Below are positions 1 to 64,000 of a DNA stretch of 64,000 nt, piece after piece. The DNA comes from Methanobacteriota archaeon (GTDB lineage: Archaea > Thermoplasmatota > Poseidoniia > Poseidoniales > Thalassarchaeaceae). Positions within the stretch are counted from its first letter, which is position 1, and the number at the start of each line of letters is the position of its first letter. The position numbers and the translations under genes were made by a program. The stretch lies in NCBI GenBank assembly GCA_019654055.1, contig BPDA01000003.1:161-64160 (forward strand), written 5' to 3'. A model generated the notes under the pieces. The model saw nothing but the letters and a program-made list of their open reading frames with translations, searched no databases and was not told the DNA's origin.

Positions 1-860
1 AGACGCTGTACCTAGATTGGGAGGCCGAGCCCTACACCCTGACCTATGAGGTGGGCAAGTTGGTCGTCATAGATGGCACCATAGGGAGCGATGGCGAGGA
101 GTGGTGGATCGAGGGGGATGCCCCGACCGACCGGCTCTGCATGCTCCCGTCCTCCGAAGACTTGGCTGACGACATAGTGGGTCAGTCGGGGGACTGGGGA
201 GGCAGGCTGGCATGGTCCACTGACGAGGCCGAGGTATGTCTCGACCGAGGCTACGTCGAGGCCCTACAGCACCCCGCAGGCCAGTTCGGCGACGATCTCA
301 TGACGATGAAGGAGGTGGTCGAGGACCCGTTCGCCCACGTGGGCAACAGCTACCAGTTCGAGGGCTGGATCACCGATCCAATCTCGCCGGACTATGACAA
401 GGGATATGTCGGTGACGGGCCAGGCTACTACGACAGGGACACCAAACTCAGGATAGAGTTCGTCGGCGAGCACGCGGAGTGGATTGAGGCCGATCAGGCG
501 ATTCGGTTCAATGCCACGGTGCTGTGGTCGGAGTCTGAGGGCAGGATCGTCCTGGAGGCGCGGTCATGGCTGCTCGGGGAGGCGCCGGCGCCGTCTGTGC
601 TCAACTGGGGCGATGGCTACAACTCGTGGAGGTGGGACATCGGCAAGCTGGTGCAAATCACTGGCGAGGCGGTGATGGATGAGGACGGTAGCCAGTGGAT
701 TTCACGCTCCGGCTCAGATGAGAGGGTCTGCCTGCTGGGCGACGGTACCGAGGCCAGCCAGCAGGAGCAAATCGGCGAGCCCATCGAATGGACCGGTCGT
801 CTGACTATGACCGAGGACTCGATAGGTAACTCGGCGCAATTCTGCATCGACATACGCTGA
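1..860 (+). CDS. hypothetical protein, 5' end outside window; internally repeated module
   Basis: The frame of the listed 51..860 ORF stays open back to base 3 (TLYLDWEAEPYTLTYE), so the GTG at 51 is probably internal. Two similar modules are present (GKLVVIDGT...WGGRLAW...VCLD and GKLVQITGE...WTGRLTM...FCID). No family recognised. Confidence 0.5.
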   Translation, partial: TLYLDWEAEPYTLTYEVGKLVVIDGTIGSDGEEWWIEGDAPTDRLCMLPSSEDLADDIVGQSGDWGGRLAWSTDEAEVCLDRGYVEALQHPAGQFGDDLMTMKEVVEDPFAHVGNSYQFEGWITDPISPDYDKGYVGDGPGYYDRDTKLRIEFVGEHAEWIEADQAIRFNATVLWSESEGRIVLEARSWLLGEAPAPSVLNWGDGYNSWRWDIGKLVQITGEAVMDEDGSQWISRSGSDERVCLLGDGTEASQQEQIGEPIEWTGRLTMTEDSIGNSAQFCIDIR

Positions 861-869
861 GGTGATTCA

Positions 870-2525
870 ATGGACCCCTGGGTGCTGGACTTCGGTTGGC
901 TGATTGGCTCCTACCTGTTCGGCATCATGCTGGGCTGCCTGACCGGTCTGATTCCCGGGTTCCATGTCAACAACGTGGCCTTAATCGCATTGAGTCTCTC
1001 TCCTGTTGCAGTCGCCATAGGGATCCCTCTGGATGCGGTGGCAGGAATCATCGTGGCCTGCGGCACTGTGCACACATTCCTGAACTACATCCCGAGCGCC
1101 CTCGTGGGAGCTCCTGACGACAACATGGCGCTCGCCCTGCTGCCTGGGCACCGCATGCTAATCTCAGGGCAGGCCGCACAGGGGGTCGCATACTCGGCTC
1201 GTGGCTCGCAGATGGGCATGCTGATGTCCATTCCCCTGCTAATCGTTGCGAGGTTGCTGTTCGGAGAGGATCCTGGACTAGGCCTGTATGAGTCCAGCCG
1301 CGATGTCCTCCCCTGGCTGCTACTAATTATCTCGATATTCCTAATCATGACCGAAACGACCAGATTGGCGTGGCCGGAGTGGAGCCAGCGTCTGACCAGC
1401 AGGCTCGTCTTACCTCTGCCGCGCAAGATCGAGTTCAACATACCAATTGGGAAGTTCAACATCCACCGCAGATGGGAGAACCTAGACCTGAGACTGGGCA
1501 GCAGCTCGAGGACCGCAGGGATGCTCGCTGCGACTTTCTTCTTCCTGCTCACAGGATTCTACGGCTGGGCTGTGTTTGAGCTGCCCGGTCGCTCGCCAAT
1601 TGGGATGCCATCAGCCACCCTGCTATTCCCAGGCCTAGCCGGTCTGTTCGGGATAGCCAACCTAATCGACATCTACGTCACGACCTCGGAGATCCCTCCT
1701 CAGGAGGCCAACTGGGAGATGCCTCCGATGAAGCCGCTCGCAATCCCGACTTTCCTGTCCGCGATCGTCTCCTCAGTGATGGCCATCCTACCCGGGATGA
1801 CTGCCGCTCAGGCGACTGTGGTAGTCATGAGTATGCGCAACCTCTGGGGTAGGCTGACAGACCCCGACTACATCCCTGCAGACTTCGAGCACGGCATCCA
1901 GCCGGGCTTCACGCCGAAGGCATCGCCGCTGGATGTGGATGACCTCGACGAACTCTCGGACGAGGAGAGGGAGATCTTTGAGGAAGTCCTGACCGAGGCC
2001 GGAGTCAGTCCCGACCTAGACCTAGGGGCCCAGAGCCAGCAGCAGGACCTCGAAGTCATCGCGGTGCTATCCTCGGTGAACACCGCTGTCACGGTGATGG
2101 TCCTAGGTTTCCTATACATGGTCGGCAGGCCGCGCTCGGGGGCCGCGCTGGCACTCAACATGATGTATCCCATCGACATGTGGAACGCCGTCGAGCCCCC
2201 AGCTGATTTCATCAGACTGTTGGGAATCACAATTGCCTCTGGTCTGTTCGCGGTTCCGGTTATGATCAAGGTCGGCAAGGGGATGCTTAAGATGCACGAA
2301 ATTGTCCCCCTGAGGACGCTGGTATTCTCAGTCACCGGATTCATCGCGATTCTGGTCTGGCTATCCACCGGGTGGATAGGGCTTGGAGTCCTAATCATCG
2401 GAACTGCGATGGGTCTGATGCCGCCTCGGATAGGCATCCGGCGCAGCCACGCGATGGGGATTATACTAGTCCCGATAATGATGTACACGTTCGCGCGAGA
2501 ATTCGACGGATTCGGCTTCATATGA
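870..2525 (+). CDS. polytopic membrane protein, TctA/DUF112-like transporter family (tentative)
   Basis: 551 aa with many hydrophobic segments. The N-terminal GCLTGLIPGFHVNN resembles the PG motif of TctA/DUF112 proteins. Contains an acidic loop DVDDLDELSDEEREIFEE. Starts 9 nt after the upstream stop. Confidence 0.45.
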   Translation: MDPWVLDFGWLIGSYLFGIMLGCLTGLIPGFHVNNVALIALSLSPVAVAIGIPLDAVAGIIVACGTVHTFLNYIPSALVGAPDDNMALALLPGHRMLISGQAAQGVAYSARGSQMGMLMSIPLLIVARLLFGEDPGLGLYESSRDVLPWLLLIISIFLIMTETTRLAWPEWSQRLTSRLVLPLPRKIEFNIPIGKFNIHRRWENLDLRLGSSSRTAGMLAATFFFLLTGFYGWAVFELPGRSPIGMPSATLLFPGLAGLFGIANLIDIYVTTSEIPPQEANWEMPPMKPLAIPTFLSAIVSSVMAILPGMTAAQATVVVMSMRNLWGRLTDPDYIPADFEHGIQPGFTPKASPLDVDDLDELSDEEREIFEEVLTEAGVSPDLDLGAQSQQQDLEVIAVLSSVNTAVTVMVLGFLYMVGRPRSGAALALNMMYPIDMWNAVEPPADFIRLLGITIASGLFAVPVMIKVGKGMLKMHEIVPLRTLVFSVTGFIAILVWLSTGWIGLGVLIIGTAMGLMPPRIGIRRSHAMGIILVPIMMYTFAREFDGFGFI

Positions 2526-2602
2526 GTCCAATACCGCGGTTTAGCACATTCTGAACGCAGTGTAACGCTTATCTCAGATACCCTTGTGTGCGCACGTAGA
2601 GA

Positions 2603-5386
2603 GTGCATACCATGAACCGTAAATCGATAGCAATGATGCTCACAGGAATAATCCTAGTCAGTCTAAACATGTTCGTCCTGACCGGGGTAGTCGCAAGCAA
2701 CGTCCAAGCCGGAGTCGGGGAACTGATTGTCGCCGACAGAGATGGAGTGATAGAAGATGGTCAGGAAGAGCCGGACAAGTGGGAGAGAGATGATTGGCTA
2801 GTACAGACCTCCGAGAGAGCCTACTTCGCCTACAACCTGACGGACACAGATTGGCGAAACAGTGGACATGATGTCCCACCTTTCGAGAAGATGGGGCCAT
2901 TCATCTACACGGTCACCACGACCAAGGATGTTCTAGACTTCGACCCTGAGGGTGGCACCATCACCTACTCGGAGTACGACTCGTTTGATTGGTGCGAGAA
3001 TTGCACGTGGGTAGATGAAGAAGGCACCCCGCACGCATCGGTCTCGGGAGACTACGAGTTGACGAATGCGAACATCCTCTGGAACACGCAGAGGATGGCT
3101 GGAGTGGCCACCGGGATAACCTACGGCGAGATATTTGCTAAGGCTGGATTCACTCAGATGATGCTAATCAACGACATGCAGAACAGGGCGCCCAGCATCT
3201 GGGCAGCCAGCCAGATTGGCATGATGGTCCCCGGGGCATCACAGGCACTCCAGGATGCTGGCTACGACGAGGCAACCGCCGACGCCATGGCACCGGCTGC
3301 AGTCCTTAGGGGCTCGTATGACAACTGGCTCGCGCAGAGCGGCGCCAGCGACGTCGGCCCCGACTTCGCCGCATCCGCGCAGAGCATCTTGTATGATGCG
3401 GTCGACCCATCGACTGGGATTTGCATAGCGCTGACATGCGACATAGGGCCCATGCTGGTTGCTGGAATGGGGGAGCCTAGTGAAGCTACGACCTCCTCAC
3501 GCGCCGCGCTTCTAGGATACGCAAGCACCGACCCCGAGGAGCTTGCACACATCGACTGGGCTGTGTACGCACTGGCCGGGACGATCTTCCAGTCACAGGG
3601 CGGCGGGGAGGACCTCTCAACCCTATCCAACGCGTCCTTGCGCGCGAGACTGGCGGAGGTCAGCGGAGTCGATATAGCCAACCCAGTGGCCTTGAACAAC
3701 ATTCTTTGGGGAACCGAGGGCTCGAGCCCGAACAACGGAATCCTTTCCGTTTCGGACTTCCAGGGAATCCCTCTATACGGGGTCGCGCTGTTCCTGCTAG
3801 GTGCTCAGGGCGACGTCTTCGGAACGATGCTTACCTACGGCATTGGGCTGACCCAACTGATGGGTCTCGCCTATGACTGGGCAGGGATTTGGATAGACAT
3901 GGTTGGAGGCGTTCCGCTTGAATTCGAGATGATTCTTGTGGGAGGCTCCGGGACAATGGACGCCAATGCTTGGTGGCAGCACTCGTTCGGCTCCGAGGAG
4001 CCGATTGCCGGAGGATACATCCCAATCGGCCTTAACAGGGGTGATTTCGCTGGCACAGTCGATCTGACCCTTGATCAGGTGCGCGACATCCTGTATGATT
4101 CGGATTACGCACTGACCGGTGACTTCGCTACGGCGTTCGTCTACGGGGAGTTCTCAGGATCCTCCCTACCGGTTGGGTCGGAGGGGCCTGTCATGGGTGG
4201 TGACGTGCATACTTGGGACGATGCCTACGTCGCGGGACTATACGGTATCTCAGAGACAGATGCAGCCGCCCTGAAGAGCTGGGTCAAGGACTTCATGTTC
4301 GAACAGGTTGTAGGGGCTCTGCTAGCATTCCAATATGGCGCTTCAGCATATACCACGCAGCCAATTCATAACTGGCTCTATGGGTGGAGCGATCCCGTAT
4401 TGGTTGGTCTTTATGGGGAGGAGAACAGCTGGGTCAAACTCGAGACCAACGAGACCTACTACGGGTCCGGGGGGAAGAGCACGGGGGACTTCTCGGTCTA
4501 CCAGATGAAGATACCAACCAGCGTTGACGGGTTGAGTACGGCCGAGCACGCCTTCATGGAGGGTTACATCAACTCCGACGGAGACGGGTTGTGCGACTTC
4601 AAACTCGATGCCGCCGGCAACGCCGAATATGGAGTCGAGTGCGAGGCCAACGAGACCTACGGGATGACGGAGCACCTACCGTGGAGGGCCCCTCACAGGG
4701 AAGCTAGTGTGTATGGGCTACTCTCCGACCACGTCGGAAATTCCAACACTGAGATTACTGGGACCATAGGCGGCATTGCAGACGCCGACGAGCCATTCAG
4801 TGTCAATCTAGTTGGATACTCAATAGCACAGACCGAAGTGGGTGAGACCGTGACCTACAAGGGAATCGAGATGGTCGAACATCACGTTGCGCTGGACCCC
4901 GCCGAGAACCAGATCCAGGCCAAGTTGGTTGGATTCAGCTTGGGTGAGGTAGCGGTCCTTCCCGGGGCTCTGCCAGTCTACTTCGGTTCAAGTGTTGACA
5001 TCAAGGTCGAGCCGGTGACCAACGTCGCGATGTACGGCAAGTCGGTTTCTAGATTCTACCTCGACCTCAGATGGGCGGGTGCGATGAACCCTGACTTCAC
5101 CGACGCTGACGGCGACGGCGAGCCAGACGATTGGCAGACGCAGCCGGTATTTGAGATTCACACCTTCAGCGAGATTGGTGATGATGATGCTGCCTCGTTC
5201 AAGTGCACTGTGATTGACCACATGAGTTCTACTTGGTGGACTGACTTCGGTGGCGAGGGCGACTGCGAGCTTGAGGCTTTGACTACCTTCTCATACATCG
5301 CAGCGCTACTCTACGTCGCTGGAATCGGTCTAGCCGTCTACGGTGGCATGGGCCTGATTGCGACCTCCAGAGAAGAAGAGGTATAG
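2603..5386 (+). CDS. CD36/LIMP-2/SR-B-like ectodomain protein with N- and C-terminal TM anchors
   Basis: 927 aa. An N-terminal TM (IAMMLTGIILVSLNMFVLTGVV) and a C-terminal TM (FSYIAALLYVAGIGLAVYGGMGLIA) bracket a large ectodomain. Colinear CD36-family-like blocks are present (YFAYNLTD..GPFIYTV..GGTITYSEY; NWLYGWSDPVL; PVFEIHTFSEIGDDD). Confidence 0.6.
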   Translation: MHTMNRKSIAMMLTGIILVSLNMFVLTGVVASNVQAGVGELIVADRDGVIEDGQEEPDKWERDDWLVQTSERAYFAYNLTDTDWRNSGHDVPPFEKMGPFIYTVTTTKDVLDFDPEGGTITYSEYDSFDWCENCTWVDEEGTPHASVSGDYELTNANILWNTQRMAGVATGITYGEIFAKAGFTQMMLINDMQNRAPSIWAASQIGMMVPGASQALQDAGYDEATADAMAPAAVLRGSYDNWLAQSGASDVGPDFAASAQSILYDAVDPSTGICIALTCDIGPMLVAGMGEPSEATTSSRAALLGYASTDPEELAHIDWAVYALAGTIFQSQGGGEDLSTLSNASLRARLAEVSGVDIANPVALNNILWGTEGSSPNNGILSVSDFQGIPLYGVALFLLGAQGDVFGTMLTYGIGLTQLMGLAYDWAGIWIDMVGGVPLEFEMILVGGSGTMDANAWWQHSFGSEEPIAGGYIPIGLNRGDFAGTVDLTLDQVRDILYDSDYALTGDFATAFVYGEFSGSSLPVGSEGPVMGGDVHTWDDAYVAGLYGISETDAAALKSWVKDFMFEQVVGALLAFQYGASAYTTQPIHNWLYGWSDPVLVGLYGEENSWVKLETNETYYGSGGKSTGDFSVYQMKIPTSVDGLSTAEHAFMEGYINSDGDGLCDFKLDAAGNAEYGVECEANETYGMTEHLPWRAPHREASVYGLLSDHVGNSNTEITGTIGGIADADEPFSVNLVGYSIAQTEVGETVTYKGIEMVEHHVALDPAENQIQAKLVGFSLGEVAVLPGALPVYFGSSVDIKVEPVTNVAMYGKSVSRFYLDLRWAGAMNPDFTDADGDGEPDDWQTQPVFEIHTFSEIGDDDAASFKCTVIDHMSSTWWTDFGGEGDCELEALTTFSYIAALLYVAGIGLAVYGGMGLIATSREEEV

Positions 5387-5477
5387 TAGCCCCCGATTCA
5401 CATAGTCAGCCGGCTATGCCGGCTGCGGGCCCGCGTGCACGAAGGGTTGAACCCATGTCGTCCAGCAGCACCGCCCC

Positions 5478-8400
5478 ATGAGTGTACGCCCTAGGCGCTG
5501 TGCGGCGGCGCTCTCGCTGGGCATCTTGATGCTGATGTCGCTGTCGCCGGTCCTGATTGACGGACTTGGCGGAACGGGACCTGCAAGAAGCGCCTCCAAC
5601 CGCTCCACGAACTGCTCAGCGATATGCATCAACGAGATGATGCCCAACGCCGACGGCTCCGATCAGGGTGTGTTCCCGAACGGGGAGTGGGTCGAGCTGC
5701 ACAACTCGGGCTCAGTGGGCATCAGCCTTGAGAGTTGGACCCTTGAGGATGTCGGCGGCTGGATTCACCCAATCGATTCGTCAACCTGGGTTGGTTTCGA
5801 CCAGCTCCCCAATCCATACGTCATTTCAGCTGGCTCCTACGTCGTAATCGCCGAGAACGAGGTCGGCACCCTGAGGCTGAACAACGCAGGCGAGACGCTG
5901 TACCTCAAGGATGCCAGCGGGGCCATCATCCACACAGTGACTACCGGCGAGGCATCCAACGGGATCTCGAAGATTCCCACTGCTGATTCATCTGCGGATT
6001 GGGTCGACTCAGAGGAGAACACCCCCGGGGCTGAGAACTCCGAGGGGACAGGTGGTGGCGGAGGAGAGACAGGGGGGACTCCCTACGATCTCACTCGGGT
6101 GATGATGATGCCGAGCGGGGCCGAGGTCACTGGACTGCATGTCAACTCACTGGGTAATCTGTTCGTCAACGCGATGCACCCCGACGATGATTACTACGAT
6201 GCCACGGTCGGGGTGGTCAACGGGGTTGATTGGAATGCCCTTCCGGATGTGGTTCCTGAGCTCGAGCTTTCCAGTAGCGAATGGGATGTCTGGCATGGCG
6301 TAAGGGTGTCTCACGGAGATTACCAGGTGCTCGTGCAAAGCGGTGATGGGCTGTCCGAGGGGGGTGTTGCAGGGGGTATCTACGCTGTCGATGACGGTGA
6401 GCTCCTGTTCACCAGCCAGAAGCCAGACTTCAACGCCTTCGTCCCCCTGAACCCACAGGGCACCAGAGGCTATCTGTACACTACCTGGGAGAGTCGGCCT
6501 GCAGGGGTGAGTCAGCTCTTGATTCAGTGGAACTCGGCCTCGGAGGAATGGGACGTCCTAGGTGGCTTGATGCAGGACCTCAGCGGGATGAACGGTGGAT
6601 GGGTGCTGTGCTTTGGCTCAATCAGCCCGTGGGGCACTCCACTTCTCTCCGAAGAGCTCTACTTCGCCGACACAGAAAACTGGAACGACCCCGGTTACCA
6701 TTATCACTCAGACCAACAGGAACTGGCCGATTACTTGGGCTACTACCCCAATCCATACGATTACGGTTGGATCGTTGAGATAGAGGATGCGGATACGCCG
6801 ACGCCGACCTTCGAAAAGCAACTCTCGATGGGCAGATTCTCACACGAGAACGCTCAGGTTATGCCCGATCAGAGGACGGTGTACCTGTCTGACGACGAGT
6901 ACGGGACGGTGCTGTTCAAATTCATGGCTGACACGCCAGGTGACCTAGAATCGGGTACCTTGTATGCTGCTAGGGTCACACAGGACTTAGGAAGTAATCC
7001 CGCTACCACTGGGTTCGACGTTCAGTGGGTGGAGTTGGCTTCATCCAGCGATTCTCAGATTGAGGCTTGGATAGACGAGTATGATGGCATCACCACTGCG
7101 GATTTCGTCGATGGTGAGAACTCTTACATCTCCAATCAGGAGATCAACGACTGGGCCGAGGGAATCCTAGACGACGATTTGGATGGTGACGGCGATGTCG
7201 GTTCGGCAGTCGACGACAGGGTCGCATTCCTCGAATCAAGGAAGGCTGCCGGAGCCATCGGGGCCACCGACGAGTGGAACAAGATGGAGGGAGTTGTCTT
7301 CAACCCCGCAGCACCTGGTTACGTGTATCTGGCAATGTCGGACATCCGATACGACATGAGCGACTCGCAAGGAGACATCAGGCTGTCCGAGAACCGCTGC
7401 GGGATAGTCTACAGGATGCCGGTTGAGGACGACTGGGATGTCAGTCGGATTGAGCCGGTTATCGCTGGTGGAACCTACTCATCCGGCTCGTGCGACCCGA
7501 ACCGAATAGCCGGACCCGACAACCTAGCTGTGCTCGATGATGGCAGGGTCCTAGTGGCCGAGGACACCGGCAAGCACGACAACAACATGCTATGGCTCTG
7601 GGATCCTCCCGTCGAGCCGACCGAATGGGACGGCGAGTACGACGTGAAGTTCACCCGCATCATGCCTGCAGAGGTCCCGGACAGGGACAACGACTGGTTC
7701 GAGTTGACCAACACGGGGGACTCGGTTGTCAATCTGGCTGGCTGGACCATCGAACGCATCCGCTCGACCGAACCCTGGGTATCTATGGTCAACGATCTAA
7801 CAATCGATGCAGGTGCGTCAGTGGTGCTGACCGAGAACCCAGCCAACCTACTCGCGGACGGGGGCATCGAGGCCCTCGATGGCAACGTCGTGCTGAACAA
7901 CATGCCCTGGTTAGTTGACTCCGGCAGCGCCCTGCAGCTGAAGGCCCCCGACGGCACCGTGGTGGATGCCATAGCCTTCGGCGGTGGAATCGCCGAGATT
8001 AATGGCTGGCAGGGCGCTGCCGTGTCAGTACCCGGAGATGGGACACCTGGGCTCATCCTGATGCGCGGCGGCGGCTGCGGAGACTACCCCGACACAGATA
8101 CCGGGTCGGACTGGGAGCAGCGATGGATTAGGATTGGCGCCTCGACCTTTTGTGATGGAGGGCACTTCACGACAGGAGCAGCCTCGTCCGTATCCGCCTC
8201 AATAGGCCCAGATTCGGCCTTCAACGACTTGAAGCAGTGGATTGAGGCTGCCGAGAGTTCCATCCACCTGCACGTCTACCAGTTCATGAGCCCCGATCTG
8301 ACCCAAACGCTCCTCGATGCGATTGCCAGAGGGGTCGAGGTGACGCTGCTGCTTGAAGAAGGGATTCTCGATGGCAGCAGCACGGTCAACAACCAGAGGG

Positions 8401-10052
8401 GGCACGCACAGACTCTGCATGATGCGGGTGCGACGGTTCTCTGGATGGAGGACCCTACTCAGATCAGTTCGCCTTACGCGTTCATTCACAGCAAGGTGGC
8501 TGTCAGAGACTCTGAGAGCGTGTGGATCTCGTCTGGTAACTGGAAAGACACCAGCGTGCCTCCCGATGGGGTAGGCAACCGCGAGTGGTCAGTGATATTG
8601 AACTCCCAAGCCGCTGCCGAGTTGGTCCTGTCCCGGATGGCATGGGACGAGAATGCTCAGCATCTGCACATCTTCCCTCACTCGTCTTGGCACGCTCCGA
8701 CTTTCGACTGGACCATGGAGGAGCCGTGGCACGAGGGCGAACTGACGCCCATCGAGTACCATCAGGGTCCGTTCGATGCCCAACTCCTGACTTGTCCTGA
8801 TGACTGCGTCACGGGCATAGTCTCGATGATCGAATCAGCGCAGCAATCAATCGAACTTTCTGTGCAGTATTTGGATCTGGACTGGTACTGGGGCTTCGGT
8901 GAAAACCCAATCATTGCTGCTCTCCACGATGCAGCGCAGAGAGGCGTAAGCATACGCCTGATGCTGAACGGATTCTACGCAGAGTGGGACGAAGAGATTC
9001 GCGATGCCATCCACATGTTCAACACGGATTGGAACGCGACCGAGGGGCTCGATGCCACGGCGCGGCTGATGGCCTACTCCGACACCATCGTCAAACTGCA
9101 CAACAAGGGCGCCATCATCGATGGCTCAAGTGTTCTCGTTGGAAGCATGAACTGGGGTTCAAGTGCGGCATTGAGGAACCGCGAGATGGGTGTGCTGATC
9201 CACCATCAGGGGCTCGCCGCTGAATACTCTGCCTCCTTTGAGGAGGACTGGAACAGATTGGATCCGACTACCGACTCAGACGGTGACTTGCTCCCGGACC
9301 AGTGGGAGGTCGAGTACGGGCTCAACCGGCACTCTGCGGCCGTCCTCGGTACAGCCCTCAGCGAGCAGTCTCTGGACCCTGACGAGGACGGGTTGAACAA
9401 CCTCGAGGAGTTCCAGTTGAACGGGGACCCGTTGTCCAATGACACCGACGGCGACTGCATACCCGACGGTGAGGAGTCGGCATTCGCGCAAAGCGTACTC
9501 CGCTCGCCCTCATTCGCCATGACTTCCGGAGACGTGGACGAGAACGGCGTACCAGACGGGGAGCAGTACGGCTGCCAGACCATAGTGGACGGAGGCGGGA
9601 CCGGTGGCGGGGATGACGGTGAGGCAGGAGGTAACGACTCAGTGGAGGAAGAGCCCGACGACGGCTTCCTCAACATCAGGGAAGATCCGCTATCTAGGCC
9701 GGGGGCGAAATTCCTGTTCTGGTTGATGGTCATTTCCACGATATCACTGGCTCTGGCCGGAGCCTCGATGTTCCTGCAGCCCCGCAAGGGTACAGACGAG
9801 GTTCTCGTCGACGACTCCGGCTACAAGTTCGACGACCCGGACTCCAGTCTGGCGATTCTCAAAGGGACCAGTTTTGACGAAGGGGCAGAGGACGCGCGCG
9901 CGCGAAAGGAGGGGCGAGATGACGGCTCGCACGGCTCCATCAGACTGGATGGTTTCGGATTCGAATCCTCCACGCGTGACGAGGTCCAGTGGATGCTAGA
10001 TCAGGGGCACACGATGGATGAGGTTCGCGCCGAGCTCGGAGAGGAGGAGTGA
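5478..10052 (+). CDS. giant anchored ecto-phosphoesterase: LTD - PhoX/DUF839-like phosphatase - LTD - PLD-superfamily (2x HKD) - TSP3-like repeats - TM - cytoplasmic tail
   Basis: 1524 aa with an N-terminal signal/TM. Two lamin-tail-domain-like segments (CINEMMPN..GEWVELHNSG; FTRIMPAEVPDRDNDWFELTNTG). PhoX-like core (MGRFSHENAQVMPDQRTVYLSDDEYG; PDNLAVLDDGRVLVAEDTG). Two HKD motifs (FIHSKVAVRDSESVWISSGNW; KLHNKGAIIDGSSVLVGSMNWG). D-rich repeats (DSDGDLLPD, DPDEDGLNN, DTDGDCIPD). C-terminal TM FLFWLMVISTISLALAGASMFL. Confidence 0.8.
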   Translation: MSVRPRRCAAALSLGILMLMSLSPVLIDGLGGTGPARSASNRSTNCSAICINEMMPNADGSDQGVFPNGEWVELHNSGSVGISLESWTLEDVGGWIHPIDSSTWVGFDQLPNPYVISAGSYVVIAENEVGTLRLNNAGETLYLKDASGAIIHTVTTGEASNGISKIPTADSSADWVDSEENTPGAENSEGTGGGGGETGGTPYDLTRVMMMPSGAEVTGLHVNSLGNLFVNAMHPDDDYYDATVGVVNGVDWNALPDVVPELELSSSEWDVWHGVRVSHGDYQVLVQSGDGLSEGGVAGGIYAVDDGELLFTSQKPDFNAFVPLNPQGTRGYLYTTWESRPAGVSQLLIQWNSASEEWDVLGGLMQDLSGMNGGWVLCFGSISPWGTPLLSEELYFADTENWNDPGYHYHSDQQELADYLGYYPNPYDYGWIVEIEDADTPTPTFEKQLSMGRFSHENAQVMPDQRTVYLSDDEYGTVLFKFMADTPGDLESGTLYAARVTQDLGSNPATTGFDVQWVELASSSDSQIEAWIDEYDGITTADFVDGENSYISNQEINDWAEGILDDDLDGDGDVGSAVDDRVAFLESRKAAGAIGATDEWNKMEGVVFNPAAPGYVYLAMSDIRYDMSDSQGDIRLSENRCGIVYRMPVEDDWDVSRIEPVIAGGTYSSGSCDPNRIAGPDNLAVLDDGRVLVAEDTGKHDNNMLWLWDPPVEPTEWDGEYDVKFTRIMPAEVPDRDNDWFELTNTGDSVVNLAGWTIERIRSTEPWVSMVNDLTIDAGASVVLTENPANLLADGGIEALDGNVVLNNMPWLVDSGSALQLKAPDGTVVDAIAFGGGIAEINGWQGAAVSVPGDGTPGLILMRGGGCGDYPDTDTGSDWEQRWIRIGASTFCDGGHFTTGAASSVSASIGPDSAFNDLKQWIEAAESSIHLHVYQFMSPDLTQTLLDAIARGVEVTLLLEEGILDGSSTVNNQRGHAQTLHDAGATVLWMEDPTQISSPYAFIHSKVAVRDSESVWISSGNWKDTSVPPDGVGNREWSVILNSQAAAELVLSRMAWDENAQHLHIFPHSSWHAPTFDWTMEEPWHEGELTPIEYHQGPFDAQLLTCPDDCVTGIVSMIESAQQSIELSVQYLDLDWYWGFGENPIIAALHDAAQRGVSIRLMLNGFYAEWDEEIRDAIHMFNTDWNATEGLDATARLMAYSDTIVKLHNKGAIIDGSSVLVGSMNWGSSAALRNREMGVLIHHQGLAAEYSASFEEDWNRLDPTTDSDGDLLPDQWEVEYGLNRHSAAVLGTALSEQSLDPDEDGLNNLEEFQLNGDPLSNDTDGDCIPDGEESAFAQSVLRSPSFAMTSGDVDENGVPDGEQYGCQTIVDGGGTGGGDDGEAGGNDSVEEEPDDGFLNIREDPLSRPGAKFLFWLMVISTISLALAGASMFLQPRKGTDEVLVDDSGYKFDDPDSSLAILKGTSFDEGAEDARARKEGRDDGSHGSIRLDGFGFESSTRDEVQWMLDQGHTMDEVRAELGEEE

Positions 10053-11329
10053 TGTCCGAGGCGATTCGCCGCCTCGTTCAAGGCGTGGTTGACGGTTCGC
10101 TGTCCGATGACGAGTTGGCCGAGTGGCTGCGTGACGTATTCGACGAAGGGCTCTCCGAGCAGGATACGGTAACCCTGACTGAAGCGATGCGGGACTCGGG
10201 CGATGTCCTGGAATGGAGCTCCGATATCTCTGATCTAGTGGTCGACAAGCACTCCACAGGGGGAGTGGGTGACAAGGTGTCGCTGGTACTAGCCCCCGCC
10301 CTAGCATCGTGCGGTCTGAAGGTGCCTATGATCTCGGGCCGGGGGCTGGGCCATACCGGAGGAACACTGGACAAGCTGGAGAGCATCCCGGGGTTCAGCG
10401 TGGAAATGGGGATCAGCGGCATCCGCGAGCAGGTCGAGGGCATCGGCGTCGCCATGGTCGGCCAGAGCGACGCTCTAGTCCCTGCAGACCGTCGCATGTA
10501 CGCCATGCGCGACGTCACCGGGACGGTGGCGTCGATTCCCCTGATTACTTCCTCAATCGTATCCAAGAAGGCGGCTGAGGGGCTGTCTGCGCTGGTACTG
10601 GACGTCAAGTTCGGCCGGGCCGCCTTCATGCCCGAGCGCGAGCATGCCGAGGAATTGGCGCGCTCGCTCGTCGATGCCGCAAACGGCATGGGAATCGCGA
10701 CCACGGCGGTGCTGACTTCGATGGAGCAGCCCCTCGGCTGCGCCATAGGCAACTCGCTGGAGGTCCTCGAGAGCGTCGAGACGCTGTGCGGAAGGGGTCC
10801 CGAGGACCTCGAAGAGTTGGTCTGCGTGCAGGGCGGCCTACTTCTGCAAGCCACTGGGCTTGCAGCTGGCTTCGAGGCCGGGGCGGTGATGATTCACGAT
10901 AGTCTGCATGACGGTTCAGCATTCCAAAGGTTTCGCGAGATGGTGCAGGCCCAAGGGGGAGACGCCTCGGTCCTCGACAGCGACGCTTCGCTGACGCGGG
11001 GGCTGGGGCTGATGGGTCCGGAACTGAACACCACCGAGCTGTCATCTGGCTCGGCGGGTTGGGTTGAGGACATCGATGCCATGGCAATCGCCACGGCATG
11101 CTTGGGGCTCGGTGCTGGAAGGACCAGATTGGGAGACATAGTCGACCGTGCGGTGGGTGCCATCCTCGAGGTGCAGGTCGGGGACCGATTGGAGGTGGGG
11201 GAGCCATGGATGGTCCTCTACCACCGCGGTGAGATGGACAGGGGGGTCTTGGAGGGGCTTCTGGGTTCAATCACGCTCTCCGACGAAGAGGTAGTCCCCA
11301 AATCGAGGATAGCAGAGGTGTTTGAATGA
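10049..11329 (+). CDS. deoA: thymidine/pyrimidine-nucleoside phosphorylase
   Basis: 426 aa with family motifs DKHSTGGVGDKVSLVLAP and GRGLGHTGGTLDKLESIPGF. It lacks the N-terminal extension of archaeal AMP phosphorylase. The GTG start overlaps the upstream TGA (GTGATG). Confidence 0.85.
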   Translation: MMSEAIRRLVQGVVDGSLSDDELAEWLRDVFDEGLSEQDTVTLTEAMRDSGDVLEWSSDISDLVVDKHSTGGVGDKVSLVLAPALASCGLKVPMISGRGLGHTGGTLDKLESIPGFSVEMGISGIREQVEGIGVAMVGQSDALVPADRRMYAMRDVTGTVASIPLITSSIVSKKAAEGLSALVLDVKFGRAAFMPEREHAEELARSLVDAANGMGIATTAVLTSMEQPLGCAIGNSLEVLESVETLCGRGPEDLEELVCVQGGLLLQATGLAAGFEAGAVMIHDSLHDGSAFQRFREMVQAQGGDASVLDSDASLTRGLGLMGPELNTTELSSGSAGWVEDIDAMAIATACLGLGAGRTRLGDIVDRAVGAILEVQVGDRLEVGEPWMVLYHRGEMDRGVLEGLLGSITLSDEEVVPKSRIAEVFE

Positions 11330-12168
11330 GGTTCGGCCACATAGACCGGATTAGGGCCATCGCCGTGCTTTGCATGGTCGAGGTTCACACGGCTGCAATC
11401 ATCCCCCCGGAGGGCATCAGCGTAGGCCACCCTGCCGCCTTCGTCGCGGCTGCCTTCGGCGGCATGGCCGCTCCCATGTTCGTGACCATATCCGGCTGGG
11501 GCATCCACACCAGTGCCACTCGTAGGGCCGCAGACCCGAGCCATGACACTGGGATGTGGCTGCGATGGCTGACCCCGAGGGTCCTGCTGCTGGGCCTGTG
11601 CCAACTGCTAGTCAACCTGCTTCTCAACGTCGACAGGGGTGGTCGCTTCGAATGGCATACCCCCGGCGTCCTGACGCTGCTGGCCGTAGCCGCTCTGCTG
11701 GCACCAGTCCTGATACGACTGTCGATGCGCTCGCGCACGGGGCTGATGCTGCTGATGGTGGCTTCTCCTCTGGCTCTGGGGGACGCCTCGGGCACGGACT
11801 GGACGTGGTGGGAGAGGGTCGGTTCCCAAGGGGCCTCCGAATGGCTCGCGAGGCTGCTGTGGAACGGTACCTACCCTGCGGTGCCGTGGCTGGGCTTCGT
11901 CCTTCTGGGCTCCATCATCCACGACCTCGCCGACGAACCCTCTGCCAGAGAGCGTAACATCGCCCTCGGCCTAGTTGCCACCTCCGTCACCGCAGCAGTA
12001 GCGGCCTACGAAGGCATCCCGTGGGCCCTGACCGAGGGTGAGGCGGTGCTGACGTTCTTCCCTGCCAGCCCAGCCTTCCTTGTGGTATCGGGAACCTTCG
12101 TACTACTCGCCCACAGGGCGCTTGAGGGCTCGGAGTCCAGAGGCGGGGAGCCAGGGGGGAGGAGATAG
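11326..12168 (+). CDS. DUF1624/heparan-alpha-glucosaminide N-acetyltransferase-like membrane acyltransferase, interrupted by in-frame TAG
   Basis: The N-terminal IDRIRAIAVLCMVEVH is typical of DUF1624, and the protein has multiple TM segments. The ORF ends at TAG 12166-12168, but the family-typical C-terminus continues in the same frame. Confidence 0.6.
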   Translation: MRFGHIDRIRAIAVLCMVEVHTAAIIPPEGISVGHPAAFVAAAFGGMAAPMFVTISGWGIHTSATRRAADPSHDTGMWLRWLTPRVLLLGLCQLLVNLLLNVDRGGRFEWHTPGVLTLLAVAALLAPVLIRLSMRSRTGLMLLMVASPLALGDASGTDWTWWERVGSQGASEWLARLLWNGTYPAVPWLGFVLLGSIIHDLADEPSARERNIALGLVATSVTAAVAAYEGIPWALTEGEAVLTFFPASPAFLVVSGTFVLLAHRALEGSESRGGEPGGRR

Positions 12169-12396
12169 CTGGAGTTTCTCGAGCCGGCAGGTCGAATCAC
12201 GCTCACGATCTACGTCGCTCACTTCGCCGTCCTCGGAGCGGTTGCGTCGGCGATGCAGGGCGAACCTCGGCTGGAGCTCGTCCCGGCTTTCGCTGCGACC
12301 ATCGCCCACACCCTGATCTGGATTCCCCTAGCGGTCTGGCACCAGAAGCACATCCCCGAAGTCTCGTTGGAGTCCATGTTGAGGAGACTCAGTTAG
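12169..12396 (+). other. in-frame continuation of the DUF1624 gene after the TAG codon
   Basis: My translation in the same frame gives LEFLEPAGRITLTIYVAHFAVLGAVASAMQGEPRLELVPAFAATIAHTLIWIPLAVWHQKHIPEVSLESMLRRLS, then TAG at 12394-12396. It is hydrophobic and family-like (G-R-x-x-L-x-I-Y-x-x-H) and has no start codon of its own. Confidence 0.55.
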
Positions 12397-15262
12397 GCGT
12401 CACCGAAATCGGACCGAACCACACCTCGCCCTCTTCGTTGGACGCCATTATGCGGACGTAGTGGGTGCCGCCATCGCTTGTGAAGCTAATCTCGGCCGCA
12501 CCGGAACCGACCTGTGGCGTACCCACGCTGACGCTGTATGGCCAGAGCTGGGAGTTGTTGCCCATGTCGGTCTGACCGTAGTAGACAGTAAGGGATGTGT
12601 TCGTACCGTTGTCATAGACATCCCAAGTGACATCCGCGGTGCTGCTGGTGATGTTGGCAGTGCTCAGGTTCCTGAGAATAGCGTCGTAGGCGTGGTACTC
12701 TCCGCGTAACGGGTCTTCGACCCAGACAGGGAGGTGCTCGAGCGCATCGAAGGTGGCTTGGGTGAGTGGGAAGCCCCATGCCGCGTGATAGGGGGCTAGG
12801 TTGTACCCCGTGGCGTTCGAGACATGCAGCACCCATGCGTTGAACTCCTCTGTGTCGCCTACTGGCACTTCGGCGGAGGGCAAGGTGTAGTAGACACTGA
12901 GTGCCTCCGTAATTGGATCCCATCCCCACTCCTCCTTGATGATCAGATACGTGTCGAGTGCTATCCAAACGGACCAATTGGAGATGTTGGAGCCGTCGTC
13001 GAAGTAAGCGCGCATACGTGATGCTCGCTGTACTGGGTCGACCGCCCCGTGACCCTCGACCCCGACCAGGTCTTCCATCAGGTAGACGCTGGCGAAGTTG
13101 CATCCCGTCTCGGTAGTACCGGGCAGTGTGGAAGGCATCCACTGGTGGTTGTGGCCGAGCTCGTGGAACATGCCCCAATCGCCGTTCTCGGACATGTATG
13201 AGACATTGACCACTCCGGCGACGCTCAGGTCGTGCGCCATGAACGGATATCCGGAGTGCATCCAGCCAGCAGATATCTGTGCATCGAAGACTGCCCTCTC
13301 TACCCTCGGCCACGGCGTGTAGCCGTAGAGTTCATGCTCCATCCCTAGAGCCTGATCCCACCAGTCCATCAGGTCCTGGGGGTTGTCTAGGTCCCTAATC
13401 TCGTGGCTCGGGACAGTCAGAATGAACTGGTCGCTGCCAATCTCTGCCCACGGCGCCGGGTCGTGACGGTACTGCTGCAGCCACTGGAACACATCGGTCT
13501 CGCCGTGTATGTACCTCGGGGCCTTGACCGCGTTAGAGACGGTGATGTCGAAGTCACCCAGGATGGAACCAGCTTGGATGCCGATGTATATCGGGCCGCC
13601 GAAGGCGTTGCCGACCTCCATAGTGTCCTCGTCGACGTACCACCACCTGACAATCTGCGGATGCCGGTGGAGCTGGCTCTTGCCCCAAAGGCTGTCGCTG
13701 TGGGCACCAACCAGGACGTACGTGCCGGAGTCAACTACCTCGGCAGGCAGGGTCACGGTCACGACCTCGCCTGGGGCAGCATATAGGCCGGTGGTCATCC
13801 TGACGTGGGATCTGGCCTGAGAATATCCAAAATTGCTTGGAAGCCCACTCTGGTTGCCATCTATAGACATGGTCCGGGATATCCTAGTGGCGTTGGCGGG
13901 GACCTCCCCGGGGAACTCGACATGACTCGGGTGAACGGGTAGCTCGCTGGCGGCTAGGCCCTGTGTCAGGGCGGCCTCCACCCTAAGGAGCGTGTCTGCG
14001 ACCGGGTCCTCTCCGAGGTTGTGCCCAACATTCTGCCACAGGGTGCCATACTGGATTACCGTCCATCCCGTTACGTTGACTGTCTCCCTAAGTGGCCCCC
14101 AAAAGCCATCGAAGTCCAGAGCCACGACACCTGTGCACGATGACAGGGTGGCGTCGGCGATTGCCGCATCTTCGACCGAGAGGGTCTGATTGTCGATCCT
14201 GTCAGCTCGGATCGCCTCTATCGCGGCCTGCGGTCGAGTCAGTTCGTGAGGTACCACTCTGAAGTCGACGGTGTTGTACCCCCATGCATGTGACACGAAC
14301 AGCCCGGTGGTCTTGGCTATCTTGTTGCCGGGGTAGTTGTGCGAAACGTCGCTGTTGGAATATGACCAATACCATGCGTGACCCCCCATGATGAGGCCGC
14401 CGCCATCCAGCATGAAATCGATCAGGTTCAGATTGTCTTGGTCGTCATGGCCATTCCAGAACTCGTCTAGCAGGCAGTCTATCCCCGAGAGGTCCGCAGG
14501 AGTGACCGATAGGTGTACCGTGTGCCCTTCGCCCTGCAGCTCGTCCTCAAAGTCATCATAGCCCGCTCCATAGGCGAGCCCCACGTCCGCGTTCTCGCCG
14601 CAGACCCACTCGACTGCGCGCAAGGAGAACTCGGTCTCCTTGACGCCAGCGCCGTCGACCCAGCTCTCGTGGCCGTACCCGAGCATCTTGCCCCTACCTA
14701 CATGGCTGCCGGAGATTACTGGAATGGTTGAGCCGTAGCCCTCCTCGGCGAAGCCGACCGGGAATGCCCACTGCCCGATTGGCAGAACCGGAGAGGGCCA
14801 GCCACCCCAGTTCGTCTGCCCCATTCCTCTCAGCAGGTCGGACTGGTCGGCTGCGAGGTCGTGCACCGCTATCCACAGGTTCAGCCCTGCCGCCCCTCCG
14901 GTGTTGTTAGCCCAAATCGTGTACTCTATCCACCCGGTACGCTCGTCGGGGGTGCCAGTAATGCTGCCGTTGGATAGTAGGATTAGTCCGGAGGGCAATG
15001 CGGGGCTGACCTCCCAGGTGTCAATGTCAGGTCCGTCGTTGGTGGCCGGGATGAGGATGCTCTCGTTGGCCTCCAGCGCAAACTCCAATCCGGGCCATGA
15101 GATAGCATCAGGGGGCAGGCTGGTAATCCTGAACTGTAGCGTCGTGGAGGCGGGGCCGCCGGAGTTGTTGGCCCAGACGGTGTGATGAGTCCATGGCTGC
15201 AGCAGCGTTGCAGTGCCACTGACCTGCCCGGTGTAGTGGTCGAACGCGAAACCCGAGGGCAA
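12389..15262 (-). CDS. M60-like (enhancin-like) zinc metallopeptidase with He_PIG Ig-like repeats and C-terminal FN3-like domain; C-terminal fragment of a split gene
   Basis: HExxH in MFHELGHNHQW within an M60-like context. Ig-like repeats LPSGFAFDHYTGQVSGT and LPSGLILLSNGSITGTP. FN3-like tail (ADVTWDVYDNGTNTSLTVYYG). The listed TTG start lies inside a repeat and has no signal peptide. The frame is open upstream to about 15366. Confidence 0.75.
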   Translation of the reverse strand: MPSGFAFDHYTGQVSGTATLLQPWTHHTVWANNSGGPASTTLQFRITSLPPDAISWPGLEFALEANESILIPATNDGPDIDTWEVSPALPSGLILLSNGSITGTPDERTGWIEYTIWANNTGGAAGLNLWIAVHDLAADQSDLLRGMGQTNWGGWPSPVLPIGQWAFPVGFAEEGYGSTIPVISGSHVGRGKMLGYGHESWVDGAGVKETEFSLRAVEWVCGENADVGLAYGAGYDDFEDELQGEGHTVHLSVTPADLSGIDCLLDEFWNGHDDQDNLNLIDFMLDGGGLIMGGHAWYWSYSNSDVSHNYPGNKIAKTTGLFVSHAWGYNTVDFRVVPHELTRPQAAIEAIRADRIDNQTLSVEDAAIADATLSSCTGVVALDFDGFWGPLRETVNVTGWTVIQYGTLWQNVGHNLGEDPVADTLLRVEAALTQGLAASELPVHPSHVEFPGEVPANATRISRTMSIDGNQSGLPSNFGYSQARSHVRMTTGLYAAPGEVVTVTLPAEVVDSGTYVLVGAHSDSLWGKSQLHRHPQIVRWWYVDEDTMEVGNAFGGPIYIGIQAGSILGDFDITVSNAVKAPRYIHGETDVFQWLQQYRHDPAPWAEIGSDQFILTVPSHEIRDLDNPQDLMDWWDQALGMEHELYGYTPWPRVERAVFDAQISAGWMHSGYPFMAHDLSVAGVVNVSYMSENGDWGMFHELGHNHQWMPSTLPGTTETGCNFASVYLMEDLVGVEGHGAVDPVQRASRMRAYFDDGSNISNWSVWIALDTYLIIKEEWGWDPITEALSVYYTLPSAEVPVGDTEEFNAWVLHVSNATGYNLAPYHAAWGFPLTQATFDALEHLPVWVEDPLRGEYHAYDAILRNLSTANITSSTADVTWDVYDNGTNTSLTVYYGQTDMGNNSQLWPYSVSVGTPQVGSGAAEISFTSDGGTHYVRIMASNEEGEVWFGPISVTPN

Positions 15263-15366
15263 CGGAGGGTCGACCTCCCAAGTGTCAGGATTCCCTCCCT
15301 GCCAGCTCGGCGTGACCTGCCCGATGTCATCGCCCTGCCTGAGGTCGAACTGGTAGGGCTCGTAGG

Positions 15367-16383
15367 CTAGGTCTCGGTAGGGATGTCCCTGACGTCGATG
15401 ATGATGGTCGAGGACAGTGAGCCTCCAGTGTTTTGGACCGTGATTACGTACTCCCTCAGAGGGTGGACCGAAACCGGGGTACCTCGCAGAGAGCCATCGT
15501 ACTGGTGCAGAGTCATGCCATCAGGTAGCGGGGGTTCGATTGCCCATTCGGTCGCCTCGCCGCCCTCGTAGGATGGTATCACTTGGACAGTCTGGCCTAT
15601 GGTCCAGTAGAACGGGTGCCCGGGGTACGACAGAGCCGTGGGCTGCTCGTGCAGGGTGATAATCCTAATCGGGGCTTCGACTGAGCCGCCCGAGTTGGAG
15701 GCGGTGATGGTGTGGTTGGTGTCTCCGAGAGAGCGTGCTATCCCGGTTATCGAGCCGTCATCCAGAATCGCCAGCCCCTCAGGCAAGGAGGGGCTGACTG
15801 ACCAAGAGTCCGCCGAGCCCCCCATCACCAGGGGCTGCCCCATGGAGCACTCTTGCCACAGAGTGCACGACAGCATATCCGAGAGGTAGTGAATCGAGTC
15901 CGGTGCTGCAGCCACCACGGTGATGTCGATGGTGGTGGCCGTGGAGCCCACGGAGTTGGTCCCGATGATTGTGTGGCGAGTCTCCTCCGCCTCCTCCTCG
16001 GGAATCCCACTGATGACACCTGAGGCACCATCTAGGGACAGTCCGTCAGGTAGCCGGGGATTGACGAACCAGTTCTGCGGCCCGTCACCGAGGAAGCTCG
16101 GGGTCAGGGCCTGCATCTCGACCCCGTGGACCAGAAGTATGGAGCTCTCTCCGTAGGTCAGGGAACTCGGCTGCTGCATCAGCCTGCAGGCATCCCCGGT
16201 GAAGACTTGGTGCGACATGCAGTCGTCCTCGGTGATGACGTGGACGAAGCAGTCAGGATGGGATGGCTCAGCCACGCAGTCGACCTCTTCCGCGGGCTCT
16301 CCCTCCCCTCCAAACAGCCCGAGACATCCCGAGCTTAGCATCAGGATCGAGAGGACGAGGGCGGCGTTGCGCTTGGGCTGCAC
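15367..16383 (-). CDS. lipoprotein-signal plus three He_PIG Ig-like repeats; N-terminal fragment of the M60-like peptidase gene
   Basis: Signal/lipobox MQPKRNAALVLSILMLSSGC. Repeats LPDGLSLDGASGVISGIP, LPEGLAILDDGSITGIA and LPDGMTLHQYDGSLRGTP. The ORF ends mid-repeat at a TAG, and the repeat continues in the -1 frame. Confidence 0.7.
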   Translation of the reverse strand: MQPKRNAALVLSILMLSSGCLGLFGGEGEPAEEVDCVAEPSHPDCFVHVITEDDCMSHQVFTGDACRLMQQPSSLTYGESSILLVHGVEMQALTPSFLGDGPQNWFVNPRLPDGLSLDGASGVISGIPEEEAEETRHTIIGTNSVGSTATTIDITVVAAAPDSIHYLSDMLSCTLWQECSMGQPLVMGGSADSWSVSPSLPEGLAILDDGSITGIARSLGDTNHTITASNSGGSVEAPIRIITLHEQPTALSYPGHPFYWTIGQTVQVIPSYEGGEATEWAIEPPLPDGMTLHQYDGSLRGTPVSVHPLREYVITVQNTGGSLSSTIIIDVRDIPTET

Positions 16384-16449
16384 GGACCCGATTGAGCGGC
16401 CCCTGCCGAAAAAGTGTGCGTAGGCCGTGCTCCCCTGTAGGGAGCACGT

Positions 16450-17730
16450 TCACGCGAGACCCGGGTATGCCGGTCCGGGCTCGAAGCAGTAGTGCACGGT
16501 CTGGAAGCCCGACTTGAACTCGGTGACGTCCGTGCGGACCGCCTTGGGATCTTCTTGCGAGAGCAGCGCCCTCGCGAAGAAGCGTGCCACGTCCTGCATC
16601 TCATCGGGTCTCATGCCGACCCTAGTCAGCTCGGGAACCCCTAGCCTGAGCCCGCTGGGGGACATCGCCTTGGTATCGCCTGGAAGCATGTTCATGTTGG
16701 TGATGATGCCGGCCTCCTCAAGCAGCGCGGCTGCATCCCTTCCAGCCCCGGAGTCGGCCTCGCCATGGCGGGTGAGGACCTGATGGCTGGCAGTGTAGTC
16801 GCGCTCCTCGGCCATCACCTCGAAGCCTTCTGCCGCGAGCGCGGCGCCGAGCGCCCTAGCGTTGGCGACGATGTCCTTGGCGTAATCGGAACCGAACTCC
16901 TCGAACTCGGCCAGCGCGACCGCTTTTCCGGCCACGTGGTGGAGGTGGTAGGAGGAGCAAACGCCGGGGAAGATCGCGCTGTTCAGGCGGCGTTGGAACT
17001 TGGGGTCATCGGAGTCTGAGAGGAGGAAGCCCCCTTGCGGGCCGGGGAACGTCTTGTGACTGCTACCTGTCATCACGTCGGCACCCTCTCGCAGAGGGTC
17101 CTGGAACTGGCCTCCGGCAATCAGCCCGAGGACGTGTGCGGCGTCGTACATCACCTTGGCACCGACCTCGTGGGCCGCGTCGGCCAGCTCCTCCAGAGGG
17201 GTCGGGAACAGGAAGACCGATTGGCCGAACAGAGCCATGTTGGGCTCGGTCTCCCTGATTAGGGCCGCTGCTGCATCGATGTCGGGCTCCATGCGACTCT
17301 CGACCCAAGGATATGTCACGAGATTCAACCCCCTCAACCCCACAGCGCCCATACGGGCGTGGGAGATGTGCCCTCCGTCAGCGGTGGAAACCGCGGTGAT
17401 GGTGTCCCCCGGCTTCGCTAGGGCCTTGAGGCCAGCCATGTTGGAGACGGTCCCCGAGGTGGATTGGATGTTGGCGAAACTGCAACCGAAGACGCGCTGT
17501 GCCGAGGCGATGCCAATCTCCTCGATGGTGTCGAAGTCGTCGCAACCCTGGTAGTACCGCTTGCCCGGCAGGCCCTCAGCGTACCTGCCATGCAGGTCCG
17601 AGTCGCAGGCCCTGCGAACCAGTGGGCTGAGGATGTTCTCGCTGGCTATCATCGGCAGGCTGTCGCGGTAGTGCCTGCCGGACTCGTCGACGGCACCCAG
17701 AATCCTCGACGTTGCCTCGCGAGCGCTCAT
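16450..17730 (-). CDS. glyA: serine hydroxymethyltransferase
   Basis: 426 aa with SHMT motifs LPMIASENILSP, GLPGKRYYQGC and TGSSHKTFPGPQGG. Confidence 0.95.
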   Translation of the reverse strand: MSAREATSRILGAVDESGRHYRDSLPMIASENILSPLVRRACDSDLHGRYAEGLPGKRYYQGCDDFDTIEEIGIASAQRVFGCSFANIQSTSGTVSNMAGLKALAKPGDTITAVSTADGGHISHARMGAVGLRGLNLVTYPWVESRMEPDIDAAAALIRETEPNMALFGQSVFLFPTPLEELADAAHEVGAKVMYDAAHVLGLIAGGQFQDPLREGADVMTGSSHKTFPGPQGGFLLSDSDDPKFQRRLNSAIFPGVCSSYHLHHVAGKAVALAEFEEFGSDYAKDIVANARALGAALAAEGFEVMAEERDYTASHQVLTRHGEADSGAGRDAAALLEEAGIITNMNMLPGDTKAMSPSGLRLGVPELTRVGMRPDEMQDVARFFARALLSQEDPKAVRTDVTEFKSGFQTVHYCFEPGPAYPGLA

Positions 17731-17800
17731 GCGCCATGCATCGAGAGTAGGTCAAAGAGGTTAGCGGAAGGGCGTCTGACCCCCTGCATTCAGACCCATC

Positions 17801-19945
17801 GTGGGAGAGTATTTTGAATCGGGGCCGACATGGTGGCCCATGAGCCGACGCGCTACCCTGACTGCCATCCTGACTGCAATGCTCCTGTTAACGGTCCCTT
17901 ACGCCGTACTCGCGACCGATTCGGACGGCGACGGCACCGACGACGCAAACGACGACTTTCCGGACAACCCGTGTGCTGACACCGACACCGACGGGGACGG
18001 GTTGCCCGACACGGTAGTGAGCGGTTGTACCTCCCAATCGGTTGTCGGCTACACCTCCTTCGAGGACCCTTTCACCATCGCGAGCGTGAAGTACACTGAC
18101 ACTGGAAACGATTCGGTCAGCAGGTACCTTTGGAACAACGCCAACGAACCGCATATCGCCCACAACCAGACTAATGGGACAGAGATGGGTTTCACCCTCT
18201 ACTACACCTCGACTGGTGGCGTCGGACTGACTGACGGTGACTACTTCGGCACAATCAACTACACCGGGACTGTCGGCAGCTTCACCGATGGTAACAACGG
18301 CTACCAGATGTCGGATGTCGATGGCATCGCTACTCTGGCTCTCGATGATATCACAGCAGAAGTGGTGACTTTCGACTTCTTCCTCCAAGACACCGGATAC
18401 GAGACCTCGAACCCCGTGGACTACCTCGTAATCAGATTCATCGGCGCGAACAGCGATATCGAAATCGTCAACACAACGGGCTACGACATCGACACCGACA
18501 ACTCGTCATGGCTCGACACGTGGACGACGATGACGGTGATGATAGGAGCGGCCGGGCACGGTCATCTCGAAGTCGAATTCTCCTCGAACTCTGCTATGGA
18601 GGCCCTGTACCTCGACAACATCCAATTTACTGCTGCGGTGACGCTGTCGGCCGATACCGACGATGACGGGGACGGGTGGAGCGATGTCGATGAGACGGAT
18701 TGCGGGACCGATCCGCTGGACGGTAACGACGTGCCCGCGGACACTGACATGAACGGCATCTGCGACGCTCTCGAGGGCGATGACTTCGACGGCGATGGGA
18801 TTCCGAACGACAGTGATCCCGACGACGACAACGACGGTGTGGATGATATCGATGACGATTTCCCGCTGAACCCCAACGAGACCACGGACACCGATGGGGA
18901 TGGTGTGGGGGACAACGCCGACGAGGACGACGACGACGATGGTTGGTTAGACGACAACGAGCTGGGCTGCGGGACAGACCCGCTGGATGACTCTTCAGTC
19001 CCATCCGACTACGACGCCGACTCCGTGTGCGACTCACTAGATGCGGATGACGACAACGATGGCGTCGACGACGCGGACGACGCGTTTCCCCACGACGACA
19101 CCGAGTGGATCGACACCGATGGGGACGGTAAGGGAGACAATGCCGACGAGGACGATGACAACGACGGCTGGGATGACTCCGACGAGTCGTCTTGCGGCAC
19201 CGATCCAGGCGATGCCGGCTCCGTTCCCGCGGACCTAGATGCGGATGGCACTTGCGATGCGCTGGACGATGACACCGACGGCGATGGGTGGTTAGACTCC
19301 GACGAGTCGTCTTGCGGCACCGACCCAAGCGACGCCGGTTCGGTCCCATCAGACGTGGACTCCGACGGGGATTGCGACGTTCTGGACGAGGACGCGGACA
19401 ACGACGGCTGGAGTGACTCCGACGAGGCGACCTGCGGGAGCGACACGATGGACCCGGACTCCGTGCCGGCAGACCAAGACGGGGACTCCGAATGCGACGC
19501 TGTTGACTCGGACATCGACGGTGACGGTCATGACAACGACGCTGACGAGTTCCCTGGGATGCCTCCGAGTGGGTGGACAGTGACGGGGATGGCACCGGAG
19601 ACAATGCGGACGCCGATGACGACGGAGACGGCTGGGACGATGATGTCGATGAGTTTCCACATGACGACACCGAGTGGGTGGACAGTGACGGGGATGGCAC
19701 CGGAGACAATGCGGACGCCGATGACGACGGAGACGGCTGGTCCGACGCGACCGAGTCCGACTGCGGCAGCGACGGGGTGGACGAGGATTCGGTGCCGGCC
19801 GACTTCGACGGTGATGGCCAGTGCGACGACCTCGACCCGGACGACGACGGTGACGGAGTTGCAGACAGCGATGATGCGATGCCGAATGATCAGAGCGAGT
19901 GGGACGACACCGACGGCGACGGAATCGGAGACAACGCCGACCTAG
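17801..19945 (+). CDS. secreted thrombospondin-type-3-repeat (D-x-D-x-D-G) surface protein, N-terminal fragment (authentic frame only to ~19557)
   Basis: N-terminal signal/TM (ATLTAILTAMLLLTVPYAVLA). Many DTDGDG.GDNADEDDDNDGW..SDE..CGTDP repeats. After ~19557 the translation turns into low-complexity T/M/P/R text, while the repeats continue in another frame. Confidence 0.75.
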   Translation: MGEYFESGPTWWPMSRRATLTAILTAMLLLTVPYAVLATDSDGDGTDDANDDFPDNPCADTDTDGDGLPDTVVSGCTSQSVVGYTSFEDPFTIASVKYTDTGNDSVSRYLWNNANEPHIAHNQTNGTEMGFTLYYTSTGGVGLTDGDYFGTINYTGTVGSFTDGNNGYQMSDVDGIATLALDDITAEVVTFDFFLQDTGYETSNPVDYLVIRFIGANSDIEIVNTTGYDIDTDNSSWLDTWTTMTVMIGAAGHGHLEVEFSSNSAMEALYLDNIQFTAAVTLSADTDDDGDGWSDVDETDCGTDPLDGNDVPADTDMNGICDALEGDDFDGDGIPNDSDPDDDNDGVDDIDDDFPLNPNETTDTDGDGVGDNADEDDDDDGWLDDNELGCGTDPLDDSSVPSDYDADSVCDSLDADDDNDGVDDADDAFPHDDTEWIDTDGDGKGDNADEDDDNDGWDDSDESSCGTDPGDAGSVPADLDADGTCDALDDDTDGDGWLDSDESSCGTDPSDAGSVPSDVDSDGDCDVLDEDADNDGWSDSDEATCGSDTMDPDSVPADQDGDSECDAVDSDIDGDGHDNDADEFPGMPPSGWTVTGMAPETMRTPMTTETAGTMMSMSFHMTTPSGWTVTGMAPETMRTPMTTETAGPTRPSPTAAATGWTRIRCRPTSTVMASATTSTRTTTVTELQTAMMRCRMIRASGTTPTATESETTPT
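19565..19740 (+). repeat. two exact 71-bp direct repeats, 105 bp apart, inside the TSP3 coding region
   Basis: ccgagtgggtggacagtgacggggatggcaccggagacaatgcggacgccgatgacgacggagacggctgg occurs at 19565-19635 and again at 19670-19740. Confidence 0.9.
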
Positions 19946-20157
19946 ATGACGATAATGACGGTTGGTCCGATGCTGAGGAAGGTGAATGCGGGGCTGACCA
20001 GTACGACAGTGACAGCACGCCGACCGATTACGATAACAACGGGGTGTGTGACGCCAACGACCCCATCATCGAGCCGGAGCCCGAGGGCACCCCCGGATTC
20101 GGCCTAATCTCGGCTCTGGCCATGCTCGCCCTTGCGGCTTTCGCTCGAAGGGATTGA
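19573..20157 (+). CDS. C-terminal fragment of the same TSP3-repeat protein, ending in a PGF-CTERM archaeal sorting signal
   Basis: Continues the DSDGDGTGDNADADDDGDGW repeats. The C-terminus EGTPGFGLISALAMLALAAFARRD matches the PGF-CTERM pattern (PGF, hydrophobic helix, basic end). Confidence 0.75.
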   Translation: MDSDGDGTGDNADADDDGDGWDDDVDEFPHDDTEWVDSDGDGTGDNADADDDGDGWSDATESDCGSDGVDEDSVPADFDGDGQCDDLDPDDDGDGVADSDDAMPNDQSEWDDTDGDGIGDNADLDDDNDGWSDAEEGECGADQYDSDSTPTDYDNNGVCDANDPIIEPEPEGTPGFGLISALAMLALAAFARRD

Positions 20158-20233
20158 TGGCGCCGACAGCAGGACTCGAACCTGCGACCTGTGGATTAAC
20201 AGTCCACCGCTCCACCAACTAAGCTATGTCGGC
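20158..20233 (-). tRNA. tRNA-Asn (GTT), CCA encoded
   Basis: The reverse complement folds as a cloverleaf: acceptor GCCGACA/TGTCGGC, anticodon loop CTGTTAA, T-loop GGTTCGAGTCC, 3' G-CCA. Confidence 0.9.
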
Positions 20234-20273
20234 CTGACTTGCGGCTGGCCCCACCCTTCATCAAAGAATCGGA

Positions 20274-21221
20274 TTACTCCCATTCGATGGTACCGGGTGG
20301 CTTGTGGGTGACATCGTAGACGACTCGGTTCACTTGACCCTTCAGCGAATTGGTGATCTCGGTGCTGATTTCGGCCAGCACGTCGTGTGGTATCTCGGAG
20401 TACCTTGCGCTCATCCCGTCTAGGCTCGTCACTGCTCTGACCACCACCGTCTCCCCGTGCACGCGCGCGTCACCGTGGACGCCTACGCTCCTGACGGGCA
20501 GCAGGGCCGCGAAGTACTGCCAGGGCAACTCACACCTGCCCTCGGCAGCGGCGACCTGCAAGTGGGTCTCGACGATATGGCAGGCCTCTCGGCACGCCTC
20601 GACCCTGTCAGGCGTAATCTCGCCGAGAACACGTACGGCTAGGCCAGGGCCGGGGAACGGCTGACGCTCGCTCGAGGGTATTCCGAGTTCGCGGGCTATG
20701 GCGCGTACCTCGTCCTTGTAGAACTCGCGCAGCGGCTCGACAATTAGCAACTCGACATCATCAGGGAGCCCTCCTACATTGTGGTGCGACTTGATGACGT
20801 CGCGCTCGCCGCCGCCGGACTCTATCCAGTCAGGGGCTATGGTCCCCTGGACCAGGAACTTGGCACCACATCCGCTCTGTTCGTCCTCGAAAACTCTGAT
20901 GAACTGCTCTCCGATTACCTTGCGCTTGTCCTCTGGGTCGGTGACTCCGGCGAGATGACCCAAGAAGCGTTCCGAGGCGTCGACCACCTTGAGTTCGATG
21001 CCGAGGTCCGAGAACATCTCAGCGACCTCCTCCGACTCGTTCTTGCGCATCAGCCCTGTGTCGACGTAGACGCAGTGCAGCAGGCTCCCTACCGCACGGT
21101 GCGCGAGAATCGCGGCCACCGTGCTGTCGATGCCCCCGGAGCATGCGATAATCGCGGTGTCGTCAATCTGGGACTGTAGGGCCTCGACCGCCTCGTCCAC
21201 GAGGACCTGGGTCTGCACCAA
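20274..21221 (-). CDS. guaA: GMP synthase (glutamine-hydrolysing) subunit B, ATP-pyrophosphatase domain
   Basis: 315 aa with P-loop ACSGGIDSTVAA and the C-terminal KPPGTIEWE typical of GuaA. The archaeal split-subunit size fits. Confidence 0.9.
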   Translation of the reverse strand: MVQTQVLVDEAVEALQSQIDDTAIIACSGGIDSTVAAILAHRAVGSLLHCVYVDTGLMRKNESEEVAEMFSDLGIELKVVDASERFLGHLAGVTDPEDKRKVIGEQFIRVFEDEQSGCGAKFLVQGTIAPDWIESGGGERDVIKSHHNVGGLPDDVELLIVEPLREFYKDEVRAIARELGIPSSERQPFPGPGLAVRVLGEITPDRVEACREACHIVETHLQVAAAEGRCELPWQYFAALLPVRSVGVHGDARVHGETVVVRAVTSLDGMSARYSEIPHDVLAEISTEITNSLKGQVNRVVYDVTHKPPGTIEWE

Positions 21222-21225
21222 GGGC

Positions 21226-21699
21226 TCACTCCCTCAGAGACTCGTCGTCGGCGATGACTCCCGCGGTGCGCGCCTCTCGCCATTCGGAGAATCTGGATGA
21301 TAAGTCGGCATCGCTCAGTGAGAGAATCTGGACGGCCAGTACGCCGGCGTTGTCACCGCGGTCGACGCCCACGGTCGCGACCGGCATCCCGGGGGGCATC
21401 TGGACTATCGAGAGCAGGCTGTCGAGTGGTACCTTCCCGCCAACCGGGACTCCGATTACCGGTAGGGTGGTCATTGCTGCTACCACACCGGGTAAAGCGG
21501 CTGCCATACCTGCCATGCCGACGAACACCTTGCATCCGTCTTCTATGGCCAATGTCACGACGCTCTCGAGGTACTTTGGCGCCCTGTGGGCAGAGGCGAC
21601 CCTGACCTCGTGCGAGATCCCGAACTCCGATAGCACTGCCGAGCACTTGTCGGCCACGTGCAGGTCGGACTTGGACCCAAGCAGAATGCAGACGTCCAT
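21226..21699 (-). CDS. purE: N5-carboxyaminoimidazole ribonucleotide mutase
   Basis: Motifs LGSKSDL, SAHRAP and GMAAALPGVVAAMTTLPVIGVPV. The ORF is open to 21762, but the internal ATG (MDVCILLGSKSD) gives a normal length and removes the overlap with the upstream gene. Confidence 0.85.
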   Translation of the reverse strand: MDVCILLGSKSDLHVADKCSAVLSEFGISHEVRVASAHRAPKYLESVVTLAIEDGCKVFVGMAGMAAALPGVVAAMTTLPVIGVPVGGKVPLDSLLSIVQMPPGMPVATVGVDRGDNAGVLAVQILSLSDADLSSRFSEWREARTAGVIADDESLRE

Positions 21700-21721
21700 G
21701 CACTGCCGGGTAGTGGTCGGT

Positions 21722-22654
21722 TCAAATGCCTGCCGTCTTAGCACTGTCCTGCTTTTGGGCATCGAGGGCGAGAAGCCTCTCTGGCCACTCCAGTCCCATG
21801 TCGATCACAGGGGGTTTCGACAGGGGGCCTGCGGCGAGAGCATCGCCCACCGGACCGACGTGGAACGGATCGTGTACGAAACCGGACCGGTCGATTAGGG
21901 CAACAGCTAGGAAGCGATCGTCGCCACGGCTCGCACCCGAGATTGCGAGGCGTCCGTAATCGCAGTCGAGAGCGGCTATCGGTCCCGTGGTCCAAGACTC
22001 GGAGGTAACCTGCCACTCAGGAGGCAGCATTGACTCCGAACCCCATTTTGAATGGTCTATCGGCAGAAGCCACCTCGATGAGGGAATCTGCAGCACCCGC
22101 TTGATTCGGCGGTAAGTCCGGAACCAAGCTAGCCAGAATAGTGCGTAGGAAGCCCAACCGAATAGCGGACTTGTTAGGACGTGTAGGGCGAAGGCTGCCG
22201 AAGCGGCAGCGAAGGTGGCCCAGTCGAACGGGAGGGATAGAATCGTCCCGCGCGACATCGGTTGGGTGGAACGGGCCATGTAGAGTGGAACTAGGACCAG
22301 AGCCCATGACAGGGAGAAGAACAGTGCTGACACGATCTGGTCGTCTGTAGGGAGGCGCTCAGGCAGAACGAGGGGTATGGCAGAGAGCAGCAGGAACAAC
22401 GGCGACCATGCAAGAGGCAGTAGGATGGATGGTGCGACGGGCTGCAGACGTTGTCTGGTCCAGCCTCGGCCGCCCTCCTGGGCATTAGTGCTGGGCCAGC
22501 TCTCGGGGGGACTGGACTCACCGCGCCTGTTGCCATGCTGAGATGAGTCTGTAGGGAGTTTCCACCATCCCGGCTCTCCTACCAGCCAGTGGTGGTCCAG
22601 TCCAGACTCCATGGTTGGCGCACGGGCGTTGGGGTCTTGTCCGCTTCGGCTCAC
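21722..22654 (-). CDS. hypothetical membrane protein
   Basis: 310 aa with a hydrophilic N-terminus, about four TM segments (ILLPLAWSPLFLLLSAIPLVL etc.) and a soluble C-terminal domain. No family recognised. Confidence 0.5.
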   Translation of the reverse strand: MSRSGQDPNARAPTMESGLDHHWLVGEPGWWKLPTDSSQHGNRRGESSPPESWPSTNAQEGGRGWTRQRLQPVAPSILLPLAWSPLFLLLSAIPLVLPERLPTDDQIVSALFFSLSWALVLVPLYMARSTQPMSRGTILSLPFDWATFAAASAAFALHVLTSPLFGWASYALFWLAWFRTYRRIKRVLQIPSSRWLLPIDHSKWGSESMLPPEWQVTSESWTTGPIAALDCDYGRLAISGASRGDDRFLAVALIDRSGFVHDPFHVGPVGDALAAGPLSKPPVIDMGLEWPERLLALDAQKQDSAKTAGI

Positions 22655-24162
22655 TCAGGGCCCGGATGTCTGAGGACTAGGTTGCGTGCCGCCCAAACCT
22701 CGTCCACTCTCCTGACATCAGTGGTGTGAGGTGCGGAGGTGACGATTTCGGGGTCCTCGCAGAGAATCTCGTGGAAGTCATCAGCGAACCTGTCCATGAC
22801 CTCCTTCGACTCGGTCTCGGTGGGCTCAATCATCAGGCACTCCGGGACTATCATGGGGAAGTACAGGGTAGGGGCCATGACTCCATAGTCAAGCAGCCTC
22901 TTGGCAACGTCCCTACCAGTCACACCCACAGCGTCCTTGAGCGCGCTCAGGGAGATGGTGAACTCGTGCTTCACCACATCGGCTGGGGCCCCATCCAGAG
23001 GCATCGCATGCATCCGCTCAGCAGTGTCGGAACCGGGGTGCAGGATGCGGTGACGAAGGTAGTTGGCGTTCAGCACGGCGTGCTCACTCATCCGCTCCAA
23101 CTCCCTGCCGTACCTCCTGTAGAAAGCCCAGGCACGGACCACGGCACCAGAGTTGCCATGCCACTGTTGGATCTTGCCGATGCTGGACTCCCCGACCTCC
23201 CTCCAGAAATACCAGTAGTCGTCGCCAACCCCTTCCGGATCGTCTGCGACCCGGTCCCTGCGGTCGGCTATCGGACTCGGGAGGAATGGAGATAGGTGCG
23301 ACTTCACCCCAATGGGTCCGCTTCCAGGCCCGCCGCCCCCATGCGGCTGGCTGAATGTCTTGTGCAGGTTATAGTGCACGGCGTCGAAACCCATCCTGCC
23401 AGGATCCGTCTTGCCCAATATGGCGTTGAAGTTAGCACCATCGTAGTACATCTGCCCGCCGGCCTCGTGGACCATCTCGGCAGCCCGGGATATCTCCGGC
23501 TCAAACAGACCGAGAGTGGATGGATTGGTAATCATCATCGCTGCGGTATCGTCGCCCACGGCTTCCTCGAGCGCAGCGAGGTCAATCCTGCCGTCGGCGG
23601 CGCTCGGTATCTCGATTATGTCGTATCCACACATCGCGGCTGAAGCCGGGTTGGTGCCGTGTGCGGAATCGGGGACGATTACCTTGTCGCGGTGACTCTG
23701 GCCGATGCTGCGATGGAATTCCTGGATGCAGCGCATGGCGGTGAACTCGCCTTGGGCTCCCGCGACCGGCTGCAGAGTCACCTCGTCCATTCCGGAGCAG
23801 ATCGAGAGCATTTCCTGCATCTCGAAGAAGATCGCCAGAAGGCCCTGTACCTGATGCTCTGGCTGTAGTGGGTGTATTCGGTCGATTCCGGGCAACTGGA
23901 CTATCCTCTCGTTGAGCCTCGGGTTGTGCTTCATTGTGCAAGAGCCGAGTGGGTAGAATCCGGTGTCGATACCGAAGTTCCTACTGGAGAGCCAGGTATA
24001 GTGGCGCACGAGCTCCGGTTCACTGGCCCTAGGCCAAACTGGAGGGGATTCTCGACGCAATGGCTCCGGTACGGTGGACCACGCCTCCTGCTCGCCCAGC
24101 GATGGTTCTGGTTGCGACCATCCTGCGCCCTCGGCACCGTTGAACTCGAACAGGTCGCTCAT
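22651..24162 (-). CDS. gcvPB: glycine dehydrogenase (decarboxylating) subunit 2
   Basis: P-protein C-terminal-half motifs (YPLGSCTMKHNP, NLHKTFSQPHGGGGPG). The likely start MSDLFEF at 24162 forms an ATGA overlap with the gcvPA stop. The ORF is open to 24273. Confidence 0.93.
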   Translation of the reverse strand: MSDLFEFNGAEGAGWSQPEPSLGEQEAWSTVPEPLRRESPPVWPRASEPELVRHYTWLSSRNFGIDTGFYPLGSCTMKHNPRLNERIVQLPGIDRIHPLQPEHQVQGLLAIFFEMQEMLSICSGMDEVTLQPVAGAQGEFTAMRCIQEFHRSIGQSHRDKVIVPDSAHGTNPASAAMCGYDIIEIPSAADGRIDLAALEEAVGDDTAAMMITNPSTLGLFEPEISRAAEMVHEAGGQMYYDGANFNAILGKTDPGRMGFDAVHYNLHKTFSQPHGGGGPGSGPIGVKSHLSPFLPSPIADRRDRVADDPEGVGDDYWYFWREVGESSIGKIQQWHGNSGAVVRAWAFYRRYGRELERMSEHAVLNANYLRHRILHPGSDTAERMHAMPLDGAPADVVKHEFTISLSALKDAVGVTGRDVAKRLLDYGVMAPTLYFPMIVPECLMIEPTETESKEVMDRFADDFHEILCEDPEIVTSAPHTTDVRRVDEVWAARNLVLRHPGPE

Positions 24163-25526
24163 CGATCGGCCTCCTTCAGCCATGAGGACAGTCCCGCCAC
24201 GAGCGCATCGATGTCCGACTCGCTCGTGCGCTCGTCGGCCCCAATCAGCAGGCATGTCGACATGAAGTCCCACCAGACTCCAAGATCGAATCCGCCCAGA
24301 ACCCCTTTGGAGTCGAGATGGGCCAAGGCGTTCGAGGCCTCGCCTGGCAGTTTAACAGCGAACTCCCTGAAGTTACTGGCCCCGGGGTCCACCAACTCGA
24401 TGCCCTCGATCGAGGTCACGGCCCTCTTCGTGGCCTCGGTCGCCGAGGTCACGCGCAGTGCCAGCCTCTCGATCCCGCGTGGCCCGAGTAACGCCATGTG
24501 CATGGCTCCCATCAGCGCAATCAGGGTCTCGTTGGAGCAAATATTCGAGGTCGCGCGATGCCTGCGGATGTGCTGCTCACGTGTGGATAGGGTCAGGGTG
24601 AAGGCTCGCTTGCCGTCAACGTCTCTCGTCAGGCCGACAATCCTCCCCGGCATCTGCCTGACGTAACTCTCGCCGCAGGCGAATAGCCCATAGATTGGCC
24701 CGCCTGCCGTCGGCCCGATGCCGAACGGCTGGCCTTCCCCGACGACGATGTCCGCCCCCCATCTGCCGGGGGGCTTGACGATACCGAGGGAGACTGCGTC
24801 GACCCCGACTATCAGCGCGGTGCCCCCGCCGATGATCTCCTTCAACCCCATCAGGCCCGGGTCTAGGATACCGAAGGAGCTGGGTTGCTCGACGTACACC
24901 GCGCAGCAGCCTGCTGCTTCGGCGGCCAAGCTCATGTCGACGTGACCGTTCTCAAGATGCTTGAGCATCTTGATATCAAGGCCGCTGCCTTGGGTGTAGT
25001 TCCTAATCACCTCGAGCCTCTGCGGAGGTACGAACTCGGAGACGTAGACCACATTGTCCTGAGACGCCTTACGTCGGTGGACGCGCACTGCGCAGGTGAT
25101 TGCCTCGGCCGCTGCTGTCGACGCGTCGTACATCGAAACGTTTGCCACAGGCAGGCCTACCAGTTCGCTCACCATCGTCTGGAACTCCCACATGGCCTGC
25201 AGCATGCCTTGGCTGACCTCGGGCTGGTAGGGCGTGTATGAGGTCAGGAACTCCCCTCGCGTGGCGAGCATCCCGACCATCGTCGGTACGAAGTTCCTAG
25301 CCAATCCTGCAGCGAGGAAACTGGGCCTGTCATCGAGGCCCACATTGGCACCCAAAAGCCGTTTGGCGTCATCCCATATCTCCTCCTCTGACTGCGGTTC
25401 TGGTAGAGGAAGGGGGGATTCCCTGCGGATGTCCTCAGGGATGTCTGAGAACAACTCGTCAATGGAGCCCATACCCATCGCAGAGAGTATCTCCTGCTCC
25501 CTCCCGAGATTTGGCAACTGGTCCAA
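24159..25526 (-). CDS. gcvPA: glycine dehydrogenase (decarboxylating) subunit 1
   Basis: 455 aa with P-protein N-terminal-half motifs (FLTSYTPYQPEVSQG, REQHIRRHRATSNICSNE). Confidence 0.93.
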   Translation of the reverse strand: MDQLPNLGREQEILSAMGMGSIDELFSDIPEDIRRESPLPLPEPQSEEEIWDDAKRLLGANVGLDDRPSFLAAGLARNFVPTMVGMLATRGEFLTSYTPYQPEVSQGMLQAMWEFQTMVSELVGLPVANVSMYDASTAAAEAITCAVRVHRRKASQDNVVYVSEFVPPQRLEVIRNYTQGSGLDIKMLKHLENGHVDMSLAAEAAGCCAVYVEQPSSFGILDPGLMGLKEIIGGGTALIVGVDAVSLGIVKPPGRWGADIVVGEGQPFGIGPTAGGPIYGLFACGESYVRQMPGRIVGLTRDVDGKRAFTLTLSTREQHIRRHRATSNICSNETLIALMGAMHMALLGPRGIERLALRVTSATEATKRAVTSIEGIELVDPGASNFREFAVKLPGEASNALAHLDSKGVLGGFDLGVWWDFMSTCLLIGADERTSESDIDALVAGLSSWLKEADR

Positions 25527-25649
25527 TGCGACTTTCTCCTGCCTCTCGGCGCACCGAGGAGAATAACGAGAGTCTTCAATGTTCGTCGGGCCGGCTCAGT
25601 CGGTCACCGACACACTCTTAATCGCCCGAACGGAGTCAGTCGCGATAGC

Positions 25650-26495
25650 ATGAGGGTAGCAATCTCGGCGTCCGACGCGTTCGTCGCTCCGTACATAGCC
25701 GAAATGCTCGGCGACTCCGCCGTGGTGGTGCCAGACGAGGCGCTTTCCGATGCCACTTCTCTCGATGCCATGCTGACTCCCTGTAGCGCCCTGATACACA
25801 TCAACTCGCGACCCGCGGACACCTCGGTCGGCCGCACCGACCGCGAGGCATACATCACTATGAGGGAGGCATCCAGACCGATTCTCGATGCGGTGGACAG
25901 GCACGGGGGCCTTCATCTGGTGATACTGGGCACCCTGCGTGTGCACCCCCAGTGGAGCGCTGGGGAAGCGTACTACGGGCTCGAGTCTACCCTAGCTCCC
26001 CGTGACACCGCGGCAGAGGGGCAGTTGTGGATGGAGGAGAATGCACTGGAGCGAGCCGAGGCAGAACGGCCGGTGAGCATAGTCAGGGCCTCCAACGTCC
26101 AAGGTATGCCTCTAGAGGGGCCTCCAGGCAACGGTCTGCTCCATAGGTGGGCCGAGGAGTGCCAGATCGGTTGGATCAACATTCCCGGAGATGGGTCCGA
26201 CATCAAGGACTTCATTCACGTCGAGGACCTCGTGAGGGTGGTGGATGCGGTCCTCTCAAGCCCGCCCCCGACCAGAGAGAGCATTGCAGTGGGGTCTGGC
26301 AAGGGGATATCGATGGAGGATCTCGCATCAATCTACCAGCAGAGGACTGGTTGCGACCTAGAGTTCGGGCAGAGTGATGAGGAGGAGGTCTTCGGAATCG
26401 TCGATGCATGGGGCCTAGAGGAGAGATTCGGGTTCAGGCCGCAGATAAGTCTCGAGGAGATGATCGGGGAGGCCTTCGAGGCCGCAGGTCACTGA
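25650..26495 (+). CDS. NAD(P)-dependent epimerase/dehydratase-fold (extended SDR-like) protein with degenerate cofactor and catalytic motifs
   Basis: 281 aa with overall SDR-like layout (IVRASNVQG, DFIHVEDLV). The N-terminal G-x-x-G-x-x-G is replaced by ISASDAFVAPY, and no clear Y-x-x-x-K is present. Confidence 0.45.
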   Translation: MRVAISASDAFVAPYIAEMLGDSAVVVPDEALSDATSLDAMLTPCSALIHINSRPADTSVGRTDREAYITMREASRPILDAVDRHGGLHLVILGTLRVHPQWSAGEAYYGLESTLAPRDTAAEGQLWMEENALERAEAERPVSIVRASNVQGMPLEGPPGNGLLHRWAEECQIGWINIPGDGSDIKDFIHVEDLVRVVDAVLSSPPPTRESIAVGSGKGISMEDLASIYQQRTGCDLEFGQSDEEEVFGIVDAWGLEERFGFRPQISLEEMIGEAFEAAGH

Positions 26496-28735
26496 GCGTT
26501 CAGTATCAGCCTCTTGCGAATCCCGTTCCACCCAGCGATGGATGCATTCAACGAGTGCTCGGAACCTCTGCGGAACGGGCCCGAGTCGGCATCATTGCGA
26601 AGACGGATATCAACCTCGCCGACTCCCGGAATCTCGGCGATGATGGTACTTCCCCCTCTGTACTCGTCGTCCACGCCGATTCCGAAAGTGCGCTCGGGAG
26701 CTGTTGTCACCTTGATTGAAATGTCGTGAGGCTGTCCTTCGACGGATTCGGCAAGCCTTCTCTGGTCCGACAGCATCCTAGCTTCGGAGAATGCGGAGGC
26801 GAGGTCGACCAGATTAAGAGTGGCGGGTGGAGCGTTAGCATCTACCTCTGGTGCGCCCTTCGGCGTGACGGGTTCTGGAGTCTCCATCTGCCTGGGAGGA
26901 GGGGAGGATCTCCTGCGGGAAGTGACTGATACCCTGTCGGGCACTGAGACTCTCGAGGACCTAGTTACGCGGTGACTGTCGTGCCATGCAGAGCCTCGCT
27001 GCTCACGAACGTCGACTTGTTCTGGGATGTCGACTTGTTCTGGGATGTCGACTTGTTCTGGGATGTCGACTTGTTCTGGGGCGTCGACATGCCGCTCCTC
27101 GTGCCAGGTGTCATGGCTGGCATATTTCAGATCCTCTGGATCAGCGGGTGCTTCCTCTTCTGCTTTCGCAGCAGTGGTGGCTTCTTCTTCGGCGTTTTCC
27201 CTCATATCAGCAGTAATTGCGCCCGCAACACCCACTGCGGCTGCTCCGGCAGCTATGGCCTCGGGGCTCGGCATCCTAGAGGCGATCTGATTCTGCATAG
27301 AGTCTGCGCGGATCCTCCAGATCCTCCTAGCGGCGGACTGTACGGAGAAGGGCAGTTTCTCAATCTCCTTCTCCACCTCCGCATCGGCAATCGACCTAGC
27401 CTGATCGAGTGACATGCCGCCGTCGATCACGGATTGCTCCAACTTGGGCAGCATCTCTGTGAAATTCCCAGTGACCGTGTCGAACTCGGACTCGCCTGCA
27501 TCGGCAGGGGGGCGGGCGGCATCGGTGACCTCGAACGCGACGTATGCAATCTCTCGACCATTATTGTCCGTGTCATGAAGTCTCAGAGTCCACTTCCCCG
27601 GTCCGGGATTGGGCAGGGAGAAGTCGCCGCTGGTCCTGCCTTCGAGATACTTGTAGCTGGTCTCGTGCTGGTCGTTGACCGCCTCATCACCATGAGGAAT
27701 CTCTGCCGGTACGATTCCTATCCAGGCGTCGTCCGGAAGTTCGGGTGAGATGAAGGAGAAATTGATGCCCTCGTCGCTCTTGTAGGAAGATCTCGATGGG
27801 GTGATTTTGATTGTCGGCGACGATGGCGGCTGCGACGCTTCCACCGTGAAGTCCACTCGGTTGTGTAAGGTGTAGCCTCCATCTGAGAATACTCGTATGC
27901 TCCATTGCCCTTCGGACTGCCCAGGCAATGATGCGTTGTTCACGTCAATTTCTCTGAGCCAGCGCCAACGGTCTTCTCCGTGCTCATTGTCCCCTGCACT
28001 AACTGGATAGATACCGACCCAAGCGTCGTTGCTACTGGGGACCTCGTTGATTCTGAAGCGTACGGGTTGGCCTGGAGTCGTATCTAGAATCTCGATGGGG
28101 GCGTTTGTCCACGCTTCGAGGCCCTCAGGCGGACTTTCCGGGCCGGAAGCAGCTGAGACCGTGATCTTGCCGACACCCACCCATCTGCGAGACCCCGTGG
28201 GAAGTGAGCCGTCGCCCCTAGGGCGCGACCAGCCGCCCCTGTACCAGTCGTTGCTGCCGTCCTGCTCCCTGTCGTCTAGGCTCCACGAGGGGGCGCCGCC
28301 GCTGTTGGCGTTGTAGTAGTAGAGGCGGTTCCCAGCTGCGCTCTTGTACCACGGCTTGCCGTTAATCGGGGTCTCCTGCATAGCGTATTCTCCGTTATAG
28401 GAGTCGTTGGGATGCCCGGATATCGAAACGCCTCCTCCGGCAGGTATCGAATCTGTGGGACCTCCTTCCAACAGCACCAGTATCTCAGTGAGATCCACCG
28501 AGCCGTCCGAGTTGATGTCAATCGCCCCGAATACCGCCCTGAGTATGGCCGCAGGTGCCTGCTGACCCGTAATCGACTCCAGCGCTGCTGCGAACTCGTT
28601 CTCCGATAGGGTCCCGTCGCCGTCCAAATCGTACTTGGCAAATAGGGCCTCTCCGGAAACTCCCTTGCTACGCAGGACCTCCTGCAGATTCTTGATGGCG
28701 ATTGCCTCTATGGTCCCACGGGCGCCGTCCATCAT
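26489..28735 (-). CDS. EF-hand pair / WW-like / 2x SKICH-like multidomain protein with hexapeptide tandem repeat
   Basis: 748 aa with no signal peptide. Canonical 12-residue EF loops DLDGDGTLSENE and DINSDGSVDLTE. WW-like PWYKSAAGNRLYYYNANSGGAPSW. Two similar modules carrying DAWVGIYP and DAWIGIVP. IPEQVD repeated 4 times. Confidence 0.7.
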   Translation of the reverse strand: MMDGARGTIEAIAIKNLQEVLRSKGVSGEALFAKYDLDGDGTLSENEFAAALESITGQQAPAAILRAVFGAIDINSDGSVDLTEILVLLEGGPTDSIPAGGGVSISGHPNDSYNGEYAMQETPINGKPWYKSAAGNRLYYYNANSGGAPSWSLDDREQDGSNDWYRGGWSRPRGDGSLPTGSRRWVGVGKITVSAASGPESPPEGLEAWTNAPIEILDTTPGQPVRFRINEVPSSNDAWVGIYPVSAGDNEHGEDRWRWLREIDVNNASLPGQSEGQWSIRVFSDGGYTLHNRVDFTVEASQPPSSPTIKITPSRSSYKSDEGINFSFISPELPDDAWIGIVPAEIPHGDEAVNDQHETSYKYLEGRTSGDFSLPNPGPGKWTLRLHDTDNNGREIAYVAFEVTDAARPPADAGESEFDTVTGNFTEMLPKLEQSVIDGGMSLDQARSIADAEVEKEIEKLPFSVQSAARRIWRIRADSMQNQIASRMPSPEAIAAGAAAVGVAGAITADMRENAEEEATTAAKAEEEAPADPEDLKYASHDTWHEERHVDAPEQVDIPEQVDIPEQVDIPEQVDVREQRGSAWHDSHRVTRSSRVSVPDRVSVTSRRRSSPPPRQMETPEPVTPKGAPEVDANAPPATLNLVDLASAFSEARMLSDQRRLAESVEGQPHDISIKVTTAPERTFGIGVDDEYRGGSTIIAEIPGVGEVDIRLRNDADSGPFRRGSEHSLNASIAGWNGIRKRLILNAQ
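27011..27088 (-). repeat. 18-bp tandem repeat (about 4.3 copies) encoding (IPEQVD)n
   Basis: gtcgacttgttctgggat is repeated head to tail on the + strand, in frame within the 748-aa CDS. Confidence 0.9.
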
Positions 28736-28798
28736 GGCCCATGAAAGGGCCGGACAGCAATGAGGATTTTCCCGGCGGAACCACGTACTGAGTACGGG

Positions 28799-29917
28799 TC
28801 AAACGAACGGAGGTCTCCTAACTCTGGCCCTGACTCTCTTGCGCGGGCTCGATTGCACCCAGACCTCCTGACCCATGCTGATTGGCTGCAGGTACGCCAT
28901 TGCGATTCCCGTACGTCCCAAACTCGGTGAGGGGCCGCCGCTGGTGACATAGCCGAGCACGCTGGCATCGTCTTCGTCAGCCGAGAAGACAGCGTGCCCG
29001 GGCCTTGGCGAGGGGCCTCTATCCAAGCACTCCAGGCCATGCCACCTGTCTCCAGACTCGAGCGAGTCCAGCACACGTTTCCTGCCGACGAAGTCGTGCT
29101 CGGCGTCAAGACCGTAGGGCACTGCCGTCTCCGCGGTGTCTCTGACGAGGAAGTCTTCTGGCAGATCTGCCTCGGGCTGCATTCCCAGACCGGGCCAGAG
29201 AAAGTCCTGGCCAGACAGCAGATACCCCTTCTCAAGGCGCAGTGTGTCTCTGGCACCCAGTCCCACTGGCACTAGCCCGTGGGGGTGCCCCGCCTCCAAC
29301 AGGGCATCCCACAGCAGGGTGGCCTGTTCGTTGTCGACGAATATCTCGTAGCCCCTTTCGCCGGTGTAACCCGTCCCCTGAATCCAACCGCGGATGCCAA
29401 GGGAATTATCCGCTATGTCCTGGCATGCGAACCTCCCGACCGCGTTGTCCCCTCCGATGACGTCAGTGAGGATGCGTTCCGACATAGGTCCCTGAAGGGC
29501 TAGGATGCTGGTCATGTCGGATAGGTCCTGAATGGCAATCGAGCCGTCGACAGGGAGCAGTGAGGACAGCCAATCCAGCATGATGGGGGCCATCGAGGCG
29601 TTTGGCACCCCCAGAACCTCGGTCTCGGACTTGACGGCGAAAATCATGTCATCGATTATGTGGCCGTCGTAATCTAGGAAGTGCGTGTACCCGCACCTAC
29701 CGCTTGCGAAGTTCATATACTCCTGAGTCGCAATGCTACTCAGCCATGAGCGCACGTCCCTCACCGGAGAACCGGAAGAAACCCATATGGGATACGTCGA
29801 ACAGGCCGGCGGCAGCTCTGGTGGACAGATGCTCCTCCTGTATCGAGGAGTACCAGATCGGCAGCTCAAAGCCATGGAAGTCCACCATCCTCGCTCCCGC
29901 ATCCAAGTGGGATTCAT
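28799..29917 (-). CDS. gcvT: aminomethyltransferase (glycine cleavage T protein), C-terminal fragment (authentic frame from ~29757 downward)
   Basis: GcvT-like body (GYTGERGYEIF, LGARDTLRLEKG). The first ~55 listed residues are out-of-frame text that overlaps the N-terminal fragment. Confidence 0.85.
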   Translation of the reverse strand: MNPTWMRERGWWTSMALSCRSGTPRYRRSICPPELPPACSTYPIWVSSGSPVRDVRSWLSSIATQEYMNFASGRCGYTHFLDYDGHIIDDMIFAVKSETEVLGVPNASMAPIMLDWLSSLLPVDGSIAIQDLSDMTSILALQGPMSERILTDVIGGDNAVGRFACQDIADNSLGIRGWIQGTGYTGERGYEIFVDNEQATLLWDALLEAGHPHGLVPVGLGARDTLRLEKGYLLSGQDFLWPGLGMQPEADLPEDFLVRDTAETAVPYGLDAEHDFVGRKRVLDSLESGDRWHGLECLDRGPSPRPGHAVFSADEDDASVLGYVTSGGPSPSLGRTGIAMAYLQPISMGQEVWVQSSPRKRVRARVRRPPFV

Positions 29918-29978
29918 ACAACGAGGTCCTCACCGGCCCGTCACCTGACACGCACCCGAGGGGGGTCAATGGGTGCAA
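29736..29978 (-). CDS. gcvT: aminomethyltransferase N-terminal fragment
   Basis: RTSLYESHLDAGARMVDFHGFELPIWYSSIQEEHLSTRAAAGLFDVSHMG is the canonical GcvT N-terminus. The frame breaks at the CCC run 29758-29760. Confidence 0.85.
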   Translation of the reverse strand: MHPLTPLGCVSGDGPVRTSLYESHLDAGARMVDFHGFELPIWYSSIQEEHLSTRAAAGLFDVSHMGFFRFSGEGRALMAE

Positions 29979-30032
29979 TAAGTTACGGGAGAGGTAAGCG
30001 TTGGAGATAGACTTGCAACTAGAGAGACGGCT

Positions 30033-31109
30033 ATGAGCAAGGAATACGAAGACTTAAATAATAAGGACCCTACTATACAACTGCGAGTTGAGAAGATGGA
30101 ACGAGACACTGCTAGACAGGCCGGCGAATCTGAGCGTGCTTCACAGAAGCGAAGCCGTTCGAAGCCTATCCGACCTGCGCGACGCCCGTCTAGGGAGCGT
30201 GGCACCGAATCTATGGCCGGTCCCTGCAAGGTGTGCGGGGCCAACTCGTGGGATACCGATGACATCAGAGGGGAGACCTCCTGCTCGGAGTGCGGCTACG
30301 TCGCGTCCGAGAACATGATTGACCCTGGGGCCGAGTGGATTAACCACTCCGACGGGGACGACAGGAGTCGTGTAGGCGCGCCCACCACCCTCACTCTGTC
30401 GGACAAGGGACTGTCGACCGAAATTCGTCGCTCCGATCTCACCGCAGGCGGCGCTAGACGGCACGGGATGTCCGGCAAGGCTCTCCGCGAGTGGAGGCGC
30501 AGGCAGCGAATCGACCAGCGCAGCAAGACCCGGGACAGCCGCAGCCGCAACCTATCGAAGGCGATGCAGTTCATCCGCGACCGCGGGGACCTACCCTCTC
30601 AGATCGAGCAGGAGGCAGCCTCGCTGTACAGGCACTCGGTGGAGCGTGGCTTGGTCACCGGACGCAGCATCCGTGGCGTCTCGGCGGCTTGCGTCTACAT
30701 CGCCGCGAGGGAGGCCAAGATACCGCGCAAGATAGAAGACGTCGCCGAGGCGTTCGACATGATCAAACCGGTGGAGGAGAAGGAGCTCAAGCGCACCATC
30801 AGGTTGGTCGCGAGGATGCTCGGCACGCATCACATCACCGGGCCGGAGGAGTACTTCGAGAAGTTCCACTCCGACCTCGGCCTGCCACCTCATGTACTCG
30901 GCGGGGTCCGTGACCTGTGGGACTCGGTCAAAGACGACCTGTCATGGCAGGGTAAGAAGCCCTCCGGAATCGCCGGAGTAATCATCTACAAGGCATCTCA
31001 GGAGAGCTCGTCGCCGAGGACTCAGAGCGAGGTCTGCAAGGTCTCGGGAATCAGCGAGGTGACCCTGAGGGGGCTCCTGAAGATACTGGCTCAACTCACT
31101 GCTGAGTAG
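30033..31109 (+). CDS. tfb: transcription initiation factor IIB (TFB)
   Basis: Zn-ribbon CKVCGANSWDTDDIRGETSCSECG followed by two cyclin-fold repeats. The 60-aa basic N-terminal extension has atypically AT-rich codons, and ATG at 30213 (MAGPCKVCG) would give the usual ~298 aa. Confidence 0.85.
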   Translation: MSKEYEDLNNKDPTIQLRVEKMERDTARQAGESERASQKRSRSKPIRPARRPSRERGTESMAGPCKVCGANSWDTDDIRGETSCSECGYVASENMIDPGAEWINHSDGDDRSRVGAPTTLTLSDKGLSTEIRRSDLTAGGARRHGMSGKALREWRRRQRIDQRSKTRDSRSRNLSKAMQFIRDRGDLPSQIEQEAASLYRHSVERGLVTGRSIRGVSAACVYIAAREAKIPRKIEDVAEAFDMIKPVEEKELKRTIRLVARMLGTHHITGPEEYFEKFHSDLGLPPHVLGGVRDLWDSVKDDLSWQGKKPSGIAGVIIYKASQESSSPRTQSEVCKVSGISEVTLRGLLKILAQLTAE

Positions 31110-31143
31110 GCATTGTTGAAGGCCCAATCCCCCTAGCCCGGGC

Positions 31144-31308
31144 ATGCAGCTAGAACCGATAGAAGAACTAGGCGTCGCTATCGCTGACGGGCTCGAGGAA
31201 GAGTTTGGAGAGAGGAGCTGGTGGAGCTCCTTCAAGGCAGTTATGTTCTACGGACCGGCCGTTCTGATTGCGATTTATCTCTTGGGCTTCCTCACGGGTA
31301 TCTTCTGA
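31144..31308 (+). CDS. possible small tail-anchored membrane protein (54 aa)
   Basis: My translation is MQLEPIEELGVAIADGLEEEFGERSWWSSFKAVMFYGPAVLIAIYLLGFLTGIF, an acidic head plus one C-terminal TM. It falls below the ORF-track size cutoff. No homology recognised. Confidence 0.3.
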   Translation: MQLEPIEELGVAIADGLEEEFGERSWWSSFKAVMFYGPAVLIAIYLLGFLTGIF

Positions 31309-31314
31309 GAATAG

Positions 31315-31391
31315 TGGTGGACGCTGGGGGATTTGAACCCCCGGCCACCTGGTTGCAAACCAGGTGCTCTTCCAAGCTGAGCTAAGCGCCC
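31315..31391 (-). tRNA. tRNA-Ala (TGC), CCA encoded
   Basis: Reverse complement GGGCGCTTAGCTCAGCTTGGAAGAGCACCTGGTTTGCAACCAGG...TTCAAATCCCCCAGCGTCCACCA. The anticodon loop is TTTGCAA and the acceptor stem has the G3:U70 pair. Confidence 0.9.
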
Positions 31392-31441
31392 TTGGCGGTT
31401 CGAATCGGCCTGAGTTCTTGAGTCCAACCGTCGTCCGGGGC

Positions 31442-32152
31442 TCACTCGTCATCGGTTGTGTCCGACAGTCTAGGCAGGATGATTGCCATCCCGACGAGCG
31501 AGGCCAGCAGAATCAGCACGAGTACATCGTCGTCAGTAGACTTTTCCTCCTCGGAACCTGTGGGAGGATTAGTTGGAAGCGTGTGCTGGTCCTCTGAGAA
31601 GTTGACTGTGAAAGGTGACTCTGTCAGGGTTTGGTTGTGCTCAATCTGATGCAGCATCGAGATGTTGCCGGGCAGCAGGCCGTTAGATGGATCGAGAAGG
31701 ATCAGTTCGGTCACCTCGCAATCGGAATCTACCTTATCACCGGTCTCGTTCAGTTCGCACGAGGGAGATAGCCAGGCCGTGGCCATATCATCCACCCCCT
31801 CGAACACCCCATCCCCGTCGGCATCGATCAACACCCTGTGAGCCACTCCATCGCGACTGTCGACGTTGTAGAAGAACAGCGAGTCCGTCGAGACCAGGAT
31901 ACCTGGTGCGACCCCATCAGGAGTAACGCCGTCCTCTTTGAGGAGCATCGTGTATTCCTTGGGCTCGTGGGCGGATGCCGGCACTGCCAGAAGTAGCAGA
32001 GACAACGTTACTGTCAACAGGCAGACTTCTCGCACGCCCCGCCGTAGCGGGGCGATGGCTTCAACATGACCGGCAGGCTCGCAGCGCCCAGTGGATTCGC
32101 AACGCACCGTTCTAGCCATCGGGCTCGCTGTCTGCATGGTAGCTGCCATCAC
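31442..32152 (-). CDS. secreted, C-terminally TM-anchored cupredoxin-like protein; predicted mature N-terminus His (paralog of 35878..36414)
   Basis: Signal CLLTVTLSLLLLAVPASA followed by HEPKEY. The core DSLFFYNVDSRDGVAHRVLIDADGDGVFE is shared with the paralog. C-terminal TM VLVLILLASLVGMAIIL. The probable start is GTG at 32035 (MREVCLL). Confidence 0.55.
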   Translation of the reverse strand: MMAATMQTASPMARTVRCESTGRCEPAGHVEAIAPLRRGVREVCLLTVTLSLLLLAVPASAHEPKEYTMLLKEDGVTPDGVAPGILVSTDSLFFYNVDSRDGVAHRVLIDADGDGVFEGVDDMATAWLSPSCELNETGDKVDSDCEVTELILLDPSNGLLPGNISMLHQIEHNQTLTESPFTVNFSEDQHTLPTNPPTGSEEEKSTDDDVLVLILLASLVGMAIILPRLSDTTDDE

Positions 32153-33836
32153 CGCCGTGATGATGCTTTCAGACAGTCCTGAAGACGGTGACTCTGACTA
32201 TGGAGGGATACTTGACCCACTAATACAGGACGAGGGTCACGACCACAGAAACGCCAGCCAGCACATGATGTACACCGACAACATCCAGCCTATCTCCTTC
32301 AACGGACTGACGGCCCCGGGCAACGCGGAGATCCAAGTGGCAGACTCTCCTGACGGCAAGACCTACGCCTACATTGCCGGCTGGAGCGAGATGCACATAG
32401 TCGATGTGAGTGATCCCTCAAACACCACGGTCACTGGGGTCTACTACGACCCGAACACCCAGGTCCTCGATGTCAAGTACCTTGAGTACAACGGTAGGGA
32501 GTACGTCATCGTGCAGAACCAATTGGTCGACCCAGGCGCTGCCGACCCCAACGTTGGGGAGTGGGAGGATCCTGCCCAGGTCACAGTCACGCTGGTCGAC
32601 GTCACGGACAAGAGTGACCCGAGCTGGGTCGACTCGTGGTACGATGCTGACCATCCGAGTGGACCTCATAACCTCTACACCCATATGATCGACAACGAGT
32701 GGTACATCTTCGTCGCCAACCCCGACTACGAGGCGTGCGACGTGGGGCAGGGTGACGCATGCGGAGGCATCACCATCGCCCACCTCAACTTCGCCGGCTA
32801 CGGCGACCTGCCTCGGATAGTGAAGGTCGGAGAGGCCGAAGTCAGCTGGGAGTCAACGCTCGGAGGCTGGATCTATATCCACGACATGACGGTTCAGACC
32901 TGGCCCGGCGAGGATTCCAACGACCCTCGTTTCGAAAGGACCTACGTCTATGGGGCCTACTGGGAGGCGGGTCTACGGATTTTCGACGTCTCGGACGTCC
33001 CACACCCGAACAAGGATCTCATCGAGTATGCTTGGTATGGCTCGCTGTGCAGGCTCTCGGGAGGCACCCAAGCCGGCTGCACCTGGAGGGCGCCAGAGGT
33101 CGGCCAGTGGATGGAATTCGAGGACTTCGACGGCGACGGAGAGATTGACTGCGGCTGCACCAGCAACGAGAACGGAGGCCGCGCCTCCTACATTCACTAC
33201 GCCGAACCTGTCGACGAGATGGTCGACGCATCGCACCTAGGGTACCCTGCGGGGAAGATGCACCTGACTCTACTGGCGACGGAGGTCCTCGAGACCACTG
33301 TCGGGACGGGGATGGCCTACCTGCTCGACACCACTGCCTACGAAGAAGTGAACGGTAATGTTAGATTCATGCCAGAACTAATCCACGGCTGGGAAATCCC
33401 ATTTGCCAATGACCACCACATCCCGGGCGGCGAGGAGTGGTTGCTGTTCAGCCCGCACAACGCCGACACCCACGTCTTCCAGACTGGGCTGCCGGGGCTG
33501 CCCGACACCAGCCACGGTGGGGCGTGGGACGCTAGGATATATCTCTCCAGCTATCATGCCGGGCTGTGGGTGATGGATGTAGAGACATTGATGCTGGCAG
33601 GTCTGTCTGACGGCAACAAGACAGTTGTCCACATGGATGCCACCATCGGCTACCACCTGCCCCATGGGGTTGACGGTGAGCCGCTCGACAGTTCATACTA
33701 CGACTTCGGATGGACTCCGTTCCTGTGGGCAGCGGAGTACCACAAGGGCTACACCTACCTGTCATGCATCACCACCGGGCTGTACATTGTCCAGTTGGAC
33801 ATTGACCAGCCATACGGCGTGCCATTGGGCCAATAA
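32091..33836 (+). CDS. LVIVD-repeat beta-propeller surface protein (signal-anchored)
   Basis: N-terminal TM VLAIGLAVCMVAAITAVMML. LVIVD-type strands are repeated (MHIVDVSDPSN, VTLVDVTDKSDP, GLRIFDVSDVPHP, GLWVMDVE, GLYIVQLD). His-rich segment DEGHDHRNASQH near the N-terminus. Confidence 0.65.
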   Translation: MDSQRTVLAIGLAVCMVAAITAVMMLSDSPEDGDSDYGGILDPLIQDEGHDHRNASQHMMYTDNIQPISFNGLTAPGNAEIQVADSPDGKTYAYIAGWSEMHIVDVSDPSNTTVTGVYYDPNTQVLDVKYLEYNGREYVIVQNQLVDPGAADPNVGEWEDPAQVTVTLVDVTDKSDPSWVDSWYDADHPSGPHNLYTHMIDNEWYIFVANPDYEACDVGQGDACGGITIAHLNFAGYGDLPRIVKVGEAEVSWESTLGGWIYIHDMTVQTWPGEDSNDPRFERTYVYGAYWEAGLRIFDVSDVPHPNKDLIEYAWYGSLCRLSGGTQAGCTWRAPEVGQWMEFEDFDGDGEIDCGCTSNENGGRASYIHYAEPVDEMVDASHLGYPAGKMHLTLLATEVLETTVGTGMAYLLDTTAYEEVNGNVRFMPELIHGWEIPFANDHHIPGGEEWLLFSPHNADTHVFQTGLPGLPDTSHGGAWDARIYLSSYHAGLWVMDVETLMLAGLSDGNKTVVHMDATIGYHLPHGVDGEPLDSSYYDFGWTPFLWAAEYHKGYTYLSCITTGLYIVQLDIDQPYGVPLGQ

Positions 33837-33907
33837 CGCCCTAGCGCGTAGCGCTCGGGCGACCGGTGCATTGAACAACCGACCGTATTCGTCCGCGGTC
33901 GCGAGGC

Positions 33908-34255
33908 TTGCCCATGACCGGACTCAGGAACGTCCCGATGCTGATGATGGTCACTCTGATGGTGCTAGCACCGCTGTCTGGATGCCTGTCGTTCATTACC
34001 GGAGACGATTCGGATGATGACGGGTACACTTGGGTGGACCCGGTGGTCGAGATCGAGGATGCCAATCACTCGCACAACGACATGTTGGCTCACAGACTGT
34101 ACACTCCGAATGCGAGGCTAATCGACTACCACAACCTCAACTGCGATGGTGAGGTCAAGCCTCCTGCGGACCTTGACAACACCGCTGGTCGCCCTTGCTA
34201 CCCCGAGTGGAAGAACGTCGGCCCGACTCCGGGGACAACTCTGAGATTGCAATAG
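33908..34255 (+). CDS. LVIVD-repeat lipoprotein, N-terminal fragment
   Basis: Signal/lipobox LMMVTLMVLAPLSGC. EDANHSHNDMLAHRLYT parallels DEGHDHRNASQHMMYT of the upstream paralog. The frame breaks at the GGGG run 34231-34234. Confidence 0.65.
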   Translation: MPMTGLRNVPMLMMVTLMVLAPLSGCLSFITGDDSDDDGYTWVDPVVEIEDANHSHNDMLAHRLYTPNARLIDYHNLNCDGEVKPPADLDNTAGRPCYPEWKNVGPTPGTTLRLQ

Positions 34256-35868
34256 AGGGTAACTTCTACGAGGACTGCGAGATTTACGCCGACGGTAGCG
34301 GGGGGTGCTATGCCTACGTATCCAGTTACAACCAGTTCGAGATTCTAGACATCAGCAACCCAAACAACATACAATTGCTTTCAACGTACTACGCCGAGAT
34401 TGCCCGGATGATTGACATCAAGGTCACTCCAGATAACAACTGGGTGCTGGTAAATCACGAGTTGACCAACAGTGAGCTCGACCCGATACCCAACGACGAC
34501 GATGCCAACAGTGGGATGAATCGCCTCGATGTCATCTATGTCGGCGACAAGACCAGTCCAGTCAAGGTCGCCGAGTGGAACAACCCTCCTGCCGGCTTCC
34601 ACAATCAGGATGTTCACGTCTACTGCGACTGGGACCCGGCCAACCCACTGTGGTCCGGCGAGGAGTGTCACCTGTTCCTGTTCGGAGCCGACCCTTACCC
34701 CGAACTCGTAGCAGGCGGCGGTCCCGTCAAGGGCACACAGGTGTTCTACGTCCCTCTTGGCTTCGAGGCATGGACCTGCTGGGACTGTAACGATGAGCAA
34801 CAAAACTCGAGTCGAGAGATACTCCGATGGGGCGCCTACACGCCAGAGGGTCAGACCACATGCGGCGGCTCGGTGTTCAATCACGACCACGTGTTCTTCG
34901 TCCACCCTGTGACCAAGCAGAAGCTTCTGATTGCATCTTACTGGGATGCTGGTCTGAGGATCGTGGATGTCACCGAGCCACCAGATGTGGCTGACTCGAT
35001 GGGAATTACATGGCCACAGGAAATAGGTCGGTGGCTGGGGTGTTCATCTGATGACAGCGGGTGGTACGGCCCCGACGGAGGAGGACATGCCGACATGTCT
35101 GCCGAAGAGTGGCTCGACGCTGGTCAGGGCAACGGCAACATCCACTATGCAATTCCGTTCAAGAATCTAGTCTGCGACGGCATCAGCGAATATGATCCCG
35201 TGTCAGAATGGCCTGCCAGTTGCGGAACCGGGCCCGAAGATGCTAGCTACGGTCAGAATTGGAGGCACTACACGATTATCGCCCCAGAATACGGCTCTAA
35301 CGACAATCACACAGGATACCTATGGACTATTGATACTACAGATCCAACCAAGCCGTTCCTCGTCTCAAAATGGAGACTTCCGGGCCAGGGCATGCTTGCC
35401 AACGGCAGTAGCCACCCGCAGCACTACATCCCTGGCGGCTACATCTACAGTCCGCACAATGGTGACATCGGGCCCAACGGTCACGCTTACTGGACCCACT
35501 ACCACGCAGGTGCTTGGTTAACCGATCATGGCCATACTTGGGACGAGTTGGTATGGGAAAACAGCTACCCCGAACCCGATAGGGGCTTCAAGGCGATAGT
35601 CGATCTGGCTCCGACCCACACCGTGGGATACTACTTGCCTTCGGGCCCAGAGTGGTCGGACAACGCCAGCGAGGAGCTGGGTTACGACATGGCAGACTGC
35701 TGGGCCTCCTGCATGATTCCATTCGACTGGGGGCTGCAGTACGATCCGAGGGGTTTCGTGCTAATCTCCGAGATGGTCAGTGGCATCTACGTCGTGCAGT
35801 TCGACGAGGACTACGACCCACGTTACCACTACCCGGCCCTGTGGCAGGCCGAGGCGAGCGATGAGTGA
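34195..35868 (+). CDS. LVIVD-repeat beta-propeller protein, C-terminal fragment (authentic from ~34232)
   Basis: FEILDISNPNN, LDVIYVGDKTSP, GLRIVDVTEPPD and GIYVVQFDE. Paralogous to 32091..33836. Confidence 0.65.
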   Translation: MLPRVEERRPDSGDNSEIAIEGNFYEDCEIYADGSGGCYAYVSSYNQFEILDISNPNNIQLLSTYYAEIARMIDIKVTPDNNWVLVNHELTNSELDPIPNDDDANSGMNRLDVIYVGDKTSPVKVAEWNNPPAGFHNQDVHVYCDWDPANPLWSGEECHLFLFGADPYPELVAGGGPVKGTQVFYVPLGFEAWTCWDCNDEQQNSSREILRWGAYTPEGQTTCGGSVFNHDHVFFVHPVTKQKLLIASYWDAGLRIVDVTEPPDVADSMGITWPQEIGRWLGCSSDDSGWYGPDGGGHADMSAEEWLDAGQGNGNIHYAIPFKNLVCDGISEYDPVSEWPASCGTGPEDASYGQNWRHYTIIAPEYGSNDNHTGYLWTIDTTDPTKPFLVSKWRLPGQGMLANGSSHPQHYIPGGYIYSPHNGDIGPNGHAYWTHYHAGAWLTDHGHTWDELVWENSYPEPDRGFKAIVDLAPTHTVGYYLPSGPEWSDNASEELGYDMADCWASCMIPFDWGLQYDPRGFVLISEMVSGIYVVQFDEDYDPRYHYPALWQAEASDE

Positions 35869-35877
35869 GTTGATTCT

Positions 35878-36414
35878 ATGCGCGTGAAGGCGCTTGCCGT
35901 GATACTCGTAGTGACTCTGCTGATGCCTACTGCGGTTGCGCACGGGGCAAACACATTCTCATTCATCATGAGGAACCAGTCCATTCAGCCTGACACGGCA
36001 CAGGTTCTGCAGAATGATACCCTGATCTTCGTCAACACGGCAGACTATGACCGAAACGTGCTGATTGACGCGGACGGGGATGGGGTCGAGGAGATGAACT
36101 GCATCGCTGGCCCCTCTAACTCATCCTCCACTGATGACGAGTGTTACCTGTGGCTGGACCCAGCCAACTGGACTCAGGGGGAGTACGAGGTGAGGATCCA
36201 TTCGAACGGCAGCCTGTGGCAGACGATCTCACTGACTGTGGTGCTAGACGACCACACGGAGACCCTGCCGCCAGAAGGCTTCACATTCGGCCCGGACCCG
36301 AGCGAGCCTGAGGAGGATGATTCGAGTGTGCTGCTGAGTGCCGCGGTTCTCATGGCCGGTGCCGCGGCGTTCGTCTGGGTTGTTCGCAACGTCAAGGGAG
36401 ATGAGGCAGAGTGA
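35878..36414 (+). CDS. secreted, C-terminally TM-anchored cupredoxin-like protein; predicted mature N-terminus His
   Basis: Signal MRVKALAVILVVTLLMPTAVA followed by HGANTF. Core DTLIFVNTADYDRNVLIDADGDGVEE. C-terminal TM VLLSAAVLMAGAAAFVWVV. Starts 10 nt after the upstream stop. Confidence 0.55.
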   Translation: MRVKALAVILVVTLLMPTAVAHGANTFSFIMRNQSIQPDTAQVLQNDTLIFVNTADYDRNVLIDADGDGVEEMNCIAGPSNSSSTDDECYLWLDPANWTQGEYEVRIHSNGSLWQTISLTVVLDDHTETLPPEGFTFGPDPSEPEEDDSSVLLSAAVLMAGAAAFVWVVRNVKGDEAE

Positions 36415-37142
36415 AGCGGGCACTGGCTGTTCTGGTGGCTGCCAGCGTCATTCTGGCAGGATGCCTAGGAGATGCTGAATCCGACGTGTTCTACGGCGAA
36501 GACATCAACCCGCCGGTTCCCGCAGATGACTTCGTCCTAGTCGACGAGAACGGAGATTACTACTCGTTGTACCAATTGCAGGGCAAGGTAATCGTGGTCG
36601 CCTTCCTCTTCACGAGGTGTCCCGACATATGCCCGATAGTCAGCGCGAACCTCGACTTCGTCTCAGAGGAACTCGGCGATAAATTCGGCTCCGAGGTCGC
36701 CATATTGTCGATTACCGTCGACCCTTGGGCGGATAACTCAAGCGTGTTATCGGCCTATGCCGAGCAGAGGGGGCTGGACTGGCCCCATCTGACGACTTCA
36801 GACCCCAGCGACCTCTCCGAACTCGAGGAAGTATGGAGGAACTTCGGCGTAGGACTCGAAGTATACAACTCAGACGAGGACTCGGATGGGGTGGTCGACG
36901 GCTTCGACACCTGTCCGGGAACTCCCGAGGGTGAGTCGGTCGACGACAACGGCTGCGGCCTGGAGACCCAGCAGACCGAAGGCGACGTCAAGGTGATGCA
37001 CCACCCGCTGACATACTGGGTGGGCCACGAGACCGGGACGATTATCATCGACAAGCAGATGCACCAGAGGGTCTGGTGGGGCGACAACGACTGGAATGTG
37101 GAGTTGGTACTCGAGGACATCTACCTCCTACTGGAGGAGTGA
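36411..37142 (+). CDS. Sco1/SenC-family thioredoxin-fold copper chaperone lipoprotein with D/C-rich insert
   Basis: Lipobox ASVILAGC. GKVIVVAFLFTRCPDICP (C-x-x-x-C). A conserved His lies in VMHHPLTYWVGHETGTIIID. Insert DSDGVVDGFDTCPGTPEGESVDDNGCG. The start overlaps the upstream stop by 4 nt. Confidence 0.8.
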   Translation: MKRALAVLVAASVILAGCLGDAESDVFYGEDINPPVPADDFVLVDENGDYYSLYQLQGKVIVVAFLFTRCPDICPIVSANLDFVSEELGDKFGSEVAILSITVDPWADNSSVLSAYAEQRGLDWPHLTTSDPSDLSELEEVWRNFGVGLEVYNSDEDSDGVVDGFDTCPGTPEGESVDDNGCGLETQQTEGDVKVMHHPLTYWVGHETGTIIIDKQMHQRVWWGDNDWNVELVLEDIYLLLEE

Positions 37143-38231
37143 GTGATGCGCCAAGGGATAATCGCCGTACTGCTCGCCAGCATGCTGGTGCTACCCGGGT
37201 GCATAGCGTCCGATGACGGCGTCGAGTTGTATGGCGTCGAGTACAGGGAACCACCAGATGCACCGGACTTCACGCTATTCGATCAGAACGGGGACCCGTT
37301 CACGCTCTCCGAGCACGAGGGTAAGGTCGTGGTTGTCGCGTTCGTCTACACCTCGTGCCCCGACATCTGTCTCGTGATCTCAGCCAACCTGGACTACATC
37401 GGCCAGAACCTCGCTGGCTACTCCGATGATGTCGTCATCGTCTCGGTGACCATCGACCCCGCTCGCGACACTGTGAGCCACCTGGCGGAGTGGACCGAGC
37501 AGATGAGCTATGACTGGTACCACCTGACCGGACCGACAGCCACCCTGCAGGACACGTACAGATCCTGGAACGTGATTGTCGACAACGAGCACATCAACGC
37601 CAGCCAGCCGCCTGAGGAAGGTACGAATCGAATCGCGGTCCTATACCCGGACAACTCCTCCTTCCACCACGATGAGGTCGGGGCTGGACTGAGTGCGAGC
37701 GACTTCGCGATTCAGGCCTTCAATGACTCGAACATCAGCTACGACATGAGCGAGGGGCTCATTGGGGACTGGCAGTCTGGTGACGAATGGTCCTGGGTCC
37801 TGCACCTCTGGGACATCGATAACGAGTCCTGGGTACCCACCGAGTGGGACATCTCATCCATCTCCCTAGATGCTGGGACTCATCTGGCCTGGGCAGCCAG
37901 CAACGCCGACATGGGGAGCCTACCTCCGGGAGTGGAATGCAACGGCCATGGCTGGGTGATGGGTTCGGGAGGTGGGGCCCACTGCATGTGCGACGAGGGC
38001 TATGAGAGGCCCGATGGCGACTGGTTGGCATGCGTGGCCGAGGGTACCGGTAGCAGCGGCCAGAGTAACGGCGCAGACCCTCACGAAGAGTCCCTCGGGG
38101 AGTACGAGGTCGGCCACTCTACGGTTACCTTCGTCCTCGACAAACAACTGCGCAAGCGCGTCGCCTATTCAGGAATCGACTGGGGTGTCGATGATTTCCT
38201 CCACGATCTCAAAGCGCTGGCAGACGAGTGA
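37143..38231 (+). CDS. Sco1/SenC-family lipoprotein with ~170-aa insertion containing an EGF-like Cys pattern
   Basis: Lipobox LVLPGC. GKVVVVAFVYTSCPDICL. The distal GHSTVTFVLDKQ strand is present. The insert includes ECNGHGWVMGSGGGAHCMCDEGYERPDGDWLAC. Starts directly after the upstream stop. Confidence 0.75.
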   Translation: MMRQGIIAVLLASMLVLPGCIASDDGVELYGVEYREPPDAPDFTLFDQNGDPFTLSEHEGKVVVVAFVYTSCPDICLVISANLDYIGQNLAGYSDDVVIVSVTIDPARDTVSHLAEWTEQMSYDWYHLTGPTATLQDTYRSWNVIVDNEHINASQPPEEGTNRIAVLYPDNSSFHHDEVGAGLSASDFAIQAFNDSNISYDMSEGLIGDWQSGDEWSWVLHLWDIDNESWVPTEWDISSISLDAGTHLAWAASNADMGSLPPGVECNGHGWVMGSGGGAHCMCDEGYERPDGDWLACVAEGTGSSGQSNGADPHEESLGEYEVGHSTVTFVLDKQLRKRVAYSGIDWGVDDFLHDLKALADE

Positions 38232-38234
38232 TTC

Positions 38235-39164
38235 ATGGGTTCGTTTCAAGAATCCGCCCCTTATGGGGCGGATGTGGCTGACGACGGCGTCGCTCGCTCG
38301 CTTTTCCTCGCAGGGCTGATGGTTGTCAGCGTAATGGTCGGCATTCTGTTCTTCGATGTCGAGAAGGAGGGGCAGAACCTCGCTCCAATCATCGAAGGCG
38401 AAATCCCCTCCAACATCCTCTTCGGAAGCATCGACTCGCTGAGCTTGAGCATCACGGATGAGGAGATGGGAGGGTTGACGGTGACCGCCACGCTCGACGA
38501 GAATCCCATTCAGGATATGATGGATGCAGACGGCAATCTCATCATTGACATCTCCGAGCTCAAAATGGGCAGTCACGTAATCAAGGTGGAGGCAACAGAC
38601 AGTCTCGGGCAGGAGTCTAGGTGGACCACGGTATTCATCATCGAGTACCCCGATGAGGGTTTCACGGTGATAGTGGTCAGCAGCAACGAGATATTCGTCG
38701 AGCGTGGCAACGGCACCACTGTCTCTGGGGTCTTGGTCCACCAGAGCATGGAGACCTGCGAGCTAGGGTGGTCTGACGGCAACGTGGACGAGTTCAGCCT
38801 GAACCTGCCTTACGACGAGAACGGGAGGTTCGATCTGGAGTTCTCCGACATTCAGGAGAACCTGACGATATCAGTCAGGGGTACCTGTGGGACATGGGTC
38901 GACTCTTCCGAGACCGAGGTGTTCAACATCACAGTCACCGAACCCGCCGAACAGCCTGAGCCGGCTCGCGGGTGCACCGACCCGGGAGCCAACAACTACG
39001 ACGAGAGCGCCGAGGAAGACGATGGGTCGTGCACCTACGATGAGGAGCCCGAGCCCAGCAGAGGATGCACCGACCCGGAGGCCAACAACTACGACGAGAG
39101 CGCCGAGGAAGACGACGGGACGTGCACCTACGACGAAGAGTCAGAGCCCGAGCCGGTTTCCTGA
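38235..39164 (+). CDS. N-terminally TM-anchored Ig-like-domain protein with two C-terminal GCTD..NYD..DDG.C.Y modules
   Basis: TM LFLAGLMVVSVMVGILFF. Beta-rich Ig-like segments (HVIKVEATDSLGQES). Tandem RGCTDPGANNYDESAEEDDGSCTYDEEPEP and RGCTDPEANNYDESAEEDDGTCTYDEESEP. Confidence 0.55.
   Translation: MGSFQESAPYGADVADDGVARSLFLAGLMVVSVMVGILFFDVEKEGQNLAPIIEGEIPSNILFGSIDSLSLSITDEEMGGLTVTATLDENPIQDMMDADGNLIIDISELKMGSHVIKVEATDSLGQESRWTTVFIIEYPDEGFTVIVVSSNEIFVERGNGTTVSGVLVHQSMETCELGWSDGNVDEFSLNLPYDENGRFDLEFSDIQENLTISVRGTCGTWVDSSETEVFNITVTEPAEQPEPARGCTDPGANNYDESAEEDDGSCTYDEEPEPSRGCTDPEANNYDESAEEDDGTCTYDEESEPEPVS
38967..39152 (+). repeat. 93-bp tandem duplication (2 copies) encoding the 31-aa Cys module
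   Basis: gccaacaactacgacgagagcgccgaggaagacga is identical at 38988 and 39081, and the flanking bases are near-identical. Confidence 0.85.
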
Positions 39165-39236
39165 TTGCCGTCCCATATAATCTAGGTCCGCCCTTAGATG
39201 GTGTCGGACTTCTGCTCGCTGTGGCTGCGGTCGGGC

Positions 39237-40727
39237 TCAGAGGATTGGCATCCGGCGCAGCTTCTCCAAATCGGGCAGGTACAACTCGCGGATGTCATCC
39301 AACTCCAGAGTGAGCATAGCCAAGCGCTCCAGACCCAAGCCCCACGCGCAAACAGGCCACTCCGTACCGAGTGGCTCGGTGACTTCAGGTCGGAAGATGC
39401 CTGAGCCGCCCAACTCGAGCCATTCGCCCTTCCACATGACGTCCACCTCAACGCTAGGCTCGGTGTAGGGGAAGTAGGCGGGCCGCACCCTGACGTCTGG
39501 GAAACCCATCTTCGAGTAGAATGTCTTCAGAGTCGAGATTAGCATCGGCAGGTTCGCCTCGGCCTCGTGGATGATGCCCTCAATCTGGTAGAACTCCGGC
39601 AGATGCGTCCGGTCGATTGACTCCTGACGAAACACCCTTCCAATCCCGAACACACGGCATGGCTGATGCGGGTTATCGGCGATGTGTCGGACAGTGTTGA
39701 CGGTCGTGTGCGTCCTCAGGAGTGCCTTCCTCGCCTCGTCCCTGTCGAATTCTCCTCCCCAGCCCCTGCTCCCGGTGTCGTGGCCATGCTCGTGTACTTT
39801 GGCCCAGAGATCCAGGTACTCGGAATCGACCTCGACCTGCTCGGGCTCCGAGAGATAGAAGGTATCCTGCATGGTCCGTGCCGGGTGGGACTGGGGGATG
39901 AACAGGGCATCCATGTTCCACCCCGCTGACTGCACGAAGTCGCCCTCGATCTCGGAGAATCCCATCTCGAGGAACACCGAGCGAATCGTCTCGATTAGTG
40001 CCTGCATAGGGTGCGGCCTCCCACCCGAGGGAGTGGGTGCGGGAGCGTTGACGTCGAACGGCTTGAATCTCGCACCCCTCCATTCGTCGCCTTGTAGCAG
40101 CTCCGGGGTGACGTCACCGATCATCTCGACCTCGTCGAGGGTCGACGAGTCGACGGACGATCCGGCCTCAGTGAGGGTCCAACTCCTAGAAACCCGCTGC
40201 TCCACCACAATCAGGCCCTTGCGAGATGAGAAGTGGCTGACCATTTCGGCATCCAGTTCCGACTCGTCCATGGGGCCGTCGGCCAGTAATCCGACAAAGG
40301 CGGTCCTCTGCTCGATGGCAGAATCCACCGTGCCCTCGTCATCGACAACAAAGCGACCGTTCTCGAGACTTATTCCGAGGACCTTTAGCAAGCCCACTCC
40401 TGGGCCGGCCTCGTTGCGCTCAAACTCAGACGAGAGCGTGGCCATCGTCCTGCTGTCCGGGTCCTGCTCCCTGAGCCAGCCCCATAGTCGATCCTCCAGC
40501 AGTCCCTCAGTTGCCGCAGACTTGCCCTCCTCGCCCAGAGACACGGAGCTCACTCGCTCCTCCGAGACCTCGGCCAGACCGAACTCCTCGAGGCCGGCAC
40601 CGGCTCCCGCTACGTGCACCTGGTCATCCCAACCCGTTGCAGACAGCAGCTGTCCGAGCGACCATGTGCGATTGGGTTCAGACAGCATCGCACGAAGCAT
40701 GCGACGCTCGTTGTTGCCCAGATCCAC
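39237..40727 (-). CDS. pheS: phenylalanine--tRNA ligase alpha subunit (archaeal type)
   Basis: 496 aa with class-II motifs (HPARTMQDTFYL, RTHTTVNTVR, GRVFRQESIDRTHLPEFYQIEG, GLGLERL) and an N-terminal wHTH-rich extension as in archaeal PheS. Confidence 0.92.
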   Translation of the reverse strand: MDLGNNERRMLRAMLSEPNRTWSLGQLLSATGWDDQVHVAGAGAGLEEFGLAEVSEERVSSVSLGEEGKSAATEGLLEDRLWGWLREQDPDSRTMATLSSEFERNEAGPGVGLLKVLGISLENGRFVVDDEGTVDSAIEQRTAFVGLLADGPMDESELDAEMVSHFSSRKGLIVVEQRVSRSWTLTEAGSSVDSSTLDEVEMIGDVTPELLQGDEWRGARFKPFDVNAPAPTPSGGRPHPMQALIETIRSVFLEMGFSEIEGDFVQSAGWNMDALFIPQSHPARTMQDTFYLSEPEQVEVDSEYLDLWAKVHEHGHDTGSRGWGGEFDRDEARKALLRTHTTVNTVRHIADNPHQPCRVFGIGRVFRQESIDRTHLPEFYQIEGIIHEAEANLPMLISTLKTFYSKMGFPDVRVRPAYFPYTEPSVEVDVMWKGEWLELGGSGIFRPEVTEPLGTEWPVCAWGLGLERLAMLTLELDDIRELYLPDLEKLRRMPIL

Positions 40728-40801
40728 CTCATCACCCCGGGACTTGCCGAATTAAGCCGTCCACTTGATGCTTGCCGACGCGCCGCCCCTAGGGGCGGCG
40801 T

Positions 40802-41278
40802 TTACTCCTCCTCGGACTCCCATAGGAGGGTGGAACAGGAACTGCACGAATGGCTGCTGGGCTTCCGCCCGTCGATCCAGTCGATGTTGCCGCACCTACC
40901 GCAGAGCACCGAGGTCCTGATTGGGGACTCAAGGGTGGTGTCGACTCGGTACATCGCCCGCCCCGCGTCCGGCATCGTGGTGGAATCGGGCTCCCACGCA
41001 GCGACCTTCTCCGGGTCCACGTTCTCCTCGACTGCCATTCCGAGTCCGACTACCAGCAGAACGATTCCGGCTATTGCCAAGGGGGCTGCGACTGCGATGG
41101 CGAAGGCCGAGGCGCCAGATGAGAGGGTGATTCCGCTGCTGAGAGCGATGCACGCCCATGCGGCTAGTACCGTGTTGGTCCTCATGTTGCTCCGGGGGGC
41201 CGTTCGCACGGCCGTTCGAGAGGTCGCGGGTGCATGAAGATGGCCCTGCGAGTCCCGTTTGGTGGATGTAGGGTTCAA
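40802..41278 (-). CDS. hypothetical membrane protein with C-terminal zinc ribbon
   Basis: Two TM segments (VLAAWACIALSSGITL; AVAAPLAIAGIVLLVVGLGMA) and a Cys4 motif (CGRCG...CSSC). The start is uncertain; an internal MRTNTVL is possible. Confidence 0.4.
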   Translation of the reverse strand: MNPTSTKRDSQGHLHAPATSRTAVRTAPRSNMRTNTVLAAWACIALSSGITLSSGASAFAIAVAAPLAIAGIVLLVVGLGMAVEENVDPEKVAAWEPDSTTMPDAGRAMYRVDTTLESPIRTSVLCGRCGNIDWIDGRKPSSHSCSSCSTLLWESEEE

Positions 41279-41305
41279 GAGTCCGAGTCCGTCGTCTTGG
41301 AGCGC

Positions 41306-41382
<77 letters not shown>

Positions 41383-41430
41383 AAACTCCACTGTGAAAGG
41401 TCAAAGTGCGAGTCGCCCCGGGAGTCGGTC

Positions 41431-42282
41431 ATGGGCGCGGTAGTGGTCGATGGGAAGGCACTGGCACTTGGCCTCGAGGAGGGGCTGAGGGAGCGGGTCG
41501 AGGCCCTCAAGCAGAACGAGATCGTGCCACATCTTGCCGTGGTCATCGCCGGTGACGATCCAGCAAGCCATGTCTACGTGCGAAACAAGCAGCGAGCCTG
41601 CGAGAGATGTGGTATCCTCAGCACCCGTATCGACCTGCCGTCCAACGCCACCCAAGAGAGTGTGCTCGAAGTCGTCGCCAATCTGAACTCAGATTCCTCG
41701 GTGCATGGTATTCTGGTCCAGAGTCCAGTCCCCGAGGGAGTCGCCGAACTAGTAATCGCATCGGCGATCTCTCCGGAAAAGGACGTCGATGGGTTTCACC
41801 CCACCAACCTCGGAAGGCTGGTGCAGGGCGATGCCAGCGGTCTGCTACCCTGCACTCCATCAGGAGTGCTGATGATGCTCGAGCAGAGCGGTGCGAGGCT
41901 GAGCGGTGCTAAGGCGGTTGTTCTTGGGCGCTCGAGGATAGTCGGCATGCCGATGGCCCTCATGCTGGCTCAGCGAGGAGTCGATGCCACGGTGACGATC
42001 GTACACTCTAGGACCGAGGACGCGCCCGCGTTGTGCCGAGAGGCCGACATAGTCGTGGCAGCCATCGGCAGGCCTCACACTGTGAAGGAGGACTGGATTA
42101 AGTCTGGTGCCTTCGTTGCCGACGTGGGCATATCGAGGACTGGTGATGGAGGCATCGCCGGCGATGTCGATCCCGGAGTGAGCGAGGTAGCGGGCTGGTT
42201 GACTCCGGTACCGGGTGGAGTTGGTCCGATGACCATCGCTATGCTGATGATGAACACGGTCAGGGCGGCCGAGTCGTCCTAG
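41431..42282 (+). CDS. folD: bifunctional 5,10-methylenetetrahydrofolate dehydrogenase/cyclohydrolase
   Basis: 283 aa with motifs ASHVYVRNKQRAC, HGILVQSPVP, DVDGFHPTNLGRL, PCTPSGV and GGVGPMTIAMLMMNT. Confidence 0.95.
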   Translation: MGAVVVDGKALALGLEEGLRERVEALKQNEIVPHLAVVIAGDDPASHVYVRNKQRACERCGILSTRIDLPSNATQESVLEVVANLNSDSSVHGILVQSPVPEGVAELVIASAISPEKDVDGFHPTNLGRLVQGDASGLLPCTPSGVLMMLEQSGARLSGAKAVVLGRSRIVGMPMALMLAQRGVDATVTIVHSRTEDAPALCREADIVVAAIGRPHTVKEDWIKSGAFVADVGISRTGDGGIAGDVDPGVSEVAGWLTPVPGGVGPMTIAMLMMNTVRAAESS

Positions 42283-42593
42283 AACACTCCCAACTCGAAC
42301 CTAGCGTCCTCGCTGGCGTGGACACGGGGGTCCCAAGGCGGGGAGAACGTCAGATTCACGTGGACGCTGTCCACTCCCTCCGTAGCTAGGGCCGAGCGAT
42401 GCACTGCGGACATTATCTCGGGGGCGACGGGGCATCCCGGACTGGTCAGAGTCATGTCTATTTCTGCGTGCGCGCCTTCTTCGCCATCCTCGATCCTGAT
42501 TGCGTAAATCAGGCCGAGCTCAGTCACTGACATCTTCATTTCCGGGTCCTCGACGTCACCGAGTGACTGCATTATCTCCGACTCTTCTACCAT
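42279..42593 (-). CDS. DUF59/MIP18-family Fe-S assembly protein (SufT-like)
   Basis: 104 aa with VEDPEMKMSVTELGLIY and MTLTSPGCPVAPEI, typical of DUF59. Sits downstream of sufS-sufE. Confidence 0.8.
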   Translation of the reverse strand: MVEESEIMQSLGDVEDPEMKMSVTELGLIYAIRIEDGEEGAHAEIDMTLTSPGCPVAPEIMSAVHRSALATEGVDSVHVNLTFSPPWDPRVHASEDARFELGVF

Positions 42594-42600
42594 ATCTTCC

Positions 42601-43074
42601 TCATAGCAGCAGGGCTGCCTCCTCGGTCACTCGCTTGAACATGTTGAGGAAGCCGTTGGCCCTGCTCGGGGTCAGCGAGGATCGGATGCCCATCTCCTCT
42701 GCGTAGTCTGGCTCCATCCCAGCCACGTCCGCTGGGTCCATTCCGTTTACGGCCATTGCCGTCACCGCCATCAGACCCTGTACGATCTGGGCGTCGGCAC
42801 CTCCACGCAGCAGGAATCCCCCGCTCTCGTCGGCCGTGCATATCACATGCGCTCTGGACTGGCAGCCGTGAACCTGATTGTCATCGTCCCACTCCTCTTG
42901 GGGCAGTGGCGACGGGTGCCTCTTGGAGTAGGAGAACAGAAGCTCGTAGCGCTCCATCGCATCGAAGCAGGCCTGGAACTCCTCGACCACCGCATCGAGG
43001 TGCTCGGGCCACCTCCTGCTTCCATCCATGTTACCTCGTCCTAGGGGCCCGCCTTGAACATGACTAGCGGTCAT
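42601..43074 (-). CDS. sufE: cysteine desulfuration protein SufE
   Basis: 157 aa with the SufE-like HGCQSRAHV active-site Cys loop and ADAQIVQGLMAV. The start overlaps the sufS stop by 4 nt. Confidence 0.8.
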   Translation of the reverse strand: MTASHVQGGPLGRGNMDGSRRWPEHLDAVVEEFQACFDAMERYELLFSYSKRHPSPLPQEEWDDDNQVHGCQSRAHVICTADESGGFLLRGGADAQIVQGLMAVTAMAVNGMDPADVAGMEPDYAEEMGIRSSLTPSRANGFLNMFKRVTEEAALLL

Positions 43075-44297
43075 GCGAATCTGTCGACGACCTCTTCGAG
43101 GTACTGCACGAATGACTCGGCCTCGCCCATGGTGTTGTAAATCCAGAACGAGGCGCGGTTCGTCGAAGGCACTCCCAACGCGTCCATCAGCGGCTGGGCG
43201 CAGTGATGGCCGGTCCTGACCGCGAAGCCTCCCTCGTCCAGCAGCAGTGCTAGGTCCTGCGACTGTATGTCCTCGTGCAGGAAGGAGACCGCCCCACTGC
43301 TGTCCTCCCTGTCCGGGTCGCCGTAGATTCTAATCCCAGGGATCTCCCTCATCCTAGACGCGGTCCACGAGGCGATGTCGTTGATGTGCTCGTGCACCTC
43401 TCTCATGTCAAACTGGTCGAGCCATTCGACAGCGGCCCCCCAGCCTATCGCCTCCGCGATTCGGGGTGTTCCGGTCTCGAACATAGCGTGGCCTTCCTGG
43501 AACGTCGAGCCCTCGGTCGAGACTCGCTTAATCATCGACCCGCCAGTCATGAACGGGCCCATCTCGGCCATCGCGTCGCGTCTGACGAGCAGGCAGCCTA
43601 TGCCAGTGGGCCCAGCCATCTTGTGAGCAGATATGGCGACGAAGTCCGCCCCCAGTGAGTCGAAGTCGATTCTCTCGTGTGGGGCCCCCTGGGCGCAGTC
43701 TATGAGCACCCGCGCGCCGGCGGCATGCGACATCTCGATGATATTCTCTATCGGATTGCGCACGCCCAGGACATTGCTGGTGTGGACGACGCAGACCAGA
43801 GAGGCGCCTTCGATAGCCACTTCGAAGGCATCCATGTCGAGAGTGAATGACGCGGTGTCGATGGGCACATACCTGACCTCGATACCGTTGTCGACGGACA
43901 TCTGCTGCCAAGGAACGATGTCCGCGTGGTGCTCCATCTCGGTCAGGACGACGACATTGCCCTCGCTGAGGTTCTCCCTCGCCCAGCCGTAGGCTGCCAG
44001 GTTGATCGCCTCGGTAGCCCCGCTGGTGTAGATCATCTGGTCGGGGGAGGTTCCGAAGTACGAGGATATTCGCTCCCTTGCGCCCTCCAGCGCCGTGGTC
44101 GCCTCGTCGGCGAGGGTGTGATTGGCCCTGTGCGCATTGGAGTTGTAGTGCTCGTAATACTCGCTCATGGCGTCAATAACGCACTGCGGCTTCTGAGAGG
44201 TCGCAGCGTTGTCGAAGTAGACGAGTCTCTTGCCGTTCGGCAGCGTTCGCGCGAGGATGGGGAAATCAGCACGTATATCCTCGATGTCCAAAGCCAT
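43071..44297 (-). CDS. sufS: cysteine desulfurase, SufS type
   Basis: 408 aa with PLP-Lys context ISAHKMAGPTGIGCL and the catalytic loop RTGHHCAQP. Confidence 0.9.
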   Translation of the reverse strand: MALDIEDIRADFPILARTLPNGKRLVYFDNAATSQKPQCVIDAMSEYYEHYNSNAHRANHTLADEATTALEGARERISSYFGTSPDQMIYTSGATEAINLAAYGWARENLSEGNVVVLTEMEHHADIVPWQQMSVDNGIEVRYVPIDTASFTLDMDAFEVAIEGASLVCVVHTSNVLGVRNPIENIIEMSHAAGARVLIDCAQGAPHERIDFDSLGADFVAISAHKMAGPTGIGCLLVRRDAMAEMGPFMTGGSMIKRVSTEGSTFQEGHAMFETGTPRIAEAIGWGAAVEWLDQFDMREVHEHINDIASWTASRMREIPGIRIYGDPDREDSSGAVSFLHEDIQSQDLALLLDEGGFAVRTGHHCAQPLMDALGVPSTNRASFWIYNTMGEAESFVQYLEEVVDRFA

Positions 44298-44355
44298 CGC
44301 TGTCCCTCGGTCATTTCGAACCGATGGTCCGATATCAAGTAGCGCCCGGGCGTGG

Positions 44356-46485
44356 ATGGCTCATACGGGCAAACCCAATAACTTGGACAGGGCATGTTAC
44401 CGCGTGAGCAAGGTCCCAGCCTCCTCCGTTCTCGTATCGATGCTGGTGCTCTCGCTGGCCTTCACCGCAGTTGCTCAAACCGTGCCTCCGCCCGAGTGGT
44501 CAGACGCCGTCACAGCCGGTGGGTGGTGGGAGGACCAAGTCACCGACATCGCGGTAGACCCCGGCACGGGTGACGTAATCGTCGTTGGCACTTTCCTGTA
44601 CAATCTCCATCTGGGGCCCTACGTCCTCTCCTCGGTGCCTCATGTCACGATGGGTAACGCGAGTGACATCTTCGTGGCGAAGCTCTCCGGTTCCGAGTGG
44701 AAATGGGCTGTCTCCGCGGGAGGGGGGGACCACGACTGGGCCAACTCGATTGCCATCGACTCCAATGGCGACGCGTACGTGGCCGGGGGCTTCATGTCAA
44801 ACAATAGCTCGTTCGACCAGTTCACACTGGCCAACGCGGATCAGACTCCTAGGACAGGACTGGTTTCCCAGCCCACCTCAGACGGATTCTTGGCGAAGAT
44901 CAGCAAGGAGGGTAACTGGCAGTGGGTCGAATCATTCTCCGGCCCCGGTTCAGAAGAGGTCTCCGAGGTATCAGTAGGGCCGAACGACAAGGTGGTGGCT
45001 GCCGGCACCTTCCATTCATCCAGCATGCATTTCAGAGGGAACAAGTCACTCTCCAACAGCGGAATGAATGGGACCGCGGACATCTTCGTCATCAAGCTCG
45101 ACGGCAACGGCTCGCACGTCTGGCACACCCAGGTCTTGGGGTCGCATGACGAGGTGGTGCAGGGGATGGCCATCCACGAATACGGGGATGTGATGCTCAC
45201 CGGCTACTTCCTCGACCAAGCGGCGTACTTCACGCCGTACAAGGCAATCAACTCCAAACCGGGCTACTCAGAGGCCTTCGTCGCCAGACTATCTCCCTCT
45301 GGATTATGGTCATGGGTCGCTGTGGCTGGCGGGGAACGAGGTGACGAGGGGGTCGACTTGGATGTGGACTCCAACGGCATGACCTACGTAATCGGTCGAT
45401 TCGGTTCAGACTCCATCGGATTCCGAGACCCCAGTAACCTCTCTGTGTCCAAACTCGACAACACGGTGCAGGTTGGCTCGACAGACGTCTTCGTAGCCAA
45501 GCTGGATGGGGCTGGAAACTGGCTGTGGGTCGTCGGCATAGAGGGCGAAGGCACCGATGATGCTGGTGGCATCACGGTGATTGAGGAGTGCGGCTCCTCA
45601 GTAGAGAGTGGTGGAGATGCTGGCTCGTCCTCACAGAGCGGGTGCGTGACCGGTGCGGTCGTGGCAGGTGGCTTCTACTCGTTGAGCTATGTCTTCGGCA
45701 ATACTATCTTGCAACATTCGGCGGCTACCTCCCATCAAGACATGTACCTTGCTGGAATCTCCGAAAATGGCAGTTGGCAGTGGGCGATATCGGGCGGGAT
45801 GGCAAAGTGGCCCGAGTACTTCGCGCTGGAGAACCACTACGGGACCATTCACATCGCAGGCTCTTTCGCGGTGGGCAAGGTGACTCTGGGGGAGTACGAC
45901 ATGCACAACTGGGACGAGAACAGCACCTACCAGTGGCCCGACGGCTTCGTCGCCTCCCTTGAGTACCCGCCACCGCCTCCCCCGGCAGGGTGCACGGACT
46001 CGCAAGCCATCAACTGGGATCCGCTTGCTCAGGTCGACGACGGTTCTTGCGAGTACGACAACGACGGTGACGGAATCGGCGACAACTCCGATGACGATGA
46101 CGATGACGATGGTTTCAACGATGTAATCGAGGTTTTCTGCGACACCGACCCCTTGGATTCCGACTCATACCCCTTGGACTCGGACTCGGACGGGATCTGC
46201 GACTTCATGGACGACGATAGCGACAACGACGGTCTGCTCGATGGGGAAGAGATAGAGTATGGAACTGATCCGATGAACCCGGACTCGGACGGGGATGGAT
46301 TCTATGACGGAGACGAAGTTCTGGGAGGACATGACCCGCTGGATGCCGAGGATTATCCCCTGCGCCTGTGCTGCCTCCCTCCCAGTCCCCTTGTGTCGGC
46401 ATTGCCGGTGATTCTGGTCGGGCTATTGATTGCACTATTCCTCTGGAGGAGGAAGAAGGTAAAATCGACTGAATCGGACGATTAG
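44356..46485 (+). CDS. secreted SBBP-like beta-propeller protein with Cys module, TSP3-like repeats and C-terminal TM anchor
   Basis: Signal SSVLVSMLVLSLAFTAVAQ. SBBP-like blades (IAIDSNGDAYVAGGF, LDVDSNGMTYVIGRF). GCTDSQAINWDPLAQVDDGSCEY. DNDGDGIGDNSDDDDDDDG, DSDSDGICD and DSDGDGFYD repeats. C-terminal TM ALPVILVGLLIALFLW. The ORF is open from 44230 but that start would overlap sufS, so ATG 44356 is preferred. Confidence 0.7.
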   Translation: MAHTGKPNNLDRACYRVSKVPASSVLVSMLVLSLAFTAVAQTVPPPEWSDAVTAGGWWEDQVTDIAVDPGTGDVIVVGTFLYNLHLGPYVLSSVPHVTMGNASDIFVAKLSGSEWKWAVSAGGGDHDWANSIAIDSNGDAYVAGGFMSNNSSFDQFTLANADQTPRTGLVSQPTSDGFLAKISKEGNWQWVESFSGPGSEEVSEVSVGPNDKVVAAGTFHSSSMHFRGNKSLSNSGMNGTADIFVIKLDGNGSHVWHTQVLGSHDEVVQGMAIHEYGDVMLTGYFLDQAAYFTPYKAINSKPGYSEAFVARLSPSGLWSWVAVAGGERGDEGVDLDVDSNGMTYVIGRFGSDSIGFRDPSNLSVSKLDNTVQVGSTDVFVAKLDGAGNWLWVVGIEGEGTDDAGGITVIEECGSSVESGGDAGSSSQSGCVTGAVVAGGFYSLSYVFGNTILQHSAATSHQDMYLAGISENGSWQWAISGGMAKWPEYFALENHYGTIHIAGSFAVGKVTLGEYDMHNWDENSTYQWPDGFVASLEYPPPPPPAGCTDSQAINWDPLAQVDDGSCEYDNDGDGIGDNSDDDDDDDGFNDVIEVFCDTDPLDSDSYPLDSDSDGICDFMDDDSDNDGLLDGEEIEYGTDPMNPDSDGDGFYDGDEVLGGHDPLDAEDYPLRLCCLPPSPLVSALPVILVGLLIALFLWRRKKVKSTESDD

Positions 46486-46497
46486 AGCGGATGTTTA

Positions 46498-46974
46498 TTG
46501 TTCAGCACCCCCCTCCGGCCAATCATGGCGGGACCTGCTGGGCAGGATACGGTCGAGCGGCTCGGAAGTCGTGACCTCAATCTGGATGGGGAAATTATCA
46601 ATCTCGCAATAGTGGGGTCGAGCAGATTCTACGACTTCATGGTCTTCGAGGGAGCGGTCGAGTCATGGGTGGAAGAGAACGGCTACCCGGACATGATTAT
46701 CGTCGGTGGAGCGAGTGGTGTTGACTACATGGCCGAGCGCTGGGCTGACAACAACTCAGTTCCGCTTGCTGTATTTACTGAGGAGTGGAGTGATCCCAAC
46801 AGGAGTCTGGTTGACAGAGGTAGGACCGAGGCCGCAAACACCCTAACTGAGAAAATTCTGAGTGGGGCCTCACATATCCTAGCGATGCCGTCCCCAACTA
46901 GCAAGTGGACAAGAATAGTGATTGAACAGGCAACCTCCAGAGGCATTCCTACGGATGTTCATGAAGTTGAATGA
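46498..46974 (+). CDS. SLOG-fold DUF2493-like protein
   Basis: 158 aa with MIIVGGASGVDYMAERWADNNSVP...FTEEW, which matches the DUF2493 G-G-A-x-G-x-D...W-A pattern. Confidence 0.55.
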   Translation: MFSTPLRPIMAGPAGQDTVERLGSRDLNLDGEIINLAIVGSSRFYDFMVFEGAVESWVEENGYPDMIIVGGASGVDYMAERWADNNSVPLAVFTEEWSDPNRSLVDRGRTEAANTLTEKILSGASHILAMPSPTSKWTRIVIEQATSRGIPTDVHEVE

Positions 46975-46975
46975 T

Positions 46976-47053
46976 TGGTGCTCCTGTCGGGATTCGAACC
47001 CGAGTCGCCGGGATGAAAACCCGGAATGATGGGCCGTGCTACACCACAGGAGC
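46976..47053 (-). tRNA. tRNA-Glu (TTC), CCA encoded
   Basis: Reverse complement GCTCCTGTGGTGTAGCACGG...CCGGGTTTTCATCCCGG...GGTTCGAATCCCGACAGGAGCACCA, with anticodon loop TTTTCAT. Confidence 0.88.
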
Positions 47054-47091
47054 GACGAGGTTACGACAGCCGTCCCCCCCATAACGATTCG

Positions 47092-49323
47092 TCACGGAGG
47101 GTTGCCCGATCCTGCGGTGGTGATAGTCTGCGATTCGGGCGTGCCGTCTTGGTCGGAATCTATGGTGATGACCGTGACGGTGATGCCTTGGGATGTGCCG
47201 CCGACATAGTCAATCTGGAATCCGACCCAAGTGCTGTTGGTGTGGTAAGCATGTCCATGAGAGTTGATGTTCCACTCAAACACGGAGTGCGAGAGGTAGG
47301 CCTCCTGCAGAACCTCGATGTTGCCGGAGGAAGAGAGCGAGAGGTTTCTCGCGTGCCAGATGTTGATATTGGCCGCGGTAGTCACGTTGCCGTCAGCGTT
47401 GTCATCCCTCTGCCCCATGTAGTGACGGTGGAACACCCTACGGTTGAGGAAGCTGTCATTGTCGGTGTCAGTTGCCTGCCAGGTCCGGCTCAGGTAGTGG
47501 TAGGTGTCGGGACTACCGTCTGAGTTGTTGTCCCACGAAGTCAGTTCATTGACCACGATGCGAATTCTATGGGGCTGGTGCAACGAATTGCGCCACACCT
47601 CCATCGAGCGAGTCTCCTCGGTCTGGAAGGTCCAGCCATGGGCGTGCTGATCTAGGTAGGAGGTCTCTCGGACCCTCCTGAAGATGTGCTCCTCGAAACC
47701 GTCCTCGTTGGAGTCCCACCACGTCAGGGTAGCGGTGTATGACTCACGCTGCTCGAGATGGTGGTCGAAGTCCCAGTCAGTCGCATTGGACATGTGTATG
47801 GTTCTCTGCTTCCACTCAAGTGTCCCATCCGCATCGTCGTCGACCATGCGAGTCAGTGCGAATCGGTGGATGTGGTGCTCCACCATCCCCCAGTCCCAAT
47901 GTTGGTGCCAGCCTCGCATGCGGGCGGTGTAGTCGAGGTCGCCGTCGTGGTCGGTGTCTACCTTGAGTACCCCTGCTCGCCAAGTCCACTGTAGTTCAAT
48001 GACGCCGTTGGAGTCGTTGTCGAACTGAACGGTGTTCTGCTGAAGCGCGCGGACCACATCGACGTTGCCGTCGGAGTTAGTGTCCCTGACTACGACCGCT
48101 CGCAGGTTGTCGCGATGGCGATCGGCGTTGCCGTCCTCTGTGGGGTCCCAGACCCATGAGGTGTGGTCGATTGCCATCCAGCGCTCGGGCGTGCCGTCAT
48201 CGTTGCCATCGATGCGATGGATGAGTCGGGAGTGCGAAAAGTAGGCGGTCAGGACCAAGCCGATGCCCTGATCGACCATCCTGCGGTCCTGGTTCAGGAT
48301 GACTCTGCGCTCCAGATTGCCGTCTTGATCGGCATCGGTCCGGGCATGCACGAACAGGTGTATGTTTACGTCCTCGTAGGTACCGTTGTCCCAAGTCCAC
48401 ACGGTTCTGGTCAGGACGTCGTGCCGCTCGGGGATGCCGTCCGAGTTCTGATCGACCAAGTCGAGTCCCCTGAAGCGCGTGAAGAAGAGATCATCCTGAC
48501 CGTCGCCGTCGCGGTCGTGCGAGCACTGGGTGTTGCGAACCAGTATGATTCGCTCGGGCCCCGGGATGCCGTCCGAGTCGAACCAGAACACGCCTACAGT
48601 CCTGTGGCATAGGGTCTCGGCGACCCCGTCGTTGTCCCAGTCCTCCCAGAAGCTGTCGTTCCACCACGTGGCCGTCACCTGCGAGATGGAACGAGAGTAG
48701 GTCTGCTCTTGCATCGAGGAGTCGTCAATGTCTCCCCAGGCCTCGTCGAACACTGGGTCGACTATCTCAGTCCTCGCTGTGTTTTCGAATGGAATCGGGG
48801 CGAGTTCGTCCTCCGAGGGAGCCTCGTCCTCGTTGACGACGCTGCTCTGAATCATCAGGGGGTCACTCGGGATGGCGTCGGCCTCCTCCTCGTCACCGAC
48901 CTCGTCACGCACCGAATCCTCGTCGGTGGTAACCCAATCATCCACCTCCTGGTCGTCGTCGTAGTGGCCATCCCCATCAGGGTCGAAGTCGGATTGCCAA
49001 TCGTACTCCTCATCATCCTGAGCATCGGTGACCTCGTCTACGGTGCCGTCGCCGTCGGGGTCGAGCTCCTGCTCGACCTCGTCATCAAGCTGCTCCTCGG
49101 CCTCGCCCTCCAGCTCTTCCTGAAGCTGGGCGGCCTCGAGGTCGTCGGCGACCGATACCACCTCGACGTGGAACACACGCTCGGTGGATATCCCGGTCGG
49201 CCCGGTGGCAGTTACTCGGACCACGTACACACCCTCCTCCAAGTACTGGTGAGACTCCTCGGCAAGGGCGGGCTCGGACGTCGAACTGTCACCCCACTCG
49301 ATGGAGACGGAGACGGGACCCAA
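47092..49323 (-). CDS. giant secreted protein, C-terminal fragment: PKD end, acidic linker, ~15 spaced D-x-D/N-x-D-G Ca-binding-loop repeats
   Basis: The PKD end is VSVSIEWGDSSTS..VYVVRVTATG. Repeated loops include DNDGVAE, DRDGDGQDD, DQNSDGIPERH, DADQDGNLERR, DGNDDGTPERW, DTNSDGNVD, DTDHDGDLD, DDDADGTLE, DNNSDGSPD and DSDQDGTPE. The listed TTG start is an artefact of the split. Confidence 0.7.
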   Translation of the reverse strand: MGPVSVSIEWGDSSTSEPALAEESHQYLEEGVYVVRVTATGPTGISTERVFHVEVVSVADDLEAAQLQEELEGEAEEQLDDEVEQELDPDGDGTVDEVTDAQDDEEYDWQSDFDPDGDGHYDDDQEVDDWVTTDEDSVRDEVGDEEEADAIPSDPLMIQSSVVNEDEAPSEDELAPIPFENTARTEIVDPVFDEAWGDIDDSSMQEQTYSRSISQVTATWWNDSFWEDWDNDGVAETLCHRTVGVFWFDSDGIPGPERIILVRNTQCSHDRDGDGQDDLFFTRFRGLDLVDQNSDGIPERHDVLTRTVWTWDNGTYEDVNIHLFVHARTDADQDGNLERRVILNQDRRMVDQGIGLVLTAYFSHSRLIHRIDGNDDGTPERWMAIDHTSWVWDPTEDGNADRHRDNLRAVVVRDTNSDGNVDVVRALQQNTVQFDNDSNGVIELQWTWRAGVLKVDTDHDGDLDYTARMRGWHQHWDWGMVEHHIHRFALTRMVDDDADGTLEWKQRTIHMSNATDWDFDHHLEQRESYTATLTWWDSNEDGFEEHIFRRVRETSYLDQHAHGWTFQTEETRSMEVWRNSLHQPHRIRIVVNELTSWDNNSDGSPDTYHYLSRTWQATDTDNDSFLNRRVFHRHYMGQRDDNADGNVTTAANINIWHARNLSLSSSGNIEVLQEAYLSHSVFEWNINSHGHAYHTNSTWVGFQIDYVGGTSQGITVTVITIDSDQDGTPESQTITTAGSGNPP

Positions 49324-50090
49324 AGGGTCCTCTGCTTCGGTTTCGATGCTAAGTTCACCAGCCAGATTGAGGTGGATACGGCCTTGGGGGATGGATTGGT
49401 GGATACTGTTAGAGACGGGGCCTGGGCGTCATCGACCCTGATTGATCCCTGCGCGGTGGCCAAGAAGCCCGAAGGGTCGGTTGCCGAGACGTGGACCGAA
49501 TAGATCCCCGGCTCGCCCCAGATGTGCTGGCCCGACAGGTCTCGGAGGGTGGTTCCATCCGAGAAGTCGACCTCGACGACCAACTCGTCCCCGTCTGGGT
49601 CCGACGCTTCGACGGACCAAGCGACCGGGGCGCCCGCTATGCCCTCAGATGGGAGATCGAGGGAGATGATGGGAGCCCTGTTTGGCTCTAGCAGAGTGAA
49701 TATCACAGCCGCTACCGTTGTAGCGCCCATGGAGTCGGTGAGTTCTACCTCGATGGTGTGAGTGCCCACGGAAAGGAAACCCGCGTCGTAGGTCAGGCTG
49801 TTTGAAGTCTGAGAGAGAGCCCCATCGAGACGCCAGTTGGCGATGAAGGGGGCTGTGCCCTCCTCGATGACGGCGTTGGCGATAATCAGGTCGTTGGCCG
49901 TGGTCGGGGAGCCTTCGAGGACCACGCTGGCGGAAACCACGGTGGGTTCGGGCTGCTCGATAATCTCGTCAGTGGCACCCAAGCACCCAGAGCTCAACAT
50001 CAGAGCCACTAGGAACAGACCAGTCTGGATTCGGCGGGTGTTGTTGTCTCGGGTAGTCCTGTACATCGAACTTAGGGCGTCACTTCCCAC
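49212..50090 (-). CDS. N-terminal fragment of the same protein: lipoprotein signal plus PKD-like domains (authentic to ~49420)
   Basis: Signal/lipobox LFLVALMLSSGC. PKD-like segments (HTIEVELTDSMGAT; WSVEASDPDGDELVVEVDFSDGT..GIYSVHVSATDPSG). After the GGGG run 49417-49420 the text becomes S/P-rich nonsense, while the PKD domain continues in another frame. Confidence 0.7.
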   Translation of the reverse strand: MGSDALSSMYRTTRDNNTRRIQTGLFLVALMLSSGCLGATDEIIEQPEPTVVSASVVLEGSPTTANDLIIANAVIEEGTAPFIANWRLDGALSQTSNSLTYDAGFLSVGTHTIEVELTDSMGATTVAAVIFTLLEPNRAPIISLDLPSEGIAGAPVAWSVEASDPDGDELVVEVDFSDGTTLRDLSGQHIWGEPGIYSVHVSATDPSGFLATAQGSIRVDDAQAPSLTVSTNPSPKAVSTSIWLVNLASKPKQRTLWVPSPSPSSGVTVRRPSPPLPRSLTSTWRRVCTWSE

Positions 50091-50118
50091 CTTAAAGGAA
50101 AGTGGGTCATCGGATTTG

Positions 50119-51129
50119 TCAAGGCCTCAGTGAGAGAGGCTCGACGAGCGTCGACCACAGCCTCAGGCCCTCCTCGGTCAGCTCTCGATTAGTCCTCAGG
50201 CCCCTCCTTCTGCGAGTAATCAGACCCTGGGACTCTAGCCTCTTGAGGTGGTGTCCCACCAACTGCTGGCTGGTACCGATGGTGGATGCCAGTTCCCTCT
50301 GCGTAGGGGGAGTCTCGCCCCCCTCCTGCTCCGCGATTGAACGCAGCACCATCAGAGCCACGTCACTCAGTTGGCTGGCATCTATCGGGCGAGGCAGGCT
50401 TGACGTCTCCGCGGCACGGTCGACGGCTGATGTATAGTAGCGCAATAGGCGGCCGTCGCGCCTGCACCACACCTTACCCTCGATCTCCAGGATTCTAAGG
50501 TGGTGCACTGCCTGATGGTTGCCCATCTCGAGTGCGCGTATGATGCCAGAGAGGTGGCATCCGGGGTGTGCGGTCAGGAAACCCTCGAGTCGACCCCTCT
50601 GGTATGTCCCGGCTAGGGTTCCCGTGCCCTCTGAGACCCTGAGTTGCGAGAAGCGTCCCATCGACCTGACCATCTTCGCCCTAGTCGGCTCATCGCCAGC
50701 CGAGACGAGTGCGAGCGATAGTAGGACTATCGCCATGAAAGCAGGGGCCCAGGGCAGTGCAGGGACCGAGATGGGCGTGATTCCTCGTTCCGTCTCCTGA
50801 CCTGACTCCTCGTTGTCCTGACTGCCTAATCCAGTTGACCAAGCGTCTTCGATGAGCCAGGTCCCTTCCAAGGCACCAGCCAGTGCGACGCCAATCGTGC
50901 GACCCTCGACAGGACTGAGGAACAGCCCCGGCTGCGGCTGAGGCTCGTGCAGTAGACCATCGGAGTCCTCCAGCATCCAGACCCCGGGCGTCGTGCGCAC
51001 CCACGTGGCCTCCTGATCGGCTGCTGCCGCGGGTGCGGAAACGACTAGGACTGCGAACATCAAGAACGCCATGGGAAACACGCGACTGGTCCGCGCTGAC
51101 GCCCCTAGCATGGTGAGTCGGAGATTCAC
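50119..51129 (-). CDS. membrane-anchored double winged-helix (MarR/ArsR-like) putative transcription regulator with extracytoplasmic N-terminal domain
   Basis: Signal FPMAFLMFAVLVVSAPAAAA, then a ~100-aa ectodomain and TM LPWAPAFMAIVLLSLALV. Two wHTH units follow (LSGIIRALEMGNHQAVHHLRILEIEGKV; QRELASTIGTSQQLVGHHLKRLESQGLI). Confidence 0.55.
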   Translation of the reverse strand: MNLRLTMLGASARTSRVFPMAFLMFAVLVVSAPAAAADQEATWVRTTPGVWMLEDSDGLLHEPQPQPGLFLSPVEGRTIGVALAGALEGTWLIEDAWSTGLGSQDNEESGQETERGITPISVPALPWAPAFMAIVLLSLALVSAGDEPTRAKMVRSMGRFSQLRVSEGTGTLAGTYQRGRLEGFLTAHPGCHLSGIIRALEMGNHQAVHHLRILEIEGKVWCRRDGRLLRYYTSAVDRAAETSSLPRPIDASQLSDVALMVLRSIAEQEGGETPPTQRELASTIGTSQQLVGHHLKRLESQGLITRRRRGLRTNRELTEEGLRLWSTLVEPLSLRP

Positions 51130-51162
51130 GTATGGGTTAAGCGTCTTGGGTCGTCGTGTTTG

Positions 51163-51816
51163 TCAGGATTGATTCTCACTGTGTCCCTCGCCGGCTAGGT
51201 CCGACCACCAACCTATCATCGGCACGAACAGCGCCAGACCCACAATCCCGCCGACAAGCCAAACCAGAGGATTCTCCAGCAGACCGAGGAAGTCCTCGCC
51301 CCATAGCCCAAGGAGCAATCCCTCCATCCCGAACCTAATCCCTCGGCCGAACAGACCTGCTGCTACGAACAGTCTGAGGTCCATCCTGCCGGCTCCCGCA
51401 GCCCAAGCGAGGGCCTTGTAGGGAATCGGGGAGACCGCGGCTAGGAATATGCCCGCAGACCCGTACCTGTCTATCAGGGTATCCAGCCTAGCTACCGTGG
51501 CATCGCTGGCGAAGCGCTCCAGTATCGGCCTACCGGCATAGGCGCCAATTCCATATCCGGCCACTGCGCCAATTACACTCGAGACGGTAGCAACAAGGAC
51601 GATGGTCAGGATATCTAGGGAACTATCCGCACCGAGGACCATCGGGATTACCAATAGGTCGGGAGGTGCTGGCTGAAGGGCCGCTTCTGAGGCCGACACG
51701 ATGGCGAGTCCCAGTAGGCCGAAGCCCTCTGCCCACTCGATTATCGAGTCGGTGATTCCATTCAACACGCACCTTCGTCCGTCCTTTTCGGGATGAACGT
51801 TGCTTCCCGCGGACAC
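51163..51816 (-). CDS. DedA/VTT-family (YqaA-like) membrane protein
   Basis: 217 aa and polytopic. The N-terminal GLLGLAIVSASEAALQPAPPDLLVIPMVL resembles YqaA/DedA entry motifs. Confidence 0.55.
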   Translation of the reverse strand: MSAGSNVHPEKDGRRCVLNGITDSIIEWAEGFGLLGLAIVSASEAALQPAPPDLLVIPMVLGADSSLDILTIVLVATVSSVIGAVAGYGIGAYAGRPILERFASDATVARLDTLIDRYGSAGIFLAAVSPIPYKALAWAAGAGRMDLRLFVAAGLFGRGIRFGMEGLLLGLWGEDFLGLLENPLVWLVGGIVGLALFVPMIGWWSDLAGEGHSENQS

Positions 51817-51867
51817 CGGCCAGGCTCAGAGGCGACCCCTGAAAGCGGGGCCGACCTACGCCTAGGC

Positions 51868-52365
51868 ATGGCGGCAGGCGAGGTGCTGGACACCGCTGCT
51901 CTAATCGCCTGGCCCCTCGAGAGGATGCGTGGCAGTCTGGTAGTCCCTGGCCAGAGGGTCGAATTGACCCGGATTTCACCCGATCGGGAGATCCTTCTCG
52001 ATGCAGCGGACCTGGAATGGGCATCTCCAGGACCTGATGCGATCGCTCGAGCCAGCGACATCGCAGTCAGCACGGGAGACATGGCTGGACTCTCCCCCGT
52101 TGACCTAGAGCTGTTGGCCTTGGCCGTGGAGAGGGCTGCGACACTAGTGACCGATGACTATCGCCTTCAGAACCTGTGCGAGAAGGGTGGTGTGCCTTGG
52201 CTGTCGGTGACAATGGAGGGAGTCAGGGCGCTGTGGGCGTGGGAGCTGCGCTGCACCGGATGCGGTGCGGTGTTACCTACTCCCGAATCGCCCAACCCGA
52301 GTCGTGAATTGGGCAACTGCGTAGATTGTGGCTCCGAACTAGGACTCAGACGCAAGATGGACTAG
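51868..52365 (+). CDS. Nob1-like PIN-domain endonuclease with C-terminal zinc ribbon
   Basis: VLDTAALIAW (PIN start), LVTDDYRLQNLC, and Cys4 CTGCG...CVDCG. The ORF is open from 51793, but the internal ATG (MAAGEVLDTAAL) is the likely start. Confidence 0.65.
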   Translation: MAAGEVLDTAALIAWPLERMRGSLVVPGQRVELTRISPDREILLDAADLEWASPGPDAIARASDIAVSTGDMAGLSPVDLELLALAVERAATLVTDDYRLQNLCEKGGVPWLSVTMEGVRALWAWELRCTGCGAVLPTPESPNPSRELGNCVDCGSELGLRRKMD

Positions 52366-52575
52366 TCACTCGCTCTCGCTGGAGGCTTCCTCGCTGACCC
52401 CTCCCCTGTCCATGTCTCTCTCGGCTTCGGAGGGGTTCCTGACCTCACTGACTGCCATCTCGTACTCGCCCTTGGCCAATCCGAGGCTGCGGGCCAACTC
52501 GGGTATCTTCTTGGCGCCGAAGAACAGCACCGCGATTCCAATCAGAATCGCCATCTCAGTGGTCCCTACTGCCAT
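52366..52575 (-). CDS. tatA: Sec-independent translocase protein TatA/E
   Basis: 69 aa. EMAILIGIAVLFFGAKKIPELARSLG is the canonical TatA TM-hinge-amphipathic helix. Confidence 0.8.
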   Translation of the reverse strand: MAVGTTEMAILIGIAVLFFGAKKIPELARSLGLAKGEYEMAVSEVRNPSEAERDMDRGGVSEEASSESE

Positions 52576-52630
52576 GCTATCGGCTGTAGGTGAGAGTGTC
52601 CTCGTTCAAATGCTTCGGCTCGGTAGTCCC

Positions 52631-52888
52631 CTAACCACCGGAAACCGGAGGGAGGAATGCCACCTCGGAAGAATCAGCCAGGGGAACCTTCAGGGATGCT
52701 CCTATCTGTCCGTCGATTGCCACTCGGAGACCCGAATCGAGGAATTTCGAGAGTTCGAACCTGTCAATCAACTGCTCGGTCGTGGTCCCGAGCTCGAGGG
52801 CCACCTCAATCTCGCGCTCGCCCAACCTCTCGGCCATGGGACCGAAGAACAGCATCCTGACCTTCACGGCCCTGCCTGAGCCAGCCAT
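52631..52888 (-). CDS. MoaD/ThiS-family ubiquitin-like protein (SAMP-like), C-terminal GG
   Basis: 85 aa with MoaD-like FFGPMAERLGERE and a C-terminus of FLPPVSGG. Confidence 0.7.
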   Translation of the reverse strand: MAGSGRAVKVRMLFFGPMAERLGEREIEVALELGTTTEQLIDRFELSKFLDSGLRVAIDGQIGASLKVPLADSSEVAFLPPVSGG

Positions 52889-52965
52889 GGTGGTGCGAGC
52901 CCAGCCGCTCCCATCAACCCATCTCTCTCGCAGGGACTATACCGCGAGCGCGCCGCGCATGGGCG

Positions 52966-53658
52966 ATGGTAGAGATATCGGCGGTGGTCTTCGACTGCGA
53001 TGGGGTGCTGACCGACAACGGCTCCTCTTGGCAGAACATACACGACAACTTTGGGACAGAGAACCGCGACACCCTGGAGCGCTTCCTAAATCGCGAGATC
53101 AGCGATGATGAGTTCATGGCAGAGGACATACGGCTGTGGACCGCTGTGCAACCACGAATTCATCGCGATGACATCATGCGATGCTACTCAGGAATCACGC
53201 TGATGGCTGGGGCGCGCGATGTCGTGCGCGAACTGCAGAGCAGAGGGATATTCGTGGCCATCGTCTCCGCCGGCGTCGACGTCTTCGTCAGCGCCATAGC
53301 ATCGATGCTCAAGGTGGATGACTGGGTGGCCAACGGCTTCGACTGGGATGAGGAGAGTTGGTTGCGCGGGCCCTCGCCCGCTCTGGTCAACTCGCACGAG
53401 AAGGGTGTGTTGGTCGAGAAGCTCTCTCGGATTGAGGGGATCGAGCCTGAGGGCATCGTCTCGGTGGGAGATTCCAGCACCGACCTCTCGATGATGATTC
53501 CCGGCTCGCGGTTCATCGGCTTCAACCCAGCCCGGCAGAGGGCAGTGGATGCATTCAGGGATGCGGGAGTCCCAATGGTAGAGGGCAACGACCTGCGAGA
53601 CATTTGGGTGCATCTGTTCGACGGTGAGGCGTTTCCAGACTCAGGCGAAGGGGATTGA
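52966..53658 (+). CDS. HAD-superfamily hydrolase (phosphoserine-phosphatase-like subfamily)
   Basis: Motif I VVFDCDGVLTD, motif II VSAG, and the distal GDSSTDLSM. Confidence 0.7.
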   Translation: MVEISAVVFDCDGVLTDNGSSWQNIHDNFGTENRDTLERFLNREISDDEFMAEDIRLWTAVQPRIHRDDIMRCYSGITLMAGARDVVRELQSRGIFVAIVSAGVDVFVSAIASMLKVDDWVANGFDWDEESWLRGPSPALVNSHEKGVLVEKLSRIEGIEPEGIVSVGDSSTDLSMMIPGSRFIGFNPARQRAVDAFRDAGVPMVEGNDLRDIWVHLFDGEAFPDSGEGD

Positions 53659-55257
53659 GGCCGTGGCGTGGGTGTGGAGGTTTACCACCGTCAGAATGCA
53701 TGGCTTGGGCTGGAACCCCAGCATCCTCTGGTAGTCGGTCTGGTCCTGCCAGGTGGAGCTGTGCACCATGGTGGTGCCCTTGTGATTGCCAACGTAGTGC
53801 CCGTGCACGTGACCGGTGACGAAGATGTCCGGCACCGTGGAAATGACCATGCGGTCCTCGGGCTCAGGGGACAGAGGGGTCTTACCGCCCCATGATGGGG
53901 CTAGGTGCCTGCGTTCCATCATCGCCCTCATCGCCAGTTCCGGCGACGAGTAGGTGACCGAGCGAAGCCCCGCCACGAAGTCGTCGATGCTCTTCCCGTG
54001 ATACGACAGCACGCGAACGCCATGCAGGCTGAAGTCGCAGGGGTTCCCGACGAACACGGTGTCCGAGTAGTCCTGCTGCACCTCCGGGTCGAGGGCCGGC
54101 TGCGGCTCTGCAGGACGGACCGCGTCGTGATTGCCAGGCAGGATCATCACATCGACCCAGTCCGGGAGTCCCTCAAGCAGCCTCGCAAGCTCTCCGTACT
54201 GGTTGAACAGGTCCTTGATTGCCAGATGGCGCTCCTGGCCCGGGTAGATTCCGACCCCATCCACTCCATCGCCGCTCAGAACGAAATACTTCACTGTCCG
54301 AGCCAAGGGGTCCGTCCTAAACCACTCGATCATCTTCTCCCATTGTGGGGCGAGGAAGGTCTTGCTGCCCACGTGGACGTCGGACAGGAAGGCAGCTGAG
54401 ACGGCCTCGGACTCGCTGGCTGCGGATTTGGAGTGCCTCCCCAATGGAGCCATGTGGATATCACTCACTACGAAATACGGATCCCTGTTGAGATTGAAGT
54501 GACCGTCGACACCGACCACATCGTCGTTCATCAGGCCATCCAGTGATGCGTGGAAGCTAGAGGCCCCCGTGGGTTCCTTCAGCATGCACCTGACCTGCAT
54601 GGAGTCGTCTTCGATATCGAACCACAGATAACCTCCTTTTGACCACTTATCCACGCTGACCAGCCCTACAAATGTCACTTCGTAGTCCCGACTGGAGTGC
54701 CGCTGCCTATTGCGCCACGCCTCCGAGATGCTGATTGGACGGCGCGGCAGGGCCCTTCCGGCAATCATCATCTGACGTATCTGGCTCAGCCTGTCCGAGA
54801 AGCACGAACGGATGTCTTGCATCTTGCCCTGCGTGGTCGAGCGTCCCGTGATGTCGAAGTGTATCTCAATCTCTGCGTCGACGTCCTTGGCCTGCATCGG
54901 GAAGTCGTCGAGACTGTAATGGTCTAGCCCGTGGCGACGCACAGGTGGTGCGAGCACCTGGGTTCCGACTGGTGCTACGGTCCGACCGATGGCCAAGTGG
55001 CTCTCCGGGTCCGGCAGGGTCGCCTGCTCGGACCTCGGCGTGGTAGAGGCTTCGATGGTATCGTCGGTCGGAACCAAGGTCAGGACCTCATCCACGGTCC
55101 TCTCGCTCAACATGACCACGTTCGACCTCTGGGCGGCCTCGATGAGGGGCGAGATGTCTGAGAGGCCTTGGATTCTCTCTTGCGCGCCCCTGCCGACCAC
55201 GAGGAGTCCCGCAGCGGTCAATTGGCGCTGTATCTCAGCCCATTCGCCATCGGCCAT
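53641..55257 (-). CDS. polB: DNA polymerase II (PolD) small subunit DP1
   Basis: 538 aa. Calcineurin-like phosphoesterase motifs in DP1 order (FLSDVHVGS, LSGDGVDG, ILPGNHD, VTGHVHG) follow an OB-fold region. Confidence 0.85.
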   Translation of the reverse strand: MADGEWAEIQRQLTAAGLLVVGRGAQERIQGLSDISPLIEAAQRSNVVMLSERTVDEVLTLVPTDDTIEASTTPRSEQATLPDPESHLAIGRTVAPVGTQVLAPPVRRHGLDHYSLDDFPMQAKDVDAEIEIHFDITGRSTTQGKMQDIRSCFSDRLSQIRQMMIAGRALPRRPISISEAWRNRQRHSSRDYEVTFVGLVSVDKWSKGGYLWFDIEDDSMQVRCMLKEPTGASSFHASLDGLMNDDVVGVDGHFNLNRDPYFVVSDIHMAPLGRHSKSAASESEAVSAAFLSDVHVGSKTFLAPQWEKMIEWFRTDPLARTVKYFVLSGDGVDGVGIYPGQERHLAIKDLFNQYGELARLLEGLPDWVDVMILPGNHDAVRPAEPQPALDPEVQQDYSDTVFVGNPCDFSLHGVRVLSYHGKSIDDFVAGLRSVTYSSPELAMRAMMERRHLAPSWGGKTPLSPEPEDRMVISTVPDIFVTGHVHGHYVGNHKGTTMVHSSTWQDQTDYQRMLGFQPKPCILTVVNLHTHATASIPFA

Positions 55258-55329
55258 CCTCAGCGGGTGGGCCGGGGACGCTCATGATGATATCGCCGGA
55301 ATTCCCCCGTCGGTGCCATAGGCACCGAT

Positions 55330-56019
55330 TCAGTCGTCCCAGTCTGTTAGTGAGGCGAGGTCCACCTCGGATATCTCTTCTGCCACCGTCTTCTTGCTAC
55401 TTTGCCAACTCATACTACCCTCCCACTCCTCGTCGGAGGGATCGAACTCGGAGGTATCAACCTCAGAGGTCTCGGCCTGCCTCTCGGATGCTTCGGACTC
55501 AGAGGTCTGGCCCCCTTCCACCCTATCGAGGGCCTCGAGCGTGAGTCTGAGGGCGAAGGCTGCGAAGGAACGTTTGTTGTCAAGGCGGTCGTTCTCCCCG
55601 TAGTCCATCCTCCTGACTAGGAAGTAATCCTCGGTTACCACTGCCACGTGAACCCGGCCGACTTCCTTGTCTGGCGTGGACCCCCCTGGGCCGGCGATCC
55701 CGGTTATGGCGATGGCGACGTCTGAGTCCGACTGGTAGCGCGCTCCTCTAGCCATCTGAACTGCGACTTCGTGCGAGACGGCCCCGGCCTCGCCCTCGTC
55801 GAAGGCAGTCTTCTCGACCCCGAGTTCGCGCATCTTCGAGTCGTTGGAGTACACCACCCATCCCTGTTTGAACCACTCGGAGGCACCTGAGATGTCGGTA
55901 ATCAGCGAAGCCAGCAACCCTCCCGTGCACGACTCGGCTGTAGATACCGTCCAGCCACGCTTACGAAGCCGGCGGGTCACCCGGGATGCCAGTCCCGCAG
56001 TCTCTTCGACCACGTTCAC
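55330..56019 (-). CDS. CinA-family nicotinamide-nucleotide amidohydrolase domain protein (PncC-like) with acidic C-terminal tail
   Basis: TVSTAESCTGGLLASLITDISGAS and AIAITGIAGPGG motifs, plus a D/E/S-rich tail of ~70 aa. Confidence 0.8.
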   Translation of the reverse strand: MNVVEETAGLASRVTRRLRKRGWTVSTAESCTGGLLASLITDISGASEWFKQGWVVYSNDSKMRELGVEKTAFDEGEAGAVSHEVAVQMARGARYQSDSDVAIAITGIAGPGGSTPDKEVGRVHVAVVTEDYFLVRRMDYGENDRLDNKRSFAAFALRLTLEALDRVEGGQTSESEASERQAETSEVDTSEFDPSDEEWEGSMSWQSSKKTVAEEISEVDLASLTDWDD

Positions 56020-56072
56020 CGGCCATGGCCGGCACTCTTGAGAGTTTCACTCGGAGAACTGAGGTTCAAGTT

Positions 56073-56148
56073 GGTGGGCCCGACCGGAATTGAACCGGTG
56101 ATCTTCGCTTTGTAAGAGCGACGTCATAACCCCTAGACCACGGGCCCC
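56073..56148 (-). tRNA. tRNA-Val (TAC), CCA encoded
   Basis: Reverse complement GGGCCCGTGGTCTAGGGGTTATGACGTCGCTCTTACAAAGCGAAGATCACCGGTTCAATTCCGGTCGGGCCCACCA, with anticodon loop CTTACAA. Confidence 0.9.
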
Positions 56149-56167
56149 GAGAGGACGAAGAGGGGTT

Positions 56168-57205
56168 GTGTTCAAATCCCCTCCGGCACAATGGAGGTCC
56201 AGAGGGGGTTACGTGGAAGGCATCCAGGACTTGGTCGAACGGCTCAGGGCCGCAGGGGTGCCGGTCGATGAGGGCGTGGCCGAGGCCATGAGGTCAGTAG
56301 ACCCGCGGGACTTCACCGACCATGACACCGAGTTGTTCCTGATGGACAGGCCGGTGCCGTTCTTAGTGACTCAAACCGGGGCGGCCAAGACCATCTCAGC
56401 CCCGCACATGGTCGCGACCCTACTGCACCACCTCGAGATTAGGGAGGGGCAGCACGTCCTCCTGCTCGGCTCCAAGGGTGGGTACCTCGCCTCGCTTCTC
56501 GATTGCATGCTCGGACCGAATGGAGCTGTGACTGTTATCGAACCTCACCCAGAGGTCTTACGGCACACCCGAGATAGGATGGAGGCGCGTGGTTCGATGG
56601 GGCTGTTGAGGGCACTGCCGCCCGATTCGCTCGAGGGTTGGGCGGATTTCAGCAGGCGAGTGGACAGAGTGCTAGTCACCGGGGCCATCAGGATGCTGCC
56701 GCCCGAGGTGGAGGCGCTGGTCGAGGACGGGGGCTTCGCCCTCGGACCGTTTGGAGGCCCGGTCCATCAGAGGCTGCTCAAGAAGGAACGGCAGGGGGAC
56801 GCGTGGTTCGACACCGACCTCGGTGGCGTGGTCTTCGGGCCGATGGACCTCTCCGAGGCCGAGAGGTCGCCATTGGACCCGCTTTCCCTCGCCGAGCACC
56901 TTGAGGACCTTCTAGACCTGATGGCCGAGCTGATTGAGATCGAGGACGAGTCGCTCGATAGGCTGGAGGGACTCATCATCGCTCTCAGAGAGCTACCTGC
57001 CGACCTGCCCATGCTGAGCGAGGACTCCAGCGAGGACGAAATCCTAGAGCACCCAGTGATGGAGCTTCTGATGATGGAGATGGAATGGCTTGGCCCAATG
57101 TGGCCTCTGTTCGGCGATTTCATGTCGGTCGAGATATCCAGCCCAGGATCTCCCGATGACGATGACGACGGTATGATTGGGGGTCACGAGGACCTCGTGC
57201 CCTAG
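56168..57205 (+). CDS. pcm: protein-L-isoaspartate O-methyltransferase-like protein with long acidic C-terminal extension
   Basis: PCMT motifs ISAPHMVATLLHHLEIREGQHVLLLGSKGGY. About 130 extra D/E/L-rich residues. The GTG start is uncertain. Confidence 0.65.
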   Translation: MFKSPPAQWRSRGGYVEGIQDLVERLRAAGVPVDEGVAEAMRSVDPRDFTDHDTELFLMDRPVPFLVTQTGAAKTISAPHMVATLLHHLEIREGQHVLLLGSKGGYLASLLDCMLGPNGAVTVIEPHPEVLRHTRDRMEARGSMGLLRALPPDSLEGWADFSRRVDRVLVTGAIRMLPPEVEALVEDGGFALGPFGGPVHQRLLKKERQGDAWFDTDLGGVVFGPMDLSEAERSPLDPLSLAEHLEDLLDLMAELIEIEDESLDRLEGLIIALRELPADLPMLSEDSSEDEILEHPVMELLMMEMEWLGPMWPLFGDFMSVEISSPGSPDDDDDGMIGGHEDLVP

Positions 57206-57209
57206 ACGG

Positions 57210-57623
57210 CTAATCGCCCATTGCCGGTTGCGATAGTCTCGACAGGGGTATCGAGATTGGTGGGAGGTGGTCGGACAGGAGGTGCCTAGACGTCTTGGGG
57301 GGGAACAGCTCGCCTGACAGCGCTGCTTGGATGACCTCTTCCTTCTCTAGCGAGTCGTATCCGGAATTCGGCCAGACGGCTAGAGTCACCCTGTCGTCTT
57401 CCAGATAGTCGACGAGTACGCACGGCAGGCACAGGAGCTCCATCCTTTCCGCCACCTTGGTCCGGTGGTGACCGTCCAGTATGGTCCCTGTCTTCCCATC
57501 GACCAGGAGGGGTTTGGTGTACGCCCTCCATCGTAGCGTCATCTTCTCGAGGTTGTCGACCCTGTGCTCCTCCACCTGCTCGTGGGGAAGCAGGGTCTCC
57601 AAGGGTACCAACTCGACCTTCAC
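57210..57623 (-). CDS. ParB/sulfiredoxin-fold N-terminal-domain protein
   Basis: 137 aa. LLPHEQVEEHRV...ILDGHHRTKVAE matches the ParB-like nuclease-domain core (D-G-H-H-R). Confidence 0.55.
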   Translation of the reverse strand: MKVELVPLETLLPHEQVEEHRVDNLEKMTLRWRAYTKPLLVDGKTGTILDGHHRTKVAERMELLCLPCVLVDYLEDDRVTLAVWPNSGYDSLEKEEVIQAALSGELFPPKTSRHLLSDHLPPISIPLSRLSQPAMGD

Positions 57624-57696
57624 AAGGAGCCGAAGGGCCGTTGGCCAATATGCCTAACGCCCGAAGCAATCATGGCCGAAATGCCGTCGGCGCAAC

Positions 57697-58935
57697 ATGG
57701 AAGCCGTTGACGATGGCATCGGAGAGGCCGACAGGCTGGTGCTGGAAGGGCTGCGCTCGGCCGGTGATGCGTGGATTGTCGGCGGATGGGTCAGAGAGGC
57801 ACTATGGGGCCGTCACAAAACGGATATGGACATAGCCACCACGTTGCAGCCCAGTGAGGTCAAGGAGCTGTTTCCACGCTCGCTGATGGTGGGTGAGAAG
57901 TACGGTACGGTGATAGTCAGGCTCGACGAGTCAATCTCAGACAATACGTGGGAGGTCACCACGCTGCGCAGCGAAGGTAGTTATGGCGACGGTAGGAGGC
58001 CGGATCAGGTCGAATTTGGGCACAGTATAGAGGACGACTTGGCGCGACGGGACTTCACCATCAATGCGATGGCCATCGACTCGGATGGCGATTTGATAGA
58101 TCCTTTCGGCGGTATCTCTGACCTCGAAGACGGCGTACTGCGTGCAGTAGGAGTGGCTGGAGAGAGATTAGGCGAGGACGGTCTTCGGATAATGAGGGCA
58201 TACAGATTCCTAGATTCCGCTGATGGCATGCGAAGCATGGAAGGGTCGTTGAGGTCCGCTGTGAAGGATAATCTCGAGATGCTGGATGTAGTCTCACGAG
58301 AGAGAATCGGGGTCGAGATGATGAGAATCCTCGGCGGGTGGAATCCGGGAGAGGTGGTCTCGCAGATGCTCGAAGACGGCGTCATGGGGCGGGTCATGCC
58401 AGAAATCGCATGCACCGCCGTGCCGTCGTTCTGCGAGGATTCGATGGTCAATCTCGCTCTGCTCTGCAGCGATGAAACCTCCGAGGGCGACGAGATGGTG
58501 GCCAAGCTTCGAAGCGCCTTGGTCCTGGCCAAGCAGCAACTGCGACAGATGGCCTTCCTGCACGACGCCAGGGACGTTTCTCTGAGTACCGAGGTTGGAG
58601 GGCTTCGCCGCTTCCGAGCGGCCCTCCCTGCGGAATGGAGAAGTGCTTTCACTGCCTATTCGCAGGGACTGGGTAGGGACACCGAGGAGTTCTCCAATGC
58701 CCTAGAGGCACTGAGTCCCCTAATCGCAGGCAACGCACCCTTGGTGGACGGGATTGCACTGGTCGAAGCAACCGGATTGGAGCCTGGGCCGAGGATGGGG
58801 CGTCTGAAGGGGCTGCTGCACCGGATTCAGGTGGAGCGCGACCTCTCGACCTCTGGCGAGGTGCTGTCGGTACTCGACGAGCTGGACTGGAGGGACTCGG
58901 ACTACGAGGGCTGGCCAGCACTGGGTTGGCCCTAG
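57697..58935 (+). CDS. class-II tRNA nucleotidyltransferase/poly(A) polymerase family protein (CCA-adding-enzyme-like, no HD domain)
   Basis: Head-domain motifs in order: IVGGWVREALWG, DMDIAT, LRSEGSYGDGRRPDQVEF, DLARRDFTINAMA, DPFGGISDL, EDGLRIMRAYRF. Confidence 0.7.
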   Translation: MEAVDDGIGEADRLVLEGLRSAGDAWIVGGWVREALWGRHKTDMDIATTLQPSEVKELFPRSLMVGEKYGTVIVRLDESISDNTWEVTTLRSEGSYGDGRRPDQVEFGHSIEDDLARRDFTINAMAIDSDGDLIDPFGGISDLEDGVLRAVGVAGERLGEDGLRIMRAYRFLDSADGMRSMEGSLRSAVKDNLEMLDVVSRERIGVEMMRILGGWNPGEVVSQMLEDGVMGRVMPEIACTAVPSFCEDSMVNLALLCSDETSEGDEMVAKLRSALVLAKQQLRQMAFLHDARDVSLSTEVGGLRRFRAALPAEWRSAFTAYSQGLGRDTEEFSNALEALSPLIAGNAPLVDGIALVEATGLEPGPRMGRLKGLLHRIQVERDLSTSGEVLSVLDELDWRDSDYEGWPALGWP

Positions 58936-59429
58936 GGCAGCTCGTTCAGCATCTCGATGTACTCTTCCTGATCTAGGTACTGGTCCTCATCGAACTCGTG
59001 CGGCTGCACAATCACGCACCAGCCGTCTCCGTAGGCATCGTCGTTGAGCAAATCGGGGTTGTCCTCGACCTCCCCATTCAACTCCGAAATCTTGCAGGGG
59101 AACGGGGAGTTAATCAGCAGGGTCTCAATCTCTCCCTCGAAACTGGTGGTCAATGTAATCAGCAGATCCTCAGCCCCGACCTCGTCGCCGCTACCCATGA
59201 TTCTGATGGCGTCATCGTCACCGGAATCGGACTCGGCCTTGAACTCGCTGTCATCCTCGGGGCGGGTGAGCACCACTCTCACGATTTCACCGTACTCGGC
59301 ACGGACGAACTCGCTGATTCCAATCTTCACAGATTCCGCCTTGTCGTCCAAGGCCTGGAGCCACAAATGCTCGAGAGTGTACTTGCGATCATGAGCTATG
59401 CTGAACTCCGAGTAGTCGCCGTTTGCCAT
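58932..59429 (-). CDS. GcvH-like protein lacking the lipoyl-lysine, with acidic insertion
   Basis: YTLEHLWL...IGISEFVRAEYGEIVRV and SPFPCKISELNGEVEDNPDLLNDDAYGDGW align with GcvH. The E-S-V-K position reads E-G-E-I. Contains a ~35-aa D/E/S insert. Confidence 0.6.
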   Translation of the reverse strand: MANGDYSEFSIAHDRKYTLEHLWLQALDDKAESVKIGISEFVRAEYGEIVRVVLTRPEDDSEFKAESDSGDDDAIRIMGSGDEVGAEDLLITLTTSFEGEIETLLINSPFPCKISELNGEVEDNPDLLNDDAYGDGWCVIVQPHEFDEDQYLDQEEYIEMLNELP

Positions 59430-59542
59430 GTTATACCGAACCGCGCGCTCAGATGTTCAATTTGAACTATTCGATTTAGACACCTTGCCGATGGCCACGA
59501 TGGATTAACAAAGAAACCCGCCTCGGTCGCACGGGGAGAGCC

Positions 59543-60721
59543 GTGGATTTCAGTGAGACCGAGGAACAGGGGATGATTCGCGAAATGGTACGGGATTTCG
59601 CCGAGAGCGTGCTCGCTCCGACCTGCTTGGAGCGTGACAGGGCGCAGCAGGCCCCCCTCGATGAATGGGCGGCGTTCTGCGAGCAGTCCGGACTGCAGGG
59701 CATCACGATTCCCGAAAATTATGGGGGCAGTCCCGTCGACGACGTCTCCGAGGCCATAATCGTCGAGGAGCTCGCCCGCGTCGACCCCTCGTTCTCGGTG
59801 ATGTATTGCGTCCACGTCGGACTGTGCTCGAAGACAATAGCACTGAACGGCAACGACCAGCAGAAGCAAGAGTACCTATCGAGACTAGCCGGGAACGAGA
59901 TCGGCGCGTATTCGCTGTCGGAGGCAGGTGCGGGCACTGACGCTGCCGCACTCGGTTGCAAGGCAAAACTGAGTGAAGATGGCAGCCACTACGTCCTCAA
60001 CGGCGAGAAGATGTGGGTGACCAACGGTGCGAGTGCCGATATCTACGTGCTTTTTGCCAAGGATGTGGACCATCCGGAGTACGGCCAGAAGAAGCACGGT
60101 GGGACCACCGCGTTCATCGTCGAGAGGGGTTTCGAGGGGTTCTCCGTCGGTAAGAAGGAGGATAAACTTGGAATACGCTCGAGCGATACCTGCTCTCTGT
60201 TGCTTGAAGACTGCAAGGTCCCTGCGGAGAACGTTTTGGGGGGATCCGGTGAGGGCTTTCCGATAGCCATGAACGCACTGGACAACTCAAGGATAGGTAT
60301 CGCCGCTCAGGCCCTAGGCATCTCCCAAGGGGCATACGAGTCGGCGCTGAACTACGCGCACGAGCGAATCGCCTTTGGGAAGCCAATCGCGCACCACCAG
60401 AGCATTGGCAACTACCTCGCCGACATGGCCACCCGGACGGAAGCTGCGAGGATGATGGTCTACAAGGCGGCCTGGGCCAAACAGAGGCACTACGAGGATG
60501 GAGCGCCCAGACACACCAAGGAGGCGAGTATGGCCAAGTTGTTCGCCGGCGATACCGCGATGTGGGTGTCCGAGAGGGCGGTTCAGGTCCTAGGAGGATA
60601 CGGCTACACCACCGACTTCCCCGTCGAGCGCTTCTTCCGCGATGCCAAGATAACGCAGATTTACGAAGGCACCCAAGAGGTGCAGAGAATCGTCATCAAC
60701 CGCTCGATATCGCCAGAGTAG
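59543..60721 (+). CDS. acyl-CoA dehydrogenase (short/medium-chain type)
   Basis: 392 aa with ACAD motifs (GAYSLSEAGAGTDAAA, KMWVTNG, QVLGGYGYTTDFPVERFFRDAKITQIYEGT). Confidence 0.9.
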   Translation: MDFSETEEQGMIREMVRDFAESVLAPTCLERDRAQQAPLDEWAAFCEQSGLQGITIPENYGGSPVDDVSEAIIVEELARVDPSFSVMYCVHVGLCSKTIALNGNDQQKQEYLSRLAGNEIGAYSLSEAGAGTDAAALGCKAKLSEDGSHYVLNGEKMWVTNGASADIYVLFAKDVDHPEYGQKKHGGTTAFIVERGFEGFSVGKKEDKLGIRSSDTCSLLLEDCKVPAENVLGGSGEGFPIAMNALDNSRIGIAAQALGISQGAYESALNYAHERIAFGKPIAHHQSIGNYLADMATRTEAARMMVYKAAWAKQRHYEDGAPRHTKEASMAKLFAGDTAMWVSERAVQVLGGYGYTTDFPVERFFRDAKITQIYEGTQEVQRIVINRSISPE

Positions 60722-60728
60722 TGGTCGT

Positions 60729-61979
60729 ATGGCAGCATTCCCTATCGAGGAAGTGCGCTCGAGGTTTCCTGGACTGCTTCGCGAGGTCAATGGGCATCAG
60801 GCCATATTCTTCGACGGTCCGGGAGGAAGTCAGTCACCCGAGACGGTGGGAGATGCGGTCAAGCACTACCTGATGCACCAGAATGCGAACATTGGGATGT
60901 CATTCGCGACCTCGGTCGAGACGGACGCCCTAATCGAGGACACTATGAGGGCCTGCGCCGACTTCGTCGGTTGTGATGACCACAGGGAGATAGTGTTCGG
61001 GCAGAACATGACCAGTCTGACGATACAGTTGGCGAGTGCCCTCAGTCGAACTTGGGGCCCTGGCGACGAGGTCGTTGTGACGCGCCTCGATCACGATGCC
61101 AACGTCCGTCCGTGGGTACTTGCCGCAGAGTGGTCGGGGGCAACCGTGAGGCGCGTGGACATCAACCCCGATGACTGTACCCACGATGCCGAGTCCCTAG
61201 ATGAATCGATTAACGAGAACACGGTACTGGTGGCAGTGGGGGCGGCATCGAACCTGTCTGGCACAATCAACGACGTGGCCGACATAAGCAGGAAGGCACA
61301 CGAGGTCGGTGCGGAGGTGTTCGTGGATGCCGTCCACTATGCCCCGCACTTGCTCGTGGACGTCAAGCAGACCGGGTGCGACTATCTGGCCTGCTCCTCG
61401 TACAAATTCTTCGGGACCCATCAGGGCATACTGTGGGGGCGGGCCGGGAGGTTGGCCGATTTGCCCGTGGCCAAGTTGCGCGTCTCGACCGAGGACATAC
61501 CATTCCGATGGATGACGGGCACCCAGAGCCACGAGTCCATAGCGGGCACTCTGGCTGCGATAGAGCATCTGGCATGGGTTGGCAGAGCGGTGTCCAGCGA
61601 GGACTTGGGGCGTCGGGAGGCGTTGCGATCAGCCTTCTCAGCGATTGAACACTACGAACGCGACCTGTGCTGGCGAATAATCGAGGGGCTGCAGTCAATC
61701 GCAGGAATCAGGATATGGGGGATAACAGACCCCTCTCGCTCCTCGGAGAGGGCTCCGACGGTGTCTTTCACCCACGATTCTATGAGCGCTCGGCAGATTG
61801 CCGATGCCCTGGCCGAGCGAGGCATATTCGTCTGGGCCGGGAACTTCTACGCCCTAGAGCTCAGCGAGGCGCTCGGACTGGAGCCTGAGGGTGTGCTCCG
61901 AGTGGGTGTATTGCACTACAACACCATGGAAGAGGTCGACAGGTTCCTCAGCGAGCTCTCTGGGATTCTGCCAGATTAA
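60729..61979 (+). CDS. aminotransferase class V / cysteine-desulfurase-like PLP enzyme
   Basis: 416 aa with PLP-Lys context CSSYKFFGTHQGILWG and a class-V fold pattern. Confidence 0.75.
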   Translation: MAAFPIEEVRSRFPGLLREVNGHQAIFFDGPGGSQSPETVGDAVKHYLMHQNANIGMSFATSVETDALIEDTMRACADFVGCDDHREIVFGQNMTSLTIQLASALSRTWGPGDEVVVTRLDHDANVRPWVLAAEWSGATVRRVDINPDDCTHDAESLDESINENTVLVAVGAASNLSGTINDVADISRKAHEVGAEVFVDAVHYAPHLLVDVKQTGCDYLACSSYKFFGTHQGILWGRAGRLADLPVAKLRVSTEDIPFRWMTGTQSHESIAGTLAAIEHLAWVGRAVSSEDLGRREALRSAFSAIEHYERDLCWRIIEGLQSIAGIRIWGITDPSRSSERAPTVSFTHDSMSARQIADALAERGIFVWAGNFYALELSEALGLEPEGVLRVGVLHYNTMEEVDRFLSELSGILPD

Positions 61980-61980
61980 A

Positions 61981-63531
61981 CTACTCGACCCAGCGATACT
62001 CGCGCTGGCCCTCGAGATTACCCTCAGCGCCGATGCTGACGAGAGCAAACTCATCGCTGGGCTTGACCACCGAGCGCTTGCGAGAGCCCTTGTGCAAGGC
62101 CTCGTAGACGGTCTTGTTGATTGGATGGCGGCCGGACAGGCGTTCAAACAGGTGGAATCTCGAGGCAATCTCTCGCCACTCGGGCTGGACGACTCCCTCG
62201 AAGACCTTGGCCTTGGCTCCCGAGCCGTAGCCGCAGAGTCCGACCATCTCGCCTGACATGTCGATGTTCTCGATGTAGTCGGACTCCATCGCAGACATCA
62301 GCGCGAGGAAGATAGAGCCAGTGTACTGATTACCAATCAGACTCGACGCACGGGTGGTCCTCTCGATTCTCTCGTCGACGAACTTCTGGAATGCGTCAGT
62401 CTTGGATATCAGTCTACGATAGCCGTCGTTGGCTCGCTCGAACTCCTCGATGCCCTCAGGAGTGTCCGGAAAGTCCCCGGGCATTGGCTCGAGGCCAATC
62501 TGCTCGACTATCTCGGCCCACATCGGTAGGTGCCTCCGGTCATGGCGGAAGACGTCTGGGAACATCCTCTTGCCTTGGAACGCATACGGCAGGTGGACGA
62601 TGATTCGGCTCCACTGGTTGGTCAGGATCTCGTCGTTGTCAGGGTCGTATCGGCCTTCCCGAATCGCCTTCTCGCGGAAGTTGATGAACGCCTGCTTGAC
62701 GGACTCTGAGTAGCACCGGTTGGAGAACTGGCCGTCGAAAACAGGGGTGTCCTTGTGGATCTGCAGCATGGGGCTCTCGAACATGACGTCGTCCTTCTTC
62801 GAGGAGCGTGGCAGGTGCTTGAGAATGCGCTCTGCGAGCCCCTCCTTGACCTTCTCGCCGCTCTCACGAGCGAGGTCTAGGACGTTCTCCACGATTGTCC
62901 TGGTGTCGACCTCGCGCCGTGGCTTGAAGAAATCGTGGACGGGCATAGTCGAGACGCCCCATATATCGGGTATCTCGAGCAATCTGGGGTTGTGGCGAAT
63001 CAGAATTGCCCCGCCGCCTGCGCCCTGTGTGTACTCGCCGGACGAGCCTATGTCGTACTTGGCGTTGTCAGCGAACACGACTATTCCCATTCTGTCCTTC
63101 TCCTCGCCACCCCGAGCGACCCAGTCGAGTGTGTTGTGCATGGCATCGACGGCACCTATGCAGGCGAAGGTCAGATCCACCACGTCGCAATTGCGGAAGC
63201 AATCCTTGCCGTGAATGGGTGAATAACGCTGCTCGAGCATGTCCATGATGTACGTCGCGGTCGGTTTGGAGCCATCTAGGGCGGATTCGGTCCCGAGGTA
63301 TATCCTACCGACCGAGGAAGGGTCGATTCCGTTGCGGTCGAGCAATCTTCGGACCGCGTTCGCGCCCATCGTCGCGGTGTCCTCGTGAACGTCGGGAATC
63401 GCCATCGCAGCCAGTCCGAGGCCGCGATTCAGTTTGCCGAAATCGGCCCCCCTGAGCTTGGCGAAGTCCTCCATGTCGAAGTACAGGCGGGGGAAGTGAA
63501 TCGCGATGTCGTCGATGCCGACCGATGTCAT
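61981..63531 (-). CDS. hydroxymethylglutaryl-CoA synthase, long bacterial/eukaryotic (MvaS-like) type
   Basis: 516 aa, colinear with MvaS blocks: VGIDDIAIHFPRLYFDM, GTESALDGSKP, catalytic Cys in LTFACIGAV, GEYTQGAGGGAIL, VHLPYAFQGKRM, GNQYTGSIFLAL, GYGSGAKA. Confidence 0.8.
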   Translation of the reverse strand: MTSVGIDDIAIHFPRLYFDMEDFAKLRGADFGKLNRGLGLAAMAIPDVHEDTATMGANAVRRLLDRNGIDPSSVGRIYLGTESALDGSKPTATYIMDMLEQRYSPIHGKDCFRNCDVVDLTFACIGAVDAMHNTLDWVARGGEEKDRMGIVVFADNAKYDIGSSGEYTQGAGGGAILIRHNPRLLEIPDIWGVSTMPVHDFFKPRREVDTRTIVENVLDLARESGEKVKEGLAERILKHLPRSSKKDDVMFESPMLQIHKDTPVFDGQFSNRCYSESVKQAFINFREKAIREGRYDPDNDEILTNQWSRIIVHLPYAFQGKRMFPDVFRHDRRHLPMWAEIVEQIGLEPMPGDFPDTPEGIEEFERANDGYRRLISKTDAFQKFVDERIERTTRASSLIGNQYTGSIFLALMSAMESDYIENIDMSGEMVGLCGYGSGAKAKVFEGVVQPEWREIASRFHLFERLSGRHPINKTVYEALHKGSRKRSVVKPSDEFALVSIGAEGNLEGQREYRWVE

Positions 63532-63617
63532 AGTGCTCGCTCTCAGGCCCGCGCGGACGAGCGTGGGTTATGAGTCCTCGCACTGCGTAACAGGTGCGAA
63601 AACGGTTAGCAAACGCA

Positions 63618-64000
63618 CTATTGCGAGCCCGTTAGGCGGTTTATCGCCTCAAGTAGCTCCGGTTTCTGCGAGAAGTGCTGTGAAACCGGGTCGAGGATCT
63701 CCGCGAGCCCGTCCGCCACCGCCATCTTGGCGTCCAGGGGATGGATTGAGCCATCTGAGACGGCGTCGACGAAGTCCTGTAGGCCATCCCAGGTGGAGGG
63801 TTCGCCGTACTTGGGATCTGGAGATACCGTGATTGAGCCGAGCTTCGGCAGGACGATGAATTGGGCAATCTCGAAAATCGGGGACGAGGGGTTGCCGACC
63901 TCGAGGAACGCGCCCTTCAGTTTGGTCCTCAGTGAGTCGTGGTCGTCATCGAGAAGGATGGAGTTGCCCGGGTCGGACTTGGACATCTTGTGGTCGAACG
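63618..64000 (-). CDS. tyrS: tyrosine--tRNA ligase (class I aaRS), C-terminal part; N-terminus outside window
   Basis: The frame is open to the window edge (..FDHKMSKSDPGNSILLDD). The KMSKS loop is followed by IHPLDAKMAVADGLAEILDPV, typical of archaeal TyrRS. TrpRS is not fully excluded. Confidence 0.6.
   Translation of the reverse strand, partial: FDHKMSKSDPGNSILLDDDHDSLRTKLKGAFLEVGNPSSPIFEIAQFIVLPKLGSITVSPDPKYGEPSTWDGLQDFVDAVSDGSIHPLDAKMAVADGLAEILDPVSQHFSQKPELLEAINRLTGSQ

What the first reader, a model, noticed from the sequence alone, without database searches (positions are those of the whole stretch)
2603..5386. CD36/LIMP-2/SR-B-like protein, with the family's two-TM hairpin topology, in an archaeal genome
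Seen: one N-terminal TM and one C-terminal TM bracket an ~860-aa ectodomain. Four sequence blocks occur in the same order as in metazoan CD36-family proteins as I recall them. Block 1: ERAYFAYNLTD..PPFEKMGPFIYTVTTTKDVLDFDPEGGTITYSEYDSFDW versus LIMP-2 VYTQFYFFNVTNPEE..PRVEEVGPYTYRELRNKANIQFGDNGTTISAVSNKAYVF. Block 2: QPIHNWLYGWSDPVLVGL versus TVDELLWGYKDEILSLI. Block 3: VTYKGIEMVEHHVAL versus LKGIPVYRFVLP. Block 4: PVFEIHTFSEIGDDDAASF versus PVMYLNESVHIDKETASRL. About 400 extra residues are inserted between blocks 1 and 2. Established: the CD36 family comprises eukaryotic scavenger receptors and lipid/fatty-acid transporters with a hydrophobic tunnel through the ectodomain. Inference: this could be a lipid-uptake device of a lipid-degrading planktonic archaeon. 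An acyl-CoA dehydrogenase lies in the window and a PLD-family ectoenzyme is the next gene. It would either be a deep homolog or a transfer from eukaryotes.
Basis: partly seen in the sequence, partly recalled or inferred. Interest (0 to 1): 0.85.

Follow-up and report, generated by a model that had tools for sequence, protein, structure and literature searches.

The report
Archaeal CD36-like membrane protein
A surface protein of an abundant marine archaeon is a real but very divergent relative of the animal CD36/LIMP-2 lipid receptors, carrying a large extra helical domain on top, so this supposedly eukaryotic family also exists in archaea.

Summary
ORF 2603..5386(+) encodes 927 aa (more likely 924 aa, from ATG 2612) with two terminal TM helices around an ~860-aa ectodomain. 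Pfam CD36 scores above its gathering cut-off, but only for residues 47-132. Profile comparison extends the homology to both halves of the domain. The family matches Asgard-archaeal CD36 proteins (hhalign E 2.5e-27; N half 4.7e-18, C half 2.9e-11), and those match LIMP-2/CD36 structures at ~1e-67. An AlphaFold2 model (pLDDT 83.5) has LIMP-2/SCARB2/CD36 as its 13 best PDB matches. An ~385-aa helical insertion sits where mammalian members carry their ligand-binding helix bundle, and it matches nothing known. The family occurs in 312 species-level genomes, and the best 80 are Poseidoniales (Marine Group II). It is old in that order, not a recent eukaryotic transfer. The lipid-uptake idea is plausible by homology but untested, because the tunnel could not be examined. 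The context argument is weak: the PLD neighbour is lost in divergent clades and looks more like a nuclease/phosphatase, and the acyl-CoA dehydrogenase is 54 kb away. NCBI already names some members "CD36 family protein", but I found no paper on them. Verdict: new variant of a known kind.

The parts
2603..5386 (+). Gene for the CD36-like membrane protein (927 aa from GTG 2603; more likely 924 aa from ATG 2612)
   Evidence: ORF list. The 100%-identical database protein P0001 is 924 aa. Pfam CD36 scores above its gathering cut-off.
2624..2698 (+). N-terminal transmembrane helix (residues ~8-32), preceded by a short basic tail (NRK)
   Evidence: Kyte-Doolittle 19-residue window up to 2.17. Modelled as a helix.
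2741..3103 (+). N-terminal part of the CD36 domain (residues ~47-167), with the YxxYNLT and EKMGPFIY hallmark motifs
   Evidence: Pfam CD36 profile positions 30-112. LIMP-2 chain residues 4-86. hhalign against Asgard CD36 gives E 4.7e-18.
3104..4270 (+). Lineage-specific alpha-helical insertion of ~385 aa (residues ~168-556), at the position of the apical helix bundle of LIMP-2/CD36
   Evidence: No counterpart in Asgard, eukaryotic or PDB sequences. pLDDT is 90-97 and the region is mostly helical. It is as conserved as the core. It has no significant Foldseek match of its own.
4271..5242 (+). C-terminal part of the CD36 domain (residues ~557-880), with the NWLYGWSD, GTxGG, KGI, VEPVT and PVFEI...DDDAxxFK motifs
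   Evidence: hhalign against Asgard CD36 gives E 2.9e-11 over 266 columns. LIMP-2 chain residues 121-163 align to profile positions 545-588. Foldseek aligns ~350 of ~390 LIMP-2 residues.
4520..4702 (+). Secondary clade-specific insert within the C-terminal core (residues ~640-700; DGDG motif and the Cys664/Cys680 pair)
   Evidence: Gapped against Asgard CD36 in hhalign. Absent or shorter in divergent Poseidoniales members such as P0124. Lower conservation, 0.46.
5279..5362 (+). C-terminal transmembrane helix (residues ~893-920), followed by a 7-residue tail
   Evidence: Hydropathy 1.6-1.9. Modelled as a helix at 894-926.

Best explanation
The gene encodes a divergent archaeal member of the CD36/LIMP-2/SR-B superfamily. 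Shown: it is anchored in the cytoplasmic membrane by one helix at each end, with both short tails inside the cell. Its ~860-residue ectodomain is a CD36-type beta-barrel whose sequence is split by a ~385-residue compact alpha-helical domain. That domain is inserted exactly where mammalian members carry the three-helix bundle that binds their ligands. The protein is a conserved gene of Poseidoniales (Marine Group II archaea). Inferred from what the family does in eukaryotes and what its structural relative LmcA/PgfA does in mycobacteria: the helical head captures a hydrophobic cargo or a cargo carrier outside the cell, and the barrel shields the cargo as it passes between the head and the outer face of the membrane. 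The cargo could be free fatty acids, or lipids from particles or vesicles. Uptake is the likelier direction, because the organism has a single membrane and belongs to a heterotrophic lineage. The cargo and the direction are not shown.
For: Membership and anatomy:
- Pfam CD36 scores 29.8 bits against a 26.5-bit cut-off, and all 22 relatives hit it.
- More divergent relatives reach E 1e-19 with two matched stretches.
- hhalign of 24 family members against 6 Asgard CD36 proteins gives probability 99.75 and E 2.5e-27. Each half is significant alone: N E 4.7e-18, C E 2.9e-11.
- The Asgard profile hits LIMP-2 (4q4b) at 3.5e-67 and CD36 (5lgd) at 4.9e-66. By plain hmmsearch it also hits the MGII proteins at ~1e-14.
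- The AF2 model has pLDDT 83.5 and pTM 0.77. Its 13 best PDB matches are all LIMP-2/SCARB2/CD36, at Foldseek probability 1.00. The next match is LmcA.
- Two terminal TM segments and short tails.
- The insertion is as conserved as the core.
- The family occurs in 312 species-representative genomes.

Function by analogy:
- LmcA/PgfA, a CD36-like barrel with lipid cavities, acts in lipid trafficking in mycobacteria (PMC8972800, PMC9678360).
Against: - No direct evidence for a tunnel.
- Foldseek TM-scores are modest (0.34-0.40 per target, rmsd ~9 A).
- The model's alignment included Asgard CD36 proteins, so the model is not fully independent of the homology claim.
- The PHF motif and the LIMP-2/CD36 disulfide cysteines are not conserved.
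- There is no conserved neighbourhood with lipid-metabolism genes. The context differs completely between clades.
- Mammalian family members also act as pure binding receptors, as LIMP-2 does for glucocerebrosidase.
Confidence: 0.55

Rival explanations
1. The protein has the same fold but works in the opposite direction. It would be an envelope-building lipid exporter or chaperone, like mycobacterial PgfA/LmcA. It would hand membrane-derived lipids or lipid-linked glycans to structures outside the membrane, such as S-layer anchoring, lipid-modified surface proteins or vesicles.
For: The only characterised prokaryotic relatives of this fold, LmcA/PgfA, act in outward lipid or lipoglycan trafficking. 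LmcA is the next-best structural match after CD36/LIMP-2. On the core tree the MGII clade groups with compact archaeal forms that hit the PorA/PgfA models. The gene is order-wide, with 312 species-level genomes carrying a relative, as expected for a housekeeping envelope function.
Against: Poseidoniales have a single membrane and no mycomembrane-like target layer. No envelope-biogenesis genes are consistently adjacent. The large apical head resembles the ligand-capturing end of the eukaryotic receptors, and LmcA lacks such a head.
Confidence: 0.2
2. The protein is a non-transport surface receptor or adhesin. The helical head would bind a protein, polysaccharide or particle surface, with the barrel serving only as a stalk. 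This resembles LIMP-2 binding glucocerebrosidase and CD36 binding thrombospondin or PfEMP1.
For: The insertion lies at the family's ligand-binding apex. It is a large, well-folded and conserved domain with no lipid-binding homology. The window and related genomes are rich in surface proteins with adhesion-type domains: He_PIG, TSP3, LVIVD and M60.
Against: The barrel core is as conserved as the head, which argues against a mere spacer. Keeping both TM anchors holds the barrel's base at the membrane, as in the lipid-transferring members.
Confidence: 0.17
3. The gene is a recent horizontal acquisition from a eukaryote, or is eukaryotic contamination, rather than an archaeal lineage of the family.
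For: The family is best known from eukaryotes, and planktonic archaea live among protists.
Against: The gene lies in a normal archaeal chromosome segment with TFIIB, the PolD small subunit, tRNAs and uniform GC. Relatives occur in 312 species-level genomes, down to 27% identity within the order. Identity to eukaryotic members over the core is only ~18%, lower than to any archaeal group. The split (MGII+compact) versus (Asgard+eukaryote) has 98/100 bootstrap support.
Confidence: 0.04
4. The resemblance to CD36 is chance similarity in a large beta-rich ectodomain.
For: The direct single-sequence hit to PDB LIMP-2 is weak (E ~1), and Pfam covers only 86 residues.
Against: The Pfam score is above the curated threshold in every member. 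The two halves are independently significant in profile-profile comparison and are collinear. The fold search returns only family members at the top. The topology is identical.
Confidence: 0.01

Closest known systems
Metazoan CD36 / LIMP-2 (SCARB2) / SR-BI scavenger receptors class B (Pfam PF01130; structures 4F7B, 4Q4B, 5LGD)
   Same: Two-TM hairpin with short cytoplasmic tails. Both halves of the ectodomain are collinear with the family. Shared motifs are NxT-rich FYxxN(L/V)T, E(E/K)xGP(Y/F)xY, (E/N)(L/W)L(W/Y)G(Y/W)xD, GTxG, (K/Q)G(I/L), (V/I)(E/N)P(V/L)T and PV...(I/E)xDxxAxxxK. The predicted barrel gives these structures as its top 13 PDB matches.
   Different: Only ~18% identity over the core. 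A ~385-aa helical domain is inserted at the apical helix bundle, and a second ~60-aa insert lies in the C-terminal half. The PHF motif and the canonical disulfide cysteines are absent, and four other local Cys pairs are present instead. The host is archaeal. The tunnel and lipid transfer are untested.
Asgard-archaeal CD36-family proteins (e.g. MBD3340896.1, Lokiarchaeota; Promethearchaeota, Hermodarchaeota and Hodarchaeota MAG proteins) and protist homologs (Dictyostelium, Percolomonas)
   Same: These are archaeal or long-form members with a large insertion at the same apical site. Sizes are 235-470 aa in Asgard, ~320 aa in the protists and ~385 aa here. Profile-profile E is 2.5e-27.
   Different: The Asgard and protist proteins are far closer to LIMP-2/CD36 (E ~1e-65 to 1e-89) and keep the PH(F/L) motif. 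Their insertions show no detectable similarity to the MGII insertion. They fall on the other side of the deepest split in the core tree.
Actinobacterial LmcA / PgfA (MSMEG_0317; DUF3068 = Pfam 'PorA' PF11271; structures 7N3V, 7SHW)
   Same: A prokaryotic, membrane-anchored, extracytoplasmic CD36-like asymmetric beta-barrel with internal cavities, implicated in lipid trafficking. It is the next-best structural match, at E 0.08 and probability ~0.9. Compact archaeal relatives of the window protein hit both the CD36 and the PorA/PgfA models.
   Different: LmcA is ~300 aa and lacks any apical helical bundle or head. The window protein has no direct sequence match to the PorA or PgfA models.

Membership tests
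CD36 family (Pfam PF01130; scavenger receptor class B) | Significant match to the curated family profile, above the gathering threshold | tested here: met
   29.8 bits against a 26.5-bit cut-off, E 2.8e-7, residues 47-132 only. 22 of 22 relatives match, best E 1.9e-10. Divergent members reach 1e-19.
CD36 family (Pfam PF01130; scavenger receptor class B) | Homology across the whole ectodomain, with N- and C-terminal halves collinear, not just one motif block | tested here: met
   hhalign against Asgard CD36: N half E 4.7e-18, C half E 2.9e-11 over 266 columns, whole protein E 2.5e-27. The Asgard set matches LIMP-2/CD36 structures at ~1e-67 over both halves.
CD36 family (Pfam PF01130; scavenger receptor class B) | Hairpin topology: one TM helix at each end, short cytoplasmic tails, large extracytoplasmic loop | tested here: met
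   The only strong hydrophobic segments are at residues 8-32 and 893-920, and the tails are ~7 residues each. Both are modelled as helices. Orientation is inferred from the basic N-tail, not measured.
CD36 family (Pfam PF01130; scavenger receptor class B) | Asymmetric antiparallel beta-barrel fold of the ectodomain | tested here: met
   AF2 model with pLDDT 83.5. Foldseek PDB ranks 1-13 are all LIMP-2/SCARB2/CD36, probability 1.00, with ~350 of ~390 target residues aligned. TM-scores are only 0.34-0.40. This is a prediction, and the input alignment included Asgard CD36 proteins.
CD36 family (Pfam PF01130; scavenger receptor class B) | Apical three-helix bundle as the ligand-binding head | tested here: inconclusive
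   The helix that aligns to the LIMP-2 bundle helix (SWVKDFMFEQVVGALLAF against EWSQVHFLREIIEAMLKAY) is present. Long helices at 168-218 and 551-578 flank the insertion. The bundle geometry could not be inspected without coordinates.
CD36 family (Pfam PF01130; scavenger receptor class B) | Continuous, largely hydrophobic tunnel or cavity through the ectodomain | not testable with these tools
   Model coordinates are not exposed to the scripting environment, so no cavity analysis was possible.
CD36 family (Pfam PF01130; scavenger receptor class B) | Family-typical conserved cysteines/disulfides in the C-terminal half and the PH(F/L) motif. These are typical of eukaryotic members (my knowledge of the LIMP-2/CD36 structures) but are not part of the Pfam definition. 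| tested here: not met
   The cysteines are at residues 131/134, 274/279, 664/680 and 868/888, and none lies at the LIMP-2 positions. The PHF/PHLL position aligns to IQAKL.
CD36 family (Pfam PF01130; scavenger receptor class B) | Binding or transfer of lipids (fatty acids, cholesteryl esters, phospholipids) | not testable with these tools
   This needs biochemistry. The genomic context gives no consistent support.
LmcA/PgfA (DUF3068, Pfam PorA PF11271; NCBIfam NF053601) | Significant match to the PorA or PgfA profile | tested here: not met
   The window protein has no PorA or PgfA hit. Only the compact archaeal relatives P0224 and P0240 and some Asgard proteins hit them. LmcA is a structural match at E 0.08.

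The most novel reading that the evidence does not exclude
The CD36 superfamily is an ancient archaeal invention, not a eukaryotic one. One branch, the Asgard long forms with an apical insertion, gave rise to the eukaryotic scavenger receptors, and the protist long forms keep that ancestral architecture. A second branch, in Poseidoniales, evolved its own novel helical head. That head serves as the main lipid or fatty-acid capture device of one of the ocean's most abundant heterotrophic archaea.
Probability: 0.3. Interest if true: 0.85.

Novelty: new variant of a known kind. Interest (0 to 1): 0.62.

Why it matters
CD36, SR-BI and LIMP-2 are medically important lipid receptors, generally treated as a eukaryotic family. 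This gene shows an order-wide archaeal lineage of that family with a new ligand-binding head. The search it prompted uncovered Asgard-archaeal members that match LIMP-2/CD36 at ~1e-67. Together these make two questions testable. The first is where the eukaryotic lipid scavenger receptors came from. The second is how uncultured Marine Group II archaea, long proposed to live on lipids and proteins, take hydrophobic substrates across their surface. The ectodomain is a defined, expressible target for structure determination and lipid-binding assays.

Tried and rejected
- **Shallow alignment for structure prediction.** A first AF2 run used 22 close relatives (at least 58% identity). It gave pLDDT 49 with the CD36 parts unmodelled, so I discarded it. 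Adding divergent Poseidoniales, Asgard and compact sequences fixed this.
- **Direct sequence or profile search of PDB.** Only weak LIMP-2 hits appeared (E 0.07-1). They are suggestive but insufficient alone.
- **Origin of the insertion.** There was no Pfam, NCBIfam or PDB-sequence match. There was no similarity to the Asgard or protist insertions and no internal repeat. Foldseek found no significant PDB or BFVD match other than the barrel.
- **Gene neighbourhood as functional evidence.** Synteny TctA - CD36-like - LTD/PLD - thymidine phosphorylase holds at 57-60% identity. It vanishes at 33-43% identity, where the neighbours are a Xdh/Cox-type molybdoenzyme, HTH_10 and ArsP. I rejected it as evidence.
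- **Phylogeny.** The first attempt timed out, and the second saturated Kimura distances and included insertion columns. Only the p-distance NJ on 382 core columns was used.
- **Literature.** Searches for CD36 with archaea, Marine Group II, Poseidoniales, Asgard or eukaryotic signature proteins found nothing relevant. Two recent Asgard papers do not mention the family.
- **Tunnel analysis.** Not possible, because no coordinates were available.
Full report
**1. The observation**

The window carries an ORF at 2603..5386 on the + strand that encodes 927 aa. A 100%-identical database protein is 924 aa, so translation probably starts at ATG 2612 rather than GTG 2603. A 19-residue hydropathy scan finds only two strong hydrophobic segments, at residues ~8-32 and ~893-920. 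The tails at either end are about 7 residues long, which leaves an ectodomain of ~860 residues. The eight cysteines form four local pairs: 131/134, 274/279, 664/680 and 868/888.

**2. Is it CD36-like?**

Pfam's CD36 model (PF01130) scores 29.8 bits against a curated cut-off of 26.5 (E 2.8e-7). The match covers only residues 47-132, which correspond to profile positions 30-112 of 463. All 22 aligned relatives hit the same model, with a best E of 1.9e-10. More divergent family members reach 1e-19 with two matched stretches.

Searches of PDB sequences with the single protein or with a family profile return almost only LIMP-2/SCARB2 chains. These hits are weak (E 0.07-1). They fall in two collinear pieces: query ~28-111 to LIMP-2 chain 4-86, and query ~545-588 to chain 121-163.

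The decisive bridge came from an exhaustive profile search of 1.84 billion representative proteins. Besides divergent full-length relatives, it found 740-984-aa proteins that match Pfam CD36 at 1e-63 to 1e-89 in two stretches. These proteins come from Lokiarchaeota, Promethearchaeota, Hermodarchaeota and Hodarchaeota MAGs. One lies on a 504-kb contig among ordinary archaeal genes.

- A profile of six of these Asgard proteins matches LIMP-2 (4q4b) at 3.5e-67 and CD36 (5lgd) at 4.9e-66, over both halves of the domain.
- Profile-profile comparison of 24 members of the window protein's family with that Asgard set gives probability 99.75 and E 2.5e-27.
- Split by region, residues 1-180 give E 4.7e-18 and residues 541-927 give E 2.9e-11 over 266 columns. 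Residues 181-540 match nothing (E 0.07).
- The Asgard profile also recovers the MGII proteins directly, at ~1e-14 in a 5.8-billion-sequence database.

Not everything is conserved. The PH(F/L) motif aligns to IQAKL, and none of the cysteines sits at the LIMP-2/CD36 disulfide positions.

**3. Structure**

A first AlphaFold2 run on 22 close relatives failed for the CD36 parts (mean pLDDT 49), but it already modelled the insertion confidently as helical. I then used 43 sequences that included divergent Poseidoniales, Asgard and compact forms. That model reached pLDDT 83.5 and pTM 0.77.

Foldseek against the PDB returned LIMP-2, SCARB2 and CD36 ectodomains as ranks 1-13. E-values ran from 1.7e-5 to 2e-3 at probability 1.00, with ~350 of ~390 target residues aligned. 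The next match was Mycobacterium smegmatis LmcA (E ~0.08). Nothing else was significant. TM-scores are modest, at 0.34-0.40 per target. The input alignment contained Asgard CD36 proteins, so the model is supportive but not independent evidence.

Foldseek aligns locally, so a known fold in the insertion should have produced its own hit. None appeared in PDB or BFVD. Model coordinates are not exposed, so the tunnel could not be examined.

**4. The insertion**

Residues ~168-556 are a compact, mostly alpha-helical domain with pLDDT 90-97. Across 24 Poseidoniales sequences it is as conserved as the CD36 core: the mean majority-residue fraction is 0.55, against 0.56-0.59 for the core. It has no internal repeat. 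It has no Pfam, NCBIfam or PDB-sequence match.

It has the expected 478 aa and aligns normally with the homologs. The insertion site corresponds to LIMP-2 residues ~140-145. From my knowledge of the LIMP-2 and CD36 structures, this is the start of the apical helix bundle that binds glucocerebrosidase in LIMP-2 and PfEMP1 in CD36.

Asgard proteins carry insertions of 235-470 aa at the same site, and the Dictyostelium and Percolomonas homologs carry ~320 aa there. The three sets of insertions are not detectably related to one another. A second, smaller insert at ~640-700, with a DGDG motif and a Cys pair, is specific to the window protein's clade.

**5. Distribution and origin**

- A scan of one genome per GTDB species found 312 loci encoding a relative. 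The best 80 are all Poseidoniales, mostly Thalassarchaeaceae/MGIIb. Two short contigs in bacterial-labelled bins are probably misbinned.
- The closest species representative is Ca. Thalassarchaeum betae, at 76% identity.
- Within-family identity falls to 27%.
- The divergent clades are also labelled Poseidoniales or Thermoplasmatota.
- The window itself is an ordinary archaeal chromosome segment. It holds TFIIB, the PolD small subunit, HMG-CoA synthase, PheRS, glycine-cleavage genes and five tRNAs, and its GC content is even.

Over 382 columns shared with LIMP-2, the MGII clade is ~18% identical to eukaryotic members and ~20% to Asgard members. It is ~24% identical to compact 522-534-aa forms found in archaeal gene contexts. 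A neighbour-joining bootstrap supports MGII monophyly at 100/100. It supports the split (Asgard + eukaryotes) versus (MGII + compact forms) at 98/100. The tree is crude, with p-distances and only three eukaryotic sequences, but it argues against a recent eukaryotic origin for the MGII gene.

The compact forms hit both the Pfam CD36 model and the PorA/DUF3068 model, and they also hit NCBIfam's PgfA model. This links the archaeal proteins to the actinobacterial LmcA/PgfA lipid-trafficking proteins, whose CD36-like barrel is published (PMC8972800, PMC9678360).

**6. Context**

In relatives at 57-60% identity the gene order is conserved:

- unknown protein
- TctA-type permease
- CD36-like
- LTD/PLD protein
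- thymidine phosphorylase
- acyltransferase
- M60 peptidase

In clades at 33-43% identity the neighbours are instead a xanthine-dehydrogenase/Cox-type molybdoenzyme, an HTH_10 regulator and ArsP. The PLD adjacency is therefore lineage-level synteny, not a functional module.

The neighbour itself (5478..10052, 1524 aa) combines LTD, PhoX and two PLDc_2 domains and has a C-terminal hydrophobic anchor visible in its translation. It is followed by thymidine phosphorylase. This looks at least as much like extracellular nucleic-acid or phosphate scavenging as phospholipid hydrolysis. The acyl-CoA dehydrogenase lies 54 kb away.

**7. How it most likely works**

Shown: the protein is a membrane-anchored hairpin with a CD36-type ectodomain and a conserved, novel helical head at the family's ligand-binding apex.

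Inferred: the head captures a hydrophobic ligand or its carrier, and the barrel passes it to or from the outer face of the membrane. This follows what CD36 and SR-BI do, and what LmcA/PgfA is proposed to do. I rate this general mechanism at about 0.55, with uptake favoured over export. The rivals are export or envelope building (0.2) and a pure binding receptor or adhesin (0.17). Recent transfer from eukaryotes (0.04) and chance similarity (0.01) are effectively excluded. Membership in the CD36 superfamily I rate at about 0.95.

**8. Novelty**

Databases already flag the similarity. The Pfam hit is precomputed, and NCBI names some members 'CD36 family protein'. I found no paper that describes CD36-family proteins in Marine Group II, Poseidoniales or Asgard archaea. 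The gene is best called a new variant of a known kind: a genuine CD36-superfamily member with a lineage-specific head domain, in a domain of life where the family has not been discussed. The Asgard members that surfaced along the way may be the more consequential lead.

Noticed in passing
Loci/proteins P0257, P0233, P0239, P0244, P0249, P0264, P0281-P0296; L090:8001-10511: Asgard archaea (Loki-, Prometh-, Hermod- and Hodarchaeota) encode CD36-family proteins that match LIMP-2/CD36 structures at ~1e-67 and Pfam CD36 at up to 1e-89. One is on a 504-kb archaeal contig, and one MAG has two tandem paralogs. On a crude core tree they group with eukaryotic members (98/100). No paper I could search mentions them, so they may be an unlisted eukaryotic-signature-type protein.
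   Followed up: partly
P0297 (Percolomonas), P0298 (Dictyostelium purpureum), Asgard proteins, window residues 168-556: Long-form CD36 proteins in protists, Asgard archaea and MGII all carry large insertions (235-470 aa) at the same apical site (LIMP-2 ~138-217). The three sets of insertions show no detectable sequence similarity to each other. The site is either an insertion hot spot or holds a fast-evolving ancestral head.
   Followed up: partly
P0224 / L091:8001-9569 and L091:3701-5365; P0240 / L092:62-1666: Compact (522-554 aa) CD36-like proteins in archaeal gene contexts hit both Pfam CD36 and PorA/DUF3068, and also NCBIfam PgfA. This bridges the eukaryote-type family and the actinobacterial LmcA/PgfA lipid-trafficking proteins. 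One contig has two paralogs 2.6 kb apart.
   Followed up: partly
window 5478-10052 (+): This 1524-aa surface protein combines LTD, a PhoX-like phosphatase region, a second LTD and two PLDc_2 domains, with a C-terminal hydrophobic anchor. Its orthologs in related genomes (L001, L004) are 1014-1029 aa and lack the PhoX part, so this lineage gained a domain. It is followed by thymidine phosphorylase (10049-11329), which suggests nucleic-acid or phosphate scavenging.
   Followed up: partly
window 2603-2614: The ORF as listed starts at GTG 2603, but the identical database protein is 924 aa. That fits a start at ATG 2612 (MNRKS...).
   Followed up: partly
L073 (NYYT01000082.1, labelled Pedosphaera sp.) and L089 (PBPC01000098.1, labelled Gemmatimonadetes bacterium): Two MGII-type CD36-like genes (45-50% identity to the query) sit on short contigs in bins labelled as bacteria. 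This is most likely misbinning of Poseidoniales contigs rather than bacterial homologs.
   Followed up: no
window 51-860 (+) and 870-2525 (+): The ORF at 51-860 has no Pfam match. It is probably the 3' part of a conserved 519-538-aa protein of unknown function that precedes the TctA-type permease in all Thalassarchaeaceae loci examined. The start of the window cuts it off.
   Followed up: no
window 12389-15262 (-), 15367-16383 (-), 17801-19945 (+), 26489-28735 (-), 32091-35868 (+), 44230-46485 (+): The window has a dense set of large predicted surface or secreted proteins: an M60 enhancin-like peptidase with He_PIG, an He_PIG protein, TSP3-repeat proteins, a 748-aa EF-hand protein and two LVIVD-repeat proteins. 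This fits a particle- or polymer-oriented lifestyle.
   Followed up: no
window residues 274-285 of the target protein (nt ~3422-3457): C-I-A-L-T-C-D-I-G-P-M-L is among the most conserved stretches of the insertion (invariant or nearly so across the close relatives) and the only stretch in the ectodomain whose hydropathy exceeds the 1.5 cut-off. Its Cys pair is replaced by Ser/Thr in divergent clades. Its role is unknown; it could be a lipid-contacting loop or a structural staple.
   Followed up: no

Follow-up and report, generated by a model that had tools for sequence, protein, structure and literature searches.

The DNA analysed here, a stretch of 64,000 nucleotides (the window), encodes at 5478..10052 (+ strand, ATG to TGA) a 1524-aa protein of a Thalassarchaeaceae (MGIIb, Marine Group II b) archaeon, and what is new about it is that a PhoX-type phosphatase occupies, as a discrete cassette, the space between the two lamin-tail domains (LTDs) of a conserved LTD-LTD-PLD surface protein. 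We give a probability of about one half to the reading that this protein is a surface-anchored bifunctional phosphoesterase, in which a PLD-superfamily diesterase and a PhoX monoesterase are combined and which is predicted to act on DNA or RNA. Few uncultured plankton are as abundant as Marine Group II archaea, whose part in recycling extracellular DNA and organic phosphorus in dissolved form is ill defined. With a diesterase joined to PhoX and tethered at the surface, they would be able to turn polymeric organic phosphorus directly into phosphate and nucleosides. Each of the domains is well known on its own, and existing concepts are left unchallenged.

Domain architecture and predicted topology

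From the N to the C terminus, the protein consists of a signal, an LTD, PhoX, a second LTD, two HKD PLD domains, four acidic repeats, a transmembrane (TM) helix and a 92-aa tail. These features and the two neighbouring genes are located in the window as follows, "long" and "short" denoting forms of the protein with and without the PhoX cassette.

2603..5386, + strand: upstream gene for a 927-aa protein that has TM helices at its N and C termini and matches the CD36 family (Pfam CD36)
5478..5606, + strand: N-terminal signal/hydrophobic region, Sec-type, residues 1-43, h-region about 7-32 (hydropathy)
5607..6038, + strand: lamin-tail domain 1, residues 44-187 (Pfam LTD, 61.2 bits), in long and short forms
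6039..6086, + strand: Gly-rich linker, residues 188-203, the 5' junction of the cassette (from the sequence; the alignment with P0048, a short form, breaks here)
6087..7616, + strand: PhoX-type beta-propeller cassette, residues 204-713, circularly permuted (Pfam, PDB profile, AF2)
7626..8162, + strand: lamin-tail domain 2 with an extension, residues 717-895 (Pfam LTD, 53 bits; the short-form alignment resumes at 717)
8163..9263, + strand: two-HKD PLD-superfamily module, residues 896-1262 (PLDc_2 twice, AF2, Foldseek, profiles)
8487..8510, + strand: HKD motif 1, HSKVAVRD (H1004, K1006, D1011), conserved in homologues
9099..9122, + strand: HKD motif 2, HNKGAIID (H1208, K1210, D1215), conserved in homologues
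9264..9575, + strand: four acidic repeats of D-x-D-x-D-G type (TSP3-like), residues 1263-1366 (visible motifs)
9576..9698, + strand: Gly/Asp/Glu-rich juxtamembrane linker (composition)
9699..9773, + strand: single C-terminal TM helix, residues about 1408-1432 (hydropathy)
9774..10052, + strand: predicted cytoplasmic tail, acidic, 92 aa (1433-1524), and stop codon (conserved across the family)
10052..11329, + strand: thymidine/pyrimidine-nucleoside phosphorylase gene, whose ATG shares bases with the target's TGA (TGATG)

The sequence-only reading had proposed this inventory and order, and both were borne out by the Pfam search, in which the LTDs (PF00932; residues 44-157 with 61.2 bits and 722-834 with 53 bits, gathering score 34.3), PhoX (PF05787, DUF839; residues 371-703, 103.4 bits against a gathering threshold of 24) and the PLD domains (PLDc_2; residues 919-1051 with 62.7 bits and 1114-1258 with 84.8 bits, gathering score 27) all scored far above their thresholds. 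Since the whole-protein E-values lie between 1e-30 and 4e-40, these matches are not due to chance, and the loss of the PhoX or PLD domains in profile searches, which that reading had named as grounds for giving it up, did not occur: both were recovered. Hydropathy likewise agrees with the proposed signal and single membrane span, as it reveals exactly two hydrophobic segments, at residues ~7-32 and ~1408-1434, which fit an N-terminal signal and a single C-terminal TM helix. We infer from them a type-I topology with anchoring at the cell surface. The RPRR in the signal had suggested export by the Tat pathway, a candidate that was rejected since homologues do not conserve the twin arginine and keep one Arg only in their consensus.

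The acidic repeats are indeed four in number; their TSP3 label is approximate, as TSP3_bac (PF18884) reaches 22.1 bits and thus falls under the Pfam gathering score of 25, and NCBIfam returns weak MtsD/CglD matches. They presumably form a Ca-binding stalk. A cytoplasmic tail does follow the TM helix, at 92 aa rather than the ~95 aa first estimated, and it is conserved across the family, even in forms that are ~50% identical. Neither a Pfam match to this tail nor a similar tail elsewhere in the window was found, and an impression that it resembles SHOCT is unsupported. The PGF-CTERM signature (PGF motif, TM helix and short basic tail) is absent from the target, which ends instead in its TM helix and the acidic tail; within the window, a TSP3 protein at 19573..20157 has PGF-CTERM. 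The ectodomain is very acidic (258 D+E vs 72 K+R), which is unusual for a DNA-binding enzyme and speaks against the favoured model, although the proteome of the organism may be the sole reason for it.

The fusion is a genuine polypeptide

The target ORF is a genuine polypeptide and no assembly chimera. The exact 1524-aa protein is present on 92 contigs from four sources, near-identical copies are found on two cloned fosmids, and the same architecture recurs in 24 protein clusters (64-97% identity). Furthermore, dN/dS amounts to ~0.04-0.07 for PhoX, PLD and all other modules, a value that rests on three informative pairs, with dS saturated in most species pairs, and that indicates strong purifying selection. 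A false join of separate PhoX and PLD genes, the failure that the sequence-only reading had itself envisaged, or a decaying pseudogene might be suspected from the imperfect sequence quality seen in damaged neighbours in the window (a frameshift in each of the M60 peptidase and TSP3-repeat genes and an in-frame stop in the acyltransferase gene), but it is refuted by the contigs, fosmids, clusters and dN/dS above together with 20 species genomes that have the long form, and its probability is next to nil.

The PhoX cassette is circularly permuted

The PhoX core recognised earlier is only part of the homologous module, which extends over residues 204-713 (510 residues) and is thus wider than the region aligned by Pfam. 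It is also circularly permuted: the first ~45 residues of the cassette have their counterpart in the segment at the C terminus of canonical PhoX, giving the segment order A-B-C where crystallised PhoX has B-C-A. The family profile matches the PDB entries of Pseudomonas fluorescens PhoX (3zwu/4amf) with E = 2e-28, and a second aligned stretch shows the permutation.

PhoX is an Fe3+/Ca2+ phosphomonoesterase, which amends the initial description of the enzyme as simply Ca-dependent. Since the signal looks Sec-type, this Fe/Ca cofactor would need to be acquired extracellularly, in seawater that is poor in iron, an observation that weighs against the main model. C378, E457, D473 and K602 of the target align to C179, E273, D292 and R385 of the P. 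fluorescens enzyme. We take Cys179 to be an Fe ligand of PhoX and Glu273 to be an active-site position, an assignment that also leans on the position of the two residues within conserved motifs. The equivalent of the former, C378, lies in WVLCFGSISPWGTPLLSEE, which aligns to NCANGKTPWGTYLTCEE and conforms to the PhoX Cys motif that we tested, C-x-G-x-x-(S/T)-P-W-G-T-x-L-x-x-E-E, while E457 (in GRFSHEN) and D473 (in LSDDEYG) do not vary among the fused, stand-alone and bacterial proteins. PMC11098088 names D292 and R385 as active-site residues of PhoX. The position of the phosphate-contacting Arg385 is taken by Lys602. Most proteins of this branch carry Lys there, and so does Psip1 (PMC11098088). 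Judged from the Cys, Glu and Asp equivalents, the PhoX module looks catalytically competent.

The AF2 model of the cassette is a propeller (pLDDT 74.6). Among its best 50 Foldseek matches in the PDB, 3ZWU is absent and generic six-bladed propellers (PON1, Diels-Alderases) appear instead, a miss for which the circular permutation and low-confidence helical inserts may account. An NCBIfam search with the cassette gave no match. We regard the sequence profiles, on which PhoX homology is based, as decisive and do not count the Foldseek miss against it, although the miss stays a point on the negative side for the main model as a whole. The target and P. fluorescens PhoX (3ZWU/4AMF) thus appear to share a homologous beta-propeller and the Cys, Glu and Asp above, but they differ in the Arg/Lys exchange, in the type of signal (Tat in P. 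fluorescens, Sec-like in the target) and in segment order; moreover, the bacterial protein is a free periplasmic or secreted enzyme, whereas the archaeal one is embedded as an internal cassette.

Origin and distribution of the cassette

The scaffold of signal, LTD1, LTD2, two-HKD PLD module, acidic repeats, TM helix and tail is found family-wide at one chromosomal locus. Between LTD1 and LTD2, the cassette is present in 20 of the 61 species-representative genomes with complete genes and absent in the other 41; its distribution is patchy, and two genes are mosaic. Over its full length it is 65-72% identical to stand-alone PhoX of Poseidoniales, proteins of ~720 aa (e.g. P0145, P0061) that are widespread across the archaeal order and have the same permuted domain with the same boundaries. 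The stand-alone proteins additionally have a signal peptide, a C-terminal extension of ~150 aa and PGF-CTERM, all three of which the cassette has lost. One fused cassette (in P0023) is 95% identical to the stand-alone P0061, with identical boundaries.

By these comparisons, the target's cassette goes back to a PhoX of the stand-alone kind with a PGF-CTERM anchor, from within the same order of archaea, and capture from stand-alone archaeal PhoX happened at least twice, into exactly the same inter-LTD position; the neighbour-joining trees carry no support values, and the number of gains and losses is unquantified. They further point to transfer of the cassette between species by recombination, flanking LTDs included (e.g. 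at loci L055 and L041). We count repeated capture and interspecies transfer as arguments for selection on the coupling of the modules. In an unrelated surface protein made up of LTD plus amidohydrolase (P0051), a similar cassette is found that is 83% identical. The locus also illustrates cleanly two kinds of change: recombination of whole domains in a surface protein of archaea, and circular permutation inside the PhoX family.

The PLD module and its likely substrate

Both HKD motifs lie where the sequence-only reading had placed them (HSKVAVRD at 1004, HNKGAIID at 1208), and each is followed by a G/S-S-x-N element (SSGNW and GSMNW, respectively). Across 34 homologues, the most distant with 23% identity, and likewise across 30 species, the His, Lys and Asp of each set and the Asn downstream never change, which as far as conservation can tell leaves a module that looks catalytically competent. 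Its AF2 model (pLDDT 89.9, pTM 0.91) has a bilobed, pseudo-dimeric alpha/beta fold, for which Foldseek finds, at a probability of 1.0 and TM scores of 0.62-0.68, SpPLD, PLD3/4, PLD1/2 and F13. The best of these structural matches, which is also among the top three profile matches, is SpPLD (7e0m), the phospholipase D of Serratia plymuthica, which acts on lipids (PMC8004604); PLD1/2 resemble the module in fold as closely as the PLD3/4 nucleases do. Given that SpPLD is a lipid PLD, the fold match leaves the substrate of the target unsettled.

Profile comparison gives its best PDB matches to Nuc (8e-14), NucT (2.5e-12) and Zucchini (1e-11) as opposed to PLD1 (1e-3); SpPLD is matched too, and phosphatidylserine synthase (PSS) weakly (2e-5). 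The NCBIfam search is headed by DrmC and NucT, and no nuclease model there reaches its cut-off (NucT, PRK13912, 58.9 vs 297; DrmC, 88.6 vs 133); the cut-offs for cardiolipin synthase are missed as well (42.5 vs 290 for TIGR04265, 21.7 vs 281 for ClsB). Nuc, NucT and DrmC are the nearest relatives of the PLD module, which is itself no member of those equivalogs.

The gene overlapping the target's 3' end is identified as a phosphorylase (NCBIfam PRK05820, 449 bits vs 269, and TIGR02644, 441.8 vs 409; Pfam Glycos_transf_3 and PYNP_C). The overlap of stop and start codons is retained, whether the form is long or short, in nearly all loci with a PLD identity of 58% or more, a gene order that suggests translational coupling and fits a nucleic-acid substrate. 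Because of this overlapping gene and the proximity of the PLD profile to Nuc/NucT, we favour nucleic acid as substrate. The linkage is lost in divergent clades, where the phosphorylase gene is missing (L068-L075) or separated by a gap of ~70 nt (L074-L085), and the gene order may therefore be inherited rather than reflect functional coupling.

A different, and in our estimation unlikely, function would be the scavenging of phospholipids or glycerophosphodiesters, in which PLD acts on membrane debris or vesicles to yield phosphatidic acid, PhoX takes the phosphate, and CD36-like uptake leads to beta-oxidation. Besides the SpPLD match and the weaker ones to cardiolipin synthase and PSS, this reading can draw on the CD36-family gene, which lies 91 nt upstream in the same orientation, and on a documented link in marine bacteria between phospholipid catabolism and phosphate acquisition (PMC10132767). 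The CD36 match itself (Pfam, 29.8 bits vs a gathering score of 26.5) covers ~85 of the 927 residues, an NCBIfam search with this neighbour gave no match, and its position next to the target is conserved in the close clade only, being absent from divergent clades that keep the PLD gene; a connection to the target's function through lipid uptake is possible. What further argues against lipid scavenging is the weakness of the PLD1 profile match relative to Nuc/NucT (1e-12 to 1e-14), the nature of the overlapping gene, which encodes a nucleoside phosphorylase and no lipid enzyme, and the chemistry, since PLD-type cleavage leaves the phosphate on the lipid and action of PhoX on phosphatidic acid was not found in the literature that we consulted.

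Proposed mechanism and coupling of the two activities

This anatomy is consistent with what was first suggested from the sequence, namely that a diesterase would act at the cell surface and a monoesterase after it. In the mechanism that we favour for a nucleic-acid substrate, the PLD module would cut phosphodiester bonds of DNA or RNA, dissolved or particle-bound, by metal-free chemistry via a covalent phospho-histidine intermediate on H1004 or H1208. The phosphomonoester products (nucleotides, phosphorylated ends) would then be dephosphorylated by the Fe/Ca PhoX module, held on the same chain a few nanometres away, so that phosphate and nucleosides would be set free beside the membrane; imported pyrimidine nucleosides could be split by the phosphorylase from the overlapping downstream gene. 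The LTDs may serve as Ig-like spacers or as binders of substrate or envelope, and the acidic repeats as a Ca-stiffened stalk.

The two enzymes might instead share an anchor and nothing more, acting on unrelated substrates (for PhoX, any dissolved phosphomonoester), with the stalk replacing the PGF-CTERM anchor. The occurrence of the cassette in P0051, the 41 species that do without it in this gene, the wide occurrence of stand-alone PhoX in the order and the adjoining N and C termini of the propeller, which make it insertable into any linker, would all be expected if this were so. However, capture at least twice, independently, at the identical inter-LTD position of the PLD scaffold and recombination of the cassette along with its flanking LTDs argue against mere co-anchoring, as do fusions of PhoX to other phosphodiesterases that recur elsewhere, namely to PhoD (P0192) and to an EEP nuclease (P0260: PKD, Exo_endo_phos, DUF5017 and PhoX). 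Like the target, these proteins place a diesterase or nuclease and PhoX on one chain; they differ in the superfamily of the partner, have neither LTD nor PLD, and are uncharacterised metagenome singletons. Such recurrence suggests a functional pairing of diesterase and monoesterase and also counts in favour of the nucleic-acid reading; we consider co-anchoring improbable.

It is very unlikely that the PLD module works as a transferase or remodels the envelope (in the manner of a synthase for cardiolipin or phosphatidylserine, or of a polymer phosphotransferase on the archaeal envelope): although synthases exist among HKD enzymes, weak matches to two of them are seen (42.5 bits and 2e-5, above), the IMG name of the target reads 'cardiolipin synthase-like enzyme' and the conserved cytoplasmic tail hints at intracellular partners, the synthase score is far under its cut-off, the extracellular catalytic module is >140 stalk residues from the membrane, where membrane lipid is hard to reach, and fusion to a phosphatase and LTDs better suits a degradative exo-enzyme.

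Returning to the nucleic-acid reading, it is tempting to speculate that a recombination-mobile PhoX cassette has repeatedly been caught, out of the stand-alone archaeal phoX gene, by the same inter-LTD linker of a conserved HKD nuclease on the MGIIb surface to make a single-chain machine that converts dissolved DNA or RNA to phosphate and nucleosides, and that its presence or absence among close relatives is adaptive and tracks phosphorus limitation in the ocean; we hold this wider idea tentatively, as one that is probably not correct in full. Long and short forms at one locus in sister species constitute a natural experiment on the coupling of sequential exo-enzymes, and ocean metagenomes already available would allow the cassette polymorphism to be used as a marker and compared with gradients of phosphate.

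Relation to known systems

The literature consulted on Poseidoniales/Marine Group II, PhoX, PLD, LTD and extracellular nucleases yielded no description of the target protein, in agreement with the initial impression that the domain combination is undescribed, yet the protein already has entries in public databases, with automatically assigned names ('DUF839 domain-containing protein', 'putative phosphatase' and, in IMG, 'cardiolipin synthase-like enzyme/secreted PhoX family phosphatase').

There is precedent for an LTD in phosphoesterases, among them the nuclease ExeM/Xds with its membrane anchor (PMC6085458), which speaks for the nucleic-acid reading. Like the target, ExeM of Shewanella oneidensis and Xds of Vibrio cholerae combine a signal, an LTD, a nuclease and a C-terminal membrane anchor (PMC6085458), and the enzyme is kept at the cell envelope, as is predicted for the target. 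Their nuclease, however, belongs to the EEP superfamily with OB folds, not to the two-HKD PLD type, their anchor is of the GlyGly-CTERM/rhombosortase type instead of a TM helix with a conserved 92-aa tail, and their hosts are bacterial where ours is archaeal. Vibrio is described as using DNA as a phosphate source by means of nucleases and separate phosphatases (PMC6085458; PMC4714964), whereas the target has PhoX on the same chain.

On the PLD side, the HKD endonucleases Nuc (pKM101, 1BYR) and NucT (Helicobacter pylori, 6EHI) together with Zucchini/MitoPLD give the best profile matches and have HKD chemistry in common with the target; these are single-HKD subunits of ~155-200 aa that dimerise, whereas the target carries two HKD halves in one chain. 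The lysosomal 5' exonucleases PLD3/PLD4 and SpPLD are single-chain two-HKD proteins of similar size, with 15-17% identity to the target. PLD3/4 are, moreover, membrane-tethered nucleases that face away from the cytoplasm, as predicted for the target, but they are eukaryotic and lysosomal.

Architecture and authenticity of the fused protein

The + strand ORF at 5478..10052 runs from ATG to TGA and encodes 1524 residues. Profile searches recovered, above the Pfam gathering scores, the two lamin-tail domains (LTDs), the PhoX part and the two-HKD PLD module listed by the sequence-only reading, and both H-x-K-x4-D motifs were located.

Domains and motifs of the fused protein (residues; bits against Pfam gathering score)
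44-157, LTD1: lamin-tail, 61 against 34.3
371-703, PhoX/DUF839: 103 against 24
722-834, LTD2: lamin-tail, 53 against 34.3
919-1051, first PLDc_2: 63 against 27
1004, HKD motif 1: HSKVAVRD, then SSGNW, an element usual for such motifs
1114-1258, second PLDc_2: 85 against 27
1208, HKD motif 2: HNKGAIID, then GSMNW, likewise usual

Only two segments are hydrophobic: residues ~7-32, read as the signal, and ~1408-1434, read as the single TM helix proposed earlier. A large ectodomain lies between them, and the cytoplasmic tail that follows, earlier put at ~95 residues, has 92 (window 9774-10049, + strand; …GRDDGSHGSIRLDGFGFESSTRDEVQWMLDQGHTMDEVRAELGEEE). It is kept family-wide, even in ~50% identical forms, and no recognisable domain was found in it. 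The ectodomain is strongly acidic; the stretch that had been called TSP3-like has four D-x-D-x-D-G-type repeats, but scores just below the Pfam TSP3 cut-off (22.1 versus 25).

Records of the identical protein come from 92 contigs (NCBI, IMG, ENA, Logan), its 90%-identity cluster holds two cloned fosmids (“uncultured marine group II/III euryarchaeote,” annotated “putative phosphatase”), and the full Pfam set is common to 24 protein clusters (64-97% identity), the named ones being Candidatus Poseidoniales. These three lines rule out the chimeric assembly that had been raised as a possible refutation. Scanned for the PLD module, the GTDB species representatives yielded 272 relatives, of which the best 80 are all from archaeal MAGs, the classified ones from Thalassarchaeaceae or Thalassarchaeum, and the closest relative (99%) is from an Arabian Sea MAG. 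Judged by these relationships, the host is an archaeon.

Each domain is a member of a well-known family, and both LTD-bearing surface nucleases (ExeM/Xds) and, in Vibrio, extracellular DNA as a phosphate source (PMC4714964) are established. Our literature search found no paper describing the PLD-PhoX fusion or its cassette polymorphism, and database entries of proteins of this type carry automatic names only.

PhoX as an inserted cassette

BLASTP against P0048, a 1032-aa homologue with signal, LTD1, LTD2, PLD, repeats, TM, and tail, aligned residues 7-188 and 717-1524 and skipped 204-713 (window 6087-7616). On this alignment, the PhoX part is an inserted cassette. Long forms (with PhoX) and short forms (without) occupy the identical chromosomal slot, in the order TctA, ~920-aa two-TM protein, the gene itself, pyrimidine-nucleoside phosphorylase, acyltransferase, M60 peptidase (reverse), and SHMT (reverse).

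Species genomes carrying each form of the gene, among GTDB loci where it is complete
With PhoX (long form): 20
Short form, ~1000 aa: 28
~850-aa form without LTD1: 3
~1630-aa form, PhoX replaced by extra LTDs: 10

PhoX is missing from every deep branch of the scaffold tree, which makes the short form the probable ancestor. The ~1630-aa version, found in more divergent Thalassarchaeaceae (loci L074-L085 and protein P0050), has several extra LTD repeats at the PhoX position.

Over its whole length, the cassette is 65-72% identical to the stand-alone “alkaline phosphatase PhoX” of Poseidoniales, an abundant ~720-aa protein that has a signal peptide of its own and is anchored by PGF-CTERM. Presence and absence of PhoX are scattered across an NJ tree of the PLD-to-tail backbone, with several sister pairs discordant. 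In two species, L055 and L041, the locus is mosaic: identity to the window is 76-89% for LTD1, PhoX, and LTD2 but only 60-78% for PLD, tail, and downstream gene (dN in L055, 0.075 for PhoX versus 0.236 for PLD). This mosaicism indicates that homologous recombination moved the cassette together with its flanks. In another fused gene, P0023, the cassette shares 95% identity and its boundaries with a stand-alone PhoX (P0061) and nests within the stand-alone clade, which implies a second, recent capture or a gene conversion. A window-type cassette (83% identity) also lies at residues 687-1196 of an unrelated 1443-aa surface protein, P0051, which also carries an LTD and amidohydrolase domains (PF07969/PF01979). 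It is tempting to speculate, though only tentatively, that the cassette is repeatedly captured and recombination-mobile and that its presence tracks phosphorus limitation.

A circularly permuted PhoX domain

The ~45 residues that open the cassette (AEVTGLHVNSLGNLFVNAMHPDD) match, in alignment, chain positions 511-554 of Pseudomonas fluorescens PhoX, its C-terminal segment; the cassette core aligns to chain 166-349. When three segments of the domain (A, B, and C) were located in 150 PhoX/DUF839 family representatives (P0180-P0329), three permutation classes emerged, which are rotations of one ring.

Segment order among the 150 representatives
B-C-A: 47; canonical, shown by the P. fluorescens PhoX crystal structure
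A-B-C: 30; the present cassette and stand-alone archaeal PhoX
C-A-B: 8

In a closed propeller the N and C termini adjoin, so insertion into a linker would be sterically easy.

Catalytic modules and proposed mechanism

From their conservation, both the PLD and the PhoX module look competent. Neither the His, Lys, and Asp of the two HKD motifs nor the Asn downstream of them varies among 34 homologues, which go down to 23% identity, or in a comparison across 30 species, and the AF2 model of the PLD module is confident (pLDDT 89.9, pTM 0.91). In the cassette, C378 (in WVLCFGSISPWGTPLLSEE), E457 (GRFSHEN), D473 (LSDDEYG), and K602 (EWNKMEG) align to P. fluorescens Cys179, Glu273, Asp292, and Arg385, positions that are invariant or nearly so among fused, stand-alone, and bacterial members; D292 and R385 are active-site residues, and Psip1 has Lys at the latter position (PMC11098088). 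AF2 models the cassette as a beta-propeller, with moderate confidence (74.6), and Foldseek leaves the P. fluorescens structure 3ZWU outside its top 50 matches. For pairs with unsaturated dS, dN/dS is 0.04-0.07 in both modules.

Alongside this observed architecture and conservation, we infer a mechanism in which a Sec-type signal would export the protein, the C-terminal helix hold it, and the acidic repeats and linkers serve as a stalk. The HKD module would cleave phosphodiesters via a phospho-histidine intermediate, PhoX on the same chain would remove terminal phosphates, and phosphate and nucleosides would be released at the membrane, imported pyrimidine nucleosides being handled by the co-transcribed phosphorylase. 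The Fe/Ca cofactor of PhoX would need loading after Sec export, in iron-poor seawater.

Substrate of the PLD-PhoX protein

We put action on nucleic acid at a probability of roughly 0.5. Several observations favor it. The downstream gene codes for a genuine thymidine/pyrimidine-nucleoside phosphorylase (449 bits versus a cut-off of 269) and starts within the stop codon of the fused gene (TGATG). At 58% PLD-module identity or above, essentially all loci, long and short, have this junction. The PLD family profile matches Nuc (8e-14), NucT (2.5e-12), and Zucchini (1e-11), and among NCBIfam models DrmC and NucT score best. The membrane-anchored nuclease ExeM/Xds carries an LTD, as do other phosphoesterases (PMC6085458), and PhoX is also fused to PhoD or an EEP nuclease domain in other metagenomic proteins (P0192, 1210 aa, PhoD_N + PhoD + PhoX; P0260, 1899 aa, PKD + Exo_endo_phos + DUF5017 + PhoX).

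Alternatively, the substrate could be lipid, which we consider unlikely; the profile match to PLD1 (1e-3) is far weaker than those to Nuc, NucT, and Zucchini. A lipid PLD of Serratia plymuthica is the top Foldseek match and a top-three profile match (PMC8004604), and the kept upstream neighbor matches the CD36 family (29.8 versus a threshold of 26.5). Four further points speak against nucleic acid or for lipid: fold similarity to the PLD3/4 nucleases equals that to PLD1/2, the score stays below every nuclease equivalog cut-off, the ectodomain is acidic, and both neighbor linkages are gone in more divergent clades. Simple co-anchoring of PLD and PhoX, with no sequential chemistry, seems improbable as an account of the fusion.

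Neighboring genes in the window

Further genes noted in the window
2603-5386, + strand: 927-aa CD36-like protein with a TM helix at each end
11326-12387, + strand: Acyl_transf_3/HGSNAT acyltransferase
12389-16383, - strand: M60-like (enhancin-type) peptidase
17801-20157, + strand: TSP3-repeat surface protein

The CD36 match covers residues 47-132, and the gene is the kept upstream neighbor in the close clade; at loci of the ~1630-aa version, the CD36-like gene is missing and TctA is the immediate upstream neighbor, with a ~70-nt gap before the phosphorylase gene. CD36 scavenger receptors are typical of eukaryotes, and a CD36-like protein in an archaeon would merit separate attention.

Three genes within 9 kb are damaged, which suggests that the assembly carries indel errors. 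A frameshift splits the M60 peptidase gene near 15376-15382 (frame -2 to -1); relatives have it as one gene of 1326-1353 aa. The acyltransferase gene ends at a TAG at 12166-12168, just past a G-run, which is either an in-frame stop or an error in the sequence; homology to the relatives' 343- to 354-aa proteins runs on in frame to ~12384. The TSP3-repeat protein is split into two overlapping ORFs, with homology at 17840-19564 in frame 2 and then 19573-20064 in frame 1, the second ending in a PGF-CTERM signal (PGFGLISALAMLALAAFARRD).

Follow-up and report, generated by a model that had tools for sequence, protein, structure and literature searches.

What does a calmodulin-like pair of EF-hands do in a marine archaeon, and on which side of the membrane does it work? 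This question is raised by a complete ORF of 748 aa (26489..28735, reverse strand) in a 64,000-nucleotide stretch of Poseidoniales DNA (the window). In surface sea water, Poseidoniales belong to the most abundant archaea; to our knowledge none has been cultured, and we know of no account of Ca2+-dependent regulation in them. A sequence-only reading had proposed a Ca-responsive scaffold or adaptor of a eukaryote-like type, with two EF-hands, a WW-like motif and two SKICH-like modules, followed by a coiled, acidic region, an (IPEQVD)4 repeat and a distinct C-terminal domain. The ORF and all of the listed sequence features were found again, the WW pattern only loosely.

An Order-Specific Multidomain Protein

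The ORF encodes an order-specific EF-hand multidomain protein with a pI of 4.6 and without Cys. The ATG at 28735 is the earliest start available after the upstream stop, and the same start position is kept in the orthologues, more than 90 of which begin likewise. The N-terminus MMDGARGTIEAIAIKNLQEVLRSKGVSGEA is hydrophilic and has no hydrophobic h-region, which, together with the agreement of the orthologue starts, confirms the earlier statement that the protein has no signal peptide. A genuine signal peptide does occur in the window, in the ORF 31442-32152, and looks quite unlike this N-terminus.

Phyletic mapping showed that the family is confined to Poseidoniales, where it is single-copy and conserved across the order. 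Its module content varies: the architecture EF-A-H-C was found at 37 loci, one B module at 13, a C-type lectin domain (CTLD) with one B at 8, and two B modules, as in the query, at only 8 of the ~66 complete loci. Thus the core of the family is EF-A-H-C and the B modules are accessory, in a variable insert that holds zero, one or two of them, or a CTLD and one B. The number of Cys ranges between 0 and 1 per protein, and one sub-clade (P0101, P0106, P0124) has an added N-terminal hydrophobic hairpin-like anchor. A literature search returned no study on this family; families with calcium-binding domains that are specific to Poseidoniales are mentioned in one survey (PMC9258230). Our structure models of A, H and C are those of the orthologue P0088, which is ~53% identical to the query in A and 36-41% in H-C.

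The EF-Hand Pair

Pfam, an alignment with calmodulin and loop conservation all place a calmodulin-like EF-hand pair at aa 28-90 (28466..28654, reverse strand). Its two Ca loops, DLDGDGTLSENE (aa 36-47, nt 28595-28630, reverse strand) and DINSDGSVDLTE (aa 73-84, nt 28484-28519, reverse strand), are canonical: each of these 12-residue loops opens with D and closes with E, with D/N/S in positions 3 and 5, G in position 6 and a hydrophobic residue in position 8. Among 152 distinct relatives, 136 have canonical loops as well. Pfam EF-hand_1, 5, 6 and 7 each exceed their gathering cut-off in the query, with 39.4 bits for EF-hand_1 (cut-off 25.4) and 34.6 bits for EF-hand_7 (PF13499, cut-off 30), so that the two canonical EF-hands described earlier are upheld. 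The pair is genuine and under selection, and forms a predicted Ca2+ site.

The likeness to calmodulin consists of two canonical 12-residue loops, 37 residues apart, and of ~61 residues that align with its N-lobe as a paired helix-loop-helix. However, the query has one lobe where calmodulin has two, and this lobe is fused to ~650 aa of domains never found with calmodulin. The alternative of dockerin-like loops did not materialise, because the Dockerin_1 (PF00404) score of 12.9 bits (E 0.13) falls short of the cut-off, 22.9; a TSP-like reading was ruled out by profile search. Within NCBIfam, the only EF-hand resemblance was to the XopAW effector, the sole named prokaryotic EF family nearby, and the query stays far under its cut-off (37 bits versus 120).

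Domain A and the WW-Like String

Domain A (aa 97-200, 28136..28447, reverse strand) is an orphan all-beta domain. It is the best-conserved part of the family, with the motif SWSLDDRxQDGSNDWYRGGW and 12 invariant columns in 24 sequences, and it is confined to Poseidoniales. In the P0088 model it comprises eight strands over ~100 aa (pLDDT ~90). Neither Pfam, searched with 24 diverse A domains, nor a sequence-profile search of the PDB gave a match, and Foldseek with the A-H-C model returned no structural analogue of A in PDB or BFVD.

The string that had been read as a WW motif, PWYKSAAGNRLYYYNANSGGAPSW (PWYKS...APSW, aa 128-151, 28283..28354, reverse strand), corresponds to strands 3-5 of this domain. 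Its Trp spacing of 22 fits the ~20-23 required of a WW domain. Of the proposed expression W..G+.YY.N......W, only this loose spacing holds, because the Gly stands at +6 and the two Trp are 22 apart. WW domains are autonomous, three-stranded modules of ~35-40 aa with a Pro three residues past the second Trp. Here the residues after the second Trp are SLDD and include no Pro, and the first Trp is kept in only 58 of 94 relatives and replaced by S, F, L, H or Y in the others. Pfam WW (PF00397) gave no match at E<=10 with the query or the 24 diverse A domains, and the PS01159-type signature is not found in the string. As modelled, the string would form three strands inside an eight-stranded domain of ~100 aa and not an autonomous module. 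The WW assignment is thus rejected by profile and signature searches, by conservation and by the structural context.

The B Modules and Their Relation to SKICH

Module B1 (aa 205-302, 27830..28123, reverse strand; DAWVGIYP ... WSIRVF ... DFTV) is a short-type Ig-like beta-sandwich repeat, and module B2 (aa 303-412, 27500..27829, reverse strand), with the loop PHGDEAVNDQHE, a canonical one. The two repeat modules noticed from the sequence are real: both contain DAW[VI]GI and match one common profile (domain E 2e-14 for B1 and 5e-35 for B2). Neither reached a Pfam family, and a sequence-profile search of the PDB with the B alignment returned nothing significant. The AF2 model of B2 has a pLDDT of 93, and the best Foldseek matches of the B module (E 1.6e-4 to 1e-3, TM 0.53-0.63) were a Leptospira protein (PDB 6oe6), the GH66 N-terminal domain and MG2 of alpha-2-macroglobulin. 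These Ig-like, MG2 and fn3-like repeats are the top structural matches of B, some relatives of which also show weak Pfam matches to MG2, A2M_BRD, Arrestin_C and fn3_PAP. The identity is 13-16%, however, and B has family-specific conserved W-I-G and R positions.

Several likenesses bear on the idea of a eukaryote-type scaffold made of bona fide WW and SKICH domains, by homology to or transfer from eukaryotic adaptors. The SKICH domain of NDP52 and TAX1BP1 (PF17751) is likewise an Ig-like beta sandwich of ~100 aa, and the modelled B fold superposes on that of NDP52 with a TM of 0.56-0.64. Both have the strand motif [D/A]W[IV]GI[FYV] and then a C-terminal Y.F...D...F.F, in the same order. With hhalign, the DAW[VI]GI strand aligned with DWIGIF of NDP52 at probabilities of 14% (all B) and 36% (short-type B) against the NDP52+TAX1BP1 alignment, versus <=5% for reversed or shuffled controls. 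Sub-threshold SKICH matches were obtained with 3/32 and 4/27 modules of relatives (best E 0.0013), and among the short-type modules SKICH was the commonest such Pfam match (4/27).

Nevertheless, B1 and B2 of the query lie under the SKICH gathering cut-off of 23.4 bits, as under all Pfam thresholds, and among the relatives only two distant ones passed this cut-off, P0155 from a Saprospiraceae bacterium and P0287, which has a signal peptide. In Foldseek, SKICH of NDP52 appeared at rank 18 (5z7a_A, E 3.2e-3, TM 0.56/0.59) and again at rank 46 (7eaa_A, TM 0.61/0.64); the structures that match better are bacterial domains or Ig-like domains of a generic kind, and membership in SKICH is not established. 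The H-G-[SD]-E..N-D.H-D loop of B2 is missing in SKICH, and the B family, in contrast to SKICH, is repeated in tandem, up to nine or more times, in prokaryotic proteins that are often secreted. This family is large and widespread in prokaryotes, secreted bacterial proteins included; with the B alignment as profile, a search of a set of 5.8 billion proteins yielded 18 short proteins only. The B modules are generic prokaryotic Ig-like repeats, of a family without a Pfam model, and the alternative of a prokaryotic beta-sandwich family, which the sequence-only reading had itself raised, came true. The eukaryote-like framing fails because the B family is widespread in prokaryotes and optional here. 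With every WW test failed and the WW part refuted, and with B modules dispensable within the family, we regard a scaffold of eukaryotic type as extremely improbable.

Helical Segment, Linker and Domain C

Three parts can be told apart in the region previously described as coiled and acidic: a segment of three helices, a hydrophobic segment rich in Ala and Gly, and an acidic linker, which is probably disordered. Segment H (aa 413-492, 27260..27499, reverse strand) comprises three long helices in the model and an invariant LP...AR..W in the alignment; a sequence-profile search of the PDB gave nothing significant. The linker (aa 512-629, 26849..27202, reverse strand) is acidic and Pro/Glu-rich, with WHEERHV and P[DE][QR]V[DE] motifs, and its disorder was modelled in the orthologue P0088 alone, whose linker is shorter. 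The (IPEQVD)4 stretch inside it is real and corresponds to a DNA tandem repeat of 18 bp x 4.3 (27011-27088, reverse strand, 96% matches). Only 2 copies are present in P0001, a relative that is 94% identical.

The distinct C-terminal domain was confirmed as a conserved domain C (aa 630-748, 26492..26848, reverse strand; ERTFGIG...YRGG.T...WN.IRKRL). As modelled in P0088 (pLDDT ~95), two helices precede a five-stranded OB-like barrel, in which a short helix separates strands 3 and 4. Domain C had no Pfam or PDB sequence match, and its Foldseek matches in PDB and BFVD were all OB folds, at weak scores (E >= 8e-3). As modelled, it would resemble the OB folds of S1/eIF2alpha, YgiW/BOF (3f1z) and RPA in its five strands and in the helix between strands 3 and 4, but has two additional N-terminal helices and no sequence similarity to them. 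A single SepF-like match, with 1 of 22 members (E 0.027), was taken as noise. No characterised relatives of A and C were found.

Cellular Location

Polytopic membrane proteins of Poseidoniales with Fascin/FRG1-like, Vps62 and Lectin_C domains (for example P0057, P0060 and P0074) also contain domains A, B and C. These paralogues have A, B and sometimes C in common with the query family, at 59-72% identity per module and in the same organisms, but differ by 2-8 strongly hydrophobic TM helices, a 4-Cys loop and a missing EF-hand pair. The 64-kb window contains no further protein with A, B or C modules. We deduced sidedness from missing signals and TM parity, the latter from a crude count of hydropathy peaks, which is not reliable in N-terminal TM bundles. 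Several paralogues present 490-590 aa of globular domains ahead of the first TM, without a signal peptide. No TM separates B and C in P0074, P0136 and P0176, which places A, B and C on one side of the membrane. In signal-less paralogues whose A/B modules come before the first TM, an even number of TMs separates these from the modules that follow the TM block, and the membrane side opposite the modules has a loop containing exactly 4 Cys. It is thus quite possible, and the reading that we tentatively adopt, that the query is a cytoplasmic, probably membrane-proximal Ca2+-responsive adaptor whose modules are common to Poseidoniales membrane proteins.

Part of the evidence speaks against a cytoplasmic location and for a cell-surface, Ca2+-stabilised binding protein of the adhesin or lectin type. 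The EF-hand pair would then be structural and permanently Ca-loaded in sea water, A, B and the CTLD would bind external glycans or particles, export would proceed in an unrecognised manner, and the Ala/Gly-rich segment or C would serve as an anchor. Partner domains are indeed of types usual in extracellular binders: the CTLD of orthologues keeps an extracellular-type EPN/WND Ca-sugar site (match to the mannose receptor CRD, 3e-13), and the paralogues carry beta-trefoil lectin-like domains. Bacterial B relatives have signal peptides or anchors, or sit in giant PKD- or A2M-like proteins, and acidic Pro/Glu-rich linkers are also usual in cell-surface stalks. However, no signal peptide was found in the query or in ~150 relatives, the long signal-less globular regions of several paralogues precede their first TM, the 4-Cys loop lies opposite the modules, and the CTLD has none of the canonical disulfide Cys. 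Such a surface protein therefore seems unlikely.

The Ala/Gly-rich hydrophobic segment AIAAGAAAVGVAGAITADM (aa 493-511, 27203..27259, reverse strand) suggests another arrangement, a bitopic membrane protein with the N-terminus inside and the C-terminus outside. EF-A-B-H would be cytoplasmic, aa 493-511 would form a glycine-zipper TM helix, and the spacer would present the OB-like domain outside, in a TonB-like layout. The segment is present at the same position in every orthologue, its basic N-side flank (RRIWRIR...SR) and acidic C-side flank fit the positive-inside rule, and a long extended spacer and a compact C-terminal domain follow. On the other hand, it is much less hydrophobic than the TMs of the paralogues, with a KD of 1.58 for the best 19-mer (paralogues 2.0-3.2) and a summed dG of +5.3 (paralogues -0.6 to -3.5) on the Hessa scale; on this scale, the summed dG of +1.8 to +6.2 kcal/mol contrasts with negative values in true TMs of the same organisms. 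Its pLDDT in the AF2 model of P0088 is 33-53, with no continuous helix, and in the paralogues no TM separates C from B, which share one side of the membrane. The segment is probably not a classical TM helix, the query has no convincing one, and we judge the bitopic layout very unlikely.

Genomic Context

Throughout the order, the gene lies between gcvT and gcvP. At 54 of 62 loci gcvT is directly upstream on the same strand, gcvPA is downstream at 58 of 58, the gap to gcvT is 63 nt, and a gcvH-like ORF is found ~30 kb away. The protein could therefore be imagined, for instance, to regulate or organise the T and P proteins of glycine cleavage in a Ca-dependent manner, in a slot that in many operons is that of gcvH. 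But a whole block of ~15 kb (TFB, gcvT, X, epimerase, gcvPA/PB, purE, guaA) is syntenic, so that the position may simply be inherited. Also, Pfam detected no lipoyl or GCV_H-like domain, and the domains of the protein have no relation to folate or glycine chemistry. We give this link hardly any credence.

Possible Function and Implications

The Ca-responsive adaptor proposed from the sequence is thus partly supported, without the eukaryote-like WW and SKICH framing. In the cytoplasmic adaptor that we tentatively adopt, Ca2+ binding to the EF-hand pair would alter how domain A, and B where present, engage a partner. The OB-like domain C, on its long, acidic and flexible tether, would engage a second partner, and the Ala/Gly-rich segment would give a weak membrane or oligomer contact. 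The partners would probably be common to the membrane paralogues with these modules.

A broader and rather unlikely extension is that Poseidoniales, although they are not Asgard archaea, would have a recognition network inside the cell, at the membrane cortex and under the control of Ca2+, of which the query would be the soluble Ca2+ sensor or adaptor. Such a network would combine the calmodulin-like EF-hand pair with SKICH-related sandwiches, the Cys-free EPN CTLD, fascin/FRG1-like trefoils and Vps62-like domains, modules otherwise of the eukaryotic cytoplasm or of extracellular lectins; domain A might be, with as much doubt, a new order-specific binding module within it.

For annotation, these data call for caution: a eukaryotic module is not identified by a short WW-like or DWIGIF-like string. 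With this gene, three uncharacterised domains (A, H and C) are defined, as well as a large family of beta-sandwich repeats without a Pfam model. Its orthologues and paralogues pose a testable question: do lectin- and Ig-type modules, including a disulfide-free EPN CTLD, function inside an archaeal cell? Finally, a single-copy gene with a predicted calmodulin-type Ca2+ site, strictly conserved across the order, points to Ca2+-dependent regulation in Poseidoniales.

Gene Neighborhood of the Target ORF

No possible start lies between the upstream stop codon and the ATG with which the target ORF (26489-28735, minus strand, 748 aa) opens. The gcvT gene (28799-29917, minus strand) lies 63 nt upstream, and at the 3' end a convergent NAD-epimerase gene (25650-26495, plus strand) overlaps the target by 7 nt; gcvPA, gcvPB and a divergent TFB gene also flank it. 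The gene order over window positions 22651-31109, namely TFB, gcvT, target, epimerase (on the opposite strand), gcvPA, gcvPB, an unknown gene, purE and guaA, is kept across the Poseidoniales (loci L001-L086). Throughout this archaeal order the target sits between gcvT and gcvPA/gcvPB: gcvT immediately precedes it in 54 of 62 loci, and gcvPA follows in 58 of 58. Since the entire TFB-to-guaA block is syntenic, the place of the target in the gcv cluster may reflect inheritance rather than function. A gcvH-like ORF of 165 aa (58932-59429, minus strand; tblastn E 1e-6 against E. coli GcvH) maps some 30 kb away from the gcvT/gcvP genes, so that the usual gcvH slot is filled by the target gene.

Beyond the block, a 236-aa ORF (31442-32152, minus strand) matched no Pfam family; its product has a typical signal peptide and ends in a hydrophobic anchor. 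A 581-aa LVIVD-repeat protein is encoded at 32091-33836 (plus strand), and proteins of this type border the syntenic block of orthologous loci as well. The window also contains five scattered tRNA genes (Asn, Ala, Thr, Glu, Val), at 20158-20233, 31315-31391, 41306-41382, 46976-47053 and 56072-56147.

Architecture and Distribution of the Family

By comparing the retrieved proteins locally and searching them iteratively with profiles, we divided the target into an EF-hand pair (aa 28-90), domain A (aa 97-200), modules B1 (aa 205-302) and B2 (aa 303-412), a helical segment H (aa 413-492), an Ala/Gly-rich hydrophobic segment (aa 493-511), an acidic linker (aa 512-629) and domain C (aa 630-748). 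The strings quoted in the sequence-only reading, that is, both EF loops, PWYKS...APSW, two DAW[VI]GI modules, (IPEQVD)4 and a C-terminal domain, were all recovered. Architectures were counted over 80 loci of a species-genome scan and 6 metagenome contigs of homologues. EF-A-H-C was found in 37 loci, EF-A-B-H-C in 13, EF-A-CTLD-B-H-C in 8 and EF-A-B-B-H-C, with two B modules, in 8, the remaining loci being truncated. These counts identify EF-A-H-C as the conserved core, and the two B modules noticed at first are a lineage-specific insert.

There are hundreds of homologues (of the scored candidates, 573 clusters reach E<=1e-3), and those with a name are Candidatus Poseidoniales, Thalassarchaeum or Marine Group II. 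Scanning one genome per species (185,579 species) with the domain A profile gave 84 loci, the best match being 91% identical to a Ca. Thalassarchaeum MAG. All but one of the loci are in Poseidoniales-type MAGs, and the exception is a 6.9-kb contig whose label, Gammaproteobacteria, probably results from mis-binning. Source annotations of the family read solely "EF-hand domain-containing protein" or "hypothetical". In the literature covered, the one relevant statement is a general remark on families specific to Poseidoniales that bear calcium-binding domains (PMC9258230).

The EF-Hand Pair and Domain A

The canonical EF-hand pair noticed from the sequence proved sound. EF-hand_1, _5, _6 and _7 all scored above their Pfam cut-offs, the best PDB sequence matches were calmodulins, with an alignment covering the whole N-lobe, and two canonical loops were present in 136 of the 152 distinct N-termini of the family, with Asp 1, Gly 6 and Glu 12 essentially invariant. 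On these sequence features, the pair is predicted to bind Ca2+. A dockerin reading of the loops was rejected, Dockerin_1 staying below its Pfam cut-off.

The proposed WW domain, on the other hand, was wrong. The regular expression put forward for it had no literal match in the target, although the Trp-Trp spacing of 22 was correct. Neither the query nor any of 24 diverse A domains gave a WW profile match at E<=10, and a PROSITE-type WW signature was absent from the target. Within the motif, the first Trp is a Trp in 58 of 94 relatives, and the Pro after the second Trp is absent. In an AlphaFold2 model of an orthologue (P0088, residues 93-444; pLDDT ~90 over domain A), the WW-like motif forms strands 3-5 of a larger eight-stranded domain of about 100 aa, domain A. 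This is the best-conserved part of the target, with 12 invariant columns among 24 sequences and the core SWSLDDRxQDGSNDWYRGGW. With no relative in Pfam or among PDB sequences and no analogue among the top Foldseek matches, domain A is an orphan domain.

The B Modules and Their Relation to SKICH

A single profile covers B1 and B2 (domain E-values 2e-14 and 5e-35), and its family is very large: most of the 1680 representative proteins matched by the whole query are matched via B, and many of them, with lengths of up to 3900 aa, have 3 to >9 copies in tandem. The model of B2 (pLDDT 93) is an eight-stranded sandwich with one short helix. Its best Foldseek match in the PDB was an uncharacterized Leptospira protein (6oe6, E 1.6e-4), and other top matches were the N-terminal domain of GH66 dextranase, GbpA, MG2 of alpha-2-macroglobulin, fn3-like domains of GH3 enzymes, and PmoD.

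The two modules had been likened to SKICH, for which the evidence indicates a remote, fold-level relationship at best. The SKICH domain of NDP52 appeared at rank 18 (E 3e-3, TM 0.56/0.59) and rank 46 (TM 0.61/0.64) of the B2 search. Scanned singly against Pfam, B1 and B2 matched no family, and SKICH appeared below threshold in 3 of 32 and 4 of 27 relatives, beside Arrestin_C, MG2, GOLD and fn3_PAP. Against an alignment of NDP52 and TAX1BP1, with SKICH sequences checked against the PDB, hhalign gave probabilities of 14% (all B) and 36% (short-type B), with reversed and shuffled controls at <=5%; it paired the [D/A]W[IV]GI of B with the DWIGIF of SKICH. By these sequence-based tests SKICH is a remote neighbor at most. 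Two distant B-module relatives did exceed the cut-off of Pfam SKICH: P0287, at 33 bits, and P0155, a Saprospiraceae protein, at 44 bits summed. Hence this Pfam model also recognizes sequences that are not eukaryotic. Rather than adaptor parts specific to eukaryotes, the B modules are members of an Ig-like repeat family found across prokaryotes, of which SKICH may be a remote branch.

A conserved loop H-G-[SD]-E-x-x-N-D-x-H-D between two strands of the sandwich occurs in 250 of 490 related modules, including B2 (27500-27829), and this His/Asp/Asn/Glu-rich loop may be a metal site. Metal-binding sandwiches (PmoD, LPMOs, X325, superoxide reductase) are among the Foldseek neighbors of B2.

The C-Terminal Half

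In the orthologue model, segment H consists of three long helices, the Ala/Gly segment and linker are of low confidence (pLDDT 33-53), and domain C (pLDDT ~95) starts with two helices and continues with five strands, the third and fourth of which are linked by a short helix. Neither H nor C had relatives in Pfam or among PDB sequences. Foldseek matches of domain C in the PDB and BFVD were OB folds only (S1/eIF2alpha, YgiW-like 3f1z, RPA, IF1, ligase OB), all weak (E >= 8e-3 in the PDB and no better than ~1e-3 in BFVD). The (IPEQVD)4 block corresponds to an 18-bp tandem repeat (27011-27088, 4.3 copies, 96% matches) and is a young tandem expansion, which enlarges an older linker motif, WH[DE]E.HV..P[DE][QR]V, recurrent in many orthologues. 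The 94%-identical homologue P0001 has two PEQVD units against four in the target; thus, the copy number is polymorphic.

Position Relative to the Membrane

The main rival to a cytoplasmic protein is an extracellular one, which we retained because bacterial B modules are exported and an orthologue domain keeps a lectin site. P0287 has a signal peptide, and P0282, another distant relative, has an N-terminal anchor and is encoded on a bacterial-type 2.16-Mb contig with OmpR-type two-component genes (locus L087). In many Thalassarchaeaceae orthologues (P0009-P0019, P0024; e.g., positions 6001-8268 of locus L001, outside the window), a genuine C-type lectin domain (CTLD) replaces B1 (Pfam Lectin_C 37-39 bits; 3e-13 to a macrophage mannose receptor CRD) and keeps the EPN and WND Ca/sugar-binding motifs. 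However, this domain is devoid of cysteine, its bearers have no export signal, and no signal peptide was found in the query or its relatives; a normal one of the same genome is exemplified by the neighboring ORF 31442-32152.

The Ala/Gly segment is conserved in all orthologues, with a hydropathy of 1.4-1.9 versus 2.0-3.2 for the TM helices of paralogues, and summed Hessa-scale free energies of +1.8 to +6.2 versus -0.6 to -3.5 kcal/mol. These paralogues (P0057-P0120), metagenomic Poseidoniales proteins, are polytopic membrane proteins combining A and B, sometimes C, with Fascin/FRG1-type beta-trefoil, Vps62 and Lectin_C domains. Where A/B modules occupy both flanks of the TM block, the number of intervening TM helices is even (0 to 4, or 0 to 2), and several such proteins start with globular domains of 490-590 aa without a signal. 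A loop of ~150 aa that contains exactly four Cys is in every case located across the membrane from the modules, themselves almost Cys-free (0.12-0.24 per 100 aa), and B and C occur without an intervening TM in three paralogue architectures. Most parsimoniously, A, B and C are all on the cytoplasmic side, and aa 493-511 do not span the membrane. In an orthologue sub-clade (P0101, P0106, P0124), an N-terminal extension of ~95 aa precedes the EF pair and contains two adjacent hydrophobic stretches with PGQS between them; the extension may be a membrane anchor of helical-hairpin type, acquired by a protein that is soluble in other respects.

Of the readings considered, the most likely, though a little short of probable, is that the target is a cytoplasmic, membrane-proximal, Ca2+-responsive adaptor. 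The initial view is supported in part: a Ca2+-binding multidomain adaptor is plausible, the WW domain is wrong, and SKICH is a remote relative by fold at best. The target is a new domain architecture around a known Ca2+-binding module, confined to an archaeal order that is abundant and uncultured.
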